Assembly (NCBI GenBank): GCA_010909165.1
Contig: VJWM01000266.1
Coordinates: 1-64,000, forward strand
Reading direction: 5' to 3'
Origin: Anthoceros angustus
Taxonomy: Eukaryota; Plantae; Anthocerotophyta
Length of the DNA: 64,000 bases
Shown here: one piece after another, positions 1-64,000 of the stretch
How positions within the stretch are numbered: position 1 is the first letter of the stretch
Layout of the letters: each line of letters begins with the position of its first letter
Position numbers and translations under genes: made by a program
The notes under the pieces: generated by a model
Told to the model about the DNA's origin: nothing
The model's database searches: none
Seen by the model: only the letters and a program-made list of their open reading frames with translations

Positions 1-237
1 TGGTTTCACACCTAAACTAAGTGGCTTTCTAGCCTACCTAGTTATCCGTTCATAACGGATCTATTTCCTATAACTAGTATTTAAAGGAAATGAATCCTTG
101 GACTATGGGCCAATCAAAATAAAGGATATGTTTTCATGTCCTTGGTTAATGAAAATGCCTAACCAAAGCGTAGTATATAAAAGCAAGCATACATCGAGTT
201 CACATTCTTTGCATCGTACCTTAGTTCTTGTGTCTTA
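1..237. repeat. AT-rich LTR-like repeat (family E), partial copy
   Basis: Near-identical to about 35935-36165 and 36220-36455. Contains CCAAT (110-114) and TATATAAAA (174-182) spaced like an LTR U3 promoter. Confidence 0.7.
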
Positions 238-239
238 TT

Positions 240-525
240 TGGAATGAGTGGCTGCGTGGTCCCCGGCGTCAATCCGTTGCAATGTCCCATAGCTGTTAAT
301 CCATTTGTCCAGTACATGGGACTGCCATGTCTATTTGGGGCGGTCCAGCGATCCGGCTGTGGGGCCATGTCCACAGGGCAGATCTGAGGTCCGGTAGCCA
401 AGCACCATGTACCATGGCATTTGGGGCAGTCCAGCTGTCCCATTTGTGGCTACCATGTCCCATATTTGGGGCCGGTCAATATGGCTGTGGGACATGTACC
501 TGCGGGCGTCTTGGCAACCTCGACA
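240..525. repeat. GC-rich degenerate minisatellite following repeat E
   Basis: Recurrent ccatgtcc / ggggcggtcc words ending in gtcttggcaacctcg. The same arrangement occurs at about 36460-36597. Confidence 0.6.
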
Positions 526-830
526 AGCCTCCTCTCGTTGTCCTTCTTCCGAGCGAGGCGCCGCGTAATTATTACGGCGCTCTTCACGCCTTCAATTCTA
601 TGACCACGGTACCACGAGTCGTTGCTTCCTTGGCGCTCGCTCACACTTTCCTCTCGATGGCGGGCTGCGGGATTCTCCCACTCGCTCGCGGCACTCAATT
701 TCCTTCCACGGTCGCTCCGCCTGCGGTTGGGTTTGGTCTCCTTCGATGAGGCAGCGCGCGCCGCCTCCTCTTAGCTCGTGGCGATGGCAGCCTCTCTTCT
801 ACTGCGATGTCGTGAACAACAGCTGGAGAG
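525..830 (-). mobile_element. Fragment of family C retrotransposon 5' region
   Basis: Aligns by eye with about 33405-33665 (caattctatgacc...ttggcgctcgctc...gcggttgggt...gctcgtggcgatggc). Confidence 0.75.
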
Positions 831-863
831 CCGCGGATGCAGCGTGACTAGAGATGGGCTCGG

Positions 864-926
864 TCCGGCGTCCGGGACTCTCCCGATCCGGCGTCCGGGA
901 CTCTCCCGATCCGGCGTCCGGGACTC
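864..926. repeat. 23-bp tandem repeat, about 2.7 copies (tccggcgtccgggactctcccga)
   Basis: Directly visible. Confidence 0.9.
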
Positions 927-1651
927 ACTCGAATAACGCCCGGGACACTCTAAGTCCAGCAACGAGGCTGTCTTAGGACCTACTTACCTTAGCCTTATTT
1001 TCCTTTTGTTGAGATAGGCTAGGGTTGTAAAGGGTACATGTATATTTGACCAACCAAACTAACACATTCACATTAGTTTTCAGGTGTGTTTAGTTAGGGT
1101 TGGTTTCATTAACAACACCTAGGAGTTGGCTTAGGTTAGCCGTAGGTGTACCCTAGAATTGATGCAGGTGAAGGACGCCCATGATGACTCACACCAAGGG
1201 TGCTGAGGCCGTAGGAATCATGGGAAAGCAAGGGACCAACTGCCAAGTGAATCTGAGCGTGGAGATTGAGATGGACGCTGGACAAAAGGAGGCGCCCATT
1301 GTAGGCGTTGTTGAAGTCGTGCTGAGAGCGCTGTAAGGAGAAAGAAGCATTGCAATTTAAAATTTTGGTGTGTGGAATGTGTTGATGTTTTCCTTGGGAT
1401 CGACCTTGGGAGGCGATCCGCAGCGTGGGGCGCGATTTCCAGACCGCCAGCCTCACAATCGTGTGAGGCCCCTCTCTCTATCGCATCGATGCTGTTCAAC
1501 AGCGTGTGCTTTTCACTTCAACAACCACCTTCAATGTCGGCGGGAGGCATGGGCGTGGGGCGATCAGCCAAGGCGCTGTCCAGCAACTACAGCGGGAGGC
1601 GGCATGCGAGATCTCACCACGGCGGGTTCTGACACAGCGAGACATTGGGCG

Positions 1652-1803
1652 TTGGGCGCCCCGCAACGCCTCAACATTGGGATTGGAGGCACCCTCAGCA
1701 ACACCTCAATATTGGGCATTGGAGGCGCCCTCAGCAACGCCTCAATATTGGGCATTGGAGTCGCCCTCAGTAACGCCTCAACATTGGGCATTGGAGGCGC
1801 CCT
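1652..1803. repeat. 36-bp tandem repeat, about 4 copies (cgccctcagcaacgcctcaatattgggcattggagg)
   Basis: Contiguous units with no spacers. Translates as repeated GIGGALSNASIL in ORF 1370..1831. Confidence 0.9.
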
Positions 1804-2527
1804 GCAGCTACAGCGGGTTAAGCACCTCTAATCTTCAATTTCAAGTGGATAGTCTTGCAATTTCTGCGGGGCACTCATCCAAGCTACATGGTCTGTGGAT
1901 GCACAGCCCTTTTTCAACTTTCAATTTCTAATGTGCTAGGTAGCTTGGCTCAGCAGTTGTGAAGGAGTGCACTTCGAGAATCGGCTGGCCTAGGAGAGCG
2001 ACAGCGACATTTAGAAATCTGACACTTGGTTAGGCTGCGGGGCATCCTCCTGGATTTTACTTGGTCCTTCGAGACTATTGGACTCAATTTCACCAGGACA
2101 GTCAAGCCTAGAGTTGCTCGCTGACAATTTCAATTGTGTCGGCTGAACTTTCGATGGAGGCGTTGTTTGCATCGATTGCGAGTCGGGGGGATTCCCTTCA
2201 CGCAGGGATAGCGAGCGGCTTGGTTGAAGTGATTGCATCTTCTTTTTGCTGACCAAGTTTGCATGGGGACATGCAATGAACATGGGACCAGCCACGCTAT
2301 CGGTGAGATCCGTAGCATTCAAGGTCGGTCACCTCGCTTTACAGCTGCATACGCCACGAAGGCAGCGCTAAGGCCGCATCAATTTCAAGGGACGTGGAGG
2401 CCAACACTCGACTGATTCATCTTCCTCGGTGTTGAACTAGCAAACTGGTCTCCCTTCCATTTCACATCAAGCGTATTACGAAGGAGGAGGTGCCCAGGTC
2501 GCTATTTCCGAGCGGGTTTCGCCATTC

Positions 2528-3720
2528 TTGGGACAGTCCCCATTCAGCTCGATCATACTTGGGACCGTCCCAAGGGCATTCCACACTTGGGCGGTCCCAA
2601 GCCCGCTGGAGACAGTCCAAGCTCAGCCATCCTCGGGATACTCGGGACAGTCCCAGCTTCAACTCCATTTGGACCAGGATCAATCTGAGGATTCAGACAC
2701 TATGGAGGGAGGAGGAACCTCTTCCAGGCAGGAGCGCTTTTCAGGAAGGCCAGGTACACAAACATTGCGGGACTTCAAGCTGTTTGTCAACAGCATGATC
2801 AGCCGAGTGAAGTTCAAGCATGGAACGGCGTATAATCACCGGTACATGTTCGAGCAACTATCCAGTTACTTGACAGATGAAGCGCTGGATTTGTATGAGG
2901 TCCACCAATCTGAGTTGTTGTCCACAACAGCCACTCCTAACCCGATTTTTCAGAATGCATTGCAGCTGGCCTACAATGCTAAGTTGGCCGCAGCAATCAT
3001 TGCCCATCAAGCTGGGATTGTTGATGGCATTGTCCAGCCCACAGAGCCGCCACCCACAGTCACTAGCTTGACTTCAGCGGAAAGAGTAGCAGCTACTGTG
3101 GGAGTGGATGAGTTCATCCATACCCCCAAGTATACCAATCCGGTGGAGGAGTTCATGCAGATCCTAGAGAGGGCGTTTCCACTCAAGACGCCGGAGAAAA
3201 TTGCTGAGCTTGCTAGCTTTGCGCGTAAGAAAGGGGAGACAGTCTAGATGACCTTTCGGAGGCTGCAAAAGTTGCGTGAAGGGACCGGCATGCTCACAGA
3301 CCAGGAGGCAGCGGAGAAGTTTCTTACAGCGCTGGAGGGGGACTCCTTGTTCCATTTCCAGCTTGTCACCTCATTGGTGGACAAGTATGGGGACCGGTAC
3401 ACTCTTGAGCAGGTGCATGAGGAGGCGGAGCGCAAGGAGATTGCTTTTTCTGCCTATGCCTCCCGGCATTCCAAGGCATTACATTACGATCCATGTTCAG
3501 CAAGGGACGGCTGCCGGGAGTGGGAGTTCAGCATCAAGGGCATTGAGCCAAACCGGTAAGCCCGGTGCTGCAGCGACCATGGAAGCCATGTAATCGCGTG
3601 AGTCCGAACATTTGGCACCAGCATGCAAGTGCCCTATGGAGGGACTGGTGTGCTCTCATTGCCACAGACTGGCCATCTTGTGACAGTGTGCTTTCAGCGG
3701 GCAGAAATCGGAGCTGCACC
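2528..3720 (+). pseudogene. gag: Element A gag with CCHC zinc knuckle
   Basis: ORFs 2528..3247 and 3248..3559 are in frame across a single TAG (FPLKTPEKIAELASFARKKGETV*MTFRRL...FLTAL). At 3651-3691, CSHCHRL[G]HLVTVC matches CX2CX4HX4C after restoring one base. Confidence 0.8.
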
Positions 3721-4659
3721 CAATCAGCCGGAGCAAGTCCGGGAGCTGATTCGAATTTCACGCAACAAACAGCGTGACAAGGCTAAGGCCAAGGTCGCTG
3801 CCACCACCGAGAAGGTGGCCTCCCTTGAGGCGTCTATTGCCGCTCTCACGGCGCAGATGACGGCACTCACAGCCAGCCTCACTGCTGGAGCCAAGCCAGA
3901 TGGCGCAGCTGCCCTTGTCTCCACACAAGCTGAGGATGAGGAGGACTATGGGCCACCGCATCTGGCGTGTGTGGCTCATTGTTTGCCCACCACTGAGCAT
4001 CTTTCAACACTGCCAGCCACATGGGTAGGCCAGGAGTTGCCTTCCGCCATTCTGGACGCTGCATCCGGATCTCCTGGACCTGTTACCCGGCTGCGAGGGG
4101 CACGTGCAGCCATGCCTCAGTCCTTCAGCACGCTACCACCGGGAGCAGCCATCCCTATTCGGGGGCAGGACCATTTTGGGGAGAGCGCTGCAGATACAAC
4201 ACCTTACAGGGACAGCACTCGGGAGAATCCAGCTTGGAATCAGCTGTCCCTCTTGCCTCAAGCTCTCACTGCTGAGCAATTGGCTGAGAGATTGGCTGAT
4301 GTCCCGGTGTTCACCCTCCAAGACATGGGGATGGGTGCCGATCGACTTCGCCGAGCATTGGAGACAAGGCTAGCAAGAGGATCTTTGCCAGCCTGACAGT
4401 CCTGAGGACTTAGGAATGTGGGCATGTGTCCCACCCATGGGACAGTCGGGACTGTTCCCCACTTGGAGCAGGCGGGGCTCCTCTGGACAGGACGGGTGTC
4501 CTCACCGGGGCAGATCGGTGAATCCCACCTCCGGCTATCTCGGCGTATGCTCTTCTCATCGAGCATCACCCGCCAAGATCGGCCACGGATCCAGCCTACT
4601 AATCCATCGCTCGTGTCTCTAATGCCATGGTGGACAGGAGGGACATGTGCTGATCAATG

Positions 4660-5030
4660 GATACGCGCCCAAGCTCGTTCTCCTAGATACAGGGGCTCAG
4701 CCGGTAATTCTTGGCGCTCGCTGCAGTTACATTTGAGTGGTGATGCTCTCGCTCACCTGGAACATTCGGACAGCATCAGGATCCTTGGAGCCCGTGAGCG
4801 GGGAGACTTTGCAGCCCGTGTCTATCACTTTGAAGCCTGGGACGTCTGCTGCTATGACATTGGCGCTTCATTGCCTTGTCACAACAGCAACCAATTATGA
4901 CATTCTCCTTGGACAGGAGTTTTTGTTCCCACCAAGTGTTAGCGTGGACAATTGGACCGAGCAAGCTTTCTATCGCCCTGATTGGAAGAGCGGAGGACAG
5001 CGCGACGCGCCATTCCTTTGGATGCGCATG
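4660..5030 (+). pseudogene. Element A aspartic protease
   Basis: VLLDTGAQPVILG (catalytic D codon at 4686) and downstream TNYDILLGQEFL in ORF 4737..5036. Confidence 0.88.
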
Positions 5031-5369
5031 GCGTGAAGTGAATCTTGTCAATTGGCTATGCCTCAAGTACTCATGGCTACCCTTGCTGTCCCGGTATCCG
5101 GGACTTCACGGTCCCAATGCTCGAGTCTCGGTGTCCGGGACCCCTGCTCCCAATGGACAGCCAACATGGATGATGGGCGAGAAGCCCGGCCAGGCCTGCG
5201 TTGAGACTAGCTTGCGGCTGCCACAGCCTTGAGGGATGTCCTCTTGGGCGACAAGTGCGGATTCTTGCAGCTCACTCCACAGGTCAAGCGCTTCAGCTTG
5301 AAGCCTCCACCGAGTGAGTATGCTCCCATCGGTCTGAACAAGACTGTCCTCACATGGACCTCACCAGCA

Positions 5370-6260
5370 ACCGACCTTACCATGCTGGAACTCTTTGGTG
5401 GGCTCTGCACCGGTCTTGAGGCATTTCTTCAGAATGGGCTGGTGATCACTCGCTATGTTTACTGTGACAGCTGTCCCATAGCCCGGCGCATTCTGAGTAT
5501 CGACTCAAGGTGCAGCAGCGTTTCCCGCGCCTGCCTGCAATCACCAGCACCTTTCAGCCATTTCCCAAGATATCCGGTACATTCAGACATCCTCCTAACC
5601 CCATTGATGTGGTGGCAGGATGGGAATGCCAATTCTCTCAAGCTGGCACGGAGGTGGATTGCAAGATCCCGCTCTGTTTTGGGATTTGCAGCGTGTCCTC
5701 ACCTGGATTCAGGAGTTCAGTCCCGGTTGCGCCTATGTCTTAGAGAACACCCCAGCGCAGTTGGATACTCGATTGTCGGTGCGCCAAGACATGACAGTGG
5801 TTCAGCACCATGTGGGCACACCTCTCTTGCTGGATGCTGCACAAGTGGGTAGTTTCGCTCACCGGCTGCAAAATTATTGGACCAATTTGGCCCCCCAGCC
5901 TTTGCTGGACCTGGTGCTGTCCCGGACTACTCGGGACCCCACTCTTCGCCTTGCCACAGTCTTGGACGCCCATCACCAGACCAGGCCGGTGCAAGCAGCC
6001 GAGAAGCCACCTTGGTATCCTACCAATGTCCTGGGACAGCCCCGGCAGACTTTGCCTACCTTGGTGAGCTTTCCCAACTCCTATGCGTATAGGGGACAAG
6101 GGACAGGCTTGCTTCTCAACACAGATACTCAGGTGTGGGAGGAGCCCACTATGGAAGAGCGGGAGCGCATCATGGGGTTCCACACCCATGCCACTGCAGC
6201 TCCACAGGTCCACTGATTCGTCGGCTTGCGGCTTTAGGCAGAGCTATGGATCTCACAGCT
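5370..6260 (+). pseudogene. C5-cytosine DNA methyltransferase domain (DNMT3-like motif order) inside pol
   Basis: Motif I MLELFGGLCTG (5382), motif II YVYCD, motif IV DVVAGWECQ (catalytic Cys 5627-5629), GLQDP(R)SALFWD, motif VI YVLENT (about 5743), motif VIII DAAQVGSFAHRLQNYWTNL, motif IX EERERIMGF, motif X RRLAALGRAMDL. These are spread over ORFs 5229..5852, 5510..5743, 5620..6216 and 6135..6590. Confidence 0.92.
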
Positions 6261-6620
6261 CGACCGGCTTGTGAGTGCTTGCCCTTTTCAACTCCTATCC
6301 CGATCCGGGACACTTTCGGTGGAGTTGCGTCTGGGCACACCTGCACTGCTGATGCTGTGCATTTGCCCTTCCTGGCTACACCACCTGGTCTTATTGGCTG
6401 GATGCGGGGAGAGCATGAGGCATGGGCGCCCATGAATGTTTTTCAGCATCCTGGTGGTGGTGGAGTCCCGATCGGCGTAGTCCGGGCGGAGACAAGCCAC
6501 CAACACCTAGCTCAAGCTATGTCTGAGACTTTTCCATGGACCATGGGACCCAAGCTTAGCGCTGGACAGCAGCAGCCTTGTGCGCCTTGATACTTCAGAC
6601 AAGGACTGTTCGCTTTCTCC

Positions 6621-7320
6621 ATGAAGGAGCTGCAATGTGTGGCCATTTTCACATCAATCCCAGCAAGGAGCCCATTTACGGCGGCGTTACAGGCTCAGCA
6701 GGACAGTGGGACATGGTGGATGCACTGTCAAGAACTGCTGGAGGCCGGGCTGATCCGCCCTTCTCACTCGGACTATGCTGCTGCCACGGTCATGCCACCT
6801 AAGAAGGACAGCAATGGCCTATGGACAGAGAAGCGAATGTGTGGGGACTACCGTCCCATCAATGCTGTCACCGCCCAGGCCCGGTACCCAATGCCGACTC
6901 TTGAGGAGATTTTTGACAGCATTGGCAACTCCACTTTCTTCTCCATACTCGACCTTCGGCAAGGCTTCAACCAGGTCCCGGTGGCTAAGGAGGACATCAA
7001 GAAAACCGCTTTCCATGGTTCCCAGCAGTTGTGGGAATGGCTGGTGATGCCTTTCGGCTTCAAGAATGCACCGGTCACTTTTCAGCGTGTCATGGACATA
7101 GTCCTTGCCGGATCCGCCAATCTGGTGTGCTATATTGATGATGTGCTTGTCCACAGCATGGACTTTGAGTCACATTTAGTCCATTTGGAGGACCTATTTC
7201 AGCGCTTGAGGAAGGCACGGTGACTTGCCACCGGCTAAGTGTGAGTTTGGGAGTGACATGGGCTACCTTGGACATCGCATTGTGCCCAATGGAGTGGCGC
7301 CACACTGCCAAGGTTCAGGC
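6621..7320 (+). pseudogene. Element A reverse transcriptase
   Basis: LIRPSHSDYAAATVMPPKKD...RMCGDYRPIN...YPMP...LDLRQGFNQ...KTAF...MPFGFKNAPVTFQR...YIDD. Confidence 0.97.
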
Positions 7321-7479
7321 CATCCTGGTCAAGGAGCCTACCAATGTTTCGGCCTCTGAGCTTTCTTGGGTCTATGTACTAGTATACATCCAAAACTTCA
7401 GCCGAATAGCCAACGACTCGCTGCGCAAGGATGTCAAATGGGAATGGAGAGAGGTGGTTCAGCAAGCCTTGAATCCTTG

Positions 7480-7830
7480 AAGGAAAGGCTGACCGAGGCA
7501 CCCGTCATGGCTAGGCGGTTGAGAAGCCCTTTGTGGTCCACATGGAGCATCTTGGGACTTGGAGCGGTCTGGCTAGACGAGGAAGGGCGGAGCGAGTGAT
7601 TGCCTATGCCTCTCGCAGCAACAATAGAGCTGAAGCAAACTACAGAGCTACCAAGGAGAGTGTCTTGCGGCCGTGTGGGCGTTTGCCCTCCTCTATGGTA
7701 AAGCCCTTTCGCTGGTCACCGATCATCAGCCTCTCAAGTGGCTCATGACCAACACCAAGCTCGGTGGTAAGCTGGCGGATGGGCCATGATTCTTCAAGAC
7801 TATGAATTCGAGGTGGTCCACCGTGGCATC
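7480..7830 (+). pseudogene. Element A RNase H
   Basis: LGLGAVW...RVIAYASRSNNRAEANY, then TDHQPLKWLM (frameshifted) and ILQDYEFEVVHR. Confidence 0.85.
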
Positions 7831-7979
7831 ACATCAAAACCGACACTTCGTCCCGAAATCCTGGAGACAGCAGCGAAGATGCCACGGAGGCAAGGCAAGA
7901 TGCTGATTCCAGCAATGCCCGGTCTTCTCAGCACGCTGGCTATGATGTCTTGGAGCTTGGAGGGCCTGATCGAGTCCCA

Positions 7980-8800
7980 AGGACGTGTGGGAGGATTCTG
8001 ACACTTTGAAGTTTTTGCAAACAGGTCAGCTAGACTCCTCCTTGAGATTAGCCGAACAGGAGCGGATCAAGCAGCGTGCCTCCTCATACCAATGGCGGAT
8101 GGCTACCTTCTCGAAGGCTGCATAATGGGTGGGCGCCTAGTTCCTGCCGTGACCGGGTGGAGGCTGATCCACCGACCACGACATGGGACACTTTGGTGTC
8201 AAGCGCACCTCTGACCTGGTTCCTCACTTCTATTGGCATGGCATGCATGCTCAGTCAAGCAATTGGCGTCTTGTGAGGAATGTGACCGGGTCAAGACCTC
8301 ATTCACTATCCAACATGCCACTCCACCACTCCCGATCATGGGACTATTTTTCAGGTGTGGTCTGTGACTTGATAGGAGAGCTCCAGACACCAAGAGGAAT
8401 GTTTACATTCTCGTTATGATGGAACATTCTCCAAGTGGGTTGAGGTAGTGGCGCTACGACAAGACTTCACGGAGCACGGCCCAAGCATTCTTGAGCGTCT
8501 TGGGTAGATTTGGAGTTCGCCGAGTGTCTCATACCAAGGCTCAGAATTCGAGTTCCAAGATCTTTTGGATTCAGCCCTCATTGATCACGTCGGACGGCGG
8601 ATCATCCAGCTGATGGGTTGGCAGAGCGGATGGTTCGAGACCATCAAGAAGGGTCTTAGGAAACTCGCCTCTGATTTGCCCAAGACCGAGTGGGACTTGT
8701 CACTTCATATATTGCCATGGGATACCGTATGAGCAAGCACGCGTTGGCTCATTTCAGCCCCTCACTGTTTGGTAGGAGCCACGCCCCTAGTTCCATTGCC
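7980..8800 (+). pseudogene. Element A integrase
   Basis: DVWEDSDTLKFL pre-integrase segment, GHFGVKRT..FYW, C..C zinc motif, SKWVEVVAL, DGLAERMVRTIKKGLRKL, IAMGYRMS. Confidence 0.85.
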
Positions 8801-11030
8801 AAGCACATGTACGGTGGTGGACTTGGATGACCAAGGTGGGCTCGAGTCATTGGACACGGGCTGCTCTCTTTCGCCAAGCAATGCCTATGGCCATGGCCAA
8901 TTTGCGCATTGCTCGGAGACACCTCCGCTATGCCCACACTCGAGTGGCGGTTCGCCCCAAGCTGAAGAAATTTCGGTGGGGACTTCATCTGCAGCAAACT
9001 CGGGATACCTTGGACACCAGCGGCATGTGCTCGGGTCAAGAGAGGTCAACGGGTTCTTTTGTCAAGAGGGCGATGGGCGCACAACCACGACCACATGAAG
9101 AATTGTGCGTGCCACCTCCCAAATCTTGATCCCACCATTGTCACATGATTGGATTCCCCAGTGATGGGTTGGCGGATGGTTCGACCATCAAGAAGGGTCT
9201 TAGGAAACTCGCCTCTGATTTGCCCAAGACCGAGTGGGACTTGTCACTTATATATTGCCATGGGATACCGTATGAGCAAGCATGCGTTGGCTCATTTTCT
9301 ACTGTTTGGAGAGCCAGCCCCTAGTTCCATTGCCAAGCACATGTATGCGAGGTGGTGGACTTGGATGACCCAGTGTGGGCTCGAGTCATTGGACAGCGGG
9401 CTGCTCTCTTCGCCAAGCAATGCCTATGGCCATGGCCAATTTGCGCATTGCTCGGACACACCTCCGCTATGCCCACACTCGAGTGGCGGTTCGCCCCAAG
9501 CTGAAGAAATTTCGGTGGGGACTTCATCTGCAGCAAACTCGGGATACCTTGGACACCAGCGGCATGTGCTCGGGTCAAGCAACGGTGGCGTCTTGTGAGT
9601 GTGACCGGGTCAAGACCTCATTCACTATCCAACATCCAGACTCCACCCACTCCCGATCATGGGACTATTTTTGAGTGGTCTTGTGACTTGATAGAGCTCC
9701 CACGGACACCAAGAGGAATGTTTACATTCTCGTTATGATGGAACATTTCTCCAAGTGGGTTGAGGTAGTGGCGCAGACAAGACTTCACGAGCACGGCCCA
9801 AGCATTCTTGAGCGTCTTGGGTAGATTTGGAAGTTCGAGTGTCTCACCACCAAGGCTCAATTCGGGAGAGTTCCAAGATCTTTTGGATTCAGCCCTCATT
9901 GATCACCGTCGGACCGGTAGGATCATCCCAGTGATGGGTTGGCGAGCGGATGGTTGAGACCATCAAGAAGGGTCTTAGGAAACTCGCCTCTGATTTGCCC
10001 AAGGCAAGTGGGACTTGTCCATATATTGCCATGGGATACCGTATGAGCAAGCGCGTTGGCTCATTTCGGTCCTACTACATTGTTTGGTAGGAGCCACGCC
10101 CCTAGTTCCATTGCCAAGCACATGCAGGTGGTGGACTTGGATGACCCAGGTGGGCTCGAGTCATTGGACAAGGCTGCTCTCTTTTGCCAAGCAATGCCTA
10201 TGGCCATGGCCAATTTGCGCATTGCTCGACCAGACACCCTCCGCTATGCCCACACTCGAGTGGCGGTTTAGCTAAGTGAAGAAATTTCGGTGGGGACTTC
10301 ATCTACTTGGCAAACTCGGGATACCTTGGACACCAGCGGCATGTCTGGTCAAAGGTCGAGATCAACAGGTTCTTTTTGCTTCAAGGGCGATGGGACAACC
10401 ACCGACCACATGAAGAATTGTGCGTGCCACCTCCCAAATCTTGATCCCACCATTGTCACATGATTGGATTCCCCAGTGATGGGTTGGCGGATGGTTCGAC
10501 CATCAAGAAGGGTCTTAGGAAACTCGCCTCTGATTTGCCCAAGACCGAGTGGGACTTGTCACTTATATATTGCCATGGGATACCGTATGAGCAAGCATGC
10601 GTTGGCTCATTTTCTACTGTTTGGAGAGCCAGCCCCTAGTTCCATTGCCAAGCACATGTATGCGAGGTGGTGGACTTGGATGACCCAGTGTGGGCTCGAG
10701 TCATTGGACAGCGGGCTGCTCTCTTCGCCAAGCAATGCCTATGGCCATGGCCAATTTGCGCATTGCTCGGACACACCTCCGCTATGCCCACACTCGGTGG
10801 CGTTTAAGCCCCCAAGCTGAAGAAATTTCGGTGGGGACTTCATCTACTTGCGGCAAACTCGGGATACCTTGGACACCGGTTGCCGCATGTGCGGGTCAAG
10901 GAGGTCGAGACCCAAGGGTTCTTTTTGCTTGAGTGATGGGCGCACAACCACCGACCACATGAAGAATTGTGCGCCCGCCACCTCCCAAATCTTGATCCAA
11001 CCATTGTCACCACCGATTGGATTCCCCCAG
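8260..11030 (+). repeat. Nested tandem duplication of the integrase C-terminal half (units about 550 bp and 1315 bp)
   Basis: ORFs 9149..9598 and 10464..10820 have identical N-terminal translations (offset 1315). The sequence jumps back to about 8611 at 9161 and 10475, and to about 8260 at 9581. Confidence 0.9.
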
Positions 11031-11180
11031 CTGATTACCCATGCCAAGTATGCCAGCGCATCGATGATTCAGACTTGATGTTGCTGTGCGATAGCTGCAA
11101 TGGAGGATACCATCTGTTCTGCTTGATTCCACCTTTGTCCGAAGTCCCCGACCAGTTGTGGTATTGCCCACGCTGTGCGG
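11030..11180 (+). CDS. PHD finger at the integrase C-terminus of element A
   Basis: CQVCQRIDDSDLMLLCDSCNGGYHLFCLIPPLSEVPDQLWYCPRC is an intact C4-H-C3 motif in ORF 10967..11668. It is preceded by the duplicated integrase tail (ILIQPL...DWIPPADYP). Confidence 0.93.
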
Positions 11181-11339
11181 CAGCACCCGTTCCAGCGAGC
11201 ACTTACCATCAAGACCCAAACAGTGGGGGACAAGAGAACTATGTTTTCGATGCGGGGTTGGCACAATTGGCAGTCCATGGCGAGAAGGGGAACTTCAGCA
11301 TTGCCAATGTGGTGAAAGAGGAGGAGGATGGGGGTCCGA

Positions 11340-11665
11340 TTATCAGCCATACTCGGCGATCGATGTCACCATACTGGGGCCGATCGATGCTCGGTATACG
11401 GGGCGGTCCGGTATCAGCCTTTCGGGGATCGGTATCAGCCATACTCGGGGCGGTCGGTATCAACCATACGGGGCGGTCGGATCAGCCATGCAGGGCGGTC
11501 CGATGCCATTTCTCGGGACGGTCCGGTATGACCATACTGGGGCGGTCGGTATCAACCGCCCCGGGGCGGTCCGGTATCGGCCATACTCGGGGCGATCCCG
11601 GTATCAACACCATACTGGGGCGGTCCCGATGTGACCATACGGGGCGGTCCAATATCAACATACCC
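11340..11665. repeat. GC-rich minisatellite, about 24-bp unit (catactcggggcggtcggtatcaac-like), about 12 degenerate copies
   Basis: Directly visible. Sits at the junction between element A and the next element. Confidence 0.8.
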
Positions 11666-11669
11666 TAGG

Positions 11670-11796
11670 TACCTTGACCTCGCCACGGCTGATGGTCTTC
11701 CTCCCTTTTGCGTTCACGTTCCAGCGCCCGACTCCGACTCTTGTTCTTGAAGTGGAGAAGCCCAAAGCGCACTTTGCCCTCCTTAGATATACGCCA
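11670..11796 (-). mobile_element. Family C 5' leader fragment with candidate PBS (minus strand TGGCGTATATCTAAGG, 11781-11796)
   Basis: Matches about 33660-33765 and 44900-44970. Lies directly inside LTR1 and starts with TGG. Confidence 0.6.
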
Positions 11797-11807
11797 CTGG
11801 CGGCGCA

Positions 11808-12283
11808 CAACCTAGATTGGGTTCATCATTCCAAAATCCTAATTCTATCTAAACTACCTATTTTCCTATCACCGCTATCCCTAATTAACGCTTTCTAATT
11901 ACTCTATATATTTATTCCCTATTGGTGAGCATATATAGTGGATATCCCCTCTATTCTAAATTTCCTTTTTTGGAGATTTGTCGACCTACGCGGTGATGCG
12001 ACTTACAGCGATGATCTGCTCCCTTCTCGACCTACGGCGTGGTGTGGCTCGATGATGATGCTACCAACCTTGGTGCCCTCACCGCGCCTCGGGGGGTCGT
12101 TTTGACCCGTTCTTCTTCCTGGGATATCCTCTTTGCCTTCCTAACAATATCCTACAACTCCAGCTTCAAGATTCTCAGAAAATTTCCTGGCATGCTCCTC
12201 TTCAATCGTTTCTAGCCAAAAAAATCAAACTTGTTTGTCTCCTGGCTCTTTTGGACTGGTTGCCCAAACTTTTGCGTTCCACA
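11808..12283 (-). repeat. LTR1 (about 475 bp)
   Basis: Begins TG on the minus strand (tgtggaacgc) right after a polypurine tract. Further copies at 33772, 34386 and 44978. Confidence 0.88.
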
Positions 12284-12284
12284 T

Positions 12285-12299
12285 ACTCCCCTCCTCACC
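12285..12299 (-). promoter_or_regulatory. Polypurine tract of element B
   Basis: Minus strand ggtgaggaggggagt immediately before the LTR1 TG and after the integrase stop. Confidence 0.8.
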
Positions 12300-13300
12300 T
12301 GTTTGCGTCCTCGCAAACAACAGGTACCTCGGGTTGAAGGTACTTCTTAACCTTCCACCCATTCACTCTGGTCGGCAATTCGCCGCCTAGTACCCGGAGT
12401 TGCACAGATCCATTCTCATATACTGCTACCACCTCGTAAGGTCCCATCCATCTGCTAAGCTTCCACAGGAAAGTCTAGTACTATCATATAGAAGAACCAA
12501 ATCCCGTCACGATAGTCTCTTGCTTCCTCAACCTCCCATCATGCGTCTTACGAGTTCCACAGATCCGCTGGGTTTCTTCTAAAGCATCCTCCCTATTTTC
12601 CTCTCTATGAAGCGATTCTAGTCTAGCTACTATCCTCTCGGTCATCGTTCATCCTCCATGATCACATGGTAGGTACTTCAAATTCCACGGGCATCACGGA
12701 GACATGCCATATGTTAGATAATAAGGGGTCTTCTTGGTGGTTACCTTCTCCAGCGGTCTGTAGGCCCCAGTGCAACTTAGCATCCCAATCATACATGTGT
12801 ACATTACCTTGGTGAGGATTGTGCGACCCATTCGTCTTCTCCGTCAATCCATTGCCTTTGGGGTTGTAGGGGTCGTCTTCGATGCGAATGTTGAAATAGG
12901 TGGTTAGGGACTCAACGACCGAGTTGAGGAAATGTGTCCCCCGGTCGCTGACCAACTCTAAAGGACATCCGTACCTCGTTATGATGTTCTCGAATAAAAA
13001 CTTGCTCTGCAGTGCGTCGTCCTTCCTCGTCGCTTGCTTCCACCATCTTTGTACAATAATCCGTAGCCACCAAAATGTCTGCTTCCTTGTCCATTGCGTT
13101 GGTGGTTTGATTCTCTGAAATCGATTCCCCACTTCTCGAGCGGTGCTAGATGGTAAAGGTAAGAGGCCATTGTGACAATGGGCCGTAACCCTCGCATCAC
13201 ACCTCGGTGAACTCCACACATCCTTTTGCATCGTAGCCCACGAACCGCATTCAAAATCTTCTTAACGGTCACTGTGCGAATAGTGTCCACGGCCTCTTAC
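12300..13300 (-). pseudogene. Element B integrase with GPY/F module
   Basis: APLEKWGIDF, ILVATDYCTK, FENIITRYGCPLELVSDRGTHFLN, NPKGNGLTEKTNG. C-terminal GDLVLLYDS...RWMGPYEVV...NGSVQL...TRVNGWKVKKY. Confidence 0.9.
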
Positions 13301-14149
13301 GCATGTAGCGCCTCGTGGCAGTCTTCAACCTCGAGGCATCGGATTTTATCGTCGGACCTTGTTTATACTTCCCTTCAAGCGGTGCGGCTTTATGGAAAAC
13401 AGCCGCCCTTCCTGGACAAACCATCGGCATGATTCCATGCTCCGAGAACGTACCTTCACCATTCAAATATCTCGGGCATGAACGCCCCTCGCGTTCTAAT
13501 CTCCTCCTTCCCGGGTACCACGTCGCTCCTCCTAGCTCGTCCGTTAGTAGCTCCAAGTGGCGTGGATCATCCATCCATGCCTTCTTTGCCATCACATTCT
13601 CACTGCGGCATGCCTCCTCCTCCAACTGATTTCTTCCATTCTGCTGGTCTAGCCTCGTGCTAGGTCCAGCTCGTGCTCCCATGGCGACCTCTCCTTGCAC
13701 CTCCATGGTCCTCTTGGTGATTTCCCATGAATCGCCACCTCCTTCTCTGCAATTTTCTTCAAACTTGTCATGGGATGCATCTCCTTCCTCTCTGCGCATC
13801 CACCTCCCTAGGGCCTTCTCCTCCTCACACTTGCGACCCGCCAAGTGTGGCGCCCTTCTTCGCTCAGCGGTGCTCTCATGTGGTTTTGCTTCCTTGGCCT
13901 CCACTTGCAGCCTCCTGCTCACCCTTGAGCATTCAGCCTCCTCCTCGCTTGGCGCCATCCTATCTCCCTGGTTCCAGTTGTCCTGCTGCTTTTCACTGGC
14001 GCTCCCTTCTTGCTCATTTGGCCTCTCTGCAGCAAGACTTGCTGATCAATTCTTAGGCCGTCTTATCACGTCCTCCCCTTGACCCATGGCAACCAACTCC
14101 TCGTCGAAATCGGTCGTGGCCTCAAGTCGCTCTCCGGTTTTGGGAAATG

Positions 14150-15360
14150 AAATCAGCATTGATGCTTTCCCAGCCTAGTCTCGTCGTAGTCAAACTCTTG
14201 CAGGTAGTACCCATCGGCAATCCTTCACGACAAATCGGCTTGTTGACAAGATACTTCAGCAAAATGGTCAACATGAAGCGTCACCTTGCAAGCAAGCGGA
14301 TAGTGTCTAAACTTCTTACGAGTAAATGATACCAAGACCCTCCGCTCCGTGGTTGAGTAGTTCTTCTTCGGATGTGTCTCGCATAGAAAATCGGATGATC
14401 CGTTTCTTCTCGTCCTTCGGCTTAGCGGTCCCAATGGCATAGCGGACACATCCACGTATACATGAAGTTTCTCCCAATCGGTTGTAAGCGTTGGCGCTCA
14501 CCAAAAGTCCTTCAGCTGAAAAGCCTCTGTCTTGCATTGGTCCATTCGAAGGTGTATCCTTCTTGGTCAATTGTGTCAACAAGGCTGCCTTCTTGGCGAA
14601 ATCCTTGATGAACCTCTGTAATACCCTACCTGCCCTACAAAAGCCTTTTTGCCTCACCGTTTGTGGTGCGTCCATCTCGACTATCTGCTTCTCCTTATCT
14701 ACACCAATCCTCGTGAGACTCGATGTGCTAACAAAATGCCCTCCGTCATGCCAAAATAACACTTCCCGGATGAAGTTTCATGTTCGACTCCTGCATTTCA
14801 TTGCCTCAAATGGTCTAGATCACGGTTTCTCCTCCCAAACACGCAAAAATCATCTAGGAATACCTCCATGAACTTCCTGAAAATCTCGGAATATCGCGTT
14901 CACCACCGTTGGAAAGTGGCGGGGCATTGCACAACCGAAGGGAGCTTGAATAGCGTAAGTTCCCCAATCCGTTGTGAGCGTTGTCTTGTCTGATCCTCCT
15001 TCCTAGAAAATCGGTGTACCGAATACCCATCAAGCTGTACATCTCATTCATGTCCGCTGCTCCATGAAAGGTAAAGGGTGATGATCCTTCTTCGTTGCTT
15101 CATTGAGCTTCACGAAATCTTGACACGAACCTTTCCTGCTTGCTTCTTGGTACAATCACGATGGTGCGACCCACTCCTTTGGTGAGCCTTGGATAAATAC
15201 CCACCTCCAAATATTGGTCGGTGATCCTTAACAACCATGGAATACTTGGGATTGACTGTTGCTTGATCCTCACAGTCTTGCCCTCCTTCAAGTCGATTCG
15301 ATGTATCCCAGTTCTTCGGTATTCTGTCATGTCGTAATCTTGAAGGCAAACACATCGACA
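14150..15360 (-). pseudogene. Element B RT and RNase H
   Basis: HRIDLKEGKTVR, YLEVGI, IVIVP, RFIKDFAKKAALLTQLTKKD, NYSTTE, KFRHY...LHVDH. Confidence 0.85.
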
Positions 15361-15699
15361 TACTCCCTAAGCACTCTGAAACTCTTCTCTACTCATCCTA
15401 GATAGAAAATCTTGACTACCTTGCTAGGTTCTAACTCTAGGTCTTCTGACATCGGGATCTACATGTTCCTTTTGCTACCTATCTTGGTTCGGATCCCTCT
15501 TCGGAAAATCTCGATCATAGGCCTTACCCTTCCAAAGGCTACTCCTTCTATGGGCCTCATCCTTGCTCTTCTGACTTCCTCTATGTAAGCAGTACAATCA
15601 CTCTTTATTTTGACCTCGGAGGACCCCGATATGCTCGATCCTTTGCAGGAGCTTACCCGTGCTACAGGGTGTACCCATCGGTGGTTGAGACTCCCCTCA

Positions 15700-16000
15700 T
15701 AGGAGCCTTGCTCCATGACACAAAAGCGATCGCCGCGTATCTCTTGGACTTGAAGGTGATGCCACTACGACCAAAATCAAAAACACACGCAGTACCATAC
15801 AACCAAGGCCTACCTATCAAAACCTTATAGCCTAAATCCGAAACCGGCCGCATCACAATGTAGGTAAGATGGAAGGTGAGACCCCCAATCAGTGGGTACA
15901 TTCTTGACCCCCAAGCTTTCTCCTTGCAGTGGCCATCGTAAAATACTCGGGCGGGTGGCTCGGTGAACCCAAGTTGATGAGTCTCCTCCGTCATCAAGTT
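15700..16000 (-). pseudogene. Element B aspartic protease
   Basis: NLMTEETHQLGFT...TYIVMRPVSDLGYKVLIGRPWLYGTACVFDF. Confidence 0.75.
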
Positions 16001-16649
16001 GACTCCGATCCGAATCTAATGGCACGTTGGGCACCAAACACCCCAATTTCAACCTCAATCTCGGGTGCCCCAAATCAATGAGTTCGACCACATTTACCTC
16101 CACCGGTTTCTCCCTCCACTACTTGATTCCCAGTCCTTCACAATTTTGCGGGATCTCGGACTCACAAAAGCATCTCAAGACCACAAATTCGGTCGGTCAA
16201 TAATCGTGGGGAGATCTTATCGACAAGGTTTCCTCCCGTTTGCCACAGCTGGTCGATTCGACCTTATTGGTGGTTCGATTCATGATCCCCTCCGGTGGGA
16301 CCCCTACGGCGGATCAACAATTTCGGCTCATACCTTCGTCTTTGTCGGGTGAGCTGTTTAGCTCATCTTCCGCCGCCGCCGCCCGGTGATATCGAGGAGC
16401 AGTCGTTCCTCCTTCCTTGGCCCTTCTTGCCGCCCTAGGGGTAGGCTGTCTACCCGTGGTGCCGGACTAGGGTGTGCCTGCCCTTCTTGGGTGGGTCCGT
16501 TCCTTCTCCTCTCGCGCCAGCGCGCGTCTCTGGAGGCCAGGTGAGTCGTCCCTCACCTTCCTCCGCTTCCTTTCCTCGTGCTCGCCGTTTTCCGCATTCG
16601 GCCTTTCTCTCGGCTTGATCGGTGGTCACCTTGGCCACCATCAACCTTC

Positions 16650-18400
16650 ATCCGCTCATCTCTCCTTCCCCTCTTCCACAATTCGATGTCACCTTTGGAT
16701 CGTCGAAATCATACTCGCCTCCACCTTCAACCGGTGTAGTGGTCTGTCGCGGTTTCGGGATTGGGTGTCTCTTCCTGCGCTCGTGAACGACTCCACAGTT
16801 GGTGTCACTCGCGCCACCCGTACACAGGATCCCCATTTATGTCCCAATTCCTTTATACAGGGCACATAACCCACTTGCTTCCGTGGTTACGGGCATTCGT
16901 TTGAGTAGTGACACAGGTGCTCCAATTATAACAACATCCTGTGGAATCGCCATGCCTTTGCGATGGATCCGGTCTCCATGGTCTGGCGATGTCGGTCGCG
17001 ATCCATACCTTGAGGGGCGGGTGTAGTCGGTTGGTTAAGCCCTCATTGATTGAGGTGGCCGACTTCGATGACGCTTGCACTGGTAGCTTCATCCACATAC
17101 CAATAATCTCGGCATGGCGGTTTCCACATGATTTACGCGCGTATCGTGGTGCGAATACATTCGGTTGGTGTGTCCCGTTTGATGACAAATTGAGCAATAC
17201 ACCAAGCTCGTGAGGAGATCTTTGAGCTTGATTCTTCCTTTGACCTCTAACTTTCGGTCTTGGTCAAAGCCTCCACTTGTCCCTCCTCCTGCTGCTTTCT
17301 CCTTCTCCATCCGACGGACCGTCTTCCCTTCCTCTCCTTCTCCGGTCGCGTTCCTTCTTCTTGTCGTTTGACCTTCTCCGGTCCTTCTTCATTCGTCGTT
17401 CGTAGGCCTTCTCGATTCTTCATCCGATGTGGAGCTTTCTTGAGTTCATTGTCCTCACTTTCGATGAGGGAGGCGGCTGGAGGAGGCGGAGGAAGGAGCT
17501 AGATCTCCTCGATCCTTTCCTCTTCTTATGACTTAGCCTCTTCTTCTTCTCCTCCCCAACTCGGCGGACTCCCATTCCTCGTAGCGGAGGCTCACCTTAC
17601 GTCTTTTGTCCACGCTGCGGTGTACCTCCATTTTTTTGACAAGCCACTCACAAACCAATCCAACGCTTGCTCTTGTGAGTACCAGGAGGTGGTGGATCTC
17701 CGGCCTCTCGGGTGCACATTTGAACTCGATCGGATCATAAAACCTCTCCACATAATCGAACAAGATTCGCTTCTTTGAAGGGGTTCTCAACTTCCAAGTG
17801 TGGTGTGCGTGAGCCCTCGAACCGATTCAAGAAGGCGCTTTGAGAGCTTCCCAATCCGGCGCCGATTTGTGCGACCATACCTTATTGCATGCCCTCTCGA
17901 TCCGGAAGATCGTGATCGATCGGCGACTCCATCCTCCAAATTAGCGTGGGAGGCGTGCTCGAAAGTTCTTACAAGCGCCTCGCGTCATCTCCTTCTTCTT
18001 CTCGCCGAATTTGGCGTATTCTTGGCGGTATGTGAGTGGCCCTCCTCCTCCACCAACTCCACTTGCTTTGATCGCTGCCCCAACACTTCTTCTTCCTTGG
18101 GATAACGAAAGCGGATCGGGATCCTTTGAGCAATCTTGACCAGCGGAGGAGTAGCGACCTCCCTTGTGGTTCGTCCCAGATCAATTGATCGGAGATTCGA
18201 TCGAGGCGTTCCAATCCTCGACCGGGCAGAAATTCCCGCTCGGCGACCTCGTCGTCATGTCGATTCCTTTGGAAGTTGGGGTGGTCTCACCGCTTTGAGA
18301 AGCAAAGCGTCGTGGGCTCCGCGGTGGGCGGGTAGGTCGTGCTCGGAGGCCTCTCTCCGCTTTGGACACCAATTCTCTTCCACGACCTCCTTCCTCTCGC
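16650..18400 (-). pseudogene. gag: Element B gag with degenerate zinc knuckle
   Basis: YCSICHQTGHT in ORF 17089..17310, with gag-like charged segments upstream. Confidence 0.65.
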
Positions 18401-19074
18401 TGTCGGTGATCTCCGCCTCTTCTTCCTCAATTTCTCGTCTTGCCCGATTCGCCTCCTTCGTTTACTGGAGTCAAGGTGACTTCTTCGCGATCGATGCTTT
18501 CGCCTTCCTCCTGCCCTCGGGTAGCGGCGTAATGACTTCTTCCCTCAAACATGCTAATCTTGGAAGGGGGTTAATCTGATGAGGGTTTTCAACCAAATAT
18601 CGTCGGAAGGGGTTTGGGATGGGTGCGTCTGCTGCTTTGGGCAACATCGGTCGAAGGCACGAAAATAAAGTCGATAAGGGATGAAATTGGCGTCGGGCGG
18701 TGTCTCCATCACACAAAGGGTTAGGCGTGGTTCGGCCATCAATTTGGCATATCGACCCATGCTTGCTTACCATAAGTACCGGAAGGACTAAAAGGGCAGG
18801 TTGTTGAGGCCTGATCTAAATAAACAAGGTCTTTTGAAGACATTGGGCAATCTTCAGTCATCATTGGTAAAGAATGGTGCTTCTTTCCGAACCGTCGTCC
18901 GAACCCATAGTCTTTTGTTTTTGGCAAGAAGGGCCTCGGCCGGTGGGCAGCGCCACAGCTCAATTTCACGATTTAGGATTTAGGCATGCGTCGGATGGGT
19001 TATATACGTTGCGAACAAAATGTACAATACGGGGTGCGGAAAAGCGGTTTCCATGCTACTAAAGGATGGTGAAA

Positions 19075-19104
19075 AATGGCGGGCGCGGCCCGGCGCCCGC
19101 CATT
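19075..19104. other. Perfect GC-rich hairpin (12-bp stem aatggcgggcgc / gcgcccgccatt, 6-nt loop)
   Basis: Directly visible inverted repeat. Function unknown. Confidence 0.8.
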
Positions 19105-19449
19105 GTCCTGTTGACACGCAACCTACGGCGAAGTGACTCCAACTTCTTCAACTTCCGATCACGAATGATAGCACCAACGGTGATTCCCTATCACTAGCGA
19201 GCTCCCACTTTGAGCCTAACACTTGGCGGTCACTTCGGCAGTCGAGAGTAAACCCTCTTGTCTACCGATGTCCACCGATGTTTGCCTCCACTTTCATCTT
19301 TTCACTCATCTCCCGAATTGACACCTTCCATGTCCAAGGGCCCGATGTCCTCACCGTCTTCGTCACTATCTTCTGCACTTTGGTGGCTCGATGAAGCCCA
19401 ATTCATTCAACTTATCCGATCGCTTTTTGTCAATGGAATAGAGATGTTT

Positions 19450-22200
19450 ACGAATTCAAAGCGAACCCATAATACAAGATAGCGGTTTTATTGATGAAGA
19501 CTTCTTGAACATTCTTGAAATTTGCCTTCCCACCCTTTTTCCTTCAATCCCTGTCTCGGTGGATGCGGAATCACATATTCTTCCACGTATCTGCCTTCAT
19601 ATGCATCTGTGTGCTCAGTCCTGTACCAGTGAACCAGGAAATGAGGCTCTTCCACATCCAACCTCACCTGATTAACTTTCCCAATCCAGAAAGGCCGATT
19701 ATGCGTATCGCTGGTACAAGGTACTGCGATGAACATCCCTTCCTTTATGTCTTTTACATCTCCATGCAAACGTGCCATTTCCTGCTGCTGCCTTCCCAAC
19801 TGTCGGTAAGGCCCCAAGTACATATCCCGTTGGGGGAGTTCTCTTAGCAACGCCTCCTCTAGGATAGCTTCATCGGGAACTTGGAGTGGTTGTTTTTCTT
19901 CGATTCGAGAGAACCATTTCCACGGCACTTCTAGTGCGAGCCCAATGTTGTTCTCCACGATTATTGCGATTTCTTCTTGGTCCAATGCTTCCCACCATCC
20001 ATATTCTCCCGGTCACATATGGCGGCTCAAGCAGACCGCTCTCAAATGTGCCACTCCTTGTCGGAGATAACCCCCACGTCCCTTTCTTGTCTCGAGCCGG
20101 AGGCCGGCGGTCTTGTTGTTATGTCGTTGGAGGGACAAATTTCAAAAACTCCAACCCGGCGGTTTCCCAATACATCGATGTCGAATATTGCTTGCTCCTA
20201 ATTCATCACCATTACAGTGCGGTTTGTCTTCTCTGGTGATTTTAAAGCGTCTGGAAAGATAAGTTGTTCAATTTTCTCACCGATGAATATGCAGCGACCA
20301 TCGCTTGTCTAATCGGCCATACATATGAAGTCCGGACCTCCGCAAAACTTTGATCTCCGGTGTAGGCGTGTATGCATGAACCAAGATGTCGGTAGCGGAA
20401 GAGTGTGTGCCTCCTTGTGCTTCAAGCTTTTGGAAAAGCAAGAGAACATTTGGTCGATTTGGTCGTGAGTGTGCCCAACAAGGAGGAACCCAACCTTCAC
20501 CTTAAAGTTCCCATATCAACTAGCATGTTCAAATAAAACAACAGCTGGTTCTTGTTTTCCCAAGTGTTGTTGTCGCTGCAAATAGAGCACTTTGGGTAGC
20601 ACTCCTTTATAATTAAGAATAACATCTTGAATAATCACGATTGTCGATTCGCATCGTTCCTCAAATTGGCATAGTGCAAAACACTCTTGCTGCGTCGTAT
20701 AATTGTGGATCATGCAACCCACTTGCACATACACGGCTCCTCATCAAGATTCTTTGGCCAACGAGTGTGGAATCTCGGTCTTCTTGGTCCATTCCGTCTA
20801 TAGCGAGCATGTACTTATCCGGTTCCCAAACTCTTTTCACGGTGTTTTGCCATTTTTCCCGCTCCTCCCGGTACGGTGTGCCTCTAACGCGCGATATTTT
20901 TCGCCCCACCAAACACGCGTTCCAAGTGTCACATCCTTCCAAGTTTTCACGTTCCCAATTTCACACATACAAACACGCTTCTTCCACACCACAAGAATCC
21001 ATGAAACCCATTGCATACAACAAACCGATGTCGTGGACTATCACCTCTTCACACATACATTTACCATCTTCCCCAATCTAAAATCTACAAAACGTCCACC
21101 TTCTAGGTCATATATTATGGTTGGCGAGTTTGAAGGTGGATGGGGCCGGGCGGCGCCCCGGGGCCCCCTAAACTCGACCAATCAAACCTACAACCTGGGG
21201 CCATCCATGAACAAGGACACGAGTTTCAAACATGGTACTCGGGCAACGATGCAGTCGGTCATCCAGGGGTGGCGGCGGGCCGCCTCCCTCAGTTTTCGAA
21301 CCATCCGCATACCGGTGCTCATTCGGAACTATGGGATGAACGAAAAACTCCTCCCACCGGCAGATGGGTTGTACTAGTGGTAGAGTGATATCTACCTTGA
21401 TCAACCTTCGAGTTGTATTCGAATGGTGGTCTTTAACCACGCATATTGAGCGGTCGAGAACTGTTGGATTTGGGAATCTTCACTCGGTGAAGTTAGATTT
21501 CCATAACTTCAAAAACCACGTCGTCACAAAGCTGCGGACGAGCTTTGACACGCCGTTTGTACAATGACCATATCTCCGCTTTGTATAGGTGTCGGGCGTT
21601 ATACACACACGCGTTGAAGTCTTCACCATGAAGCAGCATTATCCATCCACGCTAGAGCACCAAGTGCATGACGGGACTTATGAATTGGGGTTGGTTCGAA
21701 CACTATCCCACGGGCATTCCTCATGACCCCCTTTCGATTCCTCGTATGTTGCCCCATACAATATACTCTTCAAGGCCTTCACGCATAGCAGTAGCGAGGA
21801 ACCGATCCCATAACATGCGTAAAACTCTTTCTTTGTTAGTTTGACTCGGGTCCCGATATCGAGGCTTTGAAGAAATGTCTCTTGCTCTTGCACGCACATT
21901 GTGAGGAACCTATATCGTTGCTCGAAGGCCTTGCTTGGTCAACCTCTGCATGCACATTTGGTTGCAACACGGTTTAAGAAAGTCCGTCACCTTCTCCATT
22001 CACATTTTGCAAAGACACCCCGCCGTCGCGCTTGTCCGCCATGCTTTGTTGTCATCAATGTCTCACTTAAAGGCTTGGGATGGAATGTTCCGGATGCACC
22101 AGTAGGAGGAGGGTGAACAAAGTCATCATCCCCATCCTCGATCCACGGATCATTTGCTTGGGAAGAACTCGATCCTGCGGTCATCCTCGCATCGCTCCTT
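19450..22200 (-). pseudogene. Sola1-like (DDD) DNA transposase remnant
   Basis: Reconstructed across frameshifts: IDGMDQ (about 20785), VLYLQ.DN..ENKN (about 20560) and KVGFLLVGHTHDQIDQMFS (about 20450-20500). Upstream FLKLWKSNFTE.KIPK, C..C and EFYACYGIG. The superfamily label comes from my recall of the motif pattern. Confidence 0.7.
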
Positions 22201-23719
22201 GGCGGAACAAACCACGACGGATTCGCACCCCATCTCCCTTCCTTCCGTGTCTTCGCGATGCGATTCCATCAATGGCGCATATAAGTTCAAGTTCACGGGG
22301 TCATGGGCACCCCAGGAATCGGAGAGGGCGCTTGTCGATGGCGGAGCATTACATACCACTTCGTGCGGTGTGCATGAGATGGAATCGCCACGGATGGGGT
22401 GGACTATTCGCCACAACATTGTCTTCACCGCAAACAAGGCTTTCTTGTTGAAGGCAAACTAACCTTCCGGAGTTCGGACTCGTTTTGTTGCTCATGATCG
22501 GGCGGGGCCGCGGGGCCCCATTCTCTGACCATCCTTGGCTCCTCACAAGAGAGTCACCTACCATGAAATCAAAGACCCCTCTTCACACCTGTTCTGCTGC
22601 GACAACATCAATGTCGTCATTACATGGGTGAGCAGACGGAGGATGCAAACCCAACACTTGTTCTCAAGTACATGTTCCCCTTGATCGCACAAAGTGAGGA
22701 ATGAACTTTGTGAGACAAACTCGACCTCTTCGACAACCGATGTGGGTGGCGCGCATTGTCGCCGGACTCCGCACCTCTAACCTGAAATATGGTCCTCACT
22801 CTTCACAGGCGTGGTATGCCATGACATAGGCGTGGGTGAAGGTAAGGTGGAAATGCCATTATGAGCAAATAAACCGAAAGATCTTCACCGTAGAACTTGG
22901 CGGTGCGAGGCACCGCCTCTTCATTGTTTTCTCGGCATTGGGGTTCACATGTACGGCTTTTGACTTAGGGTCCTATAAATGGTTTCCATGTAATCATTCC
23001 TTAATTGACATTTATGGTTAGGGTTGCCGGCACATGTGTATGGCGTGAGCAGGCGTCATACTTTCGATTCAGTGGAGAGTAACCCGAGAGAGAGCAAGTT
23101 CTTCCAGCCAGACGGAGCGGTGGCGCCTCGGCAGCATCAACTCTCGGAGCGAAGGACTTTTGGCTCCCCCAGACGCGACTTCTCCGCCGATCCTCCGCCA
23201 TTTCCTCTTCGCCGATTCACATAGTCTTGTATGGCCCTCCCCTTCCCTCGCAAATTTCCTTCAAGTTGTGGGGCCGATTCCTTCTTTGAATTGCGGCTTC
23301 CTATGGCATTGTATCTAATCTCTTGAGGATGGCAAGCGGCGAAGTAGGAAGGAACGTGGAGAACCGGAGAACATCGACCCGATGCCCAAAACCAAGAAAT
23401 CCGGCCCGGCAGAAGAAGGATGCGGCGGTGAATTTGGTGTGGATGTCGGAGAAACGCGGCCTACCTCCGGTGGCGCGAGATACAACCAGCCATCAAGCAC
23501 CAGCCACGAGGTAATTTGTCAATTGGGCATGGGAAATCGGGCAGCCTAACATCCGGGAAGGCGGCTGGAAGGAGAAGGCTGCGAGGAGACCGAGGAAGAG
23601 ACCCCACATCGGTGCAGCGCCTATTCCAACGCCATTTAACTATGAGGATCTGTTGCCATCGTTGGGGAGCAAGGTGGAGGCCTGCTCGAGAAGGACCGGA
23701 TGTTGACACGGGATGAGGA

Positions 23720-26700
23720 GCCTTGGAGGAGAACAATTTTGGACTCCTCTATTGGAATGTCGTAGGGTTCAAGGGGCCTTGCCAAACCAGAGCAAGGGCT
23801 GGGTTCTATGGGCGTCGTGGATATGGATGGACGAGCATGTGTTTATCTTGTACAACAAAGCCTTTGGTATTTGATCGGATAAGCGAAGATGAAACCATGT
23901 ACAAGGCTTATGAGGTTTACATGGCTTCCAAAGCAAGAAGTGCGATCCTTCAAACTGGTGGAGGATTTGAAATGCTATCGTCGATAGTAAGTAAAACTTT
24001 GGAATAAGGTTTTCAAGGCGTTGATGCAAATCGTTGTATGTTGGTTTCCATGACTTGTGCCTTCTATCTTGCGTTTCCTCAATCCTTTTTGCGGGATGCT
24101 CGCAAGCTAGAGCAATTACGACCATATGCGGGAAGATTACCGAATCCGTCATCCAAAGATAGGAGGAAATGTCGACAGTCGAGCCCCGGCAGAATGTGCA
24201 TGAGCTCACGGCCGGCCGATGCGCTAGTGAGCTCGGCCCATCCGATGAGGAGGATGGGTGTATACCCGTCCTGGCCACTGATGGCGACTTTCGGGAGGCA
24301 GAGGATGGAAGGATGCTCCGTTCTGGACATTCCTTTTCCGGCTCCTCCATGGAGGTACCCTCGGTCTGCGGAGGAGGTGAGGCCCGGCGCCCTCCTGTAA
24401 GTCTTGGAGACACTTACGGACTAACCGGTTTGGGGTTCCCAAGGCACCGAAGGGTTGGGGCCGCGCTGACGCCCTTGCACTTGCGGAAGAGACGGTGGGC
24501 GGTGGGCGGGCGAGTCGAGTTCTATTGAGGCACCTCCTGTCCGCCCGATCCGAGAGTATGGAGGCAGGGACTCGAGTGGGAGAGCAAGGCATGGTGGGCA
24601 CGCCCGCAGGCATACATCGCTCACATAGCGAGGCTCCACAGGGGAAGAGAAAGAAGAAATCCAGAAGGAAACCGTGAGTGAAGCCCACGAGATAACATAG
24701 CGGTCCATGTGCGGACAGATGAGGAAAGACTTGAAGATGCTATCCGGAATCGGACCCATTGACAATAATCGGGGACTCGCCTATGCCAAGAAAGTTGTTC
24801 GGAGGATCTTGGTAAAGCTTGAGAATTTGAAGCCCATCTTTTATTACACCGGATGCCCAAATCGGGAGGTGGACGAGGCATGGTCAAACTACCTAGCCCG
24901 AGTTATTCAAGGAAGGATTGAAGAAGGGTTACGCCATTCATGCATGATTGACCCCGGGAGTGCAACGATATTCAAGTTGGACAAATTCGGGCCAAGAAAT
25001 ATATTATGGGTGTACTTGGGGAACCACACATGTCTTGCTATGAAGCACTTGGCGATATTGCTCAAAGTCCGTTTTCAATATGTTGAAGCGCATGTATCTG
25101 TGGGCTTACGGTGCACGAGATGAGAGTTCTTGCAACCATAATGTCGACAAGCGGAAGAAAATGTCTTTTATTGAGCAGTAAGATATTTACGAGATGAGCT
25201 TCTTATTGCGTCGGGATGGAGTGCGAGATGACCATGTCATGGAAGTTCAATCTTTATAAGGTTCTTGGATTAATTGAAGATGATGAAGGCCGAAGATGAC
25301 GTGTACAAGCGAACAAAGTGGACAACAGGACACACATGCATCGCGGCGAGGGCAAGGTATGGGATAATATTGATAAGATCTTTTCAAAGTGGGAAGCGGG
25401 CGAGTTACGGGCGGAAGAAGCACATACCGGCACCCAAGAAAGGGAAGGGAAAAGGAAAGTCACGGATGATCCCAAACACGTGGAAACATGTATTTCAAGC
25501 CGAAAGACATCATGAAACCCGGAAATCATTCCGGTATAATGGTGAATGTGGGCGTGATTCTTGTCACGGCAAATCTTGACAGCATCCTCGATCTCAAAGG
25601 AATGGAGGACGAAATTACTTCAAGAAGAAAGCGCATGTTATTCAAGTGGCCATGGCTAAACATCCGAGTGCTCATCTTCGAGGAAGTGAGGAAGGAATAT
25701 CCTCTACACTCAACGACGACATGATTGCTCGGTTTCAAACGGCTTTTCTTTGGGAAGGTGAGATCCGTCACCACGACAATGAGTCGCTTTGGTTTTCGTT
25801 TTACGTGGCGGCGCCGGCTGGCGGCGTCCGCCTGTCGAGAATGGCGATAGTGGGGAGGCCGGCCGCGCCTCCCCATCTTTGATCTGTGACTGCACATGCA
25901 GGCGGCGGCCCGGGCCATGTCTCCTGCTCTACCTACCGGTGCGGCGCCGGCGGCCCGGCGCCGTGGCATGTGCAAGCCAAATTTGTCGATGGAGGGTGTG
26001 AAGGCGCCGGTCGGCGTCTTTCACCCTCCTTCATCATCGCTTGTTTGAATACAATAGGAATGTGGTGTCTCTAACGTTTTTCTTTCCGGCGTTCAAATAA
26101 AGGATGTGGAGAATTTGCAAAAGTGGAGGATTTCAAGAACTTCATATTTGAGATTAACAATGGAAGAGTCTTGAGGATGAGCAGCGTGCAATCGTGACAA
26201 GGATTTGAAAGAGGTGCACTTGTTCCTGTTCGTGCGAGAAGAGTGTTACTATCAAGTGGAAAAAGAAACATTATGGAGATGCGGGATTCCTTGATGGCTT
26301 ATACCCTTACGGTTATGGATGTCCCAAGAGGCTTTGACATTGGTCCTATGGATAGTCGGTTGGATGCGGGCATGATGAACACGATTTTCCAAAGCTTCCG
26401 GAGAAGGCGACGGAAGAATTCAGCTCATTGTCATGCGGAGTGGAAGAAGCTCACCTTGAGAGTGCATGCGTGGATTATGTGGCAAGGGTGGAATGGTGTC
26501 CTTCGTTTGGGACAAAACAAACATGAGTAATGACGGTGGATTTGAGACGGTGGAGTACATAATTGCTTGGTGTGTGAAGGAAGGCTCGAAGGCAAGGCGG
26601 CTATGGCCCAATATTACGCAGGGACTTTTAACAATGGACGATCCGTGATTGCACATGATCGTGGTGAAGAAGCGGTGTACATGTCTCAAGACAAAATGGT

Positions 26701-27030
26701 GGTGTGCCTACCAAAGACCTCTCGGGTTGATGATGAAATTCATCAAAACATTCTCGAAGAAGGAGATTGGATTACGGATGGTTGCGCAGAAGTGGGACAA
26801 CAACAGCGATTGCTACGGACGCAATTCTATTGCAATAGAGTGACCTCCATTGTGGTTATATCCCTAGCATACATGGTTTTGAGGTTTTGTTGGAAAGAGG
26901 AGCTCACATTCGAGGCCCACGGAGAGCGGCCTGGTCGGCTAAAGAAGTTTGTATTAGCGAAAAAATTGTTCGGCTCGGTGGTTCCACTTAGTGCAAGAAG
27001 GATGAAACGCAAAGCAGGGACTTGCTAGAG
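23720..27030 (+). pseudogene. Probable heavily decayed non-LTR retrotransposon (APE endonuclease - RT - RNase H)
   Basis: Weak motifs in the expected order: LLYWNVVG, YEVY...TGGG (endonuclease-like); ATIFKL, RGQG, VTDD, GIMVN, AFLWEG (RT-like); WITDG and AHGERPG...LAKK (RNase H-like). Confidence 0.38.
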
Positions 27031-27833
27031 GAAGGACAACAAACCACGGATCATGTGCGATGCAGGAGTGGTGGCGACAAGGACGCGACAACGCAGAAGA
27101 TGATGAAGCGAAGGCCTGGCGGCGATGTAGAAGAATTGGACGCATGCGCAACTGGCGATTGTTTTAGATTGAAGCCACCCAAGCGCAGATGAGTCTCGGA
27201 TCGTCACTGAGGATCTTTGTAGAGGAAAGACTATATTCGAGGGACGGAAGGGGTTTTGAAACGTGATATCGGGATTTTCTTTCATTACTTGTGTCAAAGC
27301 ATAGTAGGCAAGGATACTGGCGGGCCGGCCAGCCGGCGCCGGAAGCCCTCTGTTTTATGAATTGTGAAATATCAATGTTTTTTCCCCTTCGTATTTAGCA
27401 TGGTCTTTGTTGGAGGATTCGGCGTATTTTGCATTTCGAGCGGTGTCTTTTTGTGAAGGGGTTTCGATTGTCGGAAGGGGTTTGTATATTAACCTTCAAG
27501 ATTATCATGTTCTCAGCGATTCCGCGCCAAAGCTCGTAAATCACTTGCGATGCTTGTGAGGGTGACCTCACATGCGTCTCTTCGAGATCGTCCCCTACCA
27601 GACATCTGCAAACATCCTCATGTCCTCCAACCCACAGTTGTTAAGAAGGAAGCAACCCACACCCCTTTTGTGTCTCAACCATTCACCCCTATGACAACTT
27701 AGACGGCGCGAAGTTCCTTCTTCACAACATATGGTCGACCCTCAGTCCCTTTGAAAAACATTCTGCAGCCTAGCGATGGAAACCACAAAACTTCAAACTT
27801 TCAGCGACAAGTCCCCGGCAACGGCGCCAAAAA

Positions 27834-30800
27834 TGTGGTAGGGAAAACCCGGGGCACTCCCGAGGTCCTCCCACTATAGCGGCCACACTTATCCCATCGC
27901 TGCGTTGGGTTTCGTCCCATGAGACTTGTGTGAAAGTTCGAGGCCTTGTGATGCCGTCGCTACTGCAGACACACACTCTCGGCCTTCTAACGAGCAAGGC
28001 GCCCTCTCACTCCCCTTCTGCACCACAGCCTTTGCTTGAAAAATCTCCTCGACCTACAACGACACACAATTGGTCACGCCTCGGAGCCTATCACGGGCGC
28101 CGGGGACCCCAGTCCACCGCGATTTCGTCCCTACTTCTAAGACCACTCTTCTCCACTCGGGGCGCTCTTTTACTTGCAGTTGGGATTCGTCCCTTAGGCT
28201 CTGTGGCCTTCCACTAACACCTAATCCTCTACTCATCTCCTCATCCTCTTCCTCCTATTCTAACCTCGGTTCGGGCTTGGCCCGACTTTACGGCTGCACA
28301 GGGTCGGCCTCCCACAAGTTCTTCCTTGGGCGGTTGCTATGAGTTTGACACGGGAGTGAGAACCTCCAGTCTTTCACGTAGTCTACCCTCAAGCCGAGTT
28401 CTCACGGGCATTTGCCACACACCCAAAGCAAAGCAATTTCACGGCAACCATTCACAAGGGAGCAACTCGTTTAGGCACTTGCAGCAAGTCCTCCACCAAG
28501 CACTCCGACCACCATGACTTCCTCTCAGAATGATGCGTTGGCTCACGGACGAAATTCCTCCTGTAATGGCAAAGGACTCGATGGCGTGGGCGCAAGACAT
28601 GATACTTTACTTTGTGAAATCCTCCTCCTCTTATAGGAGGCCTTCCACATACAACCTCCCTTAGGTGACCCTCTGCGGTCACCTTTTCCAATATTCTATT
28701 ATTTCCTACATGACATTTAATGGCACCTAAATCTATTGCATCCTTGGTAAATTCTATTCTAACTTCACCTAAGACCATCCTTTAAAGGATGTCGACTACA
28801 CACCATCCTTCTATTCTTCTACCTAAGCTCATTTATGGTCATTGACCATTCTAGTCTTCCTTCTTTGGGGGCATGTCCCTTGTGGATTGGCTCCCTCGCC
28901 CTCCTTTTGCTCTTGCCCTTCCCGGATCTTGTGTCTTCCCAATGTGTGGGGCAAGTACAATCTTGCCCTTCCTCCATCTCATGAGGCGGCGCCTGATTCC
29001 TCCATCATCCGGCAATCGCGCCCCCTCCTAGGCGCCTTTTCTCCGCCTCGCCTTTGGTCGCCCGCCAGCACCCTACCGGTGATCGGCGGACTACGGGGTG
29101 GACGACTACCATGGTCTCTTCCTTCTTCTCCATCGGTGATGCCTCTGGGTTGGATCTCTTGCTCTTTTCCTCTTGTTTGGTTTGTCCATACCTATCATGG
29201 AGCATCTTCAAGTCTTCCCCCAATGTGATTTCCCTAATCCTTCGGGCCCTTTTTGGTCTCTCTCTCCCTGGCTCCCTCCTTCGTGGGGTGAGAACTTCTC
29301 ACCCTCCTTCCTCGTGGACCCGTCTAGTCTCCTCGGTGGGGTTGTCTCTCCCCACCACCTCACTCCTCGGGGGTATACTGACCCCGGCTCCTTCATCCCG
29401 GCCCCGGCGACTCCAATCCGCCGGCTGCCCCACCGGTAGTCGCGGACTACGGCGTGGTCAGTCTACCACGGTAGTCTGGCGGACTACGTGAGGGGTGACC
29501 CCTGGGCTGTCCCCCTCCTTGCTCTCCACCTTCTACGGCGTTCGGCCTCCTTCCCCGACTCCTCAGTTCCTCGAGTCCATTTCTGATGGCCTCATCAAAA
29601 TCGGAGGCCTGGCACTTGCGACTCCTTTCATCATCATCATGAGGACCCAATGTCCTCCTCTTGGCCAAGTAAGACTTCATTGTTGGCCTTCAAAATCTGT
29701 TGTGGAGGTGAGCCCCAAGCTATGATATTGCATTTGGAGATCATCAATCTCCAGTGGGCCACTCTCCATCCTCACACCTACCTTGTAGGCGTCTCTTGGT
29801 GGTCAATTCCCCACCTTGACATGGAGGTTACATTCTCCTCCTTGCTTCCTTTGGTGGTGGCCAATTTTGCTGAAGGGCATAATCGCCAAAATCTCCTCTT
29901 CCTCACCAGGCATTCATGCACCACCTTCTTGTGGTACTCCTCTCTGGAACCTCCTTTGTTCCTCAACCATTGCTTGGCAAGCCTCCTCTCCACTTGCCCT
30001 CTTCTCGCTCAGCTCTTGCACTGCTTGTCTTGAGCCTTTAGCTCAGCTCTCTTCCAAATTGAGCGGGTCCTCAAATTCTTCTTCATGTCCGGATTTTGAT
30101 GGCTTGTAGCCATCACACACTCTTCTTGTCCAATTCTTTGGACCGCTACCTTCTCCTTCCTAGAGCCTGTTTGCCCTTTCGCTCTTGCTCTAATTGGGCA
30201 AAATGCCTCCATACATCTCCATGAATCCCTTTGGGTTGTTGCCGAATGGCTCTTTCTTGTTTGACAACCTTCCTCGGGACCTTCTCCAGCGCCCGTTGTC
30301 CACAGGTCGTGGAGCTTCTCACCTTTTCCAACTTGTGCCTTCTCGTCGGACTCCATGGCCTCCAATTGCCACTTGGTCCTGCCTTCCTCCGGCCATGTCT
30401 TGAGATTTCACTTCCTCTTGGCATGCCCACAAGGAGGCTGCTCCTAGCCCCTTCAAATCCACATGGTGAGTGCTTCACAAGCACCCAATTCTCCTAGGGT
30501 CCTAATTCCCCTTCTTCTTCTTTAAATTTCCAGCTCTCCCTTGCTCACCGGGCCATGCGGTAGTCGGCGGACTACGGGGTGACTACCATGGTAGTCGATC
30601 TTCCTTCTTCTCCATCTGATGCCTCTGGGTTGGATCTTCTTTGCTCTTTTCCTCTTGTTTGGTTTGTCCATACCTATCATGGAGCATCTTCAAGTCTTCC
30701 CCCCAATTGTGATTTCTAATCCTTCGGCCTTTTGCATCTCCTCCTGGCTCGGGCCTTCCTCCATGGGGTGAGACTTCTCACCCCTCCTTCTCTCGGGTCG

Positions 30801-33770
30801 GACCGTCCTTAGTCTCCTCCGGTGGGGTTGTCTCCCCACCTCTCAGCTCCTCAGGGGTACTACCCCGGCTCCTTCCTTCCTCAGCCTCCCGCGGCCACTC
30901 CCGCAGTCCGCGCCCGTGCACCCCACCCGGTATCAGCGGACTAGGCGTGGTCAGTCTACCGTGGTGGGGACTACCGTGGTAGGTGACCCCTGGGCTGTCC
31001 CCCCCCTCCTTGCTCTCCGCCACCCTCCGCGCTCGGCTCCTTCCCGACTCCTCAGTTCCTCGGAGTCCATTTCATGATGGCCTCATCAAAATCAGGCCTG
31101 GCTGCACTTCTGCACTCCTTATCATCATCATGAGGACCCAATGTCCTCCTCTTGGCCAAGCAGACTTCATTGTTGGCCTTCAAAATCTATTGTGGAGGTG
31201 AGCCCCAAGCTATGATATTGCATTTGGAGATCATCAATCTCCATGGGCCACTCTCCATCCTCACACCTACCTTGTAGGCATCTCCTGGTGGTCAATTCTC
31301 CCACCTTGACATGGAGGTTACATTCTCCTCCTTGCTTCCTTATTTGGCCAATTTTGCACGAAGGGCATAATGCCCAAAATCTCCTCTTCCTCACCCGGCA
31401 TCCATGCACCACCTTCTTGTGGTACTCCTCCTCTTGGAACCTCCTTTGTTCCAGTCCATTGCTGGCAAGCCTCCTTCTCCACTTGCCACTCACTTCTCGC
31501 GCTCCACTCTTGTGCTTGTCTTGAGCCTTTAGCTCCACGCTCCTCTTCCAAATTACCGGGTCCTTAATTCTTCTTCCATGTCCGGATCTTGATGGCTTGT
31601 AGCCATCACACTCTTCTTGGCGTCCATTCTTTGGACCGCTACCTTCTCCTTCCTAGAGCCTCTGTTTGCCCTTTCGCTCTTGCTCTAATTGGGCAAAATG
31701 CTCCTCATATACAGCCTCCATGAATCCCTTTGGGTTGTTGCGAATGGCTCTTTCTTGTGACAACCTTCCCTAGGACCTTCTCCGCGCCGTTGGTCCACAA
31801 GGTCGGAGCTTCTCTCTGACCTTTTCCAACTTGGCTGCCTTCCGTCGGACTCCATGGCCTGCCATTTGGTCACTGCCTTCCTCCGGCCATGTCTTGGGAT
31901 TTCACTTCCTCTTGGCATGCCCACAAGGAGGCTGCTAGCTCCTAGCCCCTTCAAATCCATGGTGAGTGCTTCAGCACTCCAATTCTCCTAGGGTCCTAAT
32001 TCCACCCTGTTCTTCTTTGGAAATTTCCAGCTCTCCCTTGCTCGGGCCATCAGCAGCGCGGGTCACGTCGCTCCATCCGCTCTCCCCAGCGGAGATGGTG
32101 GTGGCGCCGGCGCTCCTCTTCTCCTTCCCTTCCACCGCCGTGGGCTGCACCTCTGGCGTGGGGTGCTGCCCAGCGGTGGTGCTCCCCCTGGTGGTGATGC
32201 GCCTACCGGTAATGCCACCCTTGGGTGGCGCCTCCCTAGGTAGTGGTGGTGCCTCTCTAGGCACAAGGAGATGGTGGGGACTCCCCACCCTTGCATCACC
32301 CCTCCTGTTCCTTCTCTCATAGACTACCATTCGGCCTTCCTCGGCGGTTCACTCTTCTCCTCTTGCTTGCTCACTGTGGGGAAAAGATTCCCACAACCTT
32401 GTTGCCTCCATCCTCCTCTTGCTTCTAGCATGCTTGTGGAGTCGACCTCCCACCGTCTTCCGCAATGCAAAGGCAAAGGCCTTTCCAACTCGGTGGAGAT
32501 GGATTATCTCAGAAGGATGCCGCATCTTCAACTCCTTGCTTGTGAGAAGTCCCTCGGTTTCCCATAAATGCACCAAATAGGTGCTAAGGTAGCAGGCCTT
32601 GGCCCTTCCTCATCCACAATTTGGCTTGAGGAGCTTCTCGGTGGTGGATGTAGGCCTCATACATGATGGTCCCCAATCGGCTTGGCTCCCAAATCTTCCA
32701 CAAAATTGGAGGAAGTTGGTCTTTGAAATAAGAGGCGTTGGTAATTTACCAACCCCAACAATCTTTGCGAGCCTCCACTTGACTCCTTGATGCTCTCGGT
32801 CTTCCGGCCATTCTTGGCGTGGGCCTTCACTCCTCCATCCATCATGTCGAGGAACTCTGCGGGAATGTCGGAGGGCTGTCCTCTTCCTCCATTCGACCTT
32901 TCGAGGAGAGCAATTCGAGCTCTCTTCCTCCGGTCTCCCATACACAGATGCTCCTTACGGTCCAGCGAGGATCCGTTCGAGCATTCCTCCGTAGCGCGGG
33001 CGCCGATTGATGGAGGTTGATGTAACACTCCTCAATCAATTCCAAATTGGTGTAGGCCCATTGGCGGCCATACACCCATCCCAATTGGATGTTCTCCTCC
33101 TCGCCTTTGCAGAAATCACTAAATCCACGGGGTTGAGCTGCCACAAAGCAAGTGAATTGGGGCATCAGCTCGCCTCCTCACGGCGTAGCCCTGCTCTTTT
33201 CCTTCCTTCTGAGGGCCTTGGCGGCTCCTTCCCTTGCCTTTTCCTCCTCGAGGCATGGCGTCTTCCTTTCCAAGTGTTTCAAAGGAAGGAATTACTTCCC
33301 AATGCCAAATTTGGTGCTCCCAAACTTCTCTTCAAACACTTCTCCCTTGGGGTAGCAACCACACTTCACACAGCACACGTTAGCCACAGCGAGTCTTTCA
33401 CTGCTGCCTCCTCCCGTTGTCCTTCTTCTCCGGCCTTGCGCCATTGATTCGCATCTCTTCCACCAATTCTATGACCCACTACCGCTCTTGCTTCCTTGGC
33501 GCTCGCTCCACACTTCCTCTCCGGTGGCAGCGCGTGAGTTCTCCCACTCGCTCGCACTCCGCGTTTTCCTTCCACGGTCGCTCACGCCTCGCGGTTGGGT
33601 TGGTCTCCTTTCGATGGCCTTTTCCTCTCGGCTTGCTCGTGGCGATGGCGGCCTCTCTTCTTCGATGGCGGTCTTCCTTCCTTTTGCGTTCACGTTCGCG
33701 ACTCCGCTCTTGTTCTTGGAAGTGGAAGCGCCAAAGCGCACTTTGCCCTCCTTGGATGTACGCCACACAG
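27834..33770 (-). mobile_element. Family C copy 1: chromovirus-type leader/extra ORF-gag-PR-RT, truncated within RT; gag block duplicated
   Basis: Decayed RT words on the minus strand (VEDLL, LRVDY, NS.QPPKEEL, RIG..D, DEIAV). Near-identical blocks at 39355-44977 and 50923-58145. About 29075-30555 is repeated at about 30556-32040. Confidence 0.75.
32350..33300 (-). pseudogene. Family C extra ORF upstream of gag (plant-transposon / Transposase_32-like)
   Basis: Consensus across copies: NELVMPQFTCF...NIQLGWVYGRQWAYTNLELIEECFINLHQ...TVRSIRQVYGRP...QADWGTIMYEAY. Confidence 0.5.
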
Positions 33771-33771
33771 C

Positions 33772-34238
33772 TAGACCTAGATTGGGTTCATCATTCCAAA
33801 ATCCTAATTCTATCTAAACTACCTATTTTCCTATCACGCTATCCCTAATTAACGCTTTCTAATTACTCTATATATTTATTCCCTATTGGTGAGCATATAT
33901 AGTGGATATCCCCCTCTATTCTAAATTCCTTTTTGGCGAGATTTGTCGACCTACGCGGTGATACGCGGCTTGTGATGGTCACTCCTTCTCAGCCCTACGT
34001 AGTGTGGCAGCCTCTGATGTACCAACCTACCAACCTTTGGTTGCCCTCACGCCTCGCAAATTTTGACCCGTTCTTCTTCTGGGATATCCTCTTTGCCTTC
34101 CTAACAATATTCTACACTCTACTTCAAGATTCTCGAAATTTTCTGGCATGCTCCTCTTCAATCGTTCTAGCCAAAAAAATCAAACTTGTTCGTCTTTTGG
34201 CTCTTTTGGGTTGGTTGCCCAAACTTTTGCGTTCCACA
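33772..34238 (-). repeat. LTR1 copy (5' LTR of C copy 1)
   Basis: Matches 11808-12283 and ends ...tttgcgttccaca on the plus strand. Confidence 0.88.
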
Positions 34239-34385
34239 TCAGCCCTCAGTGGGGCTGTCCCCAGATCGACAACGTGTAGGGACAGTCTCAAGCTATGTCC
34301 CCAGGCAGGACTCTCCCGGATCCCAATGTATGGGGGCGGTCCAGTATGGGACAATCCCGGATCCTTAGATATGCGCCACAGCGGC

Positions 34386-34863
34386 ACCCTAGATTGGGTT
34401 CATCATTCCAAAATCCTAATTCTATCTAAACTACCTATTTTCCTATCACCTTCGCTATCCTAATTAACCTTTCTAATTACTCTATATATTTATTCCCTAT
34501 TGGTGAGCATATATAGTGGATATCCCCCTCTATTCTAAATTCCTTTTAGCGAGATTTGTCGACCTACGCGGTGATACGCGACTTACAGCGATGATCTGCT
34601 CCTTACTCACCTACGGTGTGTGGCGACCTGATGGTGCCCGACCTACCAACCTTTGGTTGCCCTCACGCACCTAGTCGTTTCGACCCGTTCTTCTTCCTGG
34701 GATATCCTCTTCGCCTTCCTAACAATATTCTACAGCTCTAGCTTCAAGATTCTCAGAAATTTTCCTGGCATGCTTCTCTTCAATCGTTCTTAGCAAAAAA
34801 AAATCAAACTTTGTTCGTCTTTTGGCCCTTTTGGGTTGGTTGCCCAAACTTTTGCGTTCCACA
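34386..34863 (-). repeat. LTR1 copy, duplicated together with about 130 bp of flank
   Basis: Both LTR1 copies are followed by the same tcagccctc...gtggggctgtcc...gggacaatccc flank. Confidence 0.88.
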
Positions 34864-35883
34864 TCAGCCCTCAAAGTGGGGCTGTCCCAACAGTCCCAGC
34901 AACGTGTAGGGACAGTCTCAAGCTATGTCCCCAGGCAGGACTCGGCCCAGGTCCCCAATGTATAGGGGGCGGAGTCCAGTATGGGACAATCCCAGATCCC
35001 TAGAGATCATCCAAAACAACGCCTACGGGCCTGAATCACCAAGGACACCTACAGCTATCTCAACTAGCATGCTCTTAGCAATGTCTACATGTATAAACAC
35101 ACAGCTATATGTGGCTAGATCTAGGGATTTTGGCTGAGCAAGCGATTGAAATGGGACAGACCCACGAATTTTGTCCCTAGCTGTTGGACATGACTGTAGC
35201 ACCCTAGGCTAGGAATCCTGGGTGCAAGATCTGCAACTGGAAATGGTCAGCAGGTACGTGAAGGACCACCTGTCTCGGTTAGCTCAAAAAATCCCAGCTG
35301 ACCTGCGAATGCCTTGTGAATTGGGCCTGAAAAATACGTTGCTGATGCAATAATCGCCCACCAACGTCCTCAGCACCAGAATGGCGTCGCCTTGAGTGGA
35401 GGAGGCCCATGCCACCGCTCCTTACATGAAATACCTTGATGGGCACGAAGAGGCGTTCTTGATCTGTAATCGCCCACAGCATCCTCGGCTCACGAATGGC
35501 ATCATACAGTGGAGGCGCCTCAAATACCCCCGCTCTGGATTGAGCGCCCTTGGAAGATCGATCTTGAAATAAAGAGATCCATTGCGCAATGAGGAATCAC
35601 GAGATTTCTTGAAGATTTCTTAGCCAGCCAGTTTGCGGCTGGGAGCACTGTCATCGAGCCTTGGCGCCTTGGGGAAGCATCTTGAGCAAAAACACAGATG
35701 TCGATCTTGGATTTCCAGTTGCAAGGGTTCACAAAGTGCTTTCCTCCCTAGCAGCGCCGTAGGCACGATTTGAAGACTACCCTCATTCCTTGCCCCACGG
35801 TCCTCATTCTTGCGCTCGCCATCATCTCACGCTCAGACTCGATTCGGTGATGTTTGCGCCATGATCACAGCAACCCTCACGCT

Positions 35884-36455
35884 TGGTGGTGCTCCTCCAC
35901 GTTGATCGGTGCCTTGTTTGGGTTTGGGTCGGTTTGGTTTCACACCTAAACTAAGTGGCTTTCTAGCCTACCTAGTTATCCGTTCATAGCGGATCTATTT
36001 TCTATAACTAGTATTTAAAGAAATGAATCCTTGGACTATGGGCCAATCAAAATAAAGGATATGTTTTCATGTCCTTGGTTAATGAAAATGCCTAATAAGC
36101 GTAGTATATAAAAGCAAGCATACATGAGTTCATTCTTTGCATCGTACCTTAGTTCTTGTGTCTTGGCGTTGGTGGTGCTCCTCCACGTTGATCGGTGCCT
36201 TGTTTGGGTTTGGGTCAGTTTGGTTTCACACCTAAACTAAGTGGCTTTCTAGCCTACCTAGTTATCCGTTCATAGCGGATCTATTTTCTATAACTAGTAT
36301 TTAAAGAAATGAATCCTTGGACTATGGGCCAATCAAAATAAAGGATATGTTTTCATGTCCTTGGTTAATGAAAATGCCTAATAGCGTAGTATATAAAAGC
36401 AAGCATACATGAGTTCACATTCTTTGCATCGTACCTTAGTTCTTGTGTCTTGGCG
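35884..36455. repeat. Repeat E, two tandem units of about 285 bp
   Basis: ttggtggtgctcctccacg restarts at about 36169. Homologous to 1-237. Confidence 0.85.
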
Positions 36456-37989
36456 TTGTGGTGGCTTGCGTGATCCTATCCGGGTGTGGGGCGCCACGTC
36501 CCCGCGCGATCCCTATCGTGGGACTACCATGTCCCATGGTGGGCGATCCGGCTTGGGGCGCCATGTCCCATGTCTGGGGCGGTCTTGGCAACCTCGGATG
36601 CGTTGGTTCGGTGAGCCACCCAAACCTGTAATCACGCTTCGCGAAGGGCGTGGTGGCGTGCAGGCGGCGGAGAACTCTGAATCGTGCACCAGCGAGGGCG
36701 CCTCTAGAAGAAGAAAAGAAAAAGCGGGGTCGGAATCCGAGGATGAAGAGCCCTCGGAAGGAGACACGGGGTTGCCGGAGGAAGAGGAGGAACCTGCGAA
36801 GGAATAAGAAGAAAAAGCCCGCGATTAAGCGGAGGTCGAGAAGAAGGAGGTCGTGATGCCGGTAGAGTCCCTTTGATCAACCTTTGAAAGTAGCGGGGTT
36901 GAGGAAGATGCAGGCAGGTAATGAAGAGGGTGGAAGAATTGATGATCAACGGTGAAGAGCGAGAAGAGCGGCACACCTGATTCGGACCCATCTGGTGTGC
37001 GGTGTGCCACCGGCATGGGCATTCAAGGCTAGCGCCTCCGGACCCGTAAACCAAGTGGAATGCGACTACGGGAAGAGTCAGGAAGCGGTGGGAGGCGCGT
37101 ACCAAGTGCGGAAGCACCGCCGGCGGCGATATCCCAGGCGATGTACCCTCGGCGGACCATCCAGCATCGACCCCAGGTCGGCCATAGGAGCCTCAGGAAT
37201 TCTCGGGCGGTGGTGCTTGGCTTGGGGAACCGGGCACTACTCCAATGGTGCCCATACCCCACTCGGCAAGGTAGCAGATTTTGAGCGCCTGTCTGTGAGG
37301 CGAGGACACATGGCGGGCGGTACCACGCCAGAACCCTCGCTCGGGCGGTGCGCTATGCCACCCGGTGGAAACCCCCACTCGCCCCTCTCCCTAAGACCGC
37401 GGTGCTCTGATTGAAGATGCAGTGGCGGAGTGGGAAGGCGCCAAGGAACTTGGGCGGAGTGGTGCAGGCGGGTTCGGCTAAGGAGGAGAAGGTAGACACG
37501 AGGTCTTGGGTGTCAACGAACCGCCGGAAGGAGGCGAAAGGAGAGAAGGCGTTAAGAGGAAGAAAAATGGAAGCACCACGGATACGGAGGCGGGACTCTC
37601 GCGAAGGAGGAGATACACTTCAAACCCGGTAGGAGGCGAGTTGAATCGACAGCTCTGCGGAGGAATCACCCGACCAGAAACCTCACAGCGATAGTAGAAG
37701 CGGACCCACCAACACCCGGTTTCCACGGATGTGGTTGAAGTGGCGGAGATGCTTGAGGAGATCAGCGGGACGAGTGGCCGGCCACAGCGGGGCAGTGGCG
37801 GGCGTTGGAAGAATCACAGCGGACGACTCGGCGAGCCACGCCCTTCAAGGTGGCGGATGATGGACCAACAACACTGGTGTCACTCGGGCAGTTGTTGAGA
37901 CAATCAGTATCGGCGAAGTCGAGGGCCATCAGGAGACACAACCAAAACGCCTCGGGTCGTAGGACCAGAACATGGAGGTAAGAGTGGTA

Positions 37990-39350
37990 TCTCATACGGA
38001 CCGGGCGGTGGTTGAGGTCTGAGTGCGTGATTAAGCGTACCCACGGACACGTTGAGTCAACCTCATCACGGAGGCCACGGCAAAGGCGGTTGGGTTCACG
38101 GCATTTGAGCCATCCACCAAAACCCTCGGGATGGCGGACATGTCCTGGCAGCGGGGAGTTGTCGAGTCAAGCAACCATAGCGGGGCACCTACACATTGGA
38201 CTTCGTGGTCATCAAGCCGCGGACCTCTCAGTGCGAGTCTTGTTGGGGCGTCCACGGCGGGACTCGCTCGGACAAAACTACACTTGGAAGGAATGCACTT
38301 CAAACCCGGGCGGGATCGAAGGTAAGGGAGGGGCGGTGGCGATCACAGGAGCAAGGACACCTCTGCGGAGAGCACCCGGAGGGTACACCTCCGCGAAGTG
38401 GGGACGATGAGCGAGGATCGAATGATGACTACCCTTTCCAAAAATCTAGGTAGTCGAAGAGAGATGGACTACGAAGGGACACTTTTGGGCGGAGGTGGTC
38501 ATGTTTGAGTGAGGCGCGCCTAGCCGGAGGGCGAGGCAGGGAGACCCACGAGCGGTGGAGGACCAGAAAAGTGACCCGGTTTACCTCGACGAGCTTTTGA
38601 GTGGGGATGCGTGAGGATGAACCCCGGATGGAGGATGGCGGCTTTGGGCGTAGCGAGGAAGGGAGGCGGTCAATCAGCGATGTGGAAGGCGTGGAGGTCC
38701 GGGAAAATTCTAAAATTCCGCAAGGATATGCCGGTGAGTTGAGCGAGACCTCACGATTGTTGGGGAATTCGGTGAGTGTTTGCTTTCAAGGTCACGGATA
38801 TGAAAGGCATTAGAAGCGATTGGGGCGAACATCGGATAGACTGAAGCGGGAGGCGGTGCTGTTCGGATTACGATGCCCGAATCCCAAGCACTCGCTCAAG
38901 GTCAAGGAGGTCTGGACAAATATTTGGGCGGACATCATCTTTCCAATCGTAAGCAATGAATGGGTAGCACCCATCGTCGTCGTGCCCAAAAAAAAGCAGC
39001 AAGGCGGTCCGTGTCTATCGGATTGGAGGAAACTCAGCGCTGAAGGACCATTTCCCCATGCCCTTCGTGGTGACATCTTGGACAAGGTGGCGGGAGATGC
39101 CTCCTTCTTGGATGGATACTCGGCTGCAACCAGCGCACCTAAGTCGGTGGGATAAGACAACGTTCACCACGGAGTGAGGCAGCGCTTAAGCAGCGCCTTG
39201 GATGGCGCCGGATCATTCATGCGGATGGTGACCAACGTCTTGAGGATTTTCGGAGGACTTCATGGAGGTATTCTGGGCGACTTTTGCGTACATGGAGAGA
39301 ATAAAACACGTTGGGCACTGCGGAAGTGCTTGGGCGTTGTAAGGAAACCC
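37990..39350 (+). pseudogene. Element D protease and RT
   Basis: VNLITEATAKAVGF...LDFVVIKP...VLLGRP; IIFPIVSNEWVAPIVVVPKK...DWRKL...FP...DILDKVAG..SFLDGYS; KTTFTTE; FMRMVTNV; FMEVF. Confidence 0.85.
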
Positions 39351-39354
39351 GGTG

Positions 39355-42300
39355 AGACCCATGAGACTTGTGTGAAAGTTCGAGGCCTTGCGATAAGATC
39401 GCTACTGCGAGACACAACTTCTCGACCTTCTAAGCGGGGCAAGGCGCCCTCTACTCACCCTCTTCAGTAGTGCACTTGCTTGCTCAAAAACTACCAATCC
39501 CGACCTACAGCGACACACACAATTGCAGGTCACGCCTTAGCGGAGCCTATCACGGCGGGGACCCCCAGTCCACACCGCAATTTCGTCCCTACTTCTAAGA
39601 CCACTCTTCTCCACTCGGGGCGCTCTTTTACTTGCAGTTGGGATTCGTCCCTTAGGCTCTGTGGCCTTCCACTAACTACACTCTAATCCTCTACTCATCT
39701 CCTCATCCTCTTCCTCCTATTCTAACCTCGATTCGGGCTTCTGACTCGCCCTTACGGCTGGCTGCAGGTCGGCCTCCACCGCAAGTTCTTCCTTGGGCGG
39801 TTGCTATGAGTTTGACACGGCAGGAACCTCCGAGTCTTTCCTGTAGTCTACCCTCAAGAGTTCCACAGGCATTGCCACACACCCAAAGCAAAGCAATTTC
39901 ACAACCATTCACAAGGGAGCAACTCGTTTAGGCACTTGCGTGAGCAAGTCCTCCACCAAGCACTCGACCACGCGACTTCCTCTCTGCAGACTGCGTTGGC
40001 TCACGGTAGGCACAAAATTCCTCTGTAATGGCAAAGGACTCGAGTATGGGCGCAAGGCGTGATACTTTACTTTGTGAAATCCTCCTCCTCTTATAGGAGG
40101 CCTTCCACATACAACCTCCCTTGGGTGACCCTCTGCAGGTCACCTTTTCCAATATTCTATTATTTCCTACGACATTTAAGGCACCTAAAGTCGGTGGGAT
40201 AAGACAACGTTCACCACGGAGTGAGGCTCGCTTAAGCGCGCCTTGGGATAGCGGGCGCCGGATCATTCATGCGGATGGTGACCAACGTCTTGAGGATTTT
40301 CGGAGGACTTCATGGAGGTATTCTGGGCGACTTTTGCGTACATGGAGAGGAAGACACGTTGGGCACTGCGGAAGTGCTTGGGCGTTGTAAAGGTGAGACC
40401 CATGAGACTTGTGTGAAAGTTCGAGGCCTTGCGATGGCAGGTCGCTACTGCGAGAACCTGACTTCGACCTTCTAAGCGGGCAAGGCGCCCTCTACTCACC
40501 CTCTTCACGGTGCGCCACTTGCCTTGCTCCAAAAACTACCAATCCCGACCTACAACACACAATTGCAGGTCACGCCTTAGCGGCGAGCTATCACGGCGAG
40601 GACCCCACAGTCCACACCGCAATTTCGTCCCTACTTCTAAGACCACTCTTCTCCACTCGGGGCGCTCTTTTACTTGCAGTTGGGATTCGTCCCTTAGGCT
40701 CACATGCCTTCCTTCGCCTACACTCTAATCCTCTACTCATCTCCTCATCCTCTTCCTCCTATTCTAACCTCGATTCGGGCTTCCCGACTGCCCCTTACGG
40801 CTGGCCCGCACAGTCGGCCTCCACCGCAAGTTCTTCCTTGGGCGGTTGCTATGAGTTTGACACGGCGAGAACCTCCGAGTCTTTCCTGTAGTCTACCCTC
40901 AAGCCGAGTTCACAGGCATTGCCACACACCCAAAATAAAGCAATTTCACAGCAACCATTCACAAGCAACTCGTTTAGGCACTTGCGTGAGCAAGTCCTCC
41001 ACCAAGCACTCAGACCACGCGACTTCCTCTCTACGAGACTGCGTTGGCTCACGGTAGGCACGAAATTCCTCTGTAATGGCAAAGGACTCGAGTATGGGCG
41101 CAAGGCGTGATACTTTACTTTTGAAATCCTCCTCCTCTTATAGGAGGAGGCCCATACAACCTCCCTTGGGTGACCCTCTGCGGTCACCTTTTCCAATATT
41201 CTATTATTTCCTACCGCATTTAAGGCACGGCATCTAATCTCTTTATGCGATCCTTGGTAAATTCTATTCTAGCAACTTCACCTAAGATCATCCTTAAAGG
41301 ATGTCGACACTTACCTATCCTTCTATTCTACTCAACATTTATGGTCTTTGACCATTCTAGTCCTTCATCCTTGGGGTGGCGGCGTGTTCCTTGTGGATTG
41401 GCTCCCTCGCCCTCCTTTTGCTCTGTCCCTTCCCGGATCTTGTCTTCCTAATGTGTGGGGCAAGTACAATCTGCCCCTTCCTTCAATTCTGGTGGCGCCC
41501 AATTCTCCTCCCCTTCCTCCATCTCGGTGGCGCCCGTTCATCGCACCCTACGCGGTAGTCGCCCCTTTCTCCAGCCTCCGCTGGTCGCGCCCGTTTATCG
41601 CACCCTACGCGGTAGTCGGCGGACTACGGGGTAGGTGACCTACCATGGTAGTCGCCCCTTTCTCCTTCCTTCCTTCTCCATCGGTGAGGACTTGGTCAAG
41701 ATCTCCATTGCTCTTTCTTGTTTGATTTGTCCATACCTACCATAGAGCATCTTCAAAGTCTTCATCCCCATTGTGCGGATCTCTTACTAATCCTTGGGCC
41801 TTTTTTTTGGGCTCCTCTCCTCGGGCCCTTCCCTTGCTCGTGGGGGGGGTCCTTACCCTCCCCTTCCTCGGATCTAATCCGTCTCTCTCGGTGGGGTTGT
41901 CTCCCACCACCTCAGTCTCCTCAGGGGCATACTCGGACCCCGGCTCCTTCATCCTCGGCCCGGGCCTCCGGCCCGACTCCCCAGGCTCGCCCGCGCCTAC
42001 CCGGTGGTCTGGCGGACTACGGGGTGGTACGCAGTGGTCAGCGGACTACCGTGGTGTTACCAGTGATGCAGCGGACTACGTGGTGTGTCACCATGGTAGG
42101 TGACCCCGGAGGAGGTCCCCCTCCTGCGCCATCTTCTACCTTTGGCTGCGGCCTCCTCTCTGTCTCCTCGGACTCCTCAGTCCATGTCCTCGATGGCCTC
42201 ATCAAAATCGGAGGCCTGGCTGCACTTTCTGCGGCTCCTTCCATCATCATGAGGACCCAATGTCCTCCTCTTGGCCAAGCAATACTTCATTGTTGGCCTT

Positions 42301-44977
42301 CAAAATCTATTGTGGAGGTGAGCCCCAAGCTATGATATTGCATTTGGAGATCATCAATCTCAGTGGGCCACTCTCCATCTTCACACCTACCTTGTAGGCA
42401 TCTCCTTGTGGTCAATTCTCCCACCTTGACATGGAGGTTACATTCTCCTCCCTTGTTTCCCTCAATTTGGTTGGCCATTTTGCGAAGGGCATAGTCCAAA
42501 ATCTTCTTCCTTACTACCCGGCATCACATGCACCACCTTCTTGTGGTGCTCCTCCTCTTGGAACCTCCTTTGTTCCAATTCGGCTTGGCAAGCCTCTCCT
42601 TCTCACTTGCCAGCATTCTTCTCGCGCTCGCTCCTGCAATTCTTGGTCTTGAGCTCCTTGCTCCAGCGCTTCTCCTCCAATTATCTGGGTCCTCCAATTC
42701 TTCCTCCATGTCCGGATCTTGATGGCTTGGGTAGCCATCACTGCTCTGGCGTCCATTTCTTTGGACGCTACCTTCTCCTTCCTAGAGCCTCCGTTTTGCC
42801 CTTCGTTCTTGCTCTAATTGGGCAAAATGCTCCTCCTACATGCCTCCAAGAGTCCCTTTGGGTTGTTGCGAATGGCTCTCTCTCTTGTGACAACCTTCCC
42901 TCAGGACCTTCTCCGTGGTTGATCCACAAGGTGGCTGGAGCTTCTCTGACCTTCTCAACTTGGCTGCCTTCTCGTCGGACTCCATGGCCTCCAATTGCCA
43001 TTTGGTCCTGCTCTCCTCGGTCATGTCTTGGGCTTTGACTTCCTCTTGCATGCCCACAAGGAGGCTGCTAGCTCCTAGCCCCTTCAAAATCCACATGGTG
43101 AGTGCTTCACAAGCACTCGGCAATTCTCTAGGGTCCTAATTCCACCCTGTCCTCTTGCTGGAAATTTCCAGCTCTCCTGCTCCGGGCCATCAGCGGCGTG
43201 GGTCCCCTCACCGTCGCTCCATCCGCTCTCCCCCCAGTATGGCGGTGGGCGCGCGGCCTCATGTTGCTTCTCCTTCCCTTCCTACCATGGTGCCACCTTC
43301 TGGCGTGGGGTGCCTACAGCGGTGGTGCTCCCGGTGATGCGCCTACCTAGGTGGTGCCCCCCCTTGATGCCTCCCGGTGGGGTGCTGGGTGCCTCTTCCT
43401 AGGCACAAATGAGATGGTGGGGACTCCCCACCCTTGGGGCATCACCCCTCTGTGGTCCTCCTCTCATAGACTACCATTCGGCCTTCTCTCGGTTCTCCTC
43501 CTCCTCCCCAGCTTGTGGGGAAAGATTCCCACTCGGCAACCTTGTTGCCTCTACTTCCCTCGCCCTTGCTCCATGCTTGTGGAGTCGACCTCCCATGTCT
43601 TCCTCAATGCAAAGGCAAGGCCTTTCCAAGCTTGGCTGGAGATGAATTATCTCCGAAGGATGCCAAGCATCTTCCAACTCCTTGCTTGTGAGAAGTCCCT
43701 CGTTTCCCACAAATGCACCAAATAGGTGCTAAGGTAGCAGCCTTGGCCCTTCCTCATCCACTGAATTCGGCTTGAGGAGCTTCTCCCGGTGGTGGATGTA
43801 TGCTTCATACATAATTGTTCCCCAATCCGGCTTGGCTCCCATGGAAATCTTCCACAAAAATTGGAGGAAGTTGGTCTTTGAAATAAGTCCGTTGGTAATT
43901 ACCACACAATCTTTGCAAAGAGCCTCCACTTCAGCTCCTTGATGCTCTCTGTTTTCCAGCCATTCTTGGCGTGGGCCTTCACTCCTCCGTCCATCATGTC
44001 GAGGAACTCTTGCGGAATTTCGGAGAGGGCCGTCCTCTTCCCTCCATTCGACCTTTCGAGGAGAGCAATTCCGGAGCTCTCTTCCTCCGGTCTCCCATAC
44101 ACCTGCCGAATGCTCCTTACGGTCCAGCAGCGAGGATCCGTTCGAGCATTCCTTCGTGCGGCAAGGGGGCCTCGATTGATGGAGGTTGATGAACACTCCT
44201 CAATCAACTCCAAATTGGTGTAGGCCCATTGCGGCCATACACCCATCCCAATTGGATATTATCCTCCTCGCCTTGCATCCACTAAATCACGGGGTTGAGC
44301 TGCCACGCAAAACACGTAAATTGGGGCATTACAAGCTCATTTCCCCGGCGTAGCGACCTCTGCCTGCCTTCTTCCTGCCTCCTCGCGAGGAAGAACCCTT
44401 GGTGCTCCTTCCCTTGCCTTTCGGCTCGAGGCATGGTGCTTGGCTCCTCTCCAAGTGCTTCAAAAGGAAATTACTTCCCAGCAGAGCTTCAAATTCCACA
44501 CCTCGGCGCACCTCTTCCTTGTTGTGGTAACACGCTCTCCTGCAGCACGTTAGCCACAGTTTGAGTCTCGGTGCCACCAATTTCCTCGCGACTTCAGGCG
44601 GGCGCGCGGTGAAGCAATCGGGGGCTCCTTCCTGCTTTTTCGACTTCCTCAGTCCCCACACTTTCGATGCTCCAACCTATGTTTCCTGGCTTTAAACTCC
44701 GCCTCTGACACCCGGTTTGGCGCTCCTCACGGTTGCACCGAGCTCGAAAAAAAACTCCCACGCTCCAGGATGCTGGATGTCTTCCTCTTCAGCTCCGCCA
44801 CGCTCAGCTGGGGCTCTCTCTCTTTCCTCATTTCGCCGTCTTCTTCTTGTCGACGGCAGCGGCGATGGCGATGATCTACACTCTTCCTTCACTTTCTTCT
44901 CCTTCTCCTTACGTCCCAACGTCTGGAGAGGAGGCTAAAATCGCACTTTGCCCTCTTTAGATGCACCACACAGGCCT
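39355..44977 (-). mobile_element. Family C copy 2 nested in element D
   Basis: Homologous to 27900-33770. About 39136-40180 is duplicated at about 40181-41225, and the duplicated unit includes the D/C junction. Confidence 0.8.
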
Positions 44978-45435
44978 TGTAACCCTAGATTGGGTTTCCC
45001 ATTCCTAAATTCCTAATTTCCTATTTCCTACCCTATGCATATCCCGAATCAATTACCTTCTAATTAATCCTATTCACCTATTCCCTATTGGTGAGCATAT
45101 ATAGTGGATATCCCCCTATTCTAATTTCCTTTTTAGCGAGAGTTCGTCGACCTACGGTATGCAGCTTACATGTATGCTCCCTTTCTCAGCCTACGGCGTG
45201 GTGGCGACCTACGGTGGTAGTCTCGACCGACCTTTGGTTGCCCTCCGCCTCATAAAGCGGAGTGTTGAGGATTTTTCAGGATATCCTCGCTGCCTTCCTA
45301 ACTCTCAACTCCTACAACTCTACCTCCAAGCTTCTCATAAATTGCGAACACTGCACACCTTTTCAATTTAGCCAAAAAAATCAAATTTGTTCATCTCTTG
45401 GCTCTTTTGGGTGGTTGCCCAAACTTTTGCGTTCC
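44978..45435 (-). repeat. LTR1 variant (5' LTR of C copy 2)
   Basis: tgtaaccctagattggg ... aaacttttgcgttcc. More diverged than the other LTR1 copies. Confidence 0.8.
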
Positions 45436-47175
45436 GGTACCGAATTTGAAGGCTGAATTCACAGGCAAGTTATTACAGGCGGTTCATCCGAGGACTTGGC
45501 GCGCCAAGCTAGAGTTACTCGGGAAGGAGGAGGTGGACTTGGACACGAGAAAGGAGCGGCATTGAGAGATCTGAGACCACCACGATAAGCGCTCCGGTAT
45601 TAAAGGTCGGGTAGGCGATTCCATGTGTATGTAGATGTGTCCTTCGCCATCGGGTAGTGCTCGGCCAAAGGGCGACAAGCGGAGGATCATCCAATCTACT
45701 ATGGGAAGACGGCTCACGCATGCGGAGCAGTACACTACTACGGGCGAGAGGCATTGGGAATGGTATCTGTGGTCAAAATTAGGCACTACGCAGCGAGTTT
45801 GTGTTCTATCGATCACTTGCGCTCAAGCATCGGTGAATAAGCGGAGACAAGTGGTGCGAGGTGGATTCTGCTCGAGAGTTCACCTTTGAGGTGGAGACCG
45901 AGCAAGGAGGCAACACCAAAATCTTGACTTCTTGTCGAGGTTGAAGGCGGGCCGACCACAGCAGGATCGGGAGGATAACTTTCCGGACGAGGTGGTGGCA
46001 TGGAACCACGGGAGGAGGCGCGATCGAGAACCCCAAACTTGTGGACAGCATGTAGCGAAGCGAGAGAAGGCGGCGTGAGGCGGCCCACCTATGTGGTGAC
46101 ATGGGAGATGGAATTCCAAGTGGGTTAAGCATTGCCCAGCAACCTTTGTACACTACGCCCGGCCCGATGTACAGGATGTATCTTTAAGGTGGGACGGGGC
46201 GTGGGCGTGGTACCTTGACGAAGCGGAGGTAGTCATAAAAGGGATGCATGAAGGCACAGGCGGTGGCCATTATGCGGTCGGGTCACCAAGAAAATCTTGA
46301 GGCGGATCGGTGGCCCACCATGTGGAGCACGGTTGTAAGAGATGTGATGCTTGTCGGATCAGCACCCCCCACGATGCAATGGCTGGTGCCCATACTCGCG
46401 TGCTTGCGTTTGAGAAATGGGGTATCGACTTTCCGGACCTACTCGACCTCGACAAAGCACACGGAAGAGGTACATCACGGTGGCGGACTCACATGCCGGT
46501 GGGTGGGCGGTGACAACAGGGCCGGACTCTGCAAGCACGGTGGCAAAGTTCCTATAGAACATCATCACGGTATGGGTGCGTTGCGGTTGGTAAGTGATAG
46601 GGAACTCATTTCTCAATGATGTGATAAGCGCAATGACGGACTATTTGGTATAACTCATCGAGCGGCCCCCCACCGAGGCCAATGGGTTAGGAAGACCAGC
46701 GGACTTATCGCATCTGAATAAGCTTACGGTTAACTATGTCATGGCGAGATACCCGCTACCATTCGCGCTATGGGCCGGGGCGGAGAAGGTAACTCTAGCG
46801 AACTCCGTATTACTTAACCTATGGGCATTCGCCGGTTATGCTGTGGAGTTTGAGGTACCCAGCGCTCGAGTCATGATGGAGGGGCGTTTAACGGATGAAA
46901 AGCCAAGCCGGGAAGCGCTAGGGTTTGTCCGGCCTCACGGAAGGGCGAGGCGCGATGCAAGCGGTATAAAATCGGCGGAAGCTATGGCACGGCCGGCGAC
47001 TCCATAGCGGGAGTATGTGAAGGAGGGATGCTCTTGACGTTGATATGCACTTCGGGCAAGCTTCACTTGCGATGGATGGGGCCTTACCGGTGGTGCGGTC
47101 TGCGAATGGGTCCGTTCAACTCCGGCTAGATGGTGTTGCCCACGGGTAAATGGGTGGAGGTGAAGTACCATACCT
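45436..47175 (+). pseudogene. Element D connection, RNase H and integrase
   Basis: YYRRFIRG, HVYVDV, YTTT(E)RE, FRHY, CKRCDAC, AFEKWGIDF, VSDRGTHF, KLHLRWMGPY..NGSVQL..RVNG. Confidence 0.85.
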
Positions 47176-47195
47176 AGTGTTGGCGGAGGCATAGC

Positions 47196-47210
47196 AGATG
47201 AGAAGGGAGT
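47196..47210 (+). promoter_or_regulatory. Polypurine tract of element D
   Basis: agatgagaagggagt followed by a tgtggacagg LTR start at 47212. Repeated at about 48226-48242. Confidence 0.75.
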
Positions 47211-47211
47211 A

Positions 47212-50200
47212 TGTGGACAGGACTCTCCTTGGGGTTAGGAAATAAGTGGTGTTTTGTTTTCGTAGGTATGGAGTGTAAAATAAAGGCGGAAAGAGGCGGA
47301 AGAAGCACGGTACTCGGGCCTCAGTGCCTCGGACTCCGGGTAGGTAATGGACCTTGGGCCCCACTCCATGAGACCTCGGACTCGCTGCCGAGTATCGGGA
47401 TAAGTCCGGACCCCACTCCGGGTCAAAGCAGGATAAGCCATAGTAAAGTAACTTAGAAGTTAGGCGGAAGTTGGGCAGGCGGTGCCACGTGGGCCAGTCT
47501 TGAGAGGAGGGGCATGCGGAGACGGGACCGAGGTTGCAGTGGCGTTATGGCGGTATTCACGCTCAGTGCATTCGGGCGTAAGGTTAAATCCTCGTAAGGC
47601 GATAAGCGGGAGGCGTAAGGCGGGAGTAGGCCATGCGGACCTCGGCGGTTAAGGCGAAGGACACCCTCCCGCTCGCGACTACTCCGGCGTCGCGGCACGG
47701 AGGTGACCATTTCTCTTTGATCGCGATTTTGCGGTCTCGCGCTCACCACCTCTGGCGCTATCTCTTGAGCACCCAGGCACCTTGGCTCACCTTCATGGTT
47801 GGCGGCAGCGAAGCGGCGATTATCACAGACAATTGCTTACGGCGGAGAACTCGCGAACTCCGTATTACTTAACCTATGGGCATTCGCCGGTTATGCATGG
47901 AGTTTGAGGTACCGCGCTCGGTCATGATGGAGGGGCGTTTAACGGATGAAAAGCTGGGCGCTAGGGTTTGTCCGTCGGAAGGGCGAAGGCGCGACATGCA
48001 GCGGTGGCTATGGCACGGCCGGCGACTCCATAGCGGAGTATGTGAAGGAGGGATCAGCCTTCTTGGCGGTCGCCATATGCACTTCGGGCAAGCCGCGATG
48101 GATGGGGCCTTACCGGTGGTGCGGTCTGCGAATGGGTCCGTTCAACTCGGCGGCTAGATGGTGGCTTGCCCACGGGTAAATGGGTGGAGGTGAAGTACCA
48201 TACCTAGTGTTGGCGGAGGCGTAGCAGATGAGAAGGGAGTATGTGGACAGGACTCTCCTTGGGGTTGAAATAAAAGCTGGGTTTGTTTTTTAGGTATGGA
48301 GTGTAAAATAGGCGGAAAGGCGGAAGAAGCACAGACGGTACTCCTGTACTCGGGCCTCCGGACTCCGGGTAGGTAATGGACCTTGAGCCCACTCAGGACC
48401 TCGGACTCCTTGCACGGAGTATCGGGATAAGTCCGGACCTCGGGTCAAAGCAGGATCATCCTTAAGTAACTTAGAAGTTAGGCGGAAGTTAGGCAGGCGG
48501 TGCCACGTGGGCCAGTGCTTGAGAGGCGGGCATGCACTACCCGAGCAGGTTGCGGTGCGTTATGGCGGTATTCACGCTCAGTCGATTCGGGCGTAAGGTT
48601 CGTCTGGTGGCGTAGGCGAGTAAGCGGGAGGCGTAAGGCGGAAGTAGGCCATGCGACCTCGGCGGTTAAGAGCGTGATCCACCGCGACTACTCCGGCGTC
48701 GCGGCTGGAGGTAACCATTTCTCTTTGTGGCCTCGCGATTTTGCGGTCTCGCGCTCGCCACCGCCCTCTGGCGCTATCTCTTGAGCACCCAGGCACCTTG
48801 GCTCACCTTCATGGTTGAGCAGCCAGCGAGGGGCAGCGCCCGATTATCACAGACAACTTGCGGAGAAGAAGGCGGCAATGGGACCCAGAAGGCGGCGGAA
48901 GTGTGAGCCACGCTGGTGGGGCCTTGTATCACCGGAGATATCCGACTTGGACCACATGGTTTGGACTTCCCTTGGGGTTAGGAAATAAGTGGTGTTTTGT
49001 TTTCGTAGGTCGAATAGTAAAATAAACGGAAAGGGAGAATAAGCACGGATGGCGCTCGGTGGGCTCGGAATATACTCGGACTCGGAGTGGGTAGCGGACC
49101 CGTACCACTATGGAGCTCCGGACTATTGCCGGGTGGGATAAGTCCGGACCTCCGGTCAAAGCAGGATAATCGCCGAGTAATTTAGAGTTGAGTCGTGAGG
49201 CGGACTAAGCGAGCCACGTGGGCCAGTCTGGTGGAGGTCGGGCATCGGGCCGGGGCCGTAGCCTTGCAGGGCGTTATAGCGGTATTCACGTCCCAGGCAT
49301 GCGGCGGTAAGTAAGGCGAGTCTGTGGCGGCGTAAATAGCAGTATCGGCGTAAGGTCGAGTAAGCCATAATGGACCTCTGATTCGGTGAGAGAGGCACCT
49401 TCGCCCTGATTACTTCCAGGCGTGGCGGCGAGGTCATTTCTGCGCGACCTCGAGACAATTCGATCTCTTCGCTCACCGGCTCTCTGGCGCTATCTCTTTG
49501 AATGCTCGGGCATCTTGGCCTTGCTCGTTGAGGTTGGAGCTGAGCGGGAGAGGCGCGCATCGTGTGGTCTCCGAAGCGACTCTGGCGAAGGGAGAAAGCG
49601 TGGCGCCCAAAAAGGCTCGGTCCAGGGCCATGGAACTGGTAAGCGCAACATTGTGACCGGCGCTCGGACTACGCCGGAGTAGCAGGATAAGTCCGGACCC
49701 CACTCGGGTCAAAGCAGGATAATCGCCGAGAAAGTAGAAGTTGGTGGGGCGAGACGGACTAAGCGAACCACGTGGGCCAGTCTGGTGGAGGTCGGGCATC
49801 GGGCCGGGGCCGTAGCCTTGCAGGGCGTTATAGCGGTATTCACGTCCCAGGCATGCGGCGGTAAGTAAGGCGAGTCTGTGGCGGCGTAAATAGCAGTATC
49901 GGCGTAAGGTCGAGTAAGCCATAATGGACCTCTGATTCGGTGAGAGAGGCACCTTCGCCCTGATTACTTCCAGGCGTGGCGGCGAGGTCATTTCTGCGCG
50001 ACCTCGAGACAATTCGATCTCTTCGCTCACCGGCTCTCTGGCGCTATCTCTTTGAATGCTCGGGCATCTTGGCCTTGCTCGTTGAGGTTGGAGCTGAGCG
50101 GGAGAGGCGCGCATCGTGTGGTCTCCGAAGCGACTCTGGCGAAGGGAGAAAGCGTGGCGCCCAAAAAGGCTCGGTCCAGGGCCATGGAACTGGTAAGCGC

Positions 50201-50770
50201 AACATTGTGACCGGCGCTCGGACTACGCCGGAGTAGCAGGATAAGTCAGGACCCACTCCGGGTCAAAGCAGGATAATCGCCGAGAAAGTAGAAGTTGGTG
50301 GGGCGAGACGGACTAAGCGAACCACGTGGGCCAGTCTGGTGGAGGTCGGGCATCACGGCGGGCCGTAGCCTTGCAGGGGGTTATAGCGGTATTCACGTCC
50401 CGCGTATGCGGCGGTAATAAGGCGAGTCTGTGGCGTAAGGCAGTATGCGGCGGCGTAAGGTCGAGTAAGCCATGCGGACCTCTGGCGATTCTGGACGGGG
50501 AGAGGCACCTTCAGCCTAGCCATTTACTTGGCAATGGCGGCCGAGGTCATTTCTGCGCGACCTCGAGACAATTCATAATCTCTTGCGCTCATAACCCGGC
50601 TCTCTGGCGCTATCTCTTTGAATGCTCGGGCATCTTGCGCCGGCTCACCGTGAGGTTGGAGCGTGACAGCAGAGGCGCGCCGGCGGTCTCCGGCAAGCGT
50701 CTGACGAAGGGAAAGCGGAGATCTGGAGCCATGGAACTGGTAAGCGCAACATTGTGACCGGCTATCCGGA
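47212..50770 (+). repeat. Tandem array of LTR3-like units (3' LTR of D and derivatives)
   Basis: Units start at 47212, 48242 and about 48957. A 554-bp period runs from about 49140 to 50760 (ORFs 49422..49682 and 49976..50236 are identical). Confidence 0.72.
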
Positions 50771-50922
50771 CTTGAGCCATGGCTGGAGGAAGCGGAGGAT
50801 TAGTCGAAGGTGGCATAGGCGTGTTCGGTATACGGGCGTTCGGATGTCACTACAGTGCAGGAGTTCCGGAAGATGTTGGCTGGCCAACAAGGAGGTTCGG
50901 TCCAAGAACCTCGGAGGATCAG

Positions 50923-53900
50923 TGTGGTAGGAAAACTCAGGGTCCTCCCACTATAAGCCACACTTATCCTTTGTCGCTTCGTCGTTGGGTTTCGTCCCAT
51001 GAGACTTGTGTGAAAGTTCGAGGTCTTGTGATGCCGTCGCTACTGCGGAGACACAACTTCTCGCCTTCTCAACAAGCAAGGCGCCTCTACTCTCCCTCTT
51101 TTACGGTGCACTTGCCTTGCTTGAAAAATCGCCAATCCTCGACCTACAGCGACACACAATTGCGCCTTGGTGAGGAGCCTATCACGGGCGCCCAGGGACC
51201 CCGATCCACCGATTTTGTCCCTACTTCTAAGACCACTCTTCTCCACTCGGGGGGCTCTTTTACTTGCAGTTGGGATTCGTCCCTTAGGCTCACTGTGGCC
51301 TTCCACTAACACCTACACCTCTAATCCTCTACTCATCTCCTCATCCTCTTCCTCCTATTCTAACCTCGATTCGGGCTTCTTGGGACTCGCCCTTACAGCT
51401 GGCACAGGGTCGGCCTCCACCAAGTTCTTCCTTGGGCGGTTGCTATGAGTTTGACACCGAGAACCTCGAGTCTTTCACTGTAGTCTACCCTCAAGCGAGT
51501 TCACAGGCATTGCCACACACCCAAAGCAAAGCAATTTCACAGCAACCATTCACAAGGGGAACTCGTTTAGGCACTTGCGTGAGCAAGTCCTCCACCAAGC
51601 ACTCCGACCACGACTTCCTCTCTACGAATTGCGTTGGCTCACGGTACACGAAATTCCTCTGTAATGGCAAAGGACTCGATGAGGTGGGCGCAAGACATGA
51701 TACTTTACTTTGTGAAATCCTCCTCCTCTTATAGGAGGCCTTCCACATACAACCTCCCTTAGGTGACCCTCTGCGGTCACCTTTTCCAATTTTCTATTAT
51801 TTCCTACACTTGACATTTAAGGCACAGCATCTATTATTTCCTTGGTAAATTCTATTCTAGTAACTTCACCTAAGATCATCCTTAAAGGATGTCAGTCTAC
51901 ACCACCTATCCTTCCCATTCCCCAAAGCTCATTTATGGTCATTGACCATTCTCAGTCCTTATCTTGCTGGGGTGGCGACGTGTCCTTGTGGATTGGCTCC
52001 CTCGCCCTCCTTTTGCTCCTGTCCCTTCCCCAGATCCTGTCGTCTTCCTAATGTGTGGGGCAAGTACAATTCTGCCCCTTCCTCCATCTCCGCGGGGCGG
52101 CGCCCTGATTCCTCTGGTCCTCCAGCAATCGCGCCCCCCTCCGCGCGCTCAGGCGCCTTTTCTCCAGCCTCCGCGCTGGTCGCGCCCGTCATCGGCACCC
52201 TACCCGGTGATCGCGGACTACGGGGTGGACCTACCATGGTAGTCGACCCTTTTCCTTCTTTCTCCATCTTGCCTCTTGGGTTGGAATCTTCCAGCTCCTT
52301 TCCTCTTGTTTAATTTGTCCATACCTATCATGAGCATCTTCAAAGGTCTTCCTCCCCAATTGTCGGTGATGTCTAACTTGGGCCCTTTTGCATTGGACTC
52401 TTCCCACAGCCTGGCTCTTCCCTTATCGTGGGAACTTCTCACCCCTCCCCTTCCTCGGTGGGACCGTCTTTAGTCTCCTCCGGTGGGGTTGTCTCCCACC
52501 ACCTCTTGCTCCTCAGGGGTATACTGGACCCCGGCTCCTTCATCCTCGGCCGGGCCTTGGCCCGACTCCCAGCTCTGCGCCCGCGGTCACCCCTCGGTGA
52601 TCAGCGGACTACGGCGTGGTGTGTCTACCACGGTGGCACAGCGGACTATTGGTGGTCACCTACGTGAGGTTGACCCCCCCTCCTTGCTCTCGCGCCATCT
52701 TCCACCTTGGCTCACGGCTCCTTCTCCGACTCCTCAGTTCCTCGGAGTCCATTTGATGGCCTCATCAAAATCGGAGGCCTCTGGCTGCACTTCTGACTCC
52801 TTCATCATCATGAGGACCCAATGTCCTCCTCTTGGCCAAGCAACACTCATTGTTGGCCTTCAAAATCTATTGTGGAGGTGAGCCCCAAGCTATGATATTG
52901 CATTTGGAGATCATCAATCTCAGTGGGCCACTCTCCATCTTCACCTACCTTGTAGGCGTCCCTTGAGGTGGTCAATTCCCCACCTTGACATGGAGGTCAC
53001 ATTCTCCTCCCTCACTTCCTTTTGGTTGGCCATTTTGCGAAGGGCATAGTCCGCCAAAATCTCTTTCTCACCACGACATCATGCACCACCTTCTTGTGGT
53101 GCTCCTCCTCTTGGAACCTCCTTTGTTCCGCTCATTGTTGCTTGGCAAGTCTCTCCTCTCCTCACTTGCACTCTTTTCGCTCAACTCTTGCAGTCTTGGT
53201 CTTGAGCCTCCGCTCAGCGCTTCTCTTCCAAATTGTCTGGGTCCGGATTCCTCTTCCATGTCCGGATCTTGATGGCTTGGGTAGCCATCACACTCTCTTG
53301 CGTCCAATTCTTTGGACCGCTACCTTCTCCAGAGCCTCTGTTTTGCCCTTCGCTCTTGCTCTAATTGGGCAAAGTGCTCCTCATATACGCCTCCATGAAT
53401 CCCGTTGGGTTGTTGCGAATGGCTCTCTCTTGACTGCGACAACCTTCCCTCTAGGACCTTCTCCGCTCTCCATGGTCACGGTGGAGCTTCTCTGACCTTT
53501 TCGGCTTGGCTGCCTTCTCGTCGGACTCCATGGCCTCCAATTGCCATTTGGTCTGCCTTCCTCCGGCCATGTCTTGGGCTTTCACTTCCTCTTGGCATGC
53601 CCACAAGGAGGCTGCTCCTAGCCCCTTCAAATCCACATGGTGAGTGCTTCACAAGCACTCGGCCAATTCTCCTAGGGGTCCTTTGTTCTTGAAATCTCAG
53701 CTCCTTGCCTCCGGCCATCAGCGGCGGGTCCCCTCACGTCGCTCCATCCGCTCTTCCTCCAAGCGGGTGGTGGTGCGCCTCGCCTCGGCGCTTCTCCTTC
53801 CCTTCCTACCGCAGGCTGCACTGGCGTGGGGTGCCTCTGTGGTGGCTGCTCCCCCGGTGATGCCTACCTATGGTGGGCGGCTCTGCAGTGATCCACCCTT

Positions 53901-56900
53901 GGGTGCCTCCCTCTGGGTAGGGGGTGCCTCCACGTAGGCACAAAGAGATGGTGGGGACTCCCCACCCTTGGGGCATCACCCCTCCTGGTAGTCCTCCTCT
54001 CATAGACTACCATTCGGCCTTCCTCGGCGGTTCTGTTCCTCCTCTTTCTTGCTCTGTGGGAAAGATTCCCACTCGGCAACCTTGTTGCCTCCATCCTCCT
54101 CCTTGCTCTAGCATGCTTGTGGAGTCGACCTCCCTTGTCTTCCTCAATGCAAAGGCAAGGCCTTTCAAGCTTGGTGGAGATGGATTATCTCAAAGGATGC
54201 CAGCATCTTCCAACTCCTTGCTTGTGAGAAGTCCCTCGGTTTCCCACAAATGCACCAAATAGGTGCTAAGGTAGCAGGCCTTGGCCTTCCTCATCCCAAT
54301 TTGGCTTGAGGAGCTTCTCGGTGGTGGATGTAGGCCTCATACATGATGGTGCCCCAATCGGCTTGGCTCCTCTTGAATCTTCCACAAAAATTGGAGGAAG
54401 TTGGTGCTTTGAAATAAGGTTGGTAATTTACCAACGGCACAATCTTTGAAGAGCCTCCACTTGACTCCTTGATGCTCTCTTCCAGCCATTCTTGGCGTGG
54501 GCCTTTCCAAGCTTGGCTGAGATGGATTATCTCAAAGGATGCCAAGCATCTTCCAACTCCTTGCTTGTGAAGCCCTTCCGTTTCCCACAAATGCACCAAA
54601 TAGGTGCTAAGGTAGAGGGCCTTGGCCTTCCTCATCCACGAATTTGGCTTGAGGAGCTTCTCGGTGGTGGATGTAGGCCTCATACATGATGGTGTCAATA
54701 AACTTGGCTCCTCTTGAATCTTCCACAAAAATTGGAGGAAGTTGGTGCTGAAATAAGGTTGGTAATTTACCAACGCACAATCTTTGAAGAGCCTCCACTT
54801 GACTCCTTGATGCTCTCTTCCAGCCATTCTTGGCGTGGGCCTTCACTCCTCCATCCATCATGTCGAGGAGCTCTTGCGGAATGTCGGAGGCCGTCCTCTT
54901 CCCTCCATTCGACCTTTCGAGGAGAGCAATTCCAGCTCTCCTCTTCTCCTCCGTACTTGCCTAATGCCGGACATCCGTGAGGATCGTTCGAGCATTCCTC
55001 TCGGCAGGCGGCGCCTTGGATTGATGGAGGTTGATGAAACACTCCTCAATCAATTCCAAATTAGTGTAGGCCCATTGGCGTATACACCCATCAATTGGAT
55101 GTTGTCTCCTACGCCTTGCACGAAATCTAAATCCACGGGGTTGAGCTGCACCGCAAAACACGTAAATTGGGGCATTACAAGCTCATTTCCCACAGCGGCG
55201 CTGCTGCCGCCTTCTTCTCTTGCCTCCTGTAGGCACAAGGAGATGGTGGGGACTCCCCCCACCCTTGGGGCATCACCCCTCCTGGTAGTCCTCCTCTCAT
55301 AGACTACCATTCGGCCTTCCTCGGCCGGTTCTTCTCTCCTCTTGCTTGCTCACAGGGGAAAGATTCCCACTCGGCAACCTTGTTGCCTCCACATCCTCCT
55401 CCCTTGCTCTAGCATGCTTGTGGAGTCGACCTCCCCGTCTTCCTCAATGCAAAGGCAAGGCCTTTCCAACTTGGTGGAGATGGATTATCTCAGAAGGATG
55501 CCAAGCATCTTCCAACTCCTTGCTTGTGAGAAGTCCCTCGGTTTCCCACAAATGCACCAAATAGGTGCTAAGGTAGCAGGCCTTGGCCTTCCTCATCCAC
55601 GAATTTGGCTTGAGGAGCTTCTCGGTGGTGGATGTAGGCCTCATACATGATGGTGCCCCAATCGGCTTGGCTCCTCGAAATCTTCCACAAAAATTGGAGG
55701 AAGTTGGTGCTTTGAAATAAAGTCGTTGGTAATTTACCAACGCACAATCTTTGCGAGCCTCCACTTGACTCCTTGATGCTCTCTCTTCCAGCCATTCTTG
55801 GCGTGGGCCTTCACTCCTCCATCCATCATGTCGAGGAGCTCTTGCGGAATGTCGGAGGCCGTCCTCTTCCCTCCATTCGACCTTTCGAGGAGAGCAATTC
55901 CAGCTCTCCTCTTCTCCTCCGTACTTGCCTAATGCCGGACATCCGTGAGGATCGTTCGAGCATTCCTCTCGGCAGGCGGCGCCTTGGATTGATGGAGGTT
56001 GATGAAACACTCCTCAATCAATTCCAAATTAGTGTAGGCCATTGGCGGCCATACACCCATCCCAATTGGATGTTGTCTCCTACGCCTTGCACGAAATCTA
56101 AATCCACGGGGTTGAGCTGCCCTGCAAAACACGTGAATTGGGGCATTACAAGCTCATTTCCCCCTGGCGGCGCAGCCTCTGCTGCCGCCTTCTTCTTCTT
56201 GCCTCCTTGCGAGGAAGAACCCTTGGCAGGCGGCTCCTTCCCTTTGCTTTTCCCAGCTCGAGGCATGGTGCTTGGCTCCTCTCAAGTGCTTCAAAAAGGA
56301 GGAAATCACTTCCCAACGGGAGAGCTTAAAAGTTCCACACCTCCGCGCACCTCTTCCTTATGGTGGTAGCACGCCCTCTCTGCAGCACACGTTAGCCCTG
56401 GGTTGAATCTTCCAGCTGCCGCCAATTTCCTCTCGCGACTTCCAGGCGGGGGGCGCATGGTGAAGCAATCAGGCTCCTTCACCTTTTGACTTCTTGGTCC
56501 CCACTTTCGATGCTCAAGCCTATGGTTCCGGCTTTAGACTCGTCTCGCACCGGCGTTTGTGGCGCTCCTCACGGTTGCACGAGCTCGAAAAACTTCCACG
56601 CTCGGGATCTTGGGTGTCTTCTCTTCGCTCCCACCACGCTGGTGGGGCTCTCTTTCTTTCCTCGGCGGTTCACTTCCTCTCTTTCTTGCTCACAGTGGGA
56701 AAGATTCCCACTCCGGCAACCTTGTTGCCTCCACATCCTCCTCCTTGCTCCTAGCATGCTTGTGGAGTCGACCTCCCTTGTCTTCCTCAATGCAAAGGCA
56801 AGGCCTTTCCAAGCTTGGTGGAGATGGATTATCTCAAAGGATGCCAAGCATCTTCCAACTCCTTGCTTGTGAAGCCCTTCCGTTTCCCACAAATGCACCA

Positions 56901-58145
56901 AATAGGTGCTAAGGTAGCAGAGGCCCTTCCTCATCCACGAATTTGGCTTGAGGAGCTTCTCGGTGGTGGATGTAGGCCTCATACATGATGGTGCCCCAAT
57001 CGGCTTGGCTCCTCTTGAATCTTCCACAAAAATTGCAGGAAGTTGGTGCTGAAATAGGACGTCCTCTGGTAATTTACCAACCCCAACACAATCTTCGCGA
57101 AGAGCCTCCACTTCAGCTCCTTGATGCTCTCTGTTTTCCAGCCATTCTTGGCGTGGGCCTTTACTCCTCCGTCCATCATGTCGAGGAGCTCCTGCGGAAT
57201 GTCGGAGAGGGCCGTCCTCTTCCCTCCATTCGACCTTTCGAGGAGAGCAATTCCGGAGCTCTCCTCTTCTGGCCTCCCGTAAACTTGCCTAATGCTTCGG
57301 ACTGTCCAACAGCGGGGATCAGTTCGAGCATTCCTCTCCGGCAAGGCGGCAAGGGCTGCTTCCGATTGATGGAGGTTGATGAAACACTCCTCAATCAATT
57401 CCAAATTGGTGTAGGCCCATTGGCGGCCATACACCCATCCCAATTGGATGTTGTCTCCTACCTTTGCCCGAAATCCACTAAATCACGGGGTTGAGCTGCC
57501 CTGCAAAACACGTGAATTGGGGCATTACAAGCTCATTTCCCCACGGCGGTGACCTCTGCTGCGCCTTCTTCTCTTGCCTCCCTTGAGGAAGAACCCTTGG
57601 CAGGCGGCTCCTTCCCTTTGCTTTTTCCAGCTCGAGGCATGGTGCTTGGCTCCTCTCAAGTGCTTCAAAGGAGGAAATCACTTCCCAGGAGAGCTTAAAG
57701 TTCCACCTCACGCACCTCTTCCTTGTGTGGTGGTAGCACGCCCTCTCTGCCTACGTTAGCCACAGTTTGAATCTTCCAGTGCCAATTTCCTCGCGACTTC
57801 CGGCGGGGTGAGCAATCGGGGGCTCCTTCACCTTTTGACTTCTTGGTCCCCACTTTCGATGCTCGACCTATGGTTCCGGCTTTAGCTCGTCTGACACCGG
57901 CGTTTGTGGCGCTCCTCACGGTTGCACGAGCTCGAAAAACTTCCGCTCCGGGATGTTGGATGTCTTCTCTTCCGCTCCACGCTCGGTGGGGCTCTCTTTC
58001 TTTCCTCGGCGGTTCTTCCTCTTATGCGGCGGCAGCGGCGATAGCGATGGCGGCTTACACTCCTCCTTCACTTTCTTCTCCTTCTCCTCCGTCCCAGCTT
58101 CAGTCCGTGTGAAGTGAGGCTGTCGCACTTTGCCCTCCTTAGATG
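50923..58145 (-). mobile_element. Family C copy 3, with the leader/extra ORF block repeated several times (53.9-58.1 kb)
   Basis: RT/PR/gag blocks match copy 1. The leader restarts at about 54501, 55216 and 56665 (ORFs 54858..55049 and 55826..56017 are identical). Confidence 0.8.
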
Positions 58146-58148
58146 TAT

Positions 58149-58634
58149 GCCCCTTTTGTGAGGTGGGGCGGTCCTTGTGATTAGCGACAAAAACATTACG
58201 AACCCTGACACTAGGCCTCCAAGTAGCCCGCCGTCCTTCCGCAGGACGACTCGCGGTCGGCACATGCGCTGCTATTTATTCCGACAAGTCCATGAGAATA
58301 CATGAGAGATCGGAGAGCTCCCCATCTTTGCCTAAGCTAGGAGCTTAGCTCTCTCCTAGATCTCCTCCTCAGCTCTCCTCTAGCACGCTCACACTCTAGG
58401 CTCCCAAAGCCTCTAGGCACCAAGTCCTATCCTCACAGAGTGTAGCTCCCAGCTGCTGGGATCACAAGATATCTCCTCTAGGGCTAGCCTCATCTCCTTA
58501 TATGGGAGGCTTGTCATTTCAAAGTAAGCGCTAAAAGCGGACTTTCTTCCTTAAGCCCTAAGCTAAGTCTTACCACCACTACTTACAACTTACTAACTAG
58601 ATCCGGTGCATGCTTCTCATGCAAGGCTCGTTAC
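58149..58634 (-). repeat. LTR2 copy
   Basis: Matches 60058-60529. Confidence 0.82.
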
Positions 58635-60057
58635 TTTCTCCCCATTGGGAAAGATTCCCACTCCGGCAACCTTGTTGCCTCCATCCTCCTCTTGCTCTAG
58701 CATGCTTGTGGAGGTCGACCTCCCGTCTTCCTCAATGCAAAGGCAAGGCCTTTCAAGCTTGGTGGAGATGGATGATCTCAAAGGATGCCAAGCATCTTCA
58801 ACTCCTTGCTTGTGAAGTCCCTCGGTTTCCCACAAATGCACCAAATAGGTGCTAAGGTAGAGCCTTGGCCTTCCTCATCCACGAATTTGGCTTGAGGAGC
58901 TTCTCGGTGGTGGATGTAGGCCTCATACATGATGGTGCCCCAATCGGCTTGGCTCCTCTTGAATCTTCCACAAAAATTGGAGGAAGTTGGTGCTTTGAAA
59001 TAAAGTGCGTTGGTAATTTACCAACCCCGGCACAATCTTTGCGAAGAGCCTCCACTTGACTCCTTGATGCTCTCTTTCCAGCCATTCTTGGCGTGGGCCT
59101 TCACTCCTCCATCCATCATGTCGAGGAACTCTTGCGGAATGTCGGAGGGCCGTCCTCTTCCTCCATTCGACCTTTCGAGGAGAGCAATTCGAGCTCTCCT
59201 CTTCTCCTTCTCCTCCGTACTTGCCTAATGCTTGGTCCAGCGGATCGTTCGAGCATTCCTCTCCGCAAGCGGCACTTCCGATTGATGGAGGTTGATGAAA
59301 CACTCCTCAATCAATTCCAAATTAGTGTAGGCCATTGGCGGCCATACACCCATCAGTGGATGTTGTCTTCCTCGCCTTGCACGAAATCCACTAAATCCAC
59401 GGGGTTGAGCTGCAAAACACGTGAATTGGGGCATTACAAGCTCATTTCCCAGGTAGCACCTCTGCCGCCTTCTTCTCCTTGCCTCCTCGCGAGGAAGAAC
59501 CCATGGCGGTGGCTCCTTCCCTTTGCTTTTCCCCACTCGAGGCATGGTGCTCTCTCCAAGTGCTTCAAAGGAAATCACTTCCCAGCAGGAGGCTTAAAGT
59601 TCCACACCTCGCACCTCTTCTTGTGGTGGTAGCACGCCCTCTCTGACCCACACGTTAGCCACAGTTTGAATCTTCCAGTGCCACCAATTTCCTCTCGCGA
59701 CTTCAGGCGGGCGCGGTAAACAATCGGGGCTCCTTCACCTTTTGACTTCTTGTCACACTTTCGATGCTCACCTATGGTTCCGGCTTTAGCTCGTCTCTGA
59801 CACCCGGCGTTTGTGGCGCTCCTCCCAGTTGCACGAGCTCGAAAAACTTCCACGCTCCGGGATGGGTGTCTTCCTCTTCGCTCCCACCACGCATGGGGCT
59901 CTCTTTCTTTCCTCGGCTGGTCGTCTTCCTCTTGCGGGCAGCGGCGATAGCGATGGCGGCTTACACTCCTCCTTCACTTTCTTCTCCTTCCTCCGTCCCA
60001 ACTTGATTCGTCGCGAAGTGGAGGAGGCGCCAGTCACTTTGCCCTCCTTAGATGCCT
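58635..60057 (-). mobile_element. Further family C leader/extra-ORF block
   Basis: Same NELVMPQFTCF / YTNLELIEECF ORF fragments. Confidence 0.78.
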
Positions 60058-60529
60058 TGTAACACCCCTTTTGAGTGGGGCGATCCTTGATTAGCGACAA
60101 AACATTACGGACACAGCACTAGGCCTCCAAGTAGCCCGTCCTTCCAGGACGACTCGCGATCGCACATCGCGCTATTTATTCAAGTCAACAAGAATACATG
60201 AGAGATCGAGAGAGCTCCCCATCTTTGCCTAAGCTAGGAGCTTAGCTCTCTCGATCTCCTCCTCAGCTCTCCTCTAGCACGCTCACACTCTAGGCTCCCA
60301 AAGCCTCTAGGCACCAAAGTCCTATCCTCACAAGAGTGTAGCTCCCAAGTGCTAGGATCACAAGATATCTCCTCTAGGGCTAGCCTCATCTCCTTATATA
60401 GGAGGCTTACATCATTTCAAAGTAAGCGCTAAGCGGACTTTCTTCCTTAAGCCCTAAGCTAAGTCTTACCACCACTACTTACAACTTACTAACTAGATCC
60501 AGTGCATGCTTCTCATGCAAGGCTGTTAC
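60058..60529 (-). repeat. LTR2 (about 470 bp), with PPT at 60531-60539
   Basis: Termini tgtaaca...tgttac form an inverted repeat. TATA-like cctatataagg on the minus strand. Minus-strand tggggagaa lies just upstream. Confidence 0.88.
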
Positions 60530-60530
60530 T

Positions 60531-61300
60531 TTCTCCCCATCGAAAAGAATCACATCTCGATGATAGCCAACGTGTCGAGAGATCATCCAGATCCTTTACG
60601 AATATCCTCTAACGTTACCCAAAGCTGGATCGAGATCCCATAACTTTACCATATCTTTGTGGGCGATTCCCGTTTAAATGAAACGCTACTCTCGCAAGGA
60701 ATTCCTCAATTTCCAGTCCTTGATTATCTTTGCACGAGAACACATACTTCTTCTTGTCCATGTCTTCTTTCTCTTTGCAGCACAAATGGTTTCGGTAGAT
60801 GATACATGAAACACATTGTGTGCAAAAATCCATTCGAGCGTTGTAACTTGTAAGCCACTTCTCCAATGCGCTTCAAGACTACAAATGGACCACCATATCT
60901 TGGCCTTAACTTAAGAGTTAATCCTTGAGGTAATGGGAAATGCTTCAATTTCACCCATACTTTATCCCCAATGTTGAAACGGTTTCTCTCGTGCCTATCA
61001 GCATCATTTGGCGTGCTTGAGCCTTGGCTAAAATTCCTTTGGCAATCTCATGCCTAGCCTTCAAGCTGCTCAATGAATCGTGGATCTCTAGTGGTAGTAT
61101 CGAAAACTTCAGCATTTAGCATGGATACAGCGTCCGGTCTTGAATTCCTCCCATCTCAAAGGACTACATCCAGAGAGGCGTATGCGGTGTTGTTATAACA
61201 AAATTACGCATCGTCTAGATGATCAGGTCAATCCCTCGATCAATCGCACATAATGCCTTAAGTATTCTTCTTGGATTGATTTCATTTCGATTGAGCCATC
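60531..61300 (-). pseudogene. Chromovirus integrase C-terminus with chromodomain (duplicated copy)
   Basis: KLRPRYGGPFVVLKRIGEVAYKL, then EIEEFLAR...VK...W. Confidence 0.78.
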
Positions 61301-61597
61301 GATGCTCACCTATGGTTCCGGCTTTAGCTCGTCTCTGACACCCGGCGTTTGTGGCGCTCCTCCCAGTTGCACGAGCTCGAAAAACTTCCACGCTCCGGAT
61401 GGGTGTCTTCCTCTTCGCTCCCACCACGCTCGGTGGGGCTCTCTTTCTTTCCTCGGCTGGTCGTCTTCCTCTTGCGGGCAGCGGCGATAGCGATGGCGGC
61501 TTACACTCCTCCTTCACTTTCTTCTCCTTCCTCCGTCCCAACTTGATTCGTCGCGAAGTGGAGGAGGCGCCAGTCACTTTGCCCTCCTTAGATGCCT

Positions 61598-62069
61598 TGT
61601 AACACCCCTTTTGAGTGGGGCGATCCTTGATTAGCGACAAAACATTACGGACACAGCACTAGGCCTCCAAGTAGCCCGTCCTTCCAGGACGACTCGCGAT
61701 CGCACATCGCGCTATTTATTCAAGTCAACAAGAATACATGAGAGATCGAGAGAGCTCCCCATCTTTGCCTAAGCTAGGAGCTTAGCTCTCTCGATCTCCT
61801 CCTCAGCTCTCCTCTAGCACGCTCACACTCTAGGCTCCCAAAGCCTCTAGGCACCAAAGTCCTATCCTCACAAGAGTGTAGCTCCCAAGTGCTAGGATCA
61901 CAAGATATCTCCTCTAGGGCTAGCCTCATCTCCTTATATAGGAGGCTTACATCATTTCAAAGTAAGCGCTAAGCGGACTTTCTTCCTTAAGCCCTAAGCT
62001 AAGTCTTACCACCACTACTTACAACTTACTAACTAGATCCAGTGCATGCTTCTCATGCAAGGCTGTTAC
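61598..62069 (-). repeat. LTR2 copy (in a 1540-bp tandem duplication)
   Basis: Essentially identical to 60058-60529. 61301-61597 repeats 59763-60057. Confidence 0.88.
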
Positions 62070-62070
62070 T

Positions 62071-63300
62071 TTCTCCCCATCGAAAAGAATCACATCTCGA
62101 TGATAGCCAACGACGAGAGATCATCCAGATCCTTTCAATATCCTCTAACGTTACCCAAAGCTGGATCGAGATCCCACGCAACTTTACCATATCGTGGGAT
62201 TCCACGTTTTGTAGGCACGCTACTCTCGCAAGGAATTCCTCAATTTCCATCCTTGATTATCTTTGCACGAGAACACATACTTCTTCTTGTCCATGTCTTC
62301 TTTCTCTTTGCACGGCACAAATGGTTTCGATGATACATGAAACACATTGTGTGCAAAAATCCATTCAGCTAACTTAAGCCACTTCTCCAATGCGCTTCAA
62401 GACTACAAATGGACCACCATATCTTGGCCTTAACTTAAGAGTTAATCCTTGAGGTAATGGGAAATGCTTCAATTTCACCCATACTTTATCCCCAACGTTG
62501 AAGACGTTTCTCTCCCGTGCTATCGATATTTCTTACGTGCTTGAGCCTTGGCTAAAATTCCTTTGGCAATCTCATGCCTAGCCTTCAAGCGCTCAATGAA
62601 TCGTGGATCTCTAGTGGTAGTATCGAAAACTTCAGCATTTAGCATGGATACCACGTCCGGTCAATTTCCTCCCATCTCAAAGGACTACATCCAGAGAGGC
62701 GTATGCGTGTTGTTATAACAAAATTGCATCGTCTAGATGATCATCAATCCCTCGATCAATGCACATAATGCCTTAAGTATTCTTCTTGGATTCGGTTGAC
62801 TCGCTCAGTTGAGCCATCAGTATCCGGATGGAAAGCTGTGCTCATACATAATTCCACATTCAAGCATTTCATCAAATGCTGTCAAAATTCTCTTGTGAAC
62901 CTTGGATCCCTGTCACTCACAATCTGAATAGGTAAGCCATGATACTTGTATATATACTTCTTAAACAAGCTGGCTACCTCAGAAGCTGTCACTCGCTTCT
63001 TTGTAGGGATGAAATGTGCTTGTTTGGTGAATCTATCCACCCTTGTCATGATGTGGCAACCAACATTCTTTGAGGGGCAAAGGCATGATAAAATCCATAG
63101 AGATACTCTTCCAAGGTCCACTTGGAATAGGTAGAAAGTAACAAACCTCTTGGTTTAGCTTGCTCCACCTTATCTTCTTCAAGCAGCACATGCCTTGACA
63201 TAATCCACGTATCTGATACATTCTCGGCCGATCGCTTCCTTAGCTTCTCATAAGTGGGGTCAATTCCACGGTTACACTTGGCACATCATGACATTCGACC
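62071..63300 (-). pseudogene. Element F chromovirus integrase with chromodomain
   Basis: LPIPSGPWKSISMDFIMPLP, VDRFTKQAHFIPTK, KYHGLPIQIVSDRDPRFTREF, STAFHPDTDGST (frameshifted), GPF module, EIEEFLAR chromodomain at about 62090-62250. Confidence 0.88.
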
Positions 63301-63399
63301 AAGCAATTTGCTCTTCAACTACGAAAATTTGGGATCACAATCCTCCTCTGTTTGTATATCAACAAACCATCCCTCGATTTGAACTTGCTTCCTTTCGCT

Positions 63400-63850
63400 C
63401 TATTCCATTAATCCGATCACGAACATGGATCCTGAGGATATGCTTCCTTGATCTTTGTGAGTGTCCATAGGTTCAACCAGCATTGCCATTGCCTTTACTT
63501 CGACTCTTTTGCGACTCGGTATCCGCAACCTTATTCTCTTTTCGAGGTTTATACTTGAGGTGACATCATACATAGCTAGGAAATCTTGCCATCTAGCTTG
63601 TCTTGCATTCAACTTCAATGGTTAGAAGTATGTTGTCTTGATATTATCGATATAGAGCACAAAAGATCGCCAAGAGATAGTGTCTCCATACCTTGAGACA
63701 ATGAATGGCGGTCATTTCCTTCTCATAGGTGGGATACTTCAACTTATAAGGATGCAATTTCCTTGACTCAAAAGCTATTGGCTTATGGTCTTGCATCAAC
63801 ACTCCTCCTATGGCCACGTCACGAGGCATGTTGTACCTTGACATAATCCA
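63400..63850 (-). pseudogene. Element F RNase H
   Basis: AIGGVLMQDHKPIAFESRKL...YPTYEKEMTAI.HCLKVWRHYLL; KLNARQARWQDFLAMYD. Confidence 0.92.
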
Positions 63851-64000
63851 CTGTATCTTGATACATTCCGGCCGAAAAAGCCTTCCTTAGCTTCTCATAA
63901 GTGGGGTCAATTCCACGGTGACTGCACTTGGCACATCATGACATTCAAGCAATTTGCTCTTCAACTCAAGAATTTGGGATCACAATCCTCCTCTGTTTGT

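Follow-up and report, generated by a model that had tools for sequence, protein, structure and literature searches.

KnitGypsy-Dnmt3, the closest described system, was reported from Klebsormidium nitens as a non-permuted DNMT3 in a Gypsy Pol ORF, with conserved catalytic residues and purifying selection (de Mendoza et al. 2018, PMC5890265) and with a DIRS-like A-coding-B-A-B repeat layout (PMC5890265, Fig. 4c legend). A Gypsy-borne DNMT3 has been tested in print only once: the K. nitens domain was negative in yeast, a result that the authors called inconclusive (PMC5890265). Domains of SymbioDIRS-Dnmt3 carried out de novo CG methylation in yeast in the same report. SymbioDIRS-Dnmt3 and SymbioLINE-Dnmt are, like the family described here, retrotransposon-borne C5 methyltransferases, and the DIRS form is also DNMT3-type and located in Pol, but they have a DIRS (tyrosine recombinase) or LINE backbone, occur in dinoflagellates and represent independent captures (PMC5890265). 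The EpiLTRs of Cymbomonas and Euglena share with our family a Gypsy-like backbone and the combination of a cytosine methyltransferase with a chromatin reader. They differ in that the DNMT is sister to DNMT4 and is accompanied by DAM and a chromodomain, in Cymbomonas as an addition to the 3′ end of pol, and their authors regard them as distinct from the streptophyte Gypsy-DNMT3 (bioRxiv 10.64898/2026.05.21.726589), a term for the latter that is also used in PMC12344493. Gypsy-7a_cRei from Chlamydomonas resembles our family in encoding a PHD-bearing Gypsy polyprotein, and a methyltransferase is not among the domains listed in the available text of its description (PMC9940879).

Here we analysed a 64-kb stretch of DNA (the window) that contains one DNMT only, located in the Pol region of a Ty3/gypsy element. 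Like KnitGypsy-Dnmt3, the family to which it belongs has a non-permuted DNMT3 in the Gypsy Pol ORF and, in some of its moss-type relatives, the A-coding-B-A-B arrangement. KnitGypsy-Dnmt3 was described from one charophyte, whereas our family has members in Calypogeia, Sphagnum, Closterium and chlorophytes, and the available text of the KnitGypsy-Dnmt3 description gives no domain position in Pol, PHD finger or Glu-Cys motif (PMC5890265). Among the family matches listed, no protein was named as coming from K. nitens; KnitGypsy-Dnmt3 is compared here by its description. No published report of Gypsy-DNMT3 in land plants or chlorophytes was found in a search that left subscription papers, Repbase and bioRxiv supplements outside, and the available texts of PMC11244446, PMC9940879, PMC6673714, PMC11982613 and bioRxiv 2021.11.30.470311 held none. 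The Gypsy-borne DNMT3 as a kind is already known (de Mendoza 2018); the present analysis adds how wide the family is, that the domain has two positions, the Glu-Cys signature and the pairing with a PHD finger. We read the element in the window as a broken copy from a Ty3/gypsy lineage that is old in green plants; intact copies would use a packaged DNMT to methylate their own cDNA before integration. We give this reading a probability of about 0.55.

The methyltransferase domain and the element around it

The element in the window has the order gag, protease (PR), DNMT, RT, RNase H, integrase and PHD (Table 1). The domain thus has the protease upstream and the RT downstream, and Pol terminates with the integrase and the PHD finger. 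The original prediction had placed eight motifs in linear order on the plus strand, and all of them were located, between the protease Asp at 4686 and the YIDD at 7131. Motif VIII was among them as predicted, but its second Arg is a Gln in the window copy (5869-5871), which had been overlooked. The motifs are spread over frames 3, 2 and 1 and then return to frame 3, and the breaks end back in the RT frame. Frameshift-aware alignment to four intact relatives gave 39-42% identity over 287-314 residues; with three of the four, the breaks fell at about 5490-5505, 5648 and 6214 with no stops, and the fourth alignment had four breaks.

Table 1. Features of the Ty3/gypsy element in the window
Feature	Position	Strand	Remarks
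gag region, in pieces	2699-4393	+	tblastn vs moss-type gag: 38%, E 2e-34; 40%, E 3e-14; 25%, E 3e-10
Aspartic protease, broken	4659-5006	+	DTG at 4686; family profile E 1.6e-4 and 3.6e-18; Pfam gag-asp_proteas E 0.042
DNMT3-type C5 cytosine methyltransferase domain	5343-6252	+	Frame broken three times; G-W-E-C-Q as motif IV; second motif VIII Arg is Gln
Motif I	5385-5414	+	
Motif II	5454-5468	+	
Motif IV	5609-5632	+	Glu 5624, Cys 5627
GLQDP	5656-5670	+	
Motif VI	5737-5751	+	
Motif VIII	5857-5889	+	H-R-L-Q
Motif IX	6154-6177	+	
Motif X	6234-6251	+	
DNMT-RT linker	6253-6596	+	Place and approximate length matched in loci L001-L080
Reverse transcriptase (RT)	6597-7223	+	YIDD at 7131; RVT_1 E 2e-24; 62% to Calypogeia fissa protein
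RNase H (RH), heavily frameshifted	7581-7827	+	
Integrase (INT)	8177-10980	+	Internal tandem near-duplicates 8240-9579 ~ 9561-10900
PHD finger ending integrase	11033-11179	+	KDM5-PHD1/CHD4/WSTF-like; Pfam PHD E 1.4e-12; best PDB 2e6r, E 1.2e-16
G run (weak)	11225-11229	+	Near relatives' polypurine-tract position

Tandem near-duplicates of 1-1.5 kb occur at 8240-10900, 29077-32050, 39135-41228, 46795-48870 and 59761-62792. The copies at these places differ mostly by short indels, at 21-67 per kb; over eight near-duplicate pairs in the window the density of short indels was 10-67 per kb, and indels outnumbered substitutions in 8/8 pairs. These near-duplicates, including those in the integrase, are probably long-read assembly artefacts, and because they differ by short indels more than by substitutions, the frame breaks in the DNMT are probably read errors as well. 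Provided that the Gln in motif VIII is the true base, the sequence suggests that the window copy is probably impaired. The linker between DNMT and RT may possibly serve as a protease cleavage region.

From about 11330 the sequence of another repeat family follows, so the element looks truncated at its 3′ end. Terminal repeats, TG...CA termini and a target-site duplication were not found for the element in the window, and the similarity of window DNA to the relatives' terminal repeat was no better than that of shuffles. The A-coding-B-A-B split repeats were likewise not detectable in the window, where the element ends look truncated. The element has pieces of another repeat family to its left and right (527-800, 11694-12293, 33406-34872 and 44924-45435), and between 33.4 and 34.2 kb these pieces are contiguous. 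Another Gypsy element, which lies on the minus strand (12600-18500) and has no DNMT match, is also present in the window, as are several copies of a large repeat family (27900-33300, 39400-44900 and 51000-60500). Twelve other ORFs in the window had no Pfam match at threshold, and a tRNA search of the window found none.

The position of the domain was compared with that in its relatives, among them loci from a metagenome scan that gave at least 601 stretches, with a relative encoded in 569 of those listed, and from which 80 moss-type loci were retained (L001-L080). The gag-PR-DNMT-RT-RH-INT-PHD order is found in one unbroken ORF in P0005; P0230 and P0183 are also unbroken one-ORF relatives, DNMT, RT and RNase H share one ORF in P0166, and PR and DNMT do so in P0293 from Calypogeia fissa. 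The 56 matches of an RT search comprised 25 with a DNMT directly upstream, 29 that were too short and two distant Gypsy proteins without a DNMT. Because unbroken relatives keep the same order in one ORF, and 25 of the 56 RT matches have the upstream DNMT, a secondary insertion is excluded and the DNMT is an integral part of Pol, in agreement with the original prediction. The domain might otherwise be seen as a passenger, either a host DNMT3 retrocopy, a secondary insertion in one copy or an assembly chimera, and the error-rich window with its artefact-like duplications would fit this. Such an origin, to which we give almost no probability, is refuted by the relatives. Order and spacing recur in the unbroken proteins and in L001-L080, with the order PR-DNMT-RT in all those of the 80 loci that had detected neighbour domains, and the window falls in the same clade, with Calypogeia and Sphagnum-type sequences, in both the DNMT (97/94) and the RT (100/99) trees.

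Enzyme type and catalytic residues

The longest piece of the window domain matched 644 clusters at E<=0.001 (phmmer, 1.84 billion representatives), with a best value of 4e-39, which sets the family size at 644 clusters at 50% identity, and tblastn with P0002 against the window gave a sum E of 9e-42. The broken pieces themselves had no PF00145 match in Pfam, and a PDB sequence search with them returned no methyltransferase. Relatives passed the PF00145 cut-off in 3/4 cases in one set and 8/8 in another, and an Atlas search found PF00145 clusters at scores of 0.93-0.96. When viral and metagenome contigs were scanned at the DNA level with the window's own piece, no close relative turned up. A viral origin was considered and rejected: nine pattern matches contained a single relative, a distant one with 23% identity encoded in viral contig L081 (6001-6831), and phage methyltransferases stood at 22-27%.

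A profile of 59 family sequences, the window piece included, matched DNMT3A/B/C best (E 1e-15 to 1e-10) and ranked DRM-type chains (2e-10 to 2e-7), M.HhaI (3e-9) and DNMT2 (0.01) lower. A structure model (AlphaFold, pLDDT 96) was built from the relative P0230, not from the window copy, and among the Foldseek matches listed for this model all were DNMT3A/B/C (top E 2e-18). In VIA-align the model gave a Z of 29.1 with DNMT3B (rmsd 2.7, 278 aligned), 27.8 with DNMT3A, 25.3 with M.MpeI, 23.2 with M.HhaI and 9.7 with DRM2. DRM2 could be aligned over just 134 residues because it is permuted, and the circularly permuted motif order of plant DRM was absent in the window domain. DNMT2 was well below DNMT3 in both profile and structure scores. 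Judged by the family profile and the model of a relative, the domain in the window is a linear DNMT3-type C5 methyltransferase, and the earlier assignment to a DNMT3-like linear order and not to DRM was supported by profile, Foldseek and VIA-align. Cellular DNMT3A/B, the best profile and fold match, has the motif VIII and IX-X signatures in common with the family, but identity is about 20-25%, the family has W-E-C where the cellular enzymes have S-P-C, and it is without PWWP and ADD.

The catalytic C, EN and R residues, whose loss across copies had been named as a reason to abandon the prediction, are conserved in an alignment of 154 relatives. The catalytic Cys was kept in 123 of the 126 rows spanning the site, the other three being gaps; the motif VI Glu was kept in 138 of 141 relatives, and the first and second motif VIII Arg in 152 and 149 of 154, respectively. 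Just before the catalytic Cys, 71 of the 126 rows had Glu, 34 had Pro, eight had Ser and five had Asp; P0230 has Glu-Cys and P0005 has Pro-Cys. To our knowledge the Pro-Cys dipeptide is near-universal in C5 methyltransferases. The GWECQ motif with its Cys was present in the window as predicted, but the Glu, taken at first for a peculiarity of this copy, is the majority state and a signature of the family, not damage. On a FastTree tree with 112 scored rows, Glu and Pro switched at least 13 times, and this repeated alternation suggests that both residues may be functional.

The Glu-Cys found in most members may weigh against standard activity. It is conceivable that the Glu beside the catalytic Cys has turned the domain into a nucleic-acid binding or covalent-trapping module, or has given it altered chemistry or an RNA substrate. 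The residue counts fit such a role, as does the negative yeast result with the K. nitens domain (PMC5890265), which also counts against cDNA self-methylation. All remaining catalytic and SAM-binding residues are kept, though, the alternations on the tree suggest that Glu and Pro both work, and the low DNMT2 scores point away from it. We consider a non-standard role quite unlikely.

Distribution, architectures and selection

Names were available for a minority of the family matches only. Named members with a DNMT come from Calypogeia fissa (P0293), Sphagnum compactum and S. balticum (P0321, P0368), Closterium (P0148, P0122, P0183, P0192), Chlamydomonas eustigma (P0150 and others) and Cymbomonas (P0061). 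The original prediction had suggested that the host or subfamily may be new. The family reaches far beyond one host, and within the clade of Calypogeia and Sphagnum-type sequences the window has a sub-branch of its own, with P0204 and P0164. The host is probably a streptophyte and likely a land plant without seeds. The Cymbomonas protein (KAK3250090.1) has PR, DNMT and integrase in one ORF and no RT or RNase H match. P0260 (CAA9586175.1) carries the label uncultured Synechococcales cyanobacterium but is a Gypsy protein with RT-RH-INT-PHD. Its cluster is represented by P0181, which lies inside the window's clade, and P0260 likely stems from eukaryotic DNA that was binned as bacterial.

Two architectures were distinguished. 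In type A, which is that of the window, the DNMT follows PR or precedes RT (11/154 proteins), and in type B it follows RT/RNase H or precedes the integrase (89/154), with 54/154 unclassed. The type B layout RT-RH-DNMT-INT-PHD is seen in P0003, P0150, P0292 and about 85 more, the named members being chlorophytes. Between the types, mean identity was 35% for DNMT and 37% for RT. They split apart with a support of 99 in the RT tree and 94 in the DNMT tree, and together they form one clade (100/99) in an RT tree with a thin outgroup of four other Gypsy RTs. The trees took in family members and left out cellular DNMT3, DRM and DNMT1. Across 50 proteins the DNMT and RT identities correlated (Mantel rho 0.57, p 0.001), which by sequence comparison demonstrates long co-inheritance of the two domains. 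A single old capture followed by relocation within Pol would be the simplest reading, with two captures as the alternative.

The PHD finger in the window is closest to KDM5 PHD1, CHD4 and WSTF, and PHD1 of KDM5B binds unmethylated H3K4 (H3K4me0) (PMC4225485). A PHD finger was present in 48 of the 51 proteins with DNMT, integrase and at least 210 residues past the integrase core. Proteins of the Closterium group had no PHD match and end 150-205 residues past this core. The frequency of the PHD finger, and the placement of the DNMT after RNase H or directly before the integrase in type B, fit an active enzyme that would enter with the pre-integration complex, steered by the PHD finger, and act at or after integration on chromatin, that is, on the insertion site, the new copy or competing elements and not on free cDNA. 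In the window's own group, however, the DNMT precedes the RT and is far from the integrase, and some members are missing the PHD. Action on chromatin in this way seems rather unlikely to us.

The full A-coding-B-A-B layout was found in five of the 31 moss-type loci that reach the PHD (L002, L006, L012, L032 and L059), and 14 of the 31 have the B repeat twice (B~B). TG...CA termini with 4-bp target duplications were found in three of five complete moss-type loci examined; L002 (5844-15167), L032 and L059 are complete elements with these termini, the A-coding-B-A-B layout and the 4-bp duplications. A tRNA primer site is expected to start with TGG. None of the five moss-type loci examined has a TGG start in the sequence that follows repeat A, and because of this the priming of these elements may be unusual.

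In 61 distinct moss-type loci, after 19 near-identical ones were dropped, dN/dS values were 0.36 (DNMT), 0.35 (RT), 0.31 (integrase core) and 0.45 (linker); this test is weak because the linker is also at 0.45, the copies carry stops and the loci were chosen by DNMT motifs. Stronger evidence came from a comparison between the window and L002, with identities at codon positions 1/2/3 of 56/69/34% for DNMT and 74/85/40% for RT. The third positions of the DNMT are near saturation (34%), with 69% identity kept at the second positions, and this codon-position pattern indicates purifying selection on DNMT and RT.

Proposed function

In the reading that we prefer, Pol would be packaged in the particle, as expected from LTR-retrotransposon biology, so that the DNMT would be present where and when the cDNA is made and could methylate the element's own new cDNA before integration, presumably with a preference for CG. 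The PHD finger would steer integration to chromatin with unmethylated H3K4 and away from active promoters, loosely in the manner of the ADD domain that guides animal DNMT3. A pre-methylated copy would then land already matching its methylated neighbourhood.

CpG depletion was considered as a sign of self-methylation and rejected as non-specific. The element has a CpG observed/expected ratio (o/e) of 0.48-0.69, and this is no pointer to self-methylation because a neighbouring family in which no DNMT was detected matches it (0.55-0.67). Over gag, DNMT and RT (2441-7220) the CpG o/e is about 0.5 and the CHG value about 1.2, and the neighbouring repeats (12600-60500) have CHG values of 0.47-0.69; codon use may explain this CHG contrast.

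A more extended history is put forward tentatively. One Gypsy ancestor may have captured a DNMT3 before the chlorophyte/streptophyte split. Selection may have maintained the domain as far as the land plants, and its place in Pol may have shifted (before RT, or after RNase H). The result would be a self-contained pair of writer and reader, in which a de novo methyltransferase of the Glu-Cys variant would mark the cDNA and an H3K4me0-type PHD finger would choose the landing site, in an element with DIRS-like split repeats and integrase-made target duplications.

Should the family extend through mosses, liverworts, zygnematophytes and chlorophytes, its design is both old and successful, and tractable plants and algae can be used to test why a transposon carries what is normally its silencer. 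The many intact natural variants, with two domain positions and either Glu-Cys or Pro-Cys, offer a set of enzymes for an activity assay of the kind that was negative in yeast on its one trial. Gypsy-DNMT3 copies can also inflate the DNMT3 counts in plant genome annotations.
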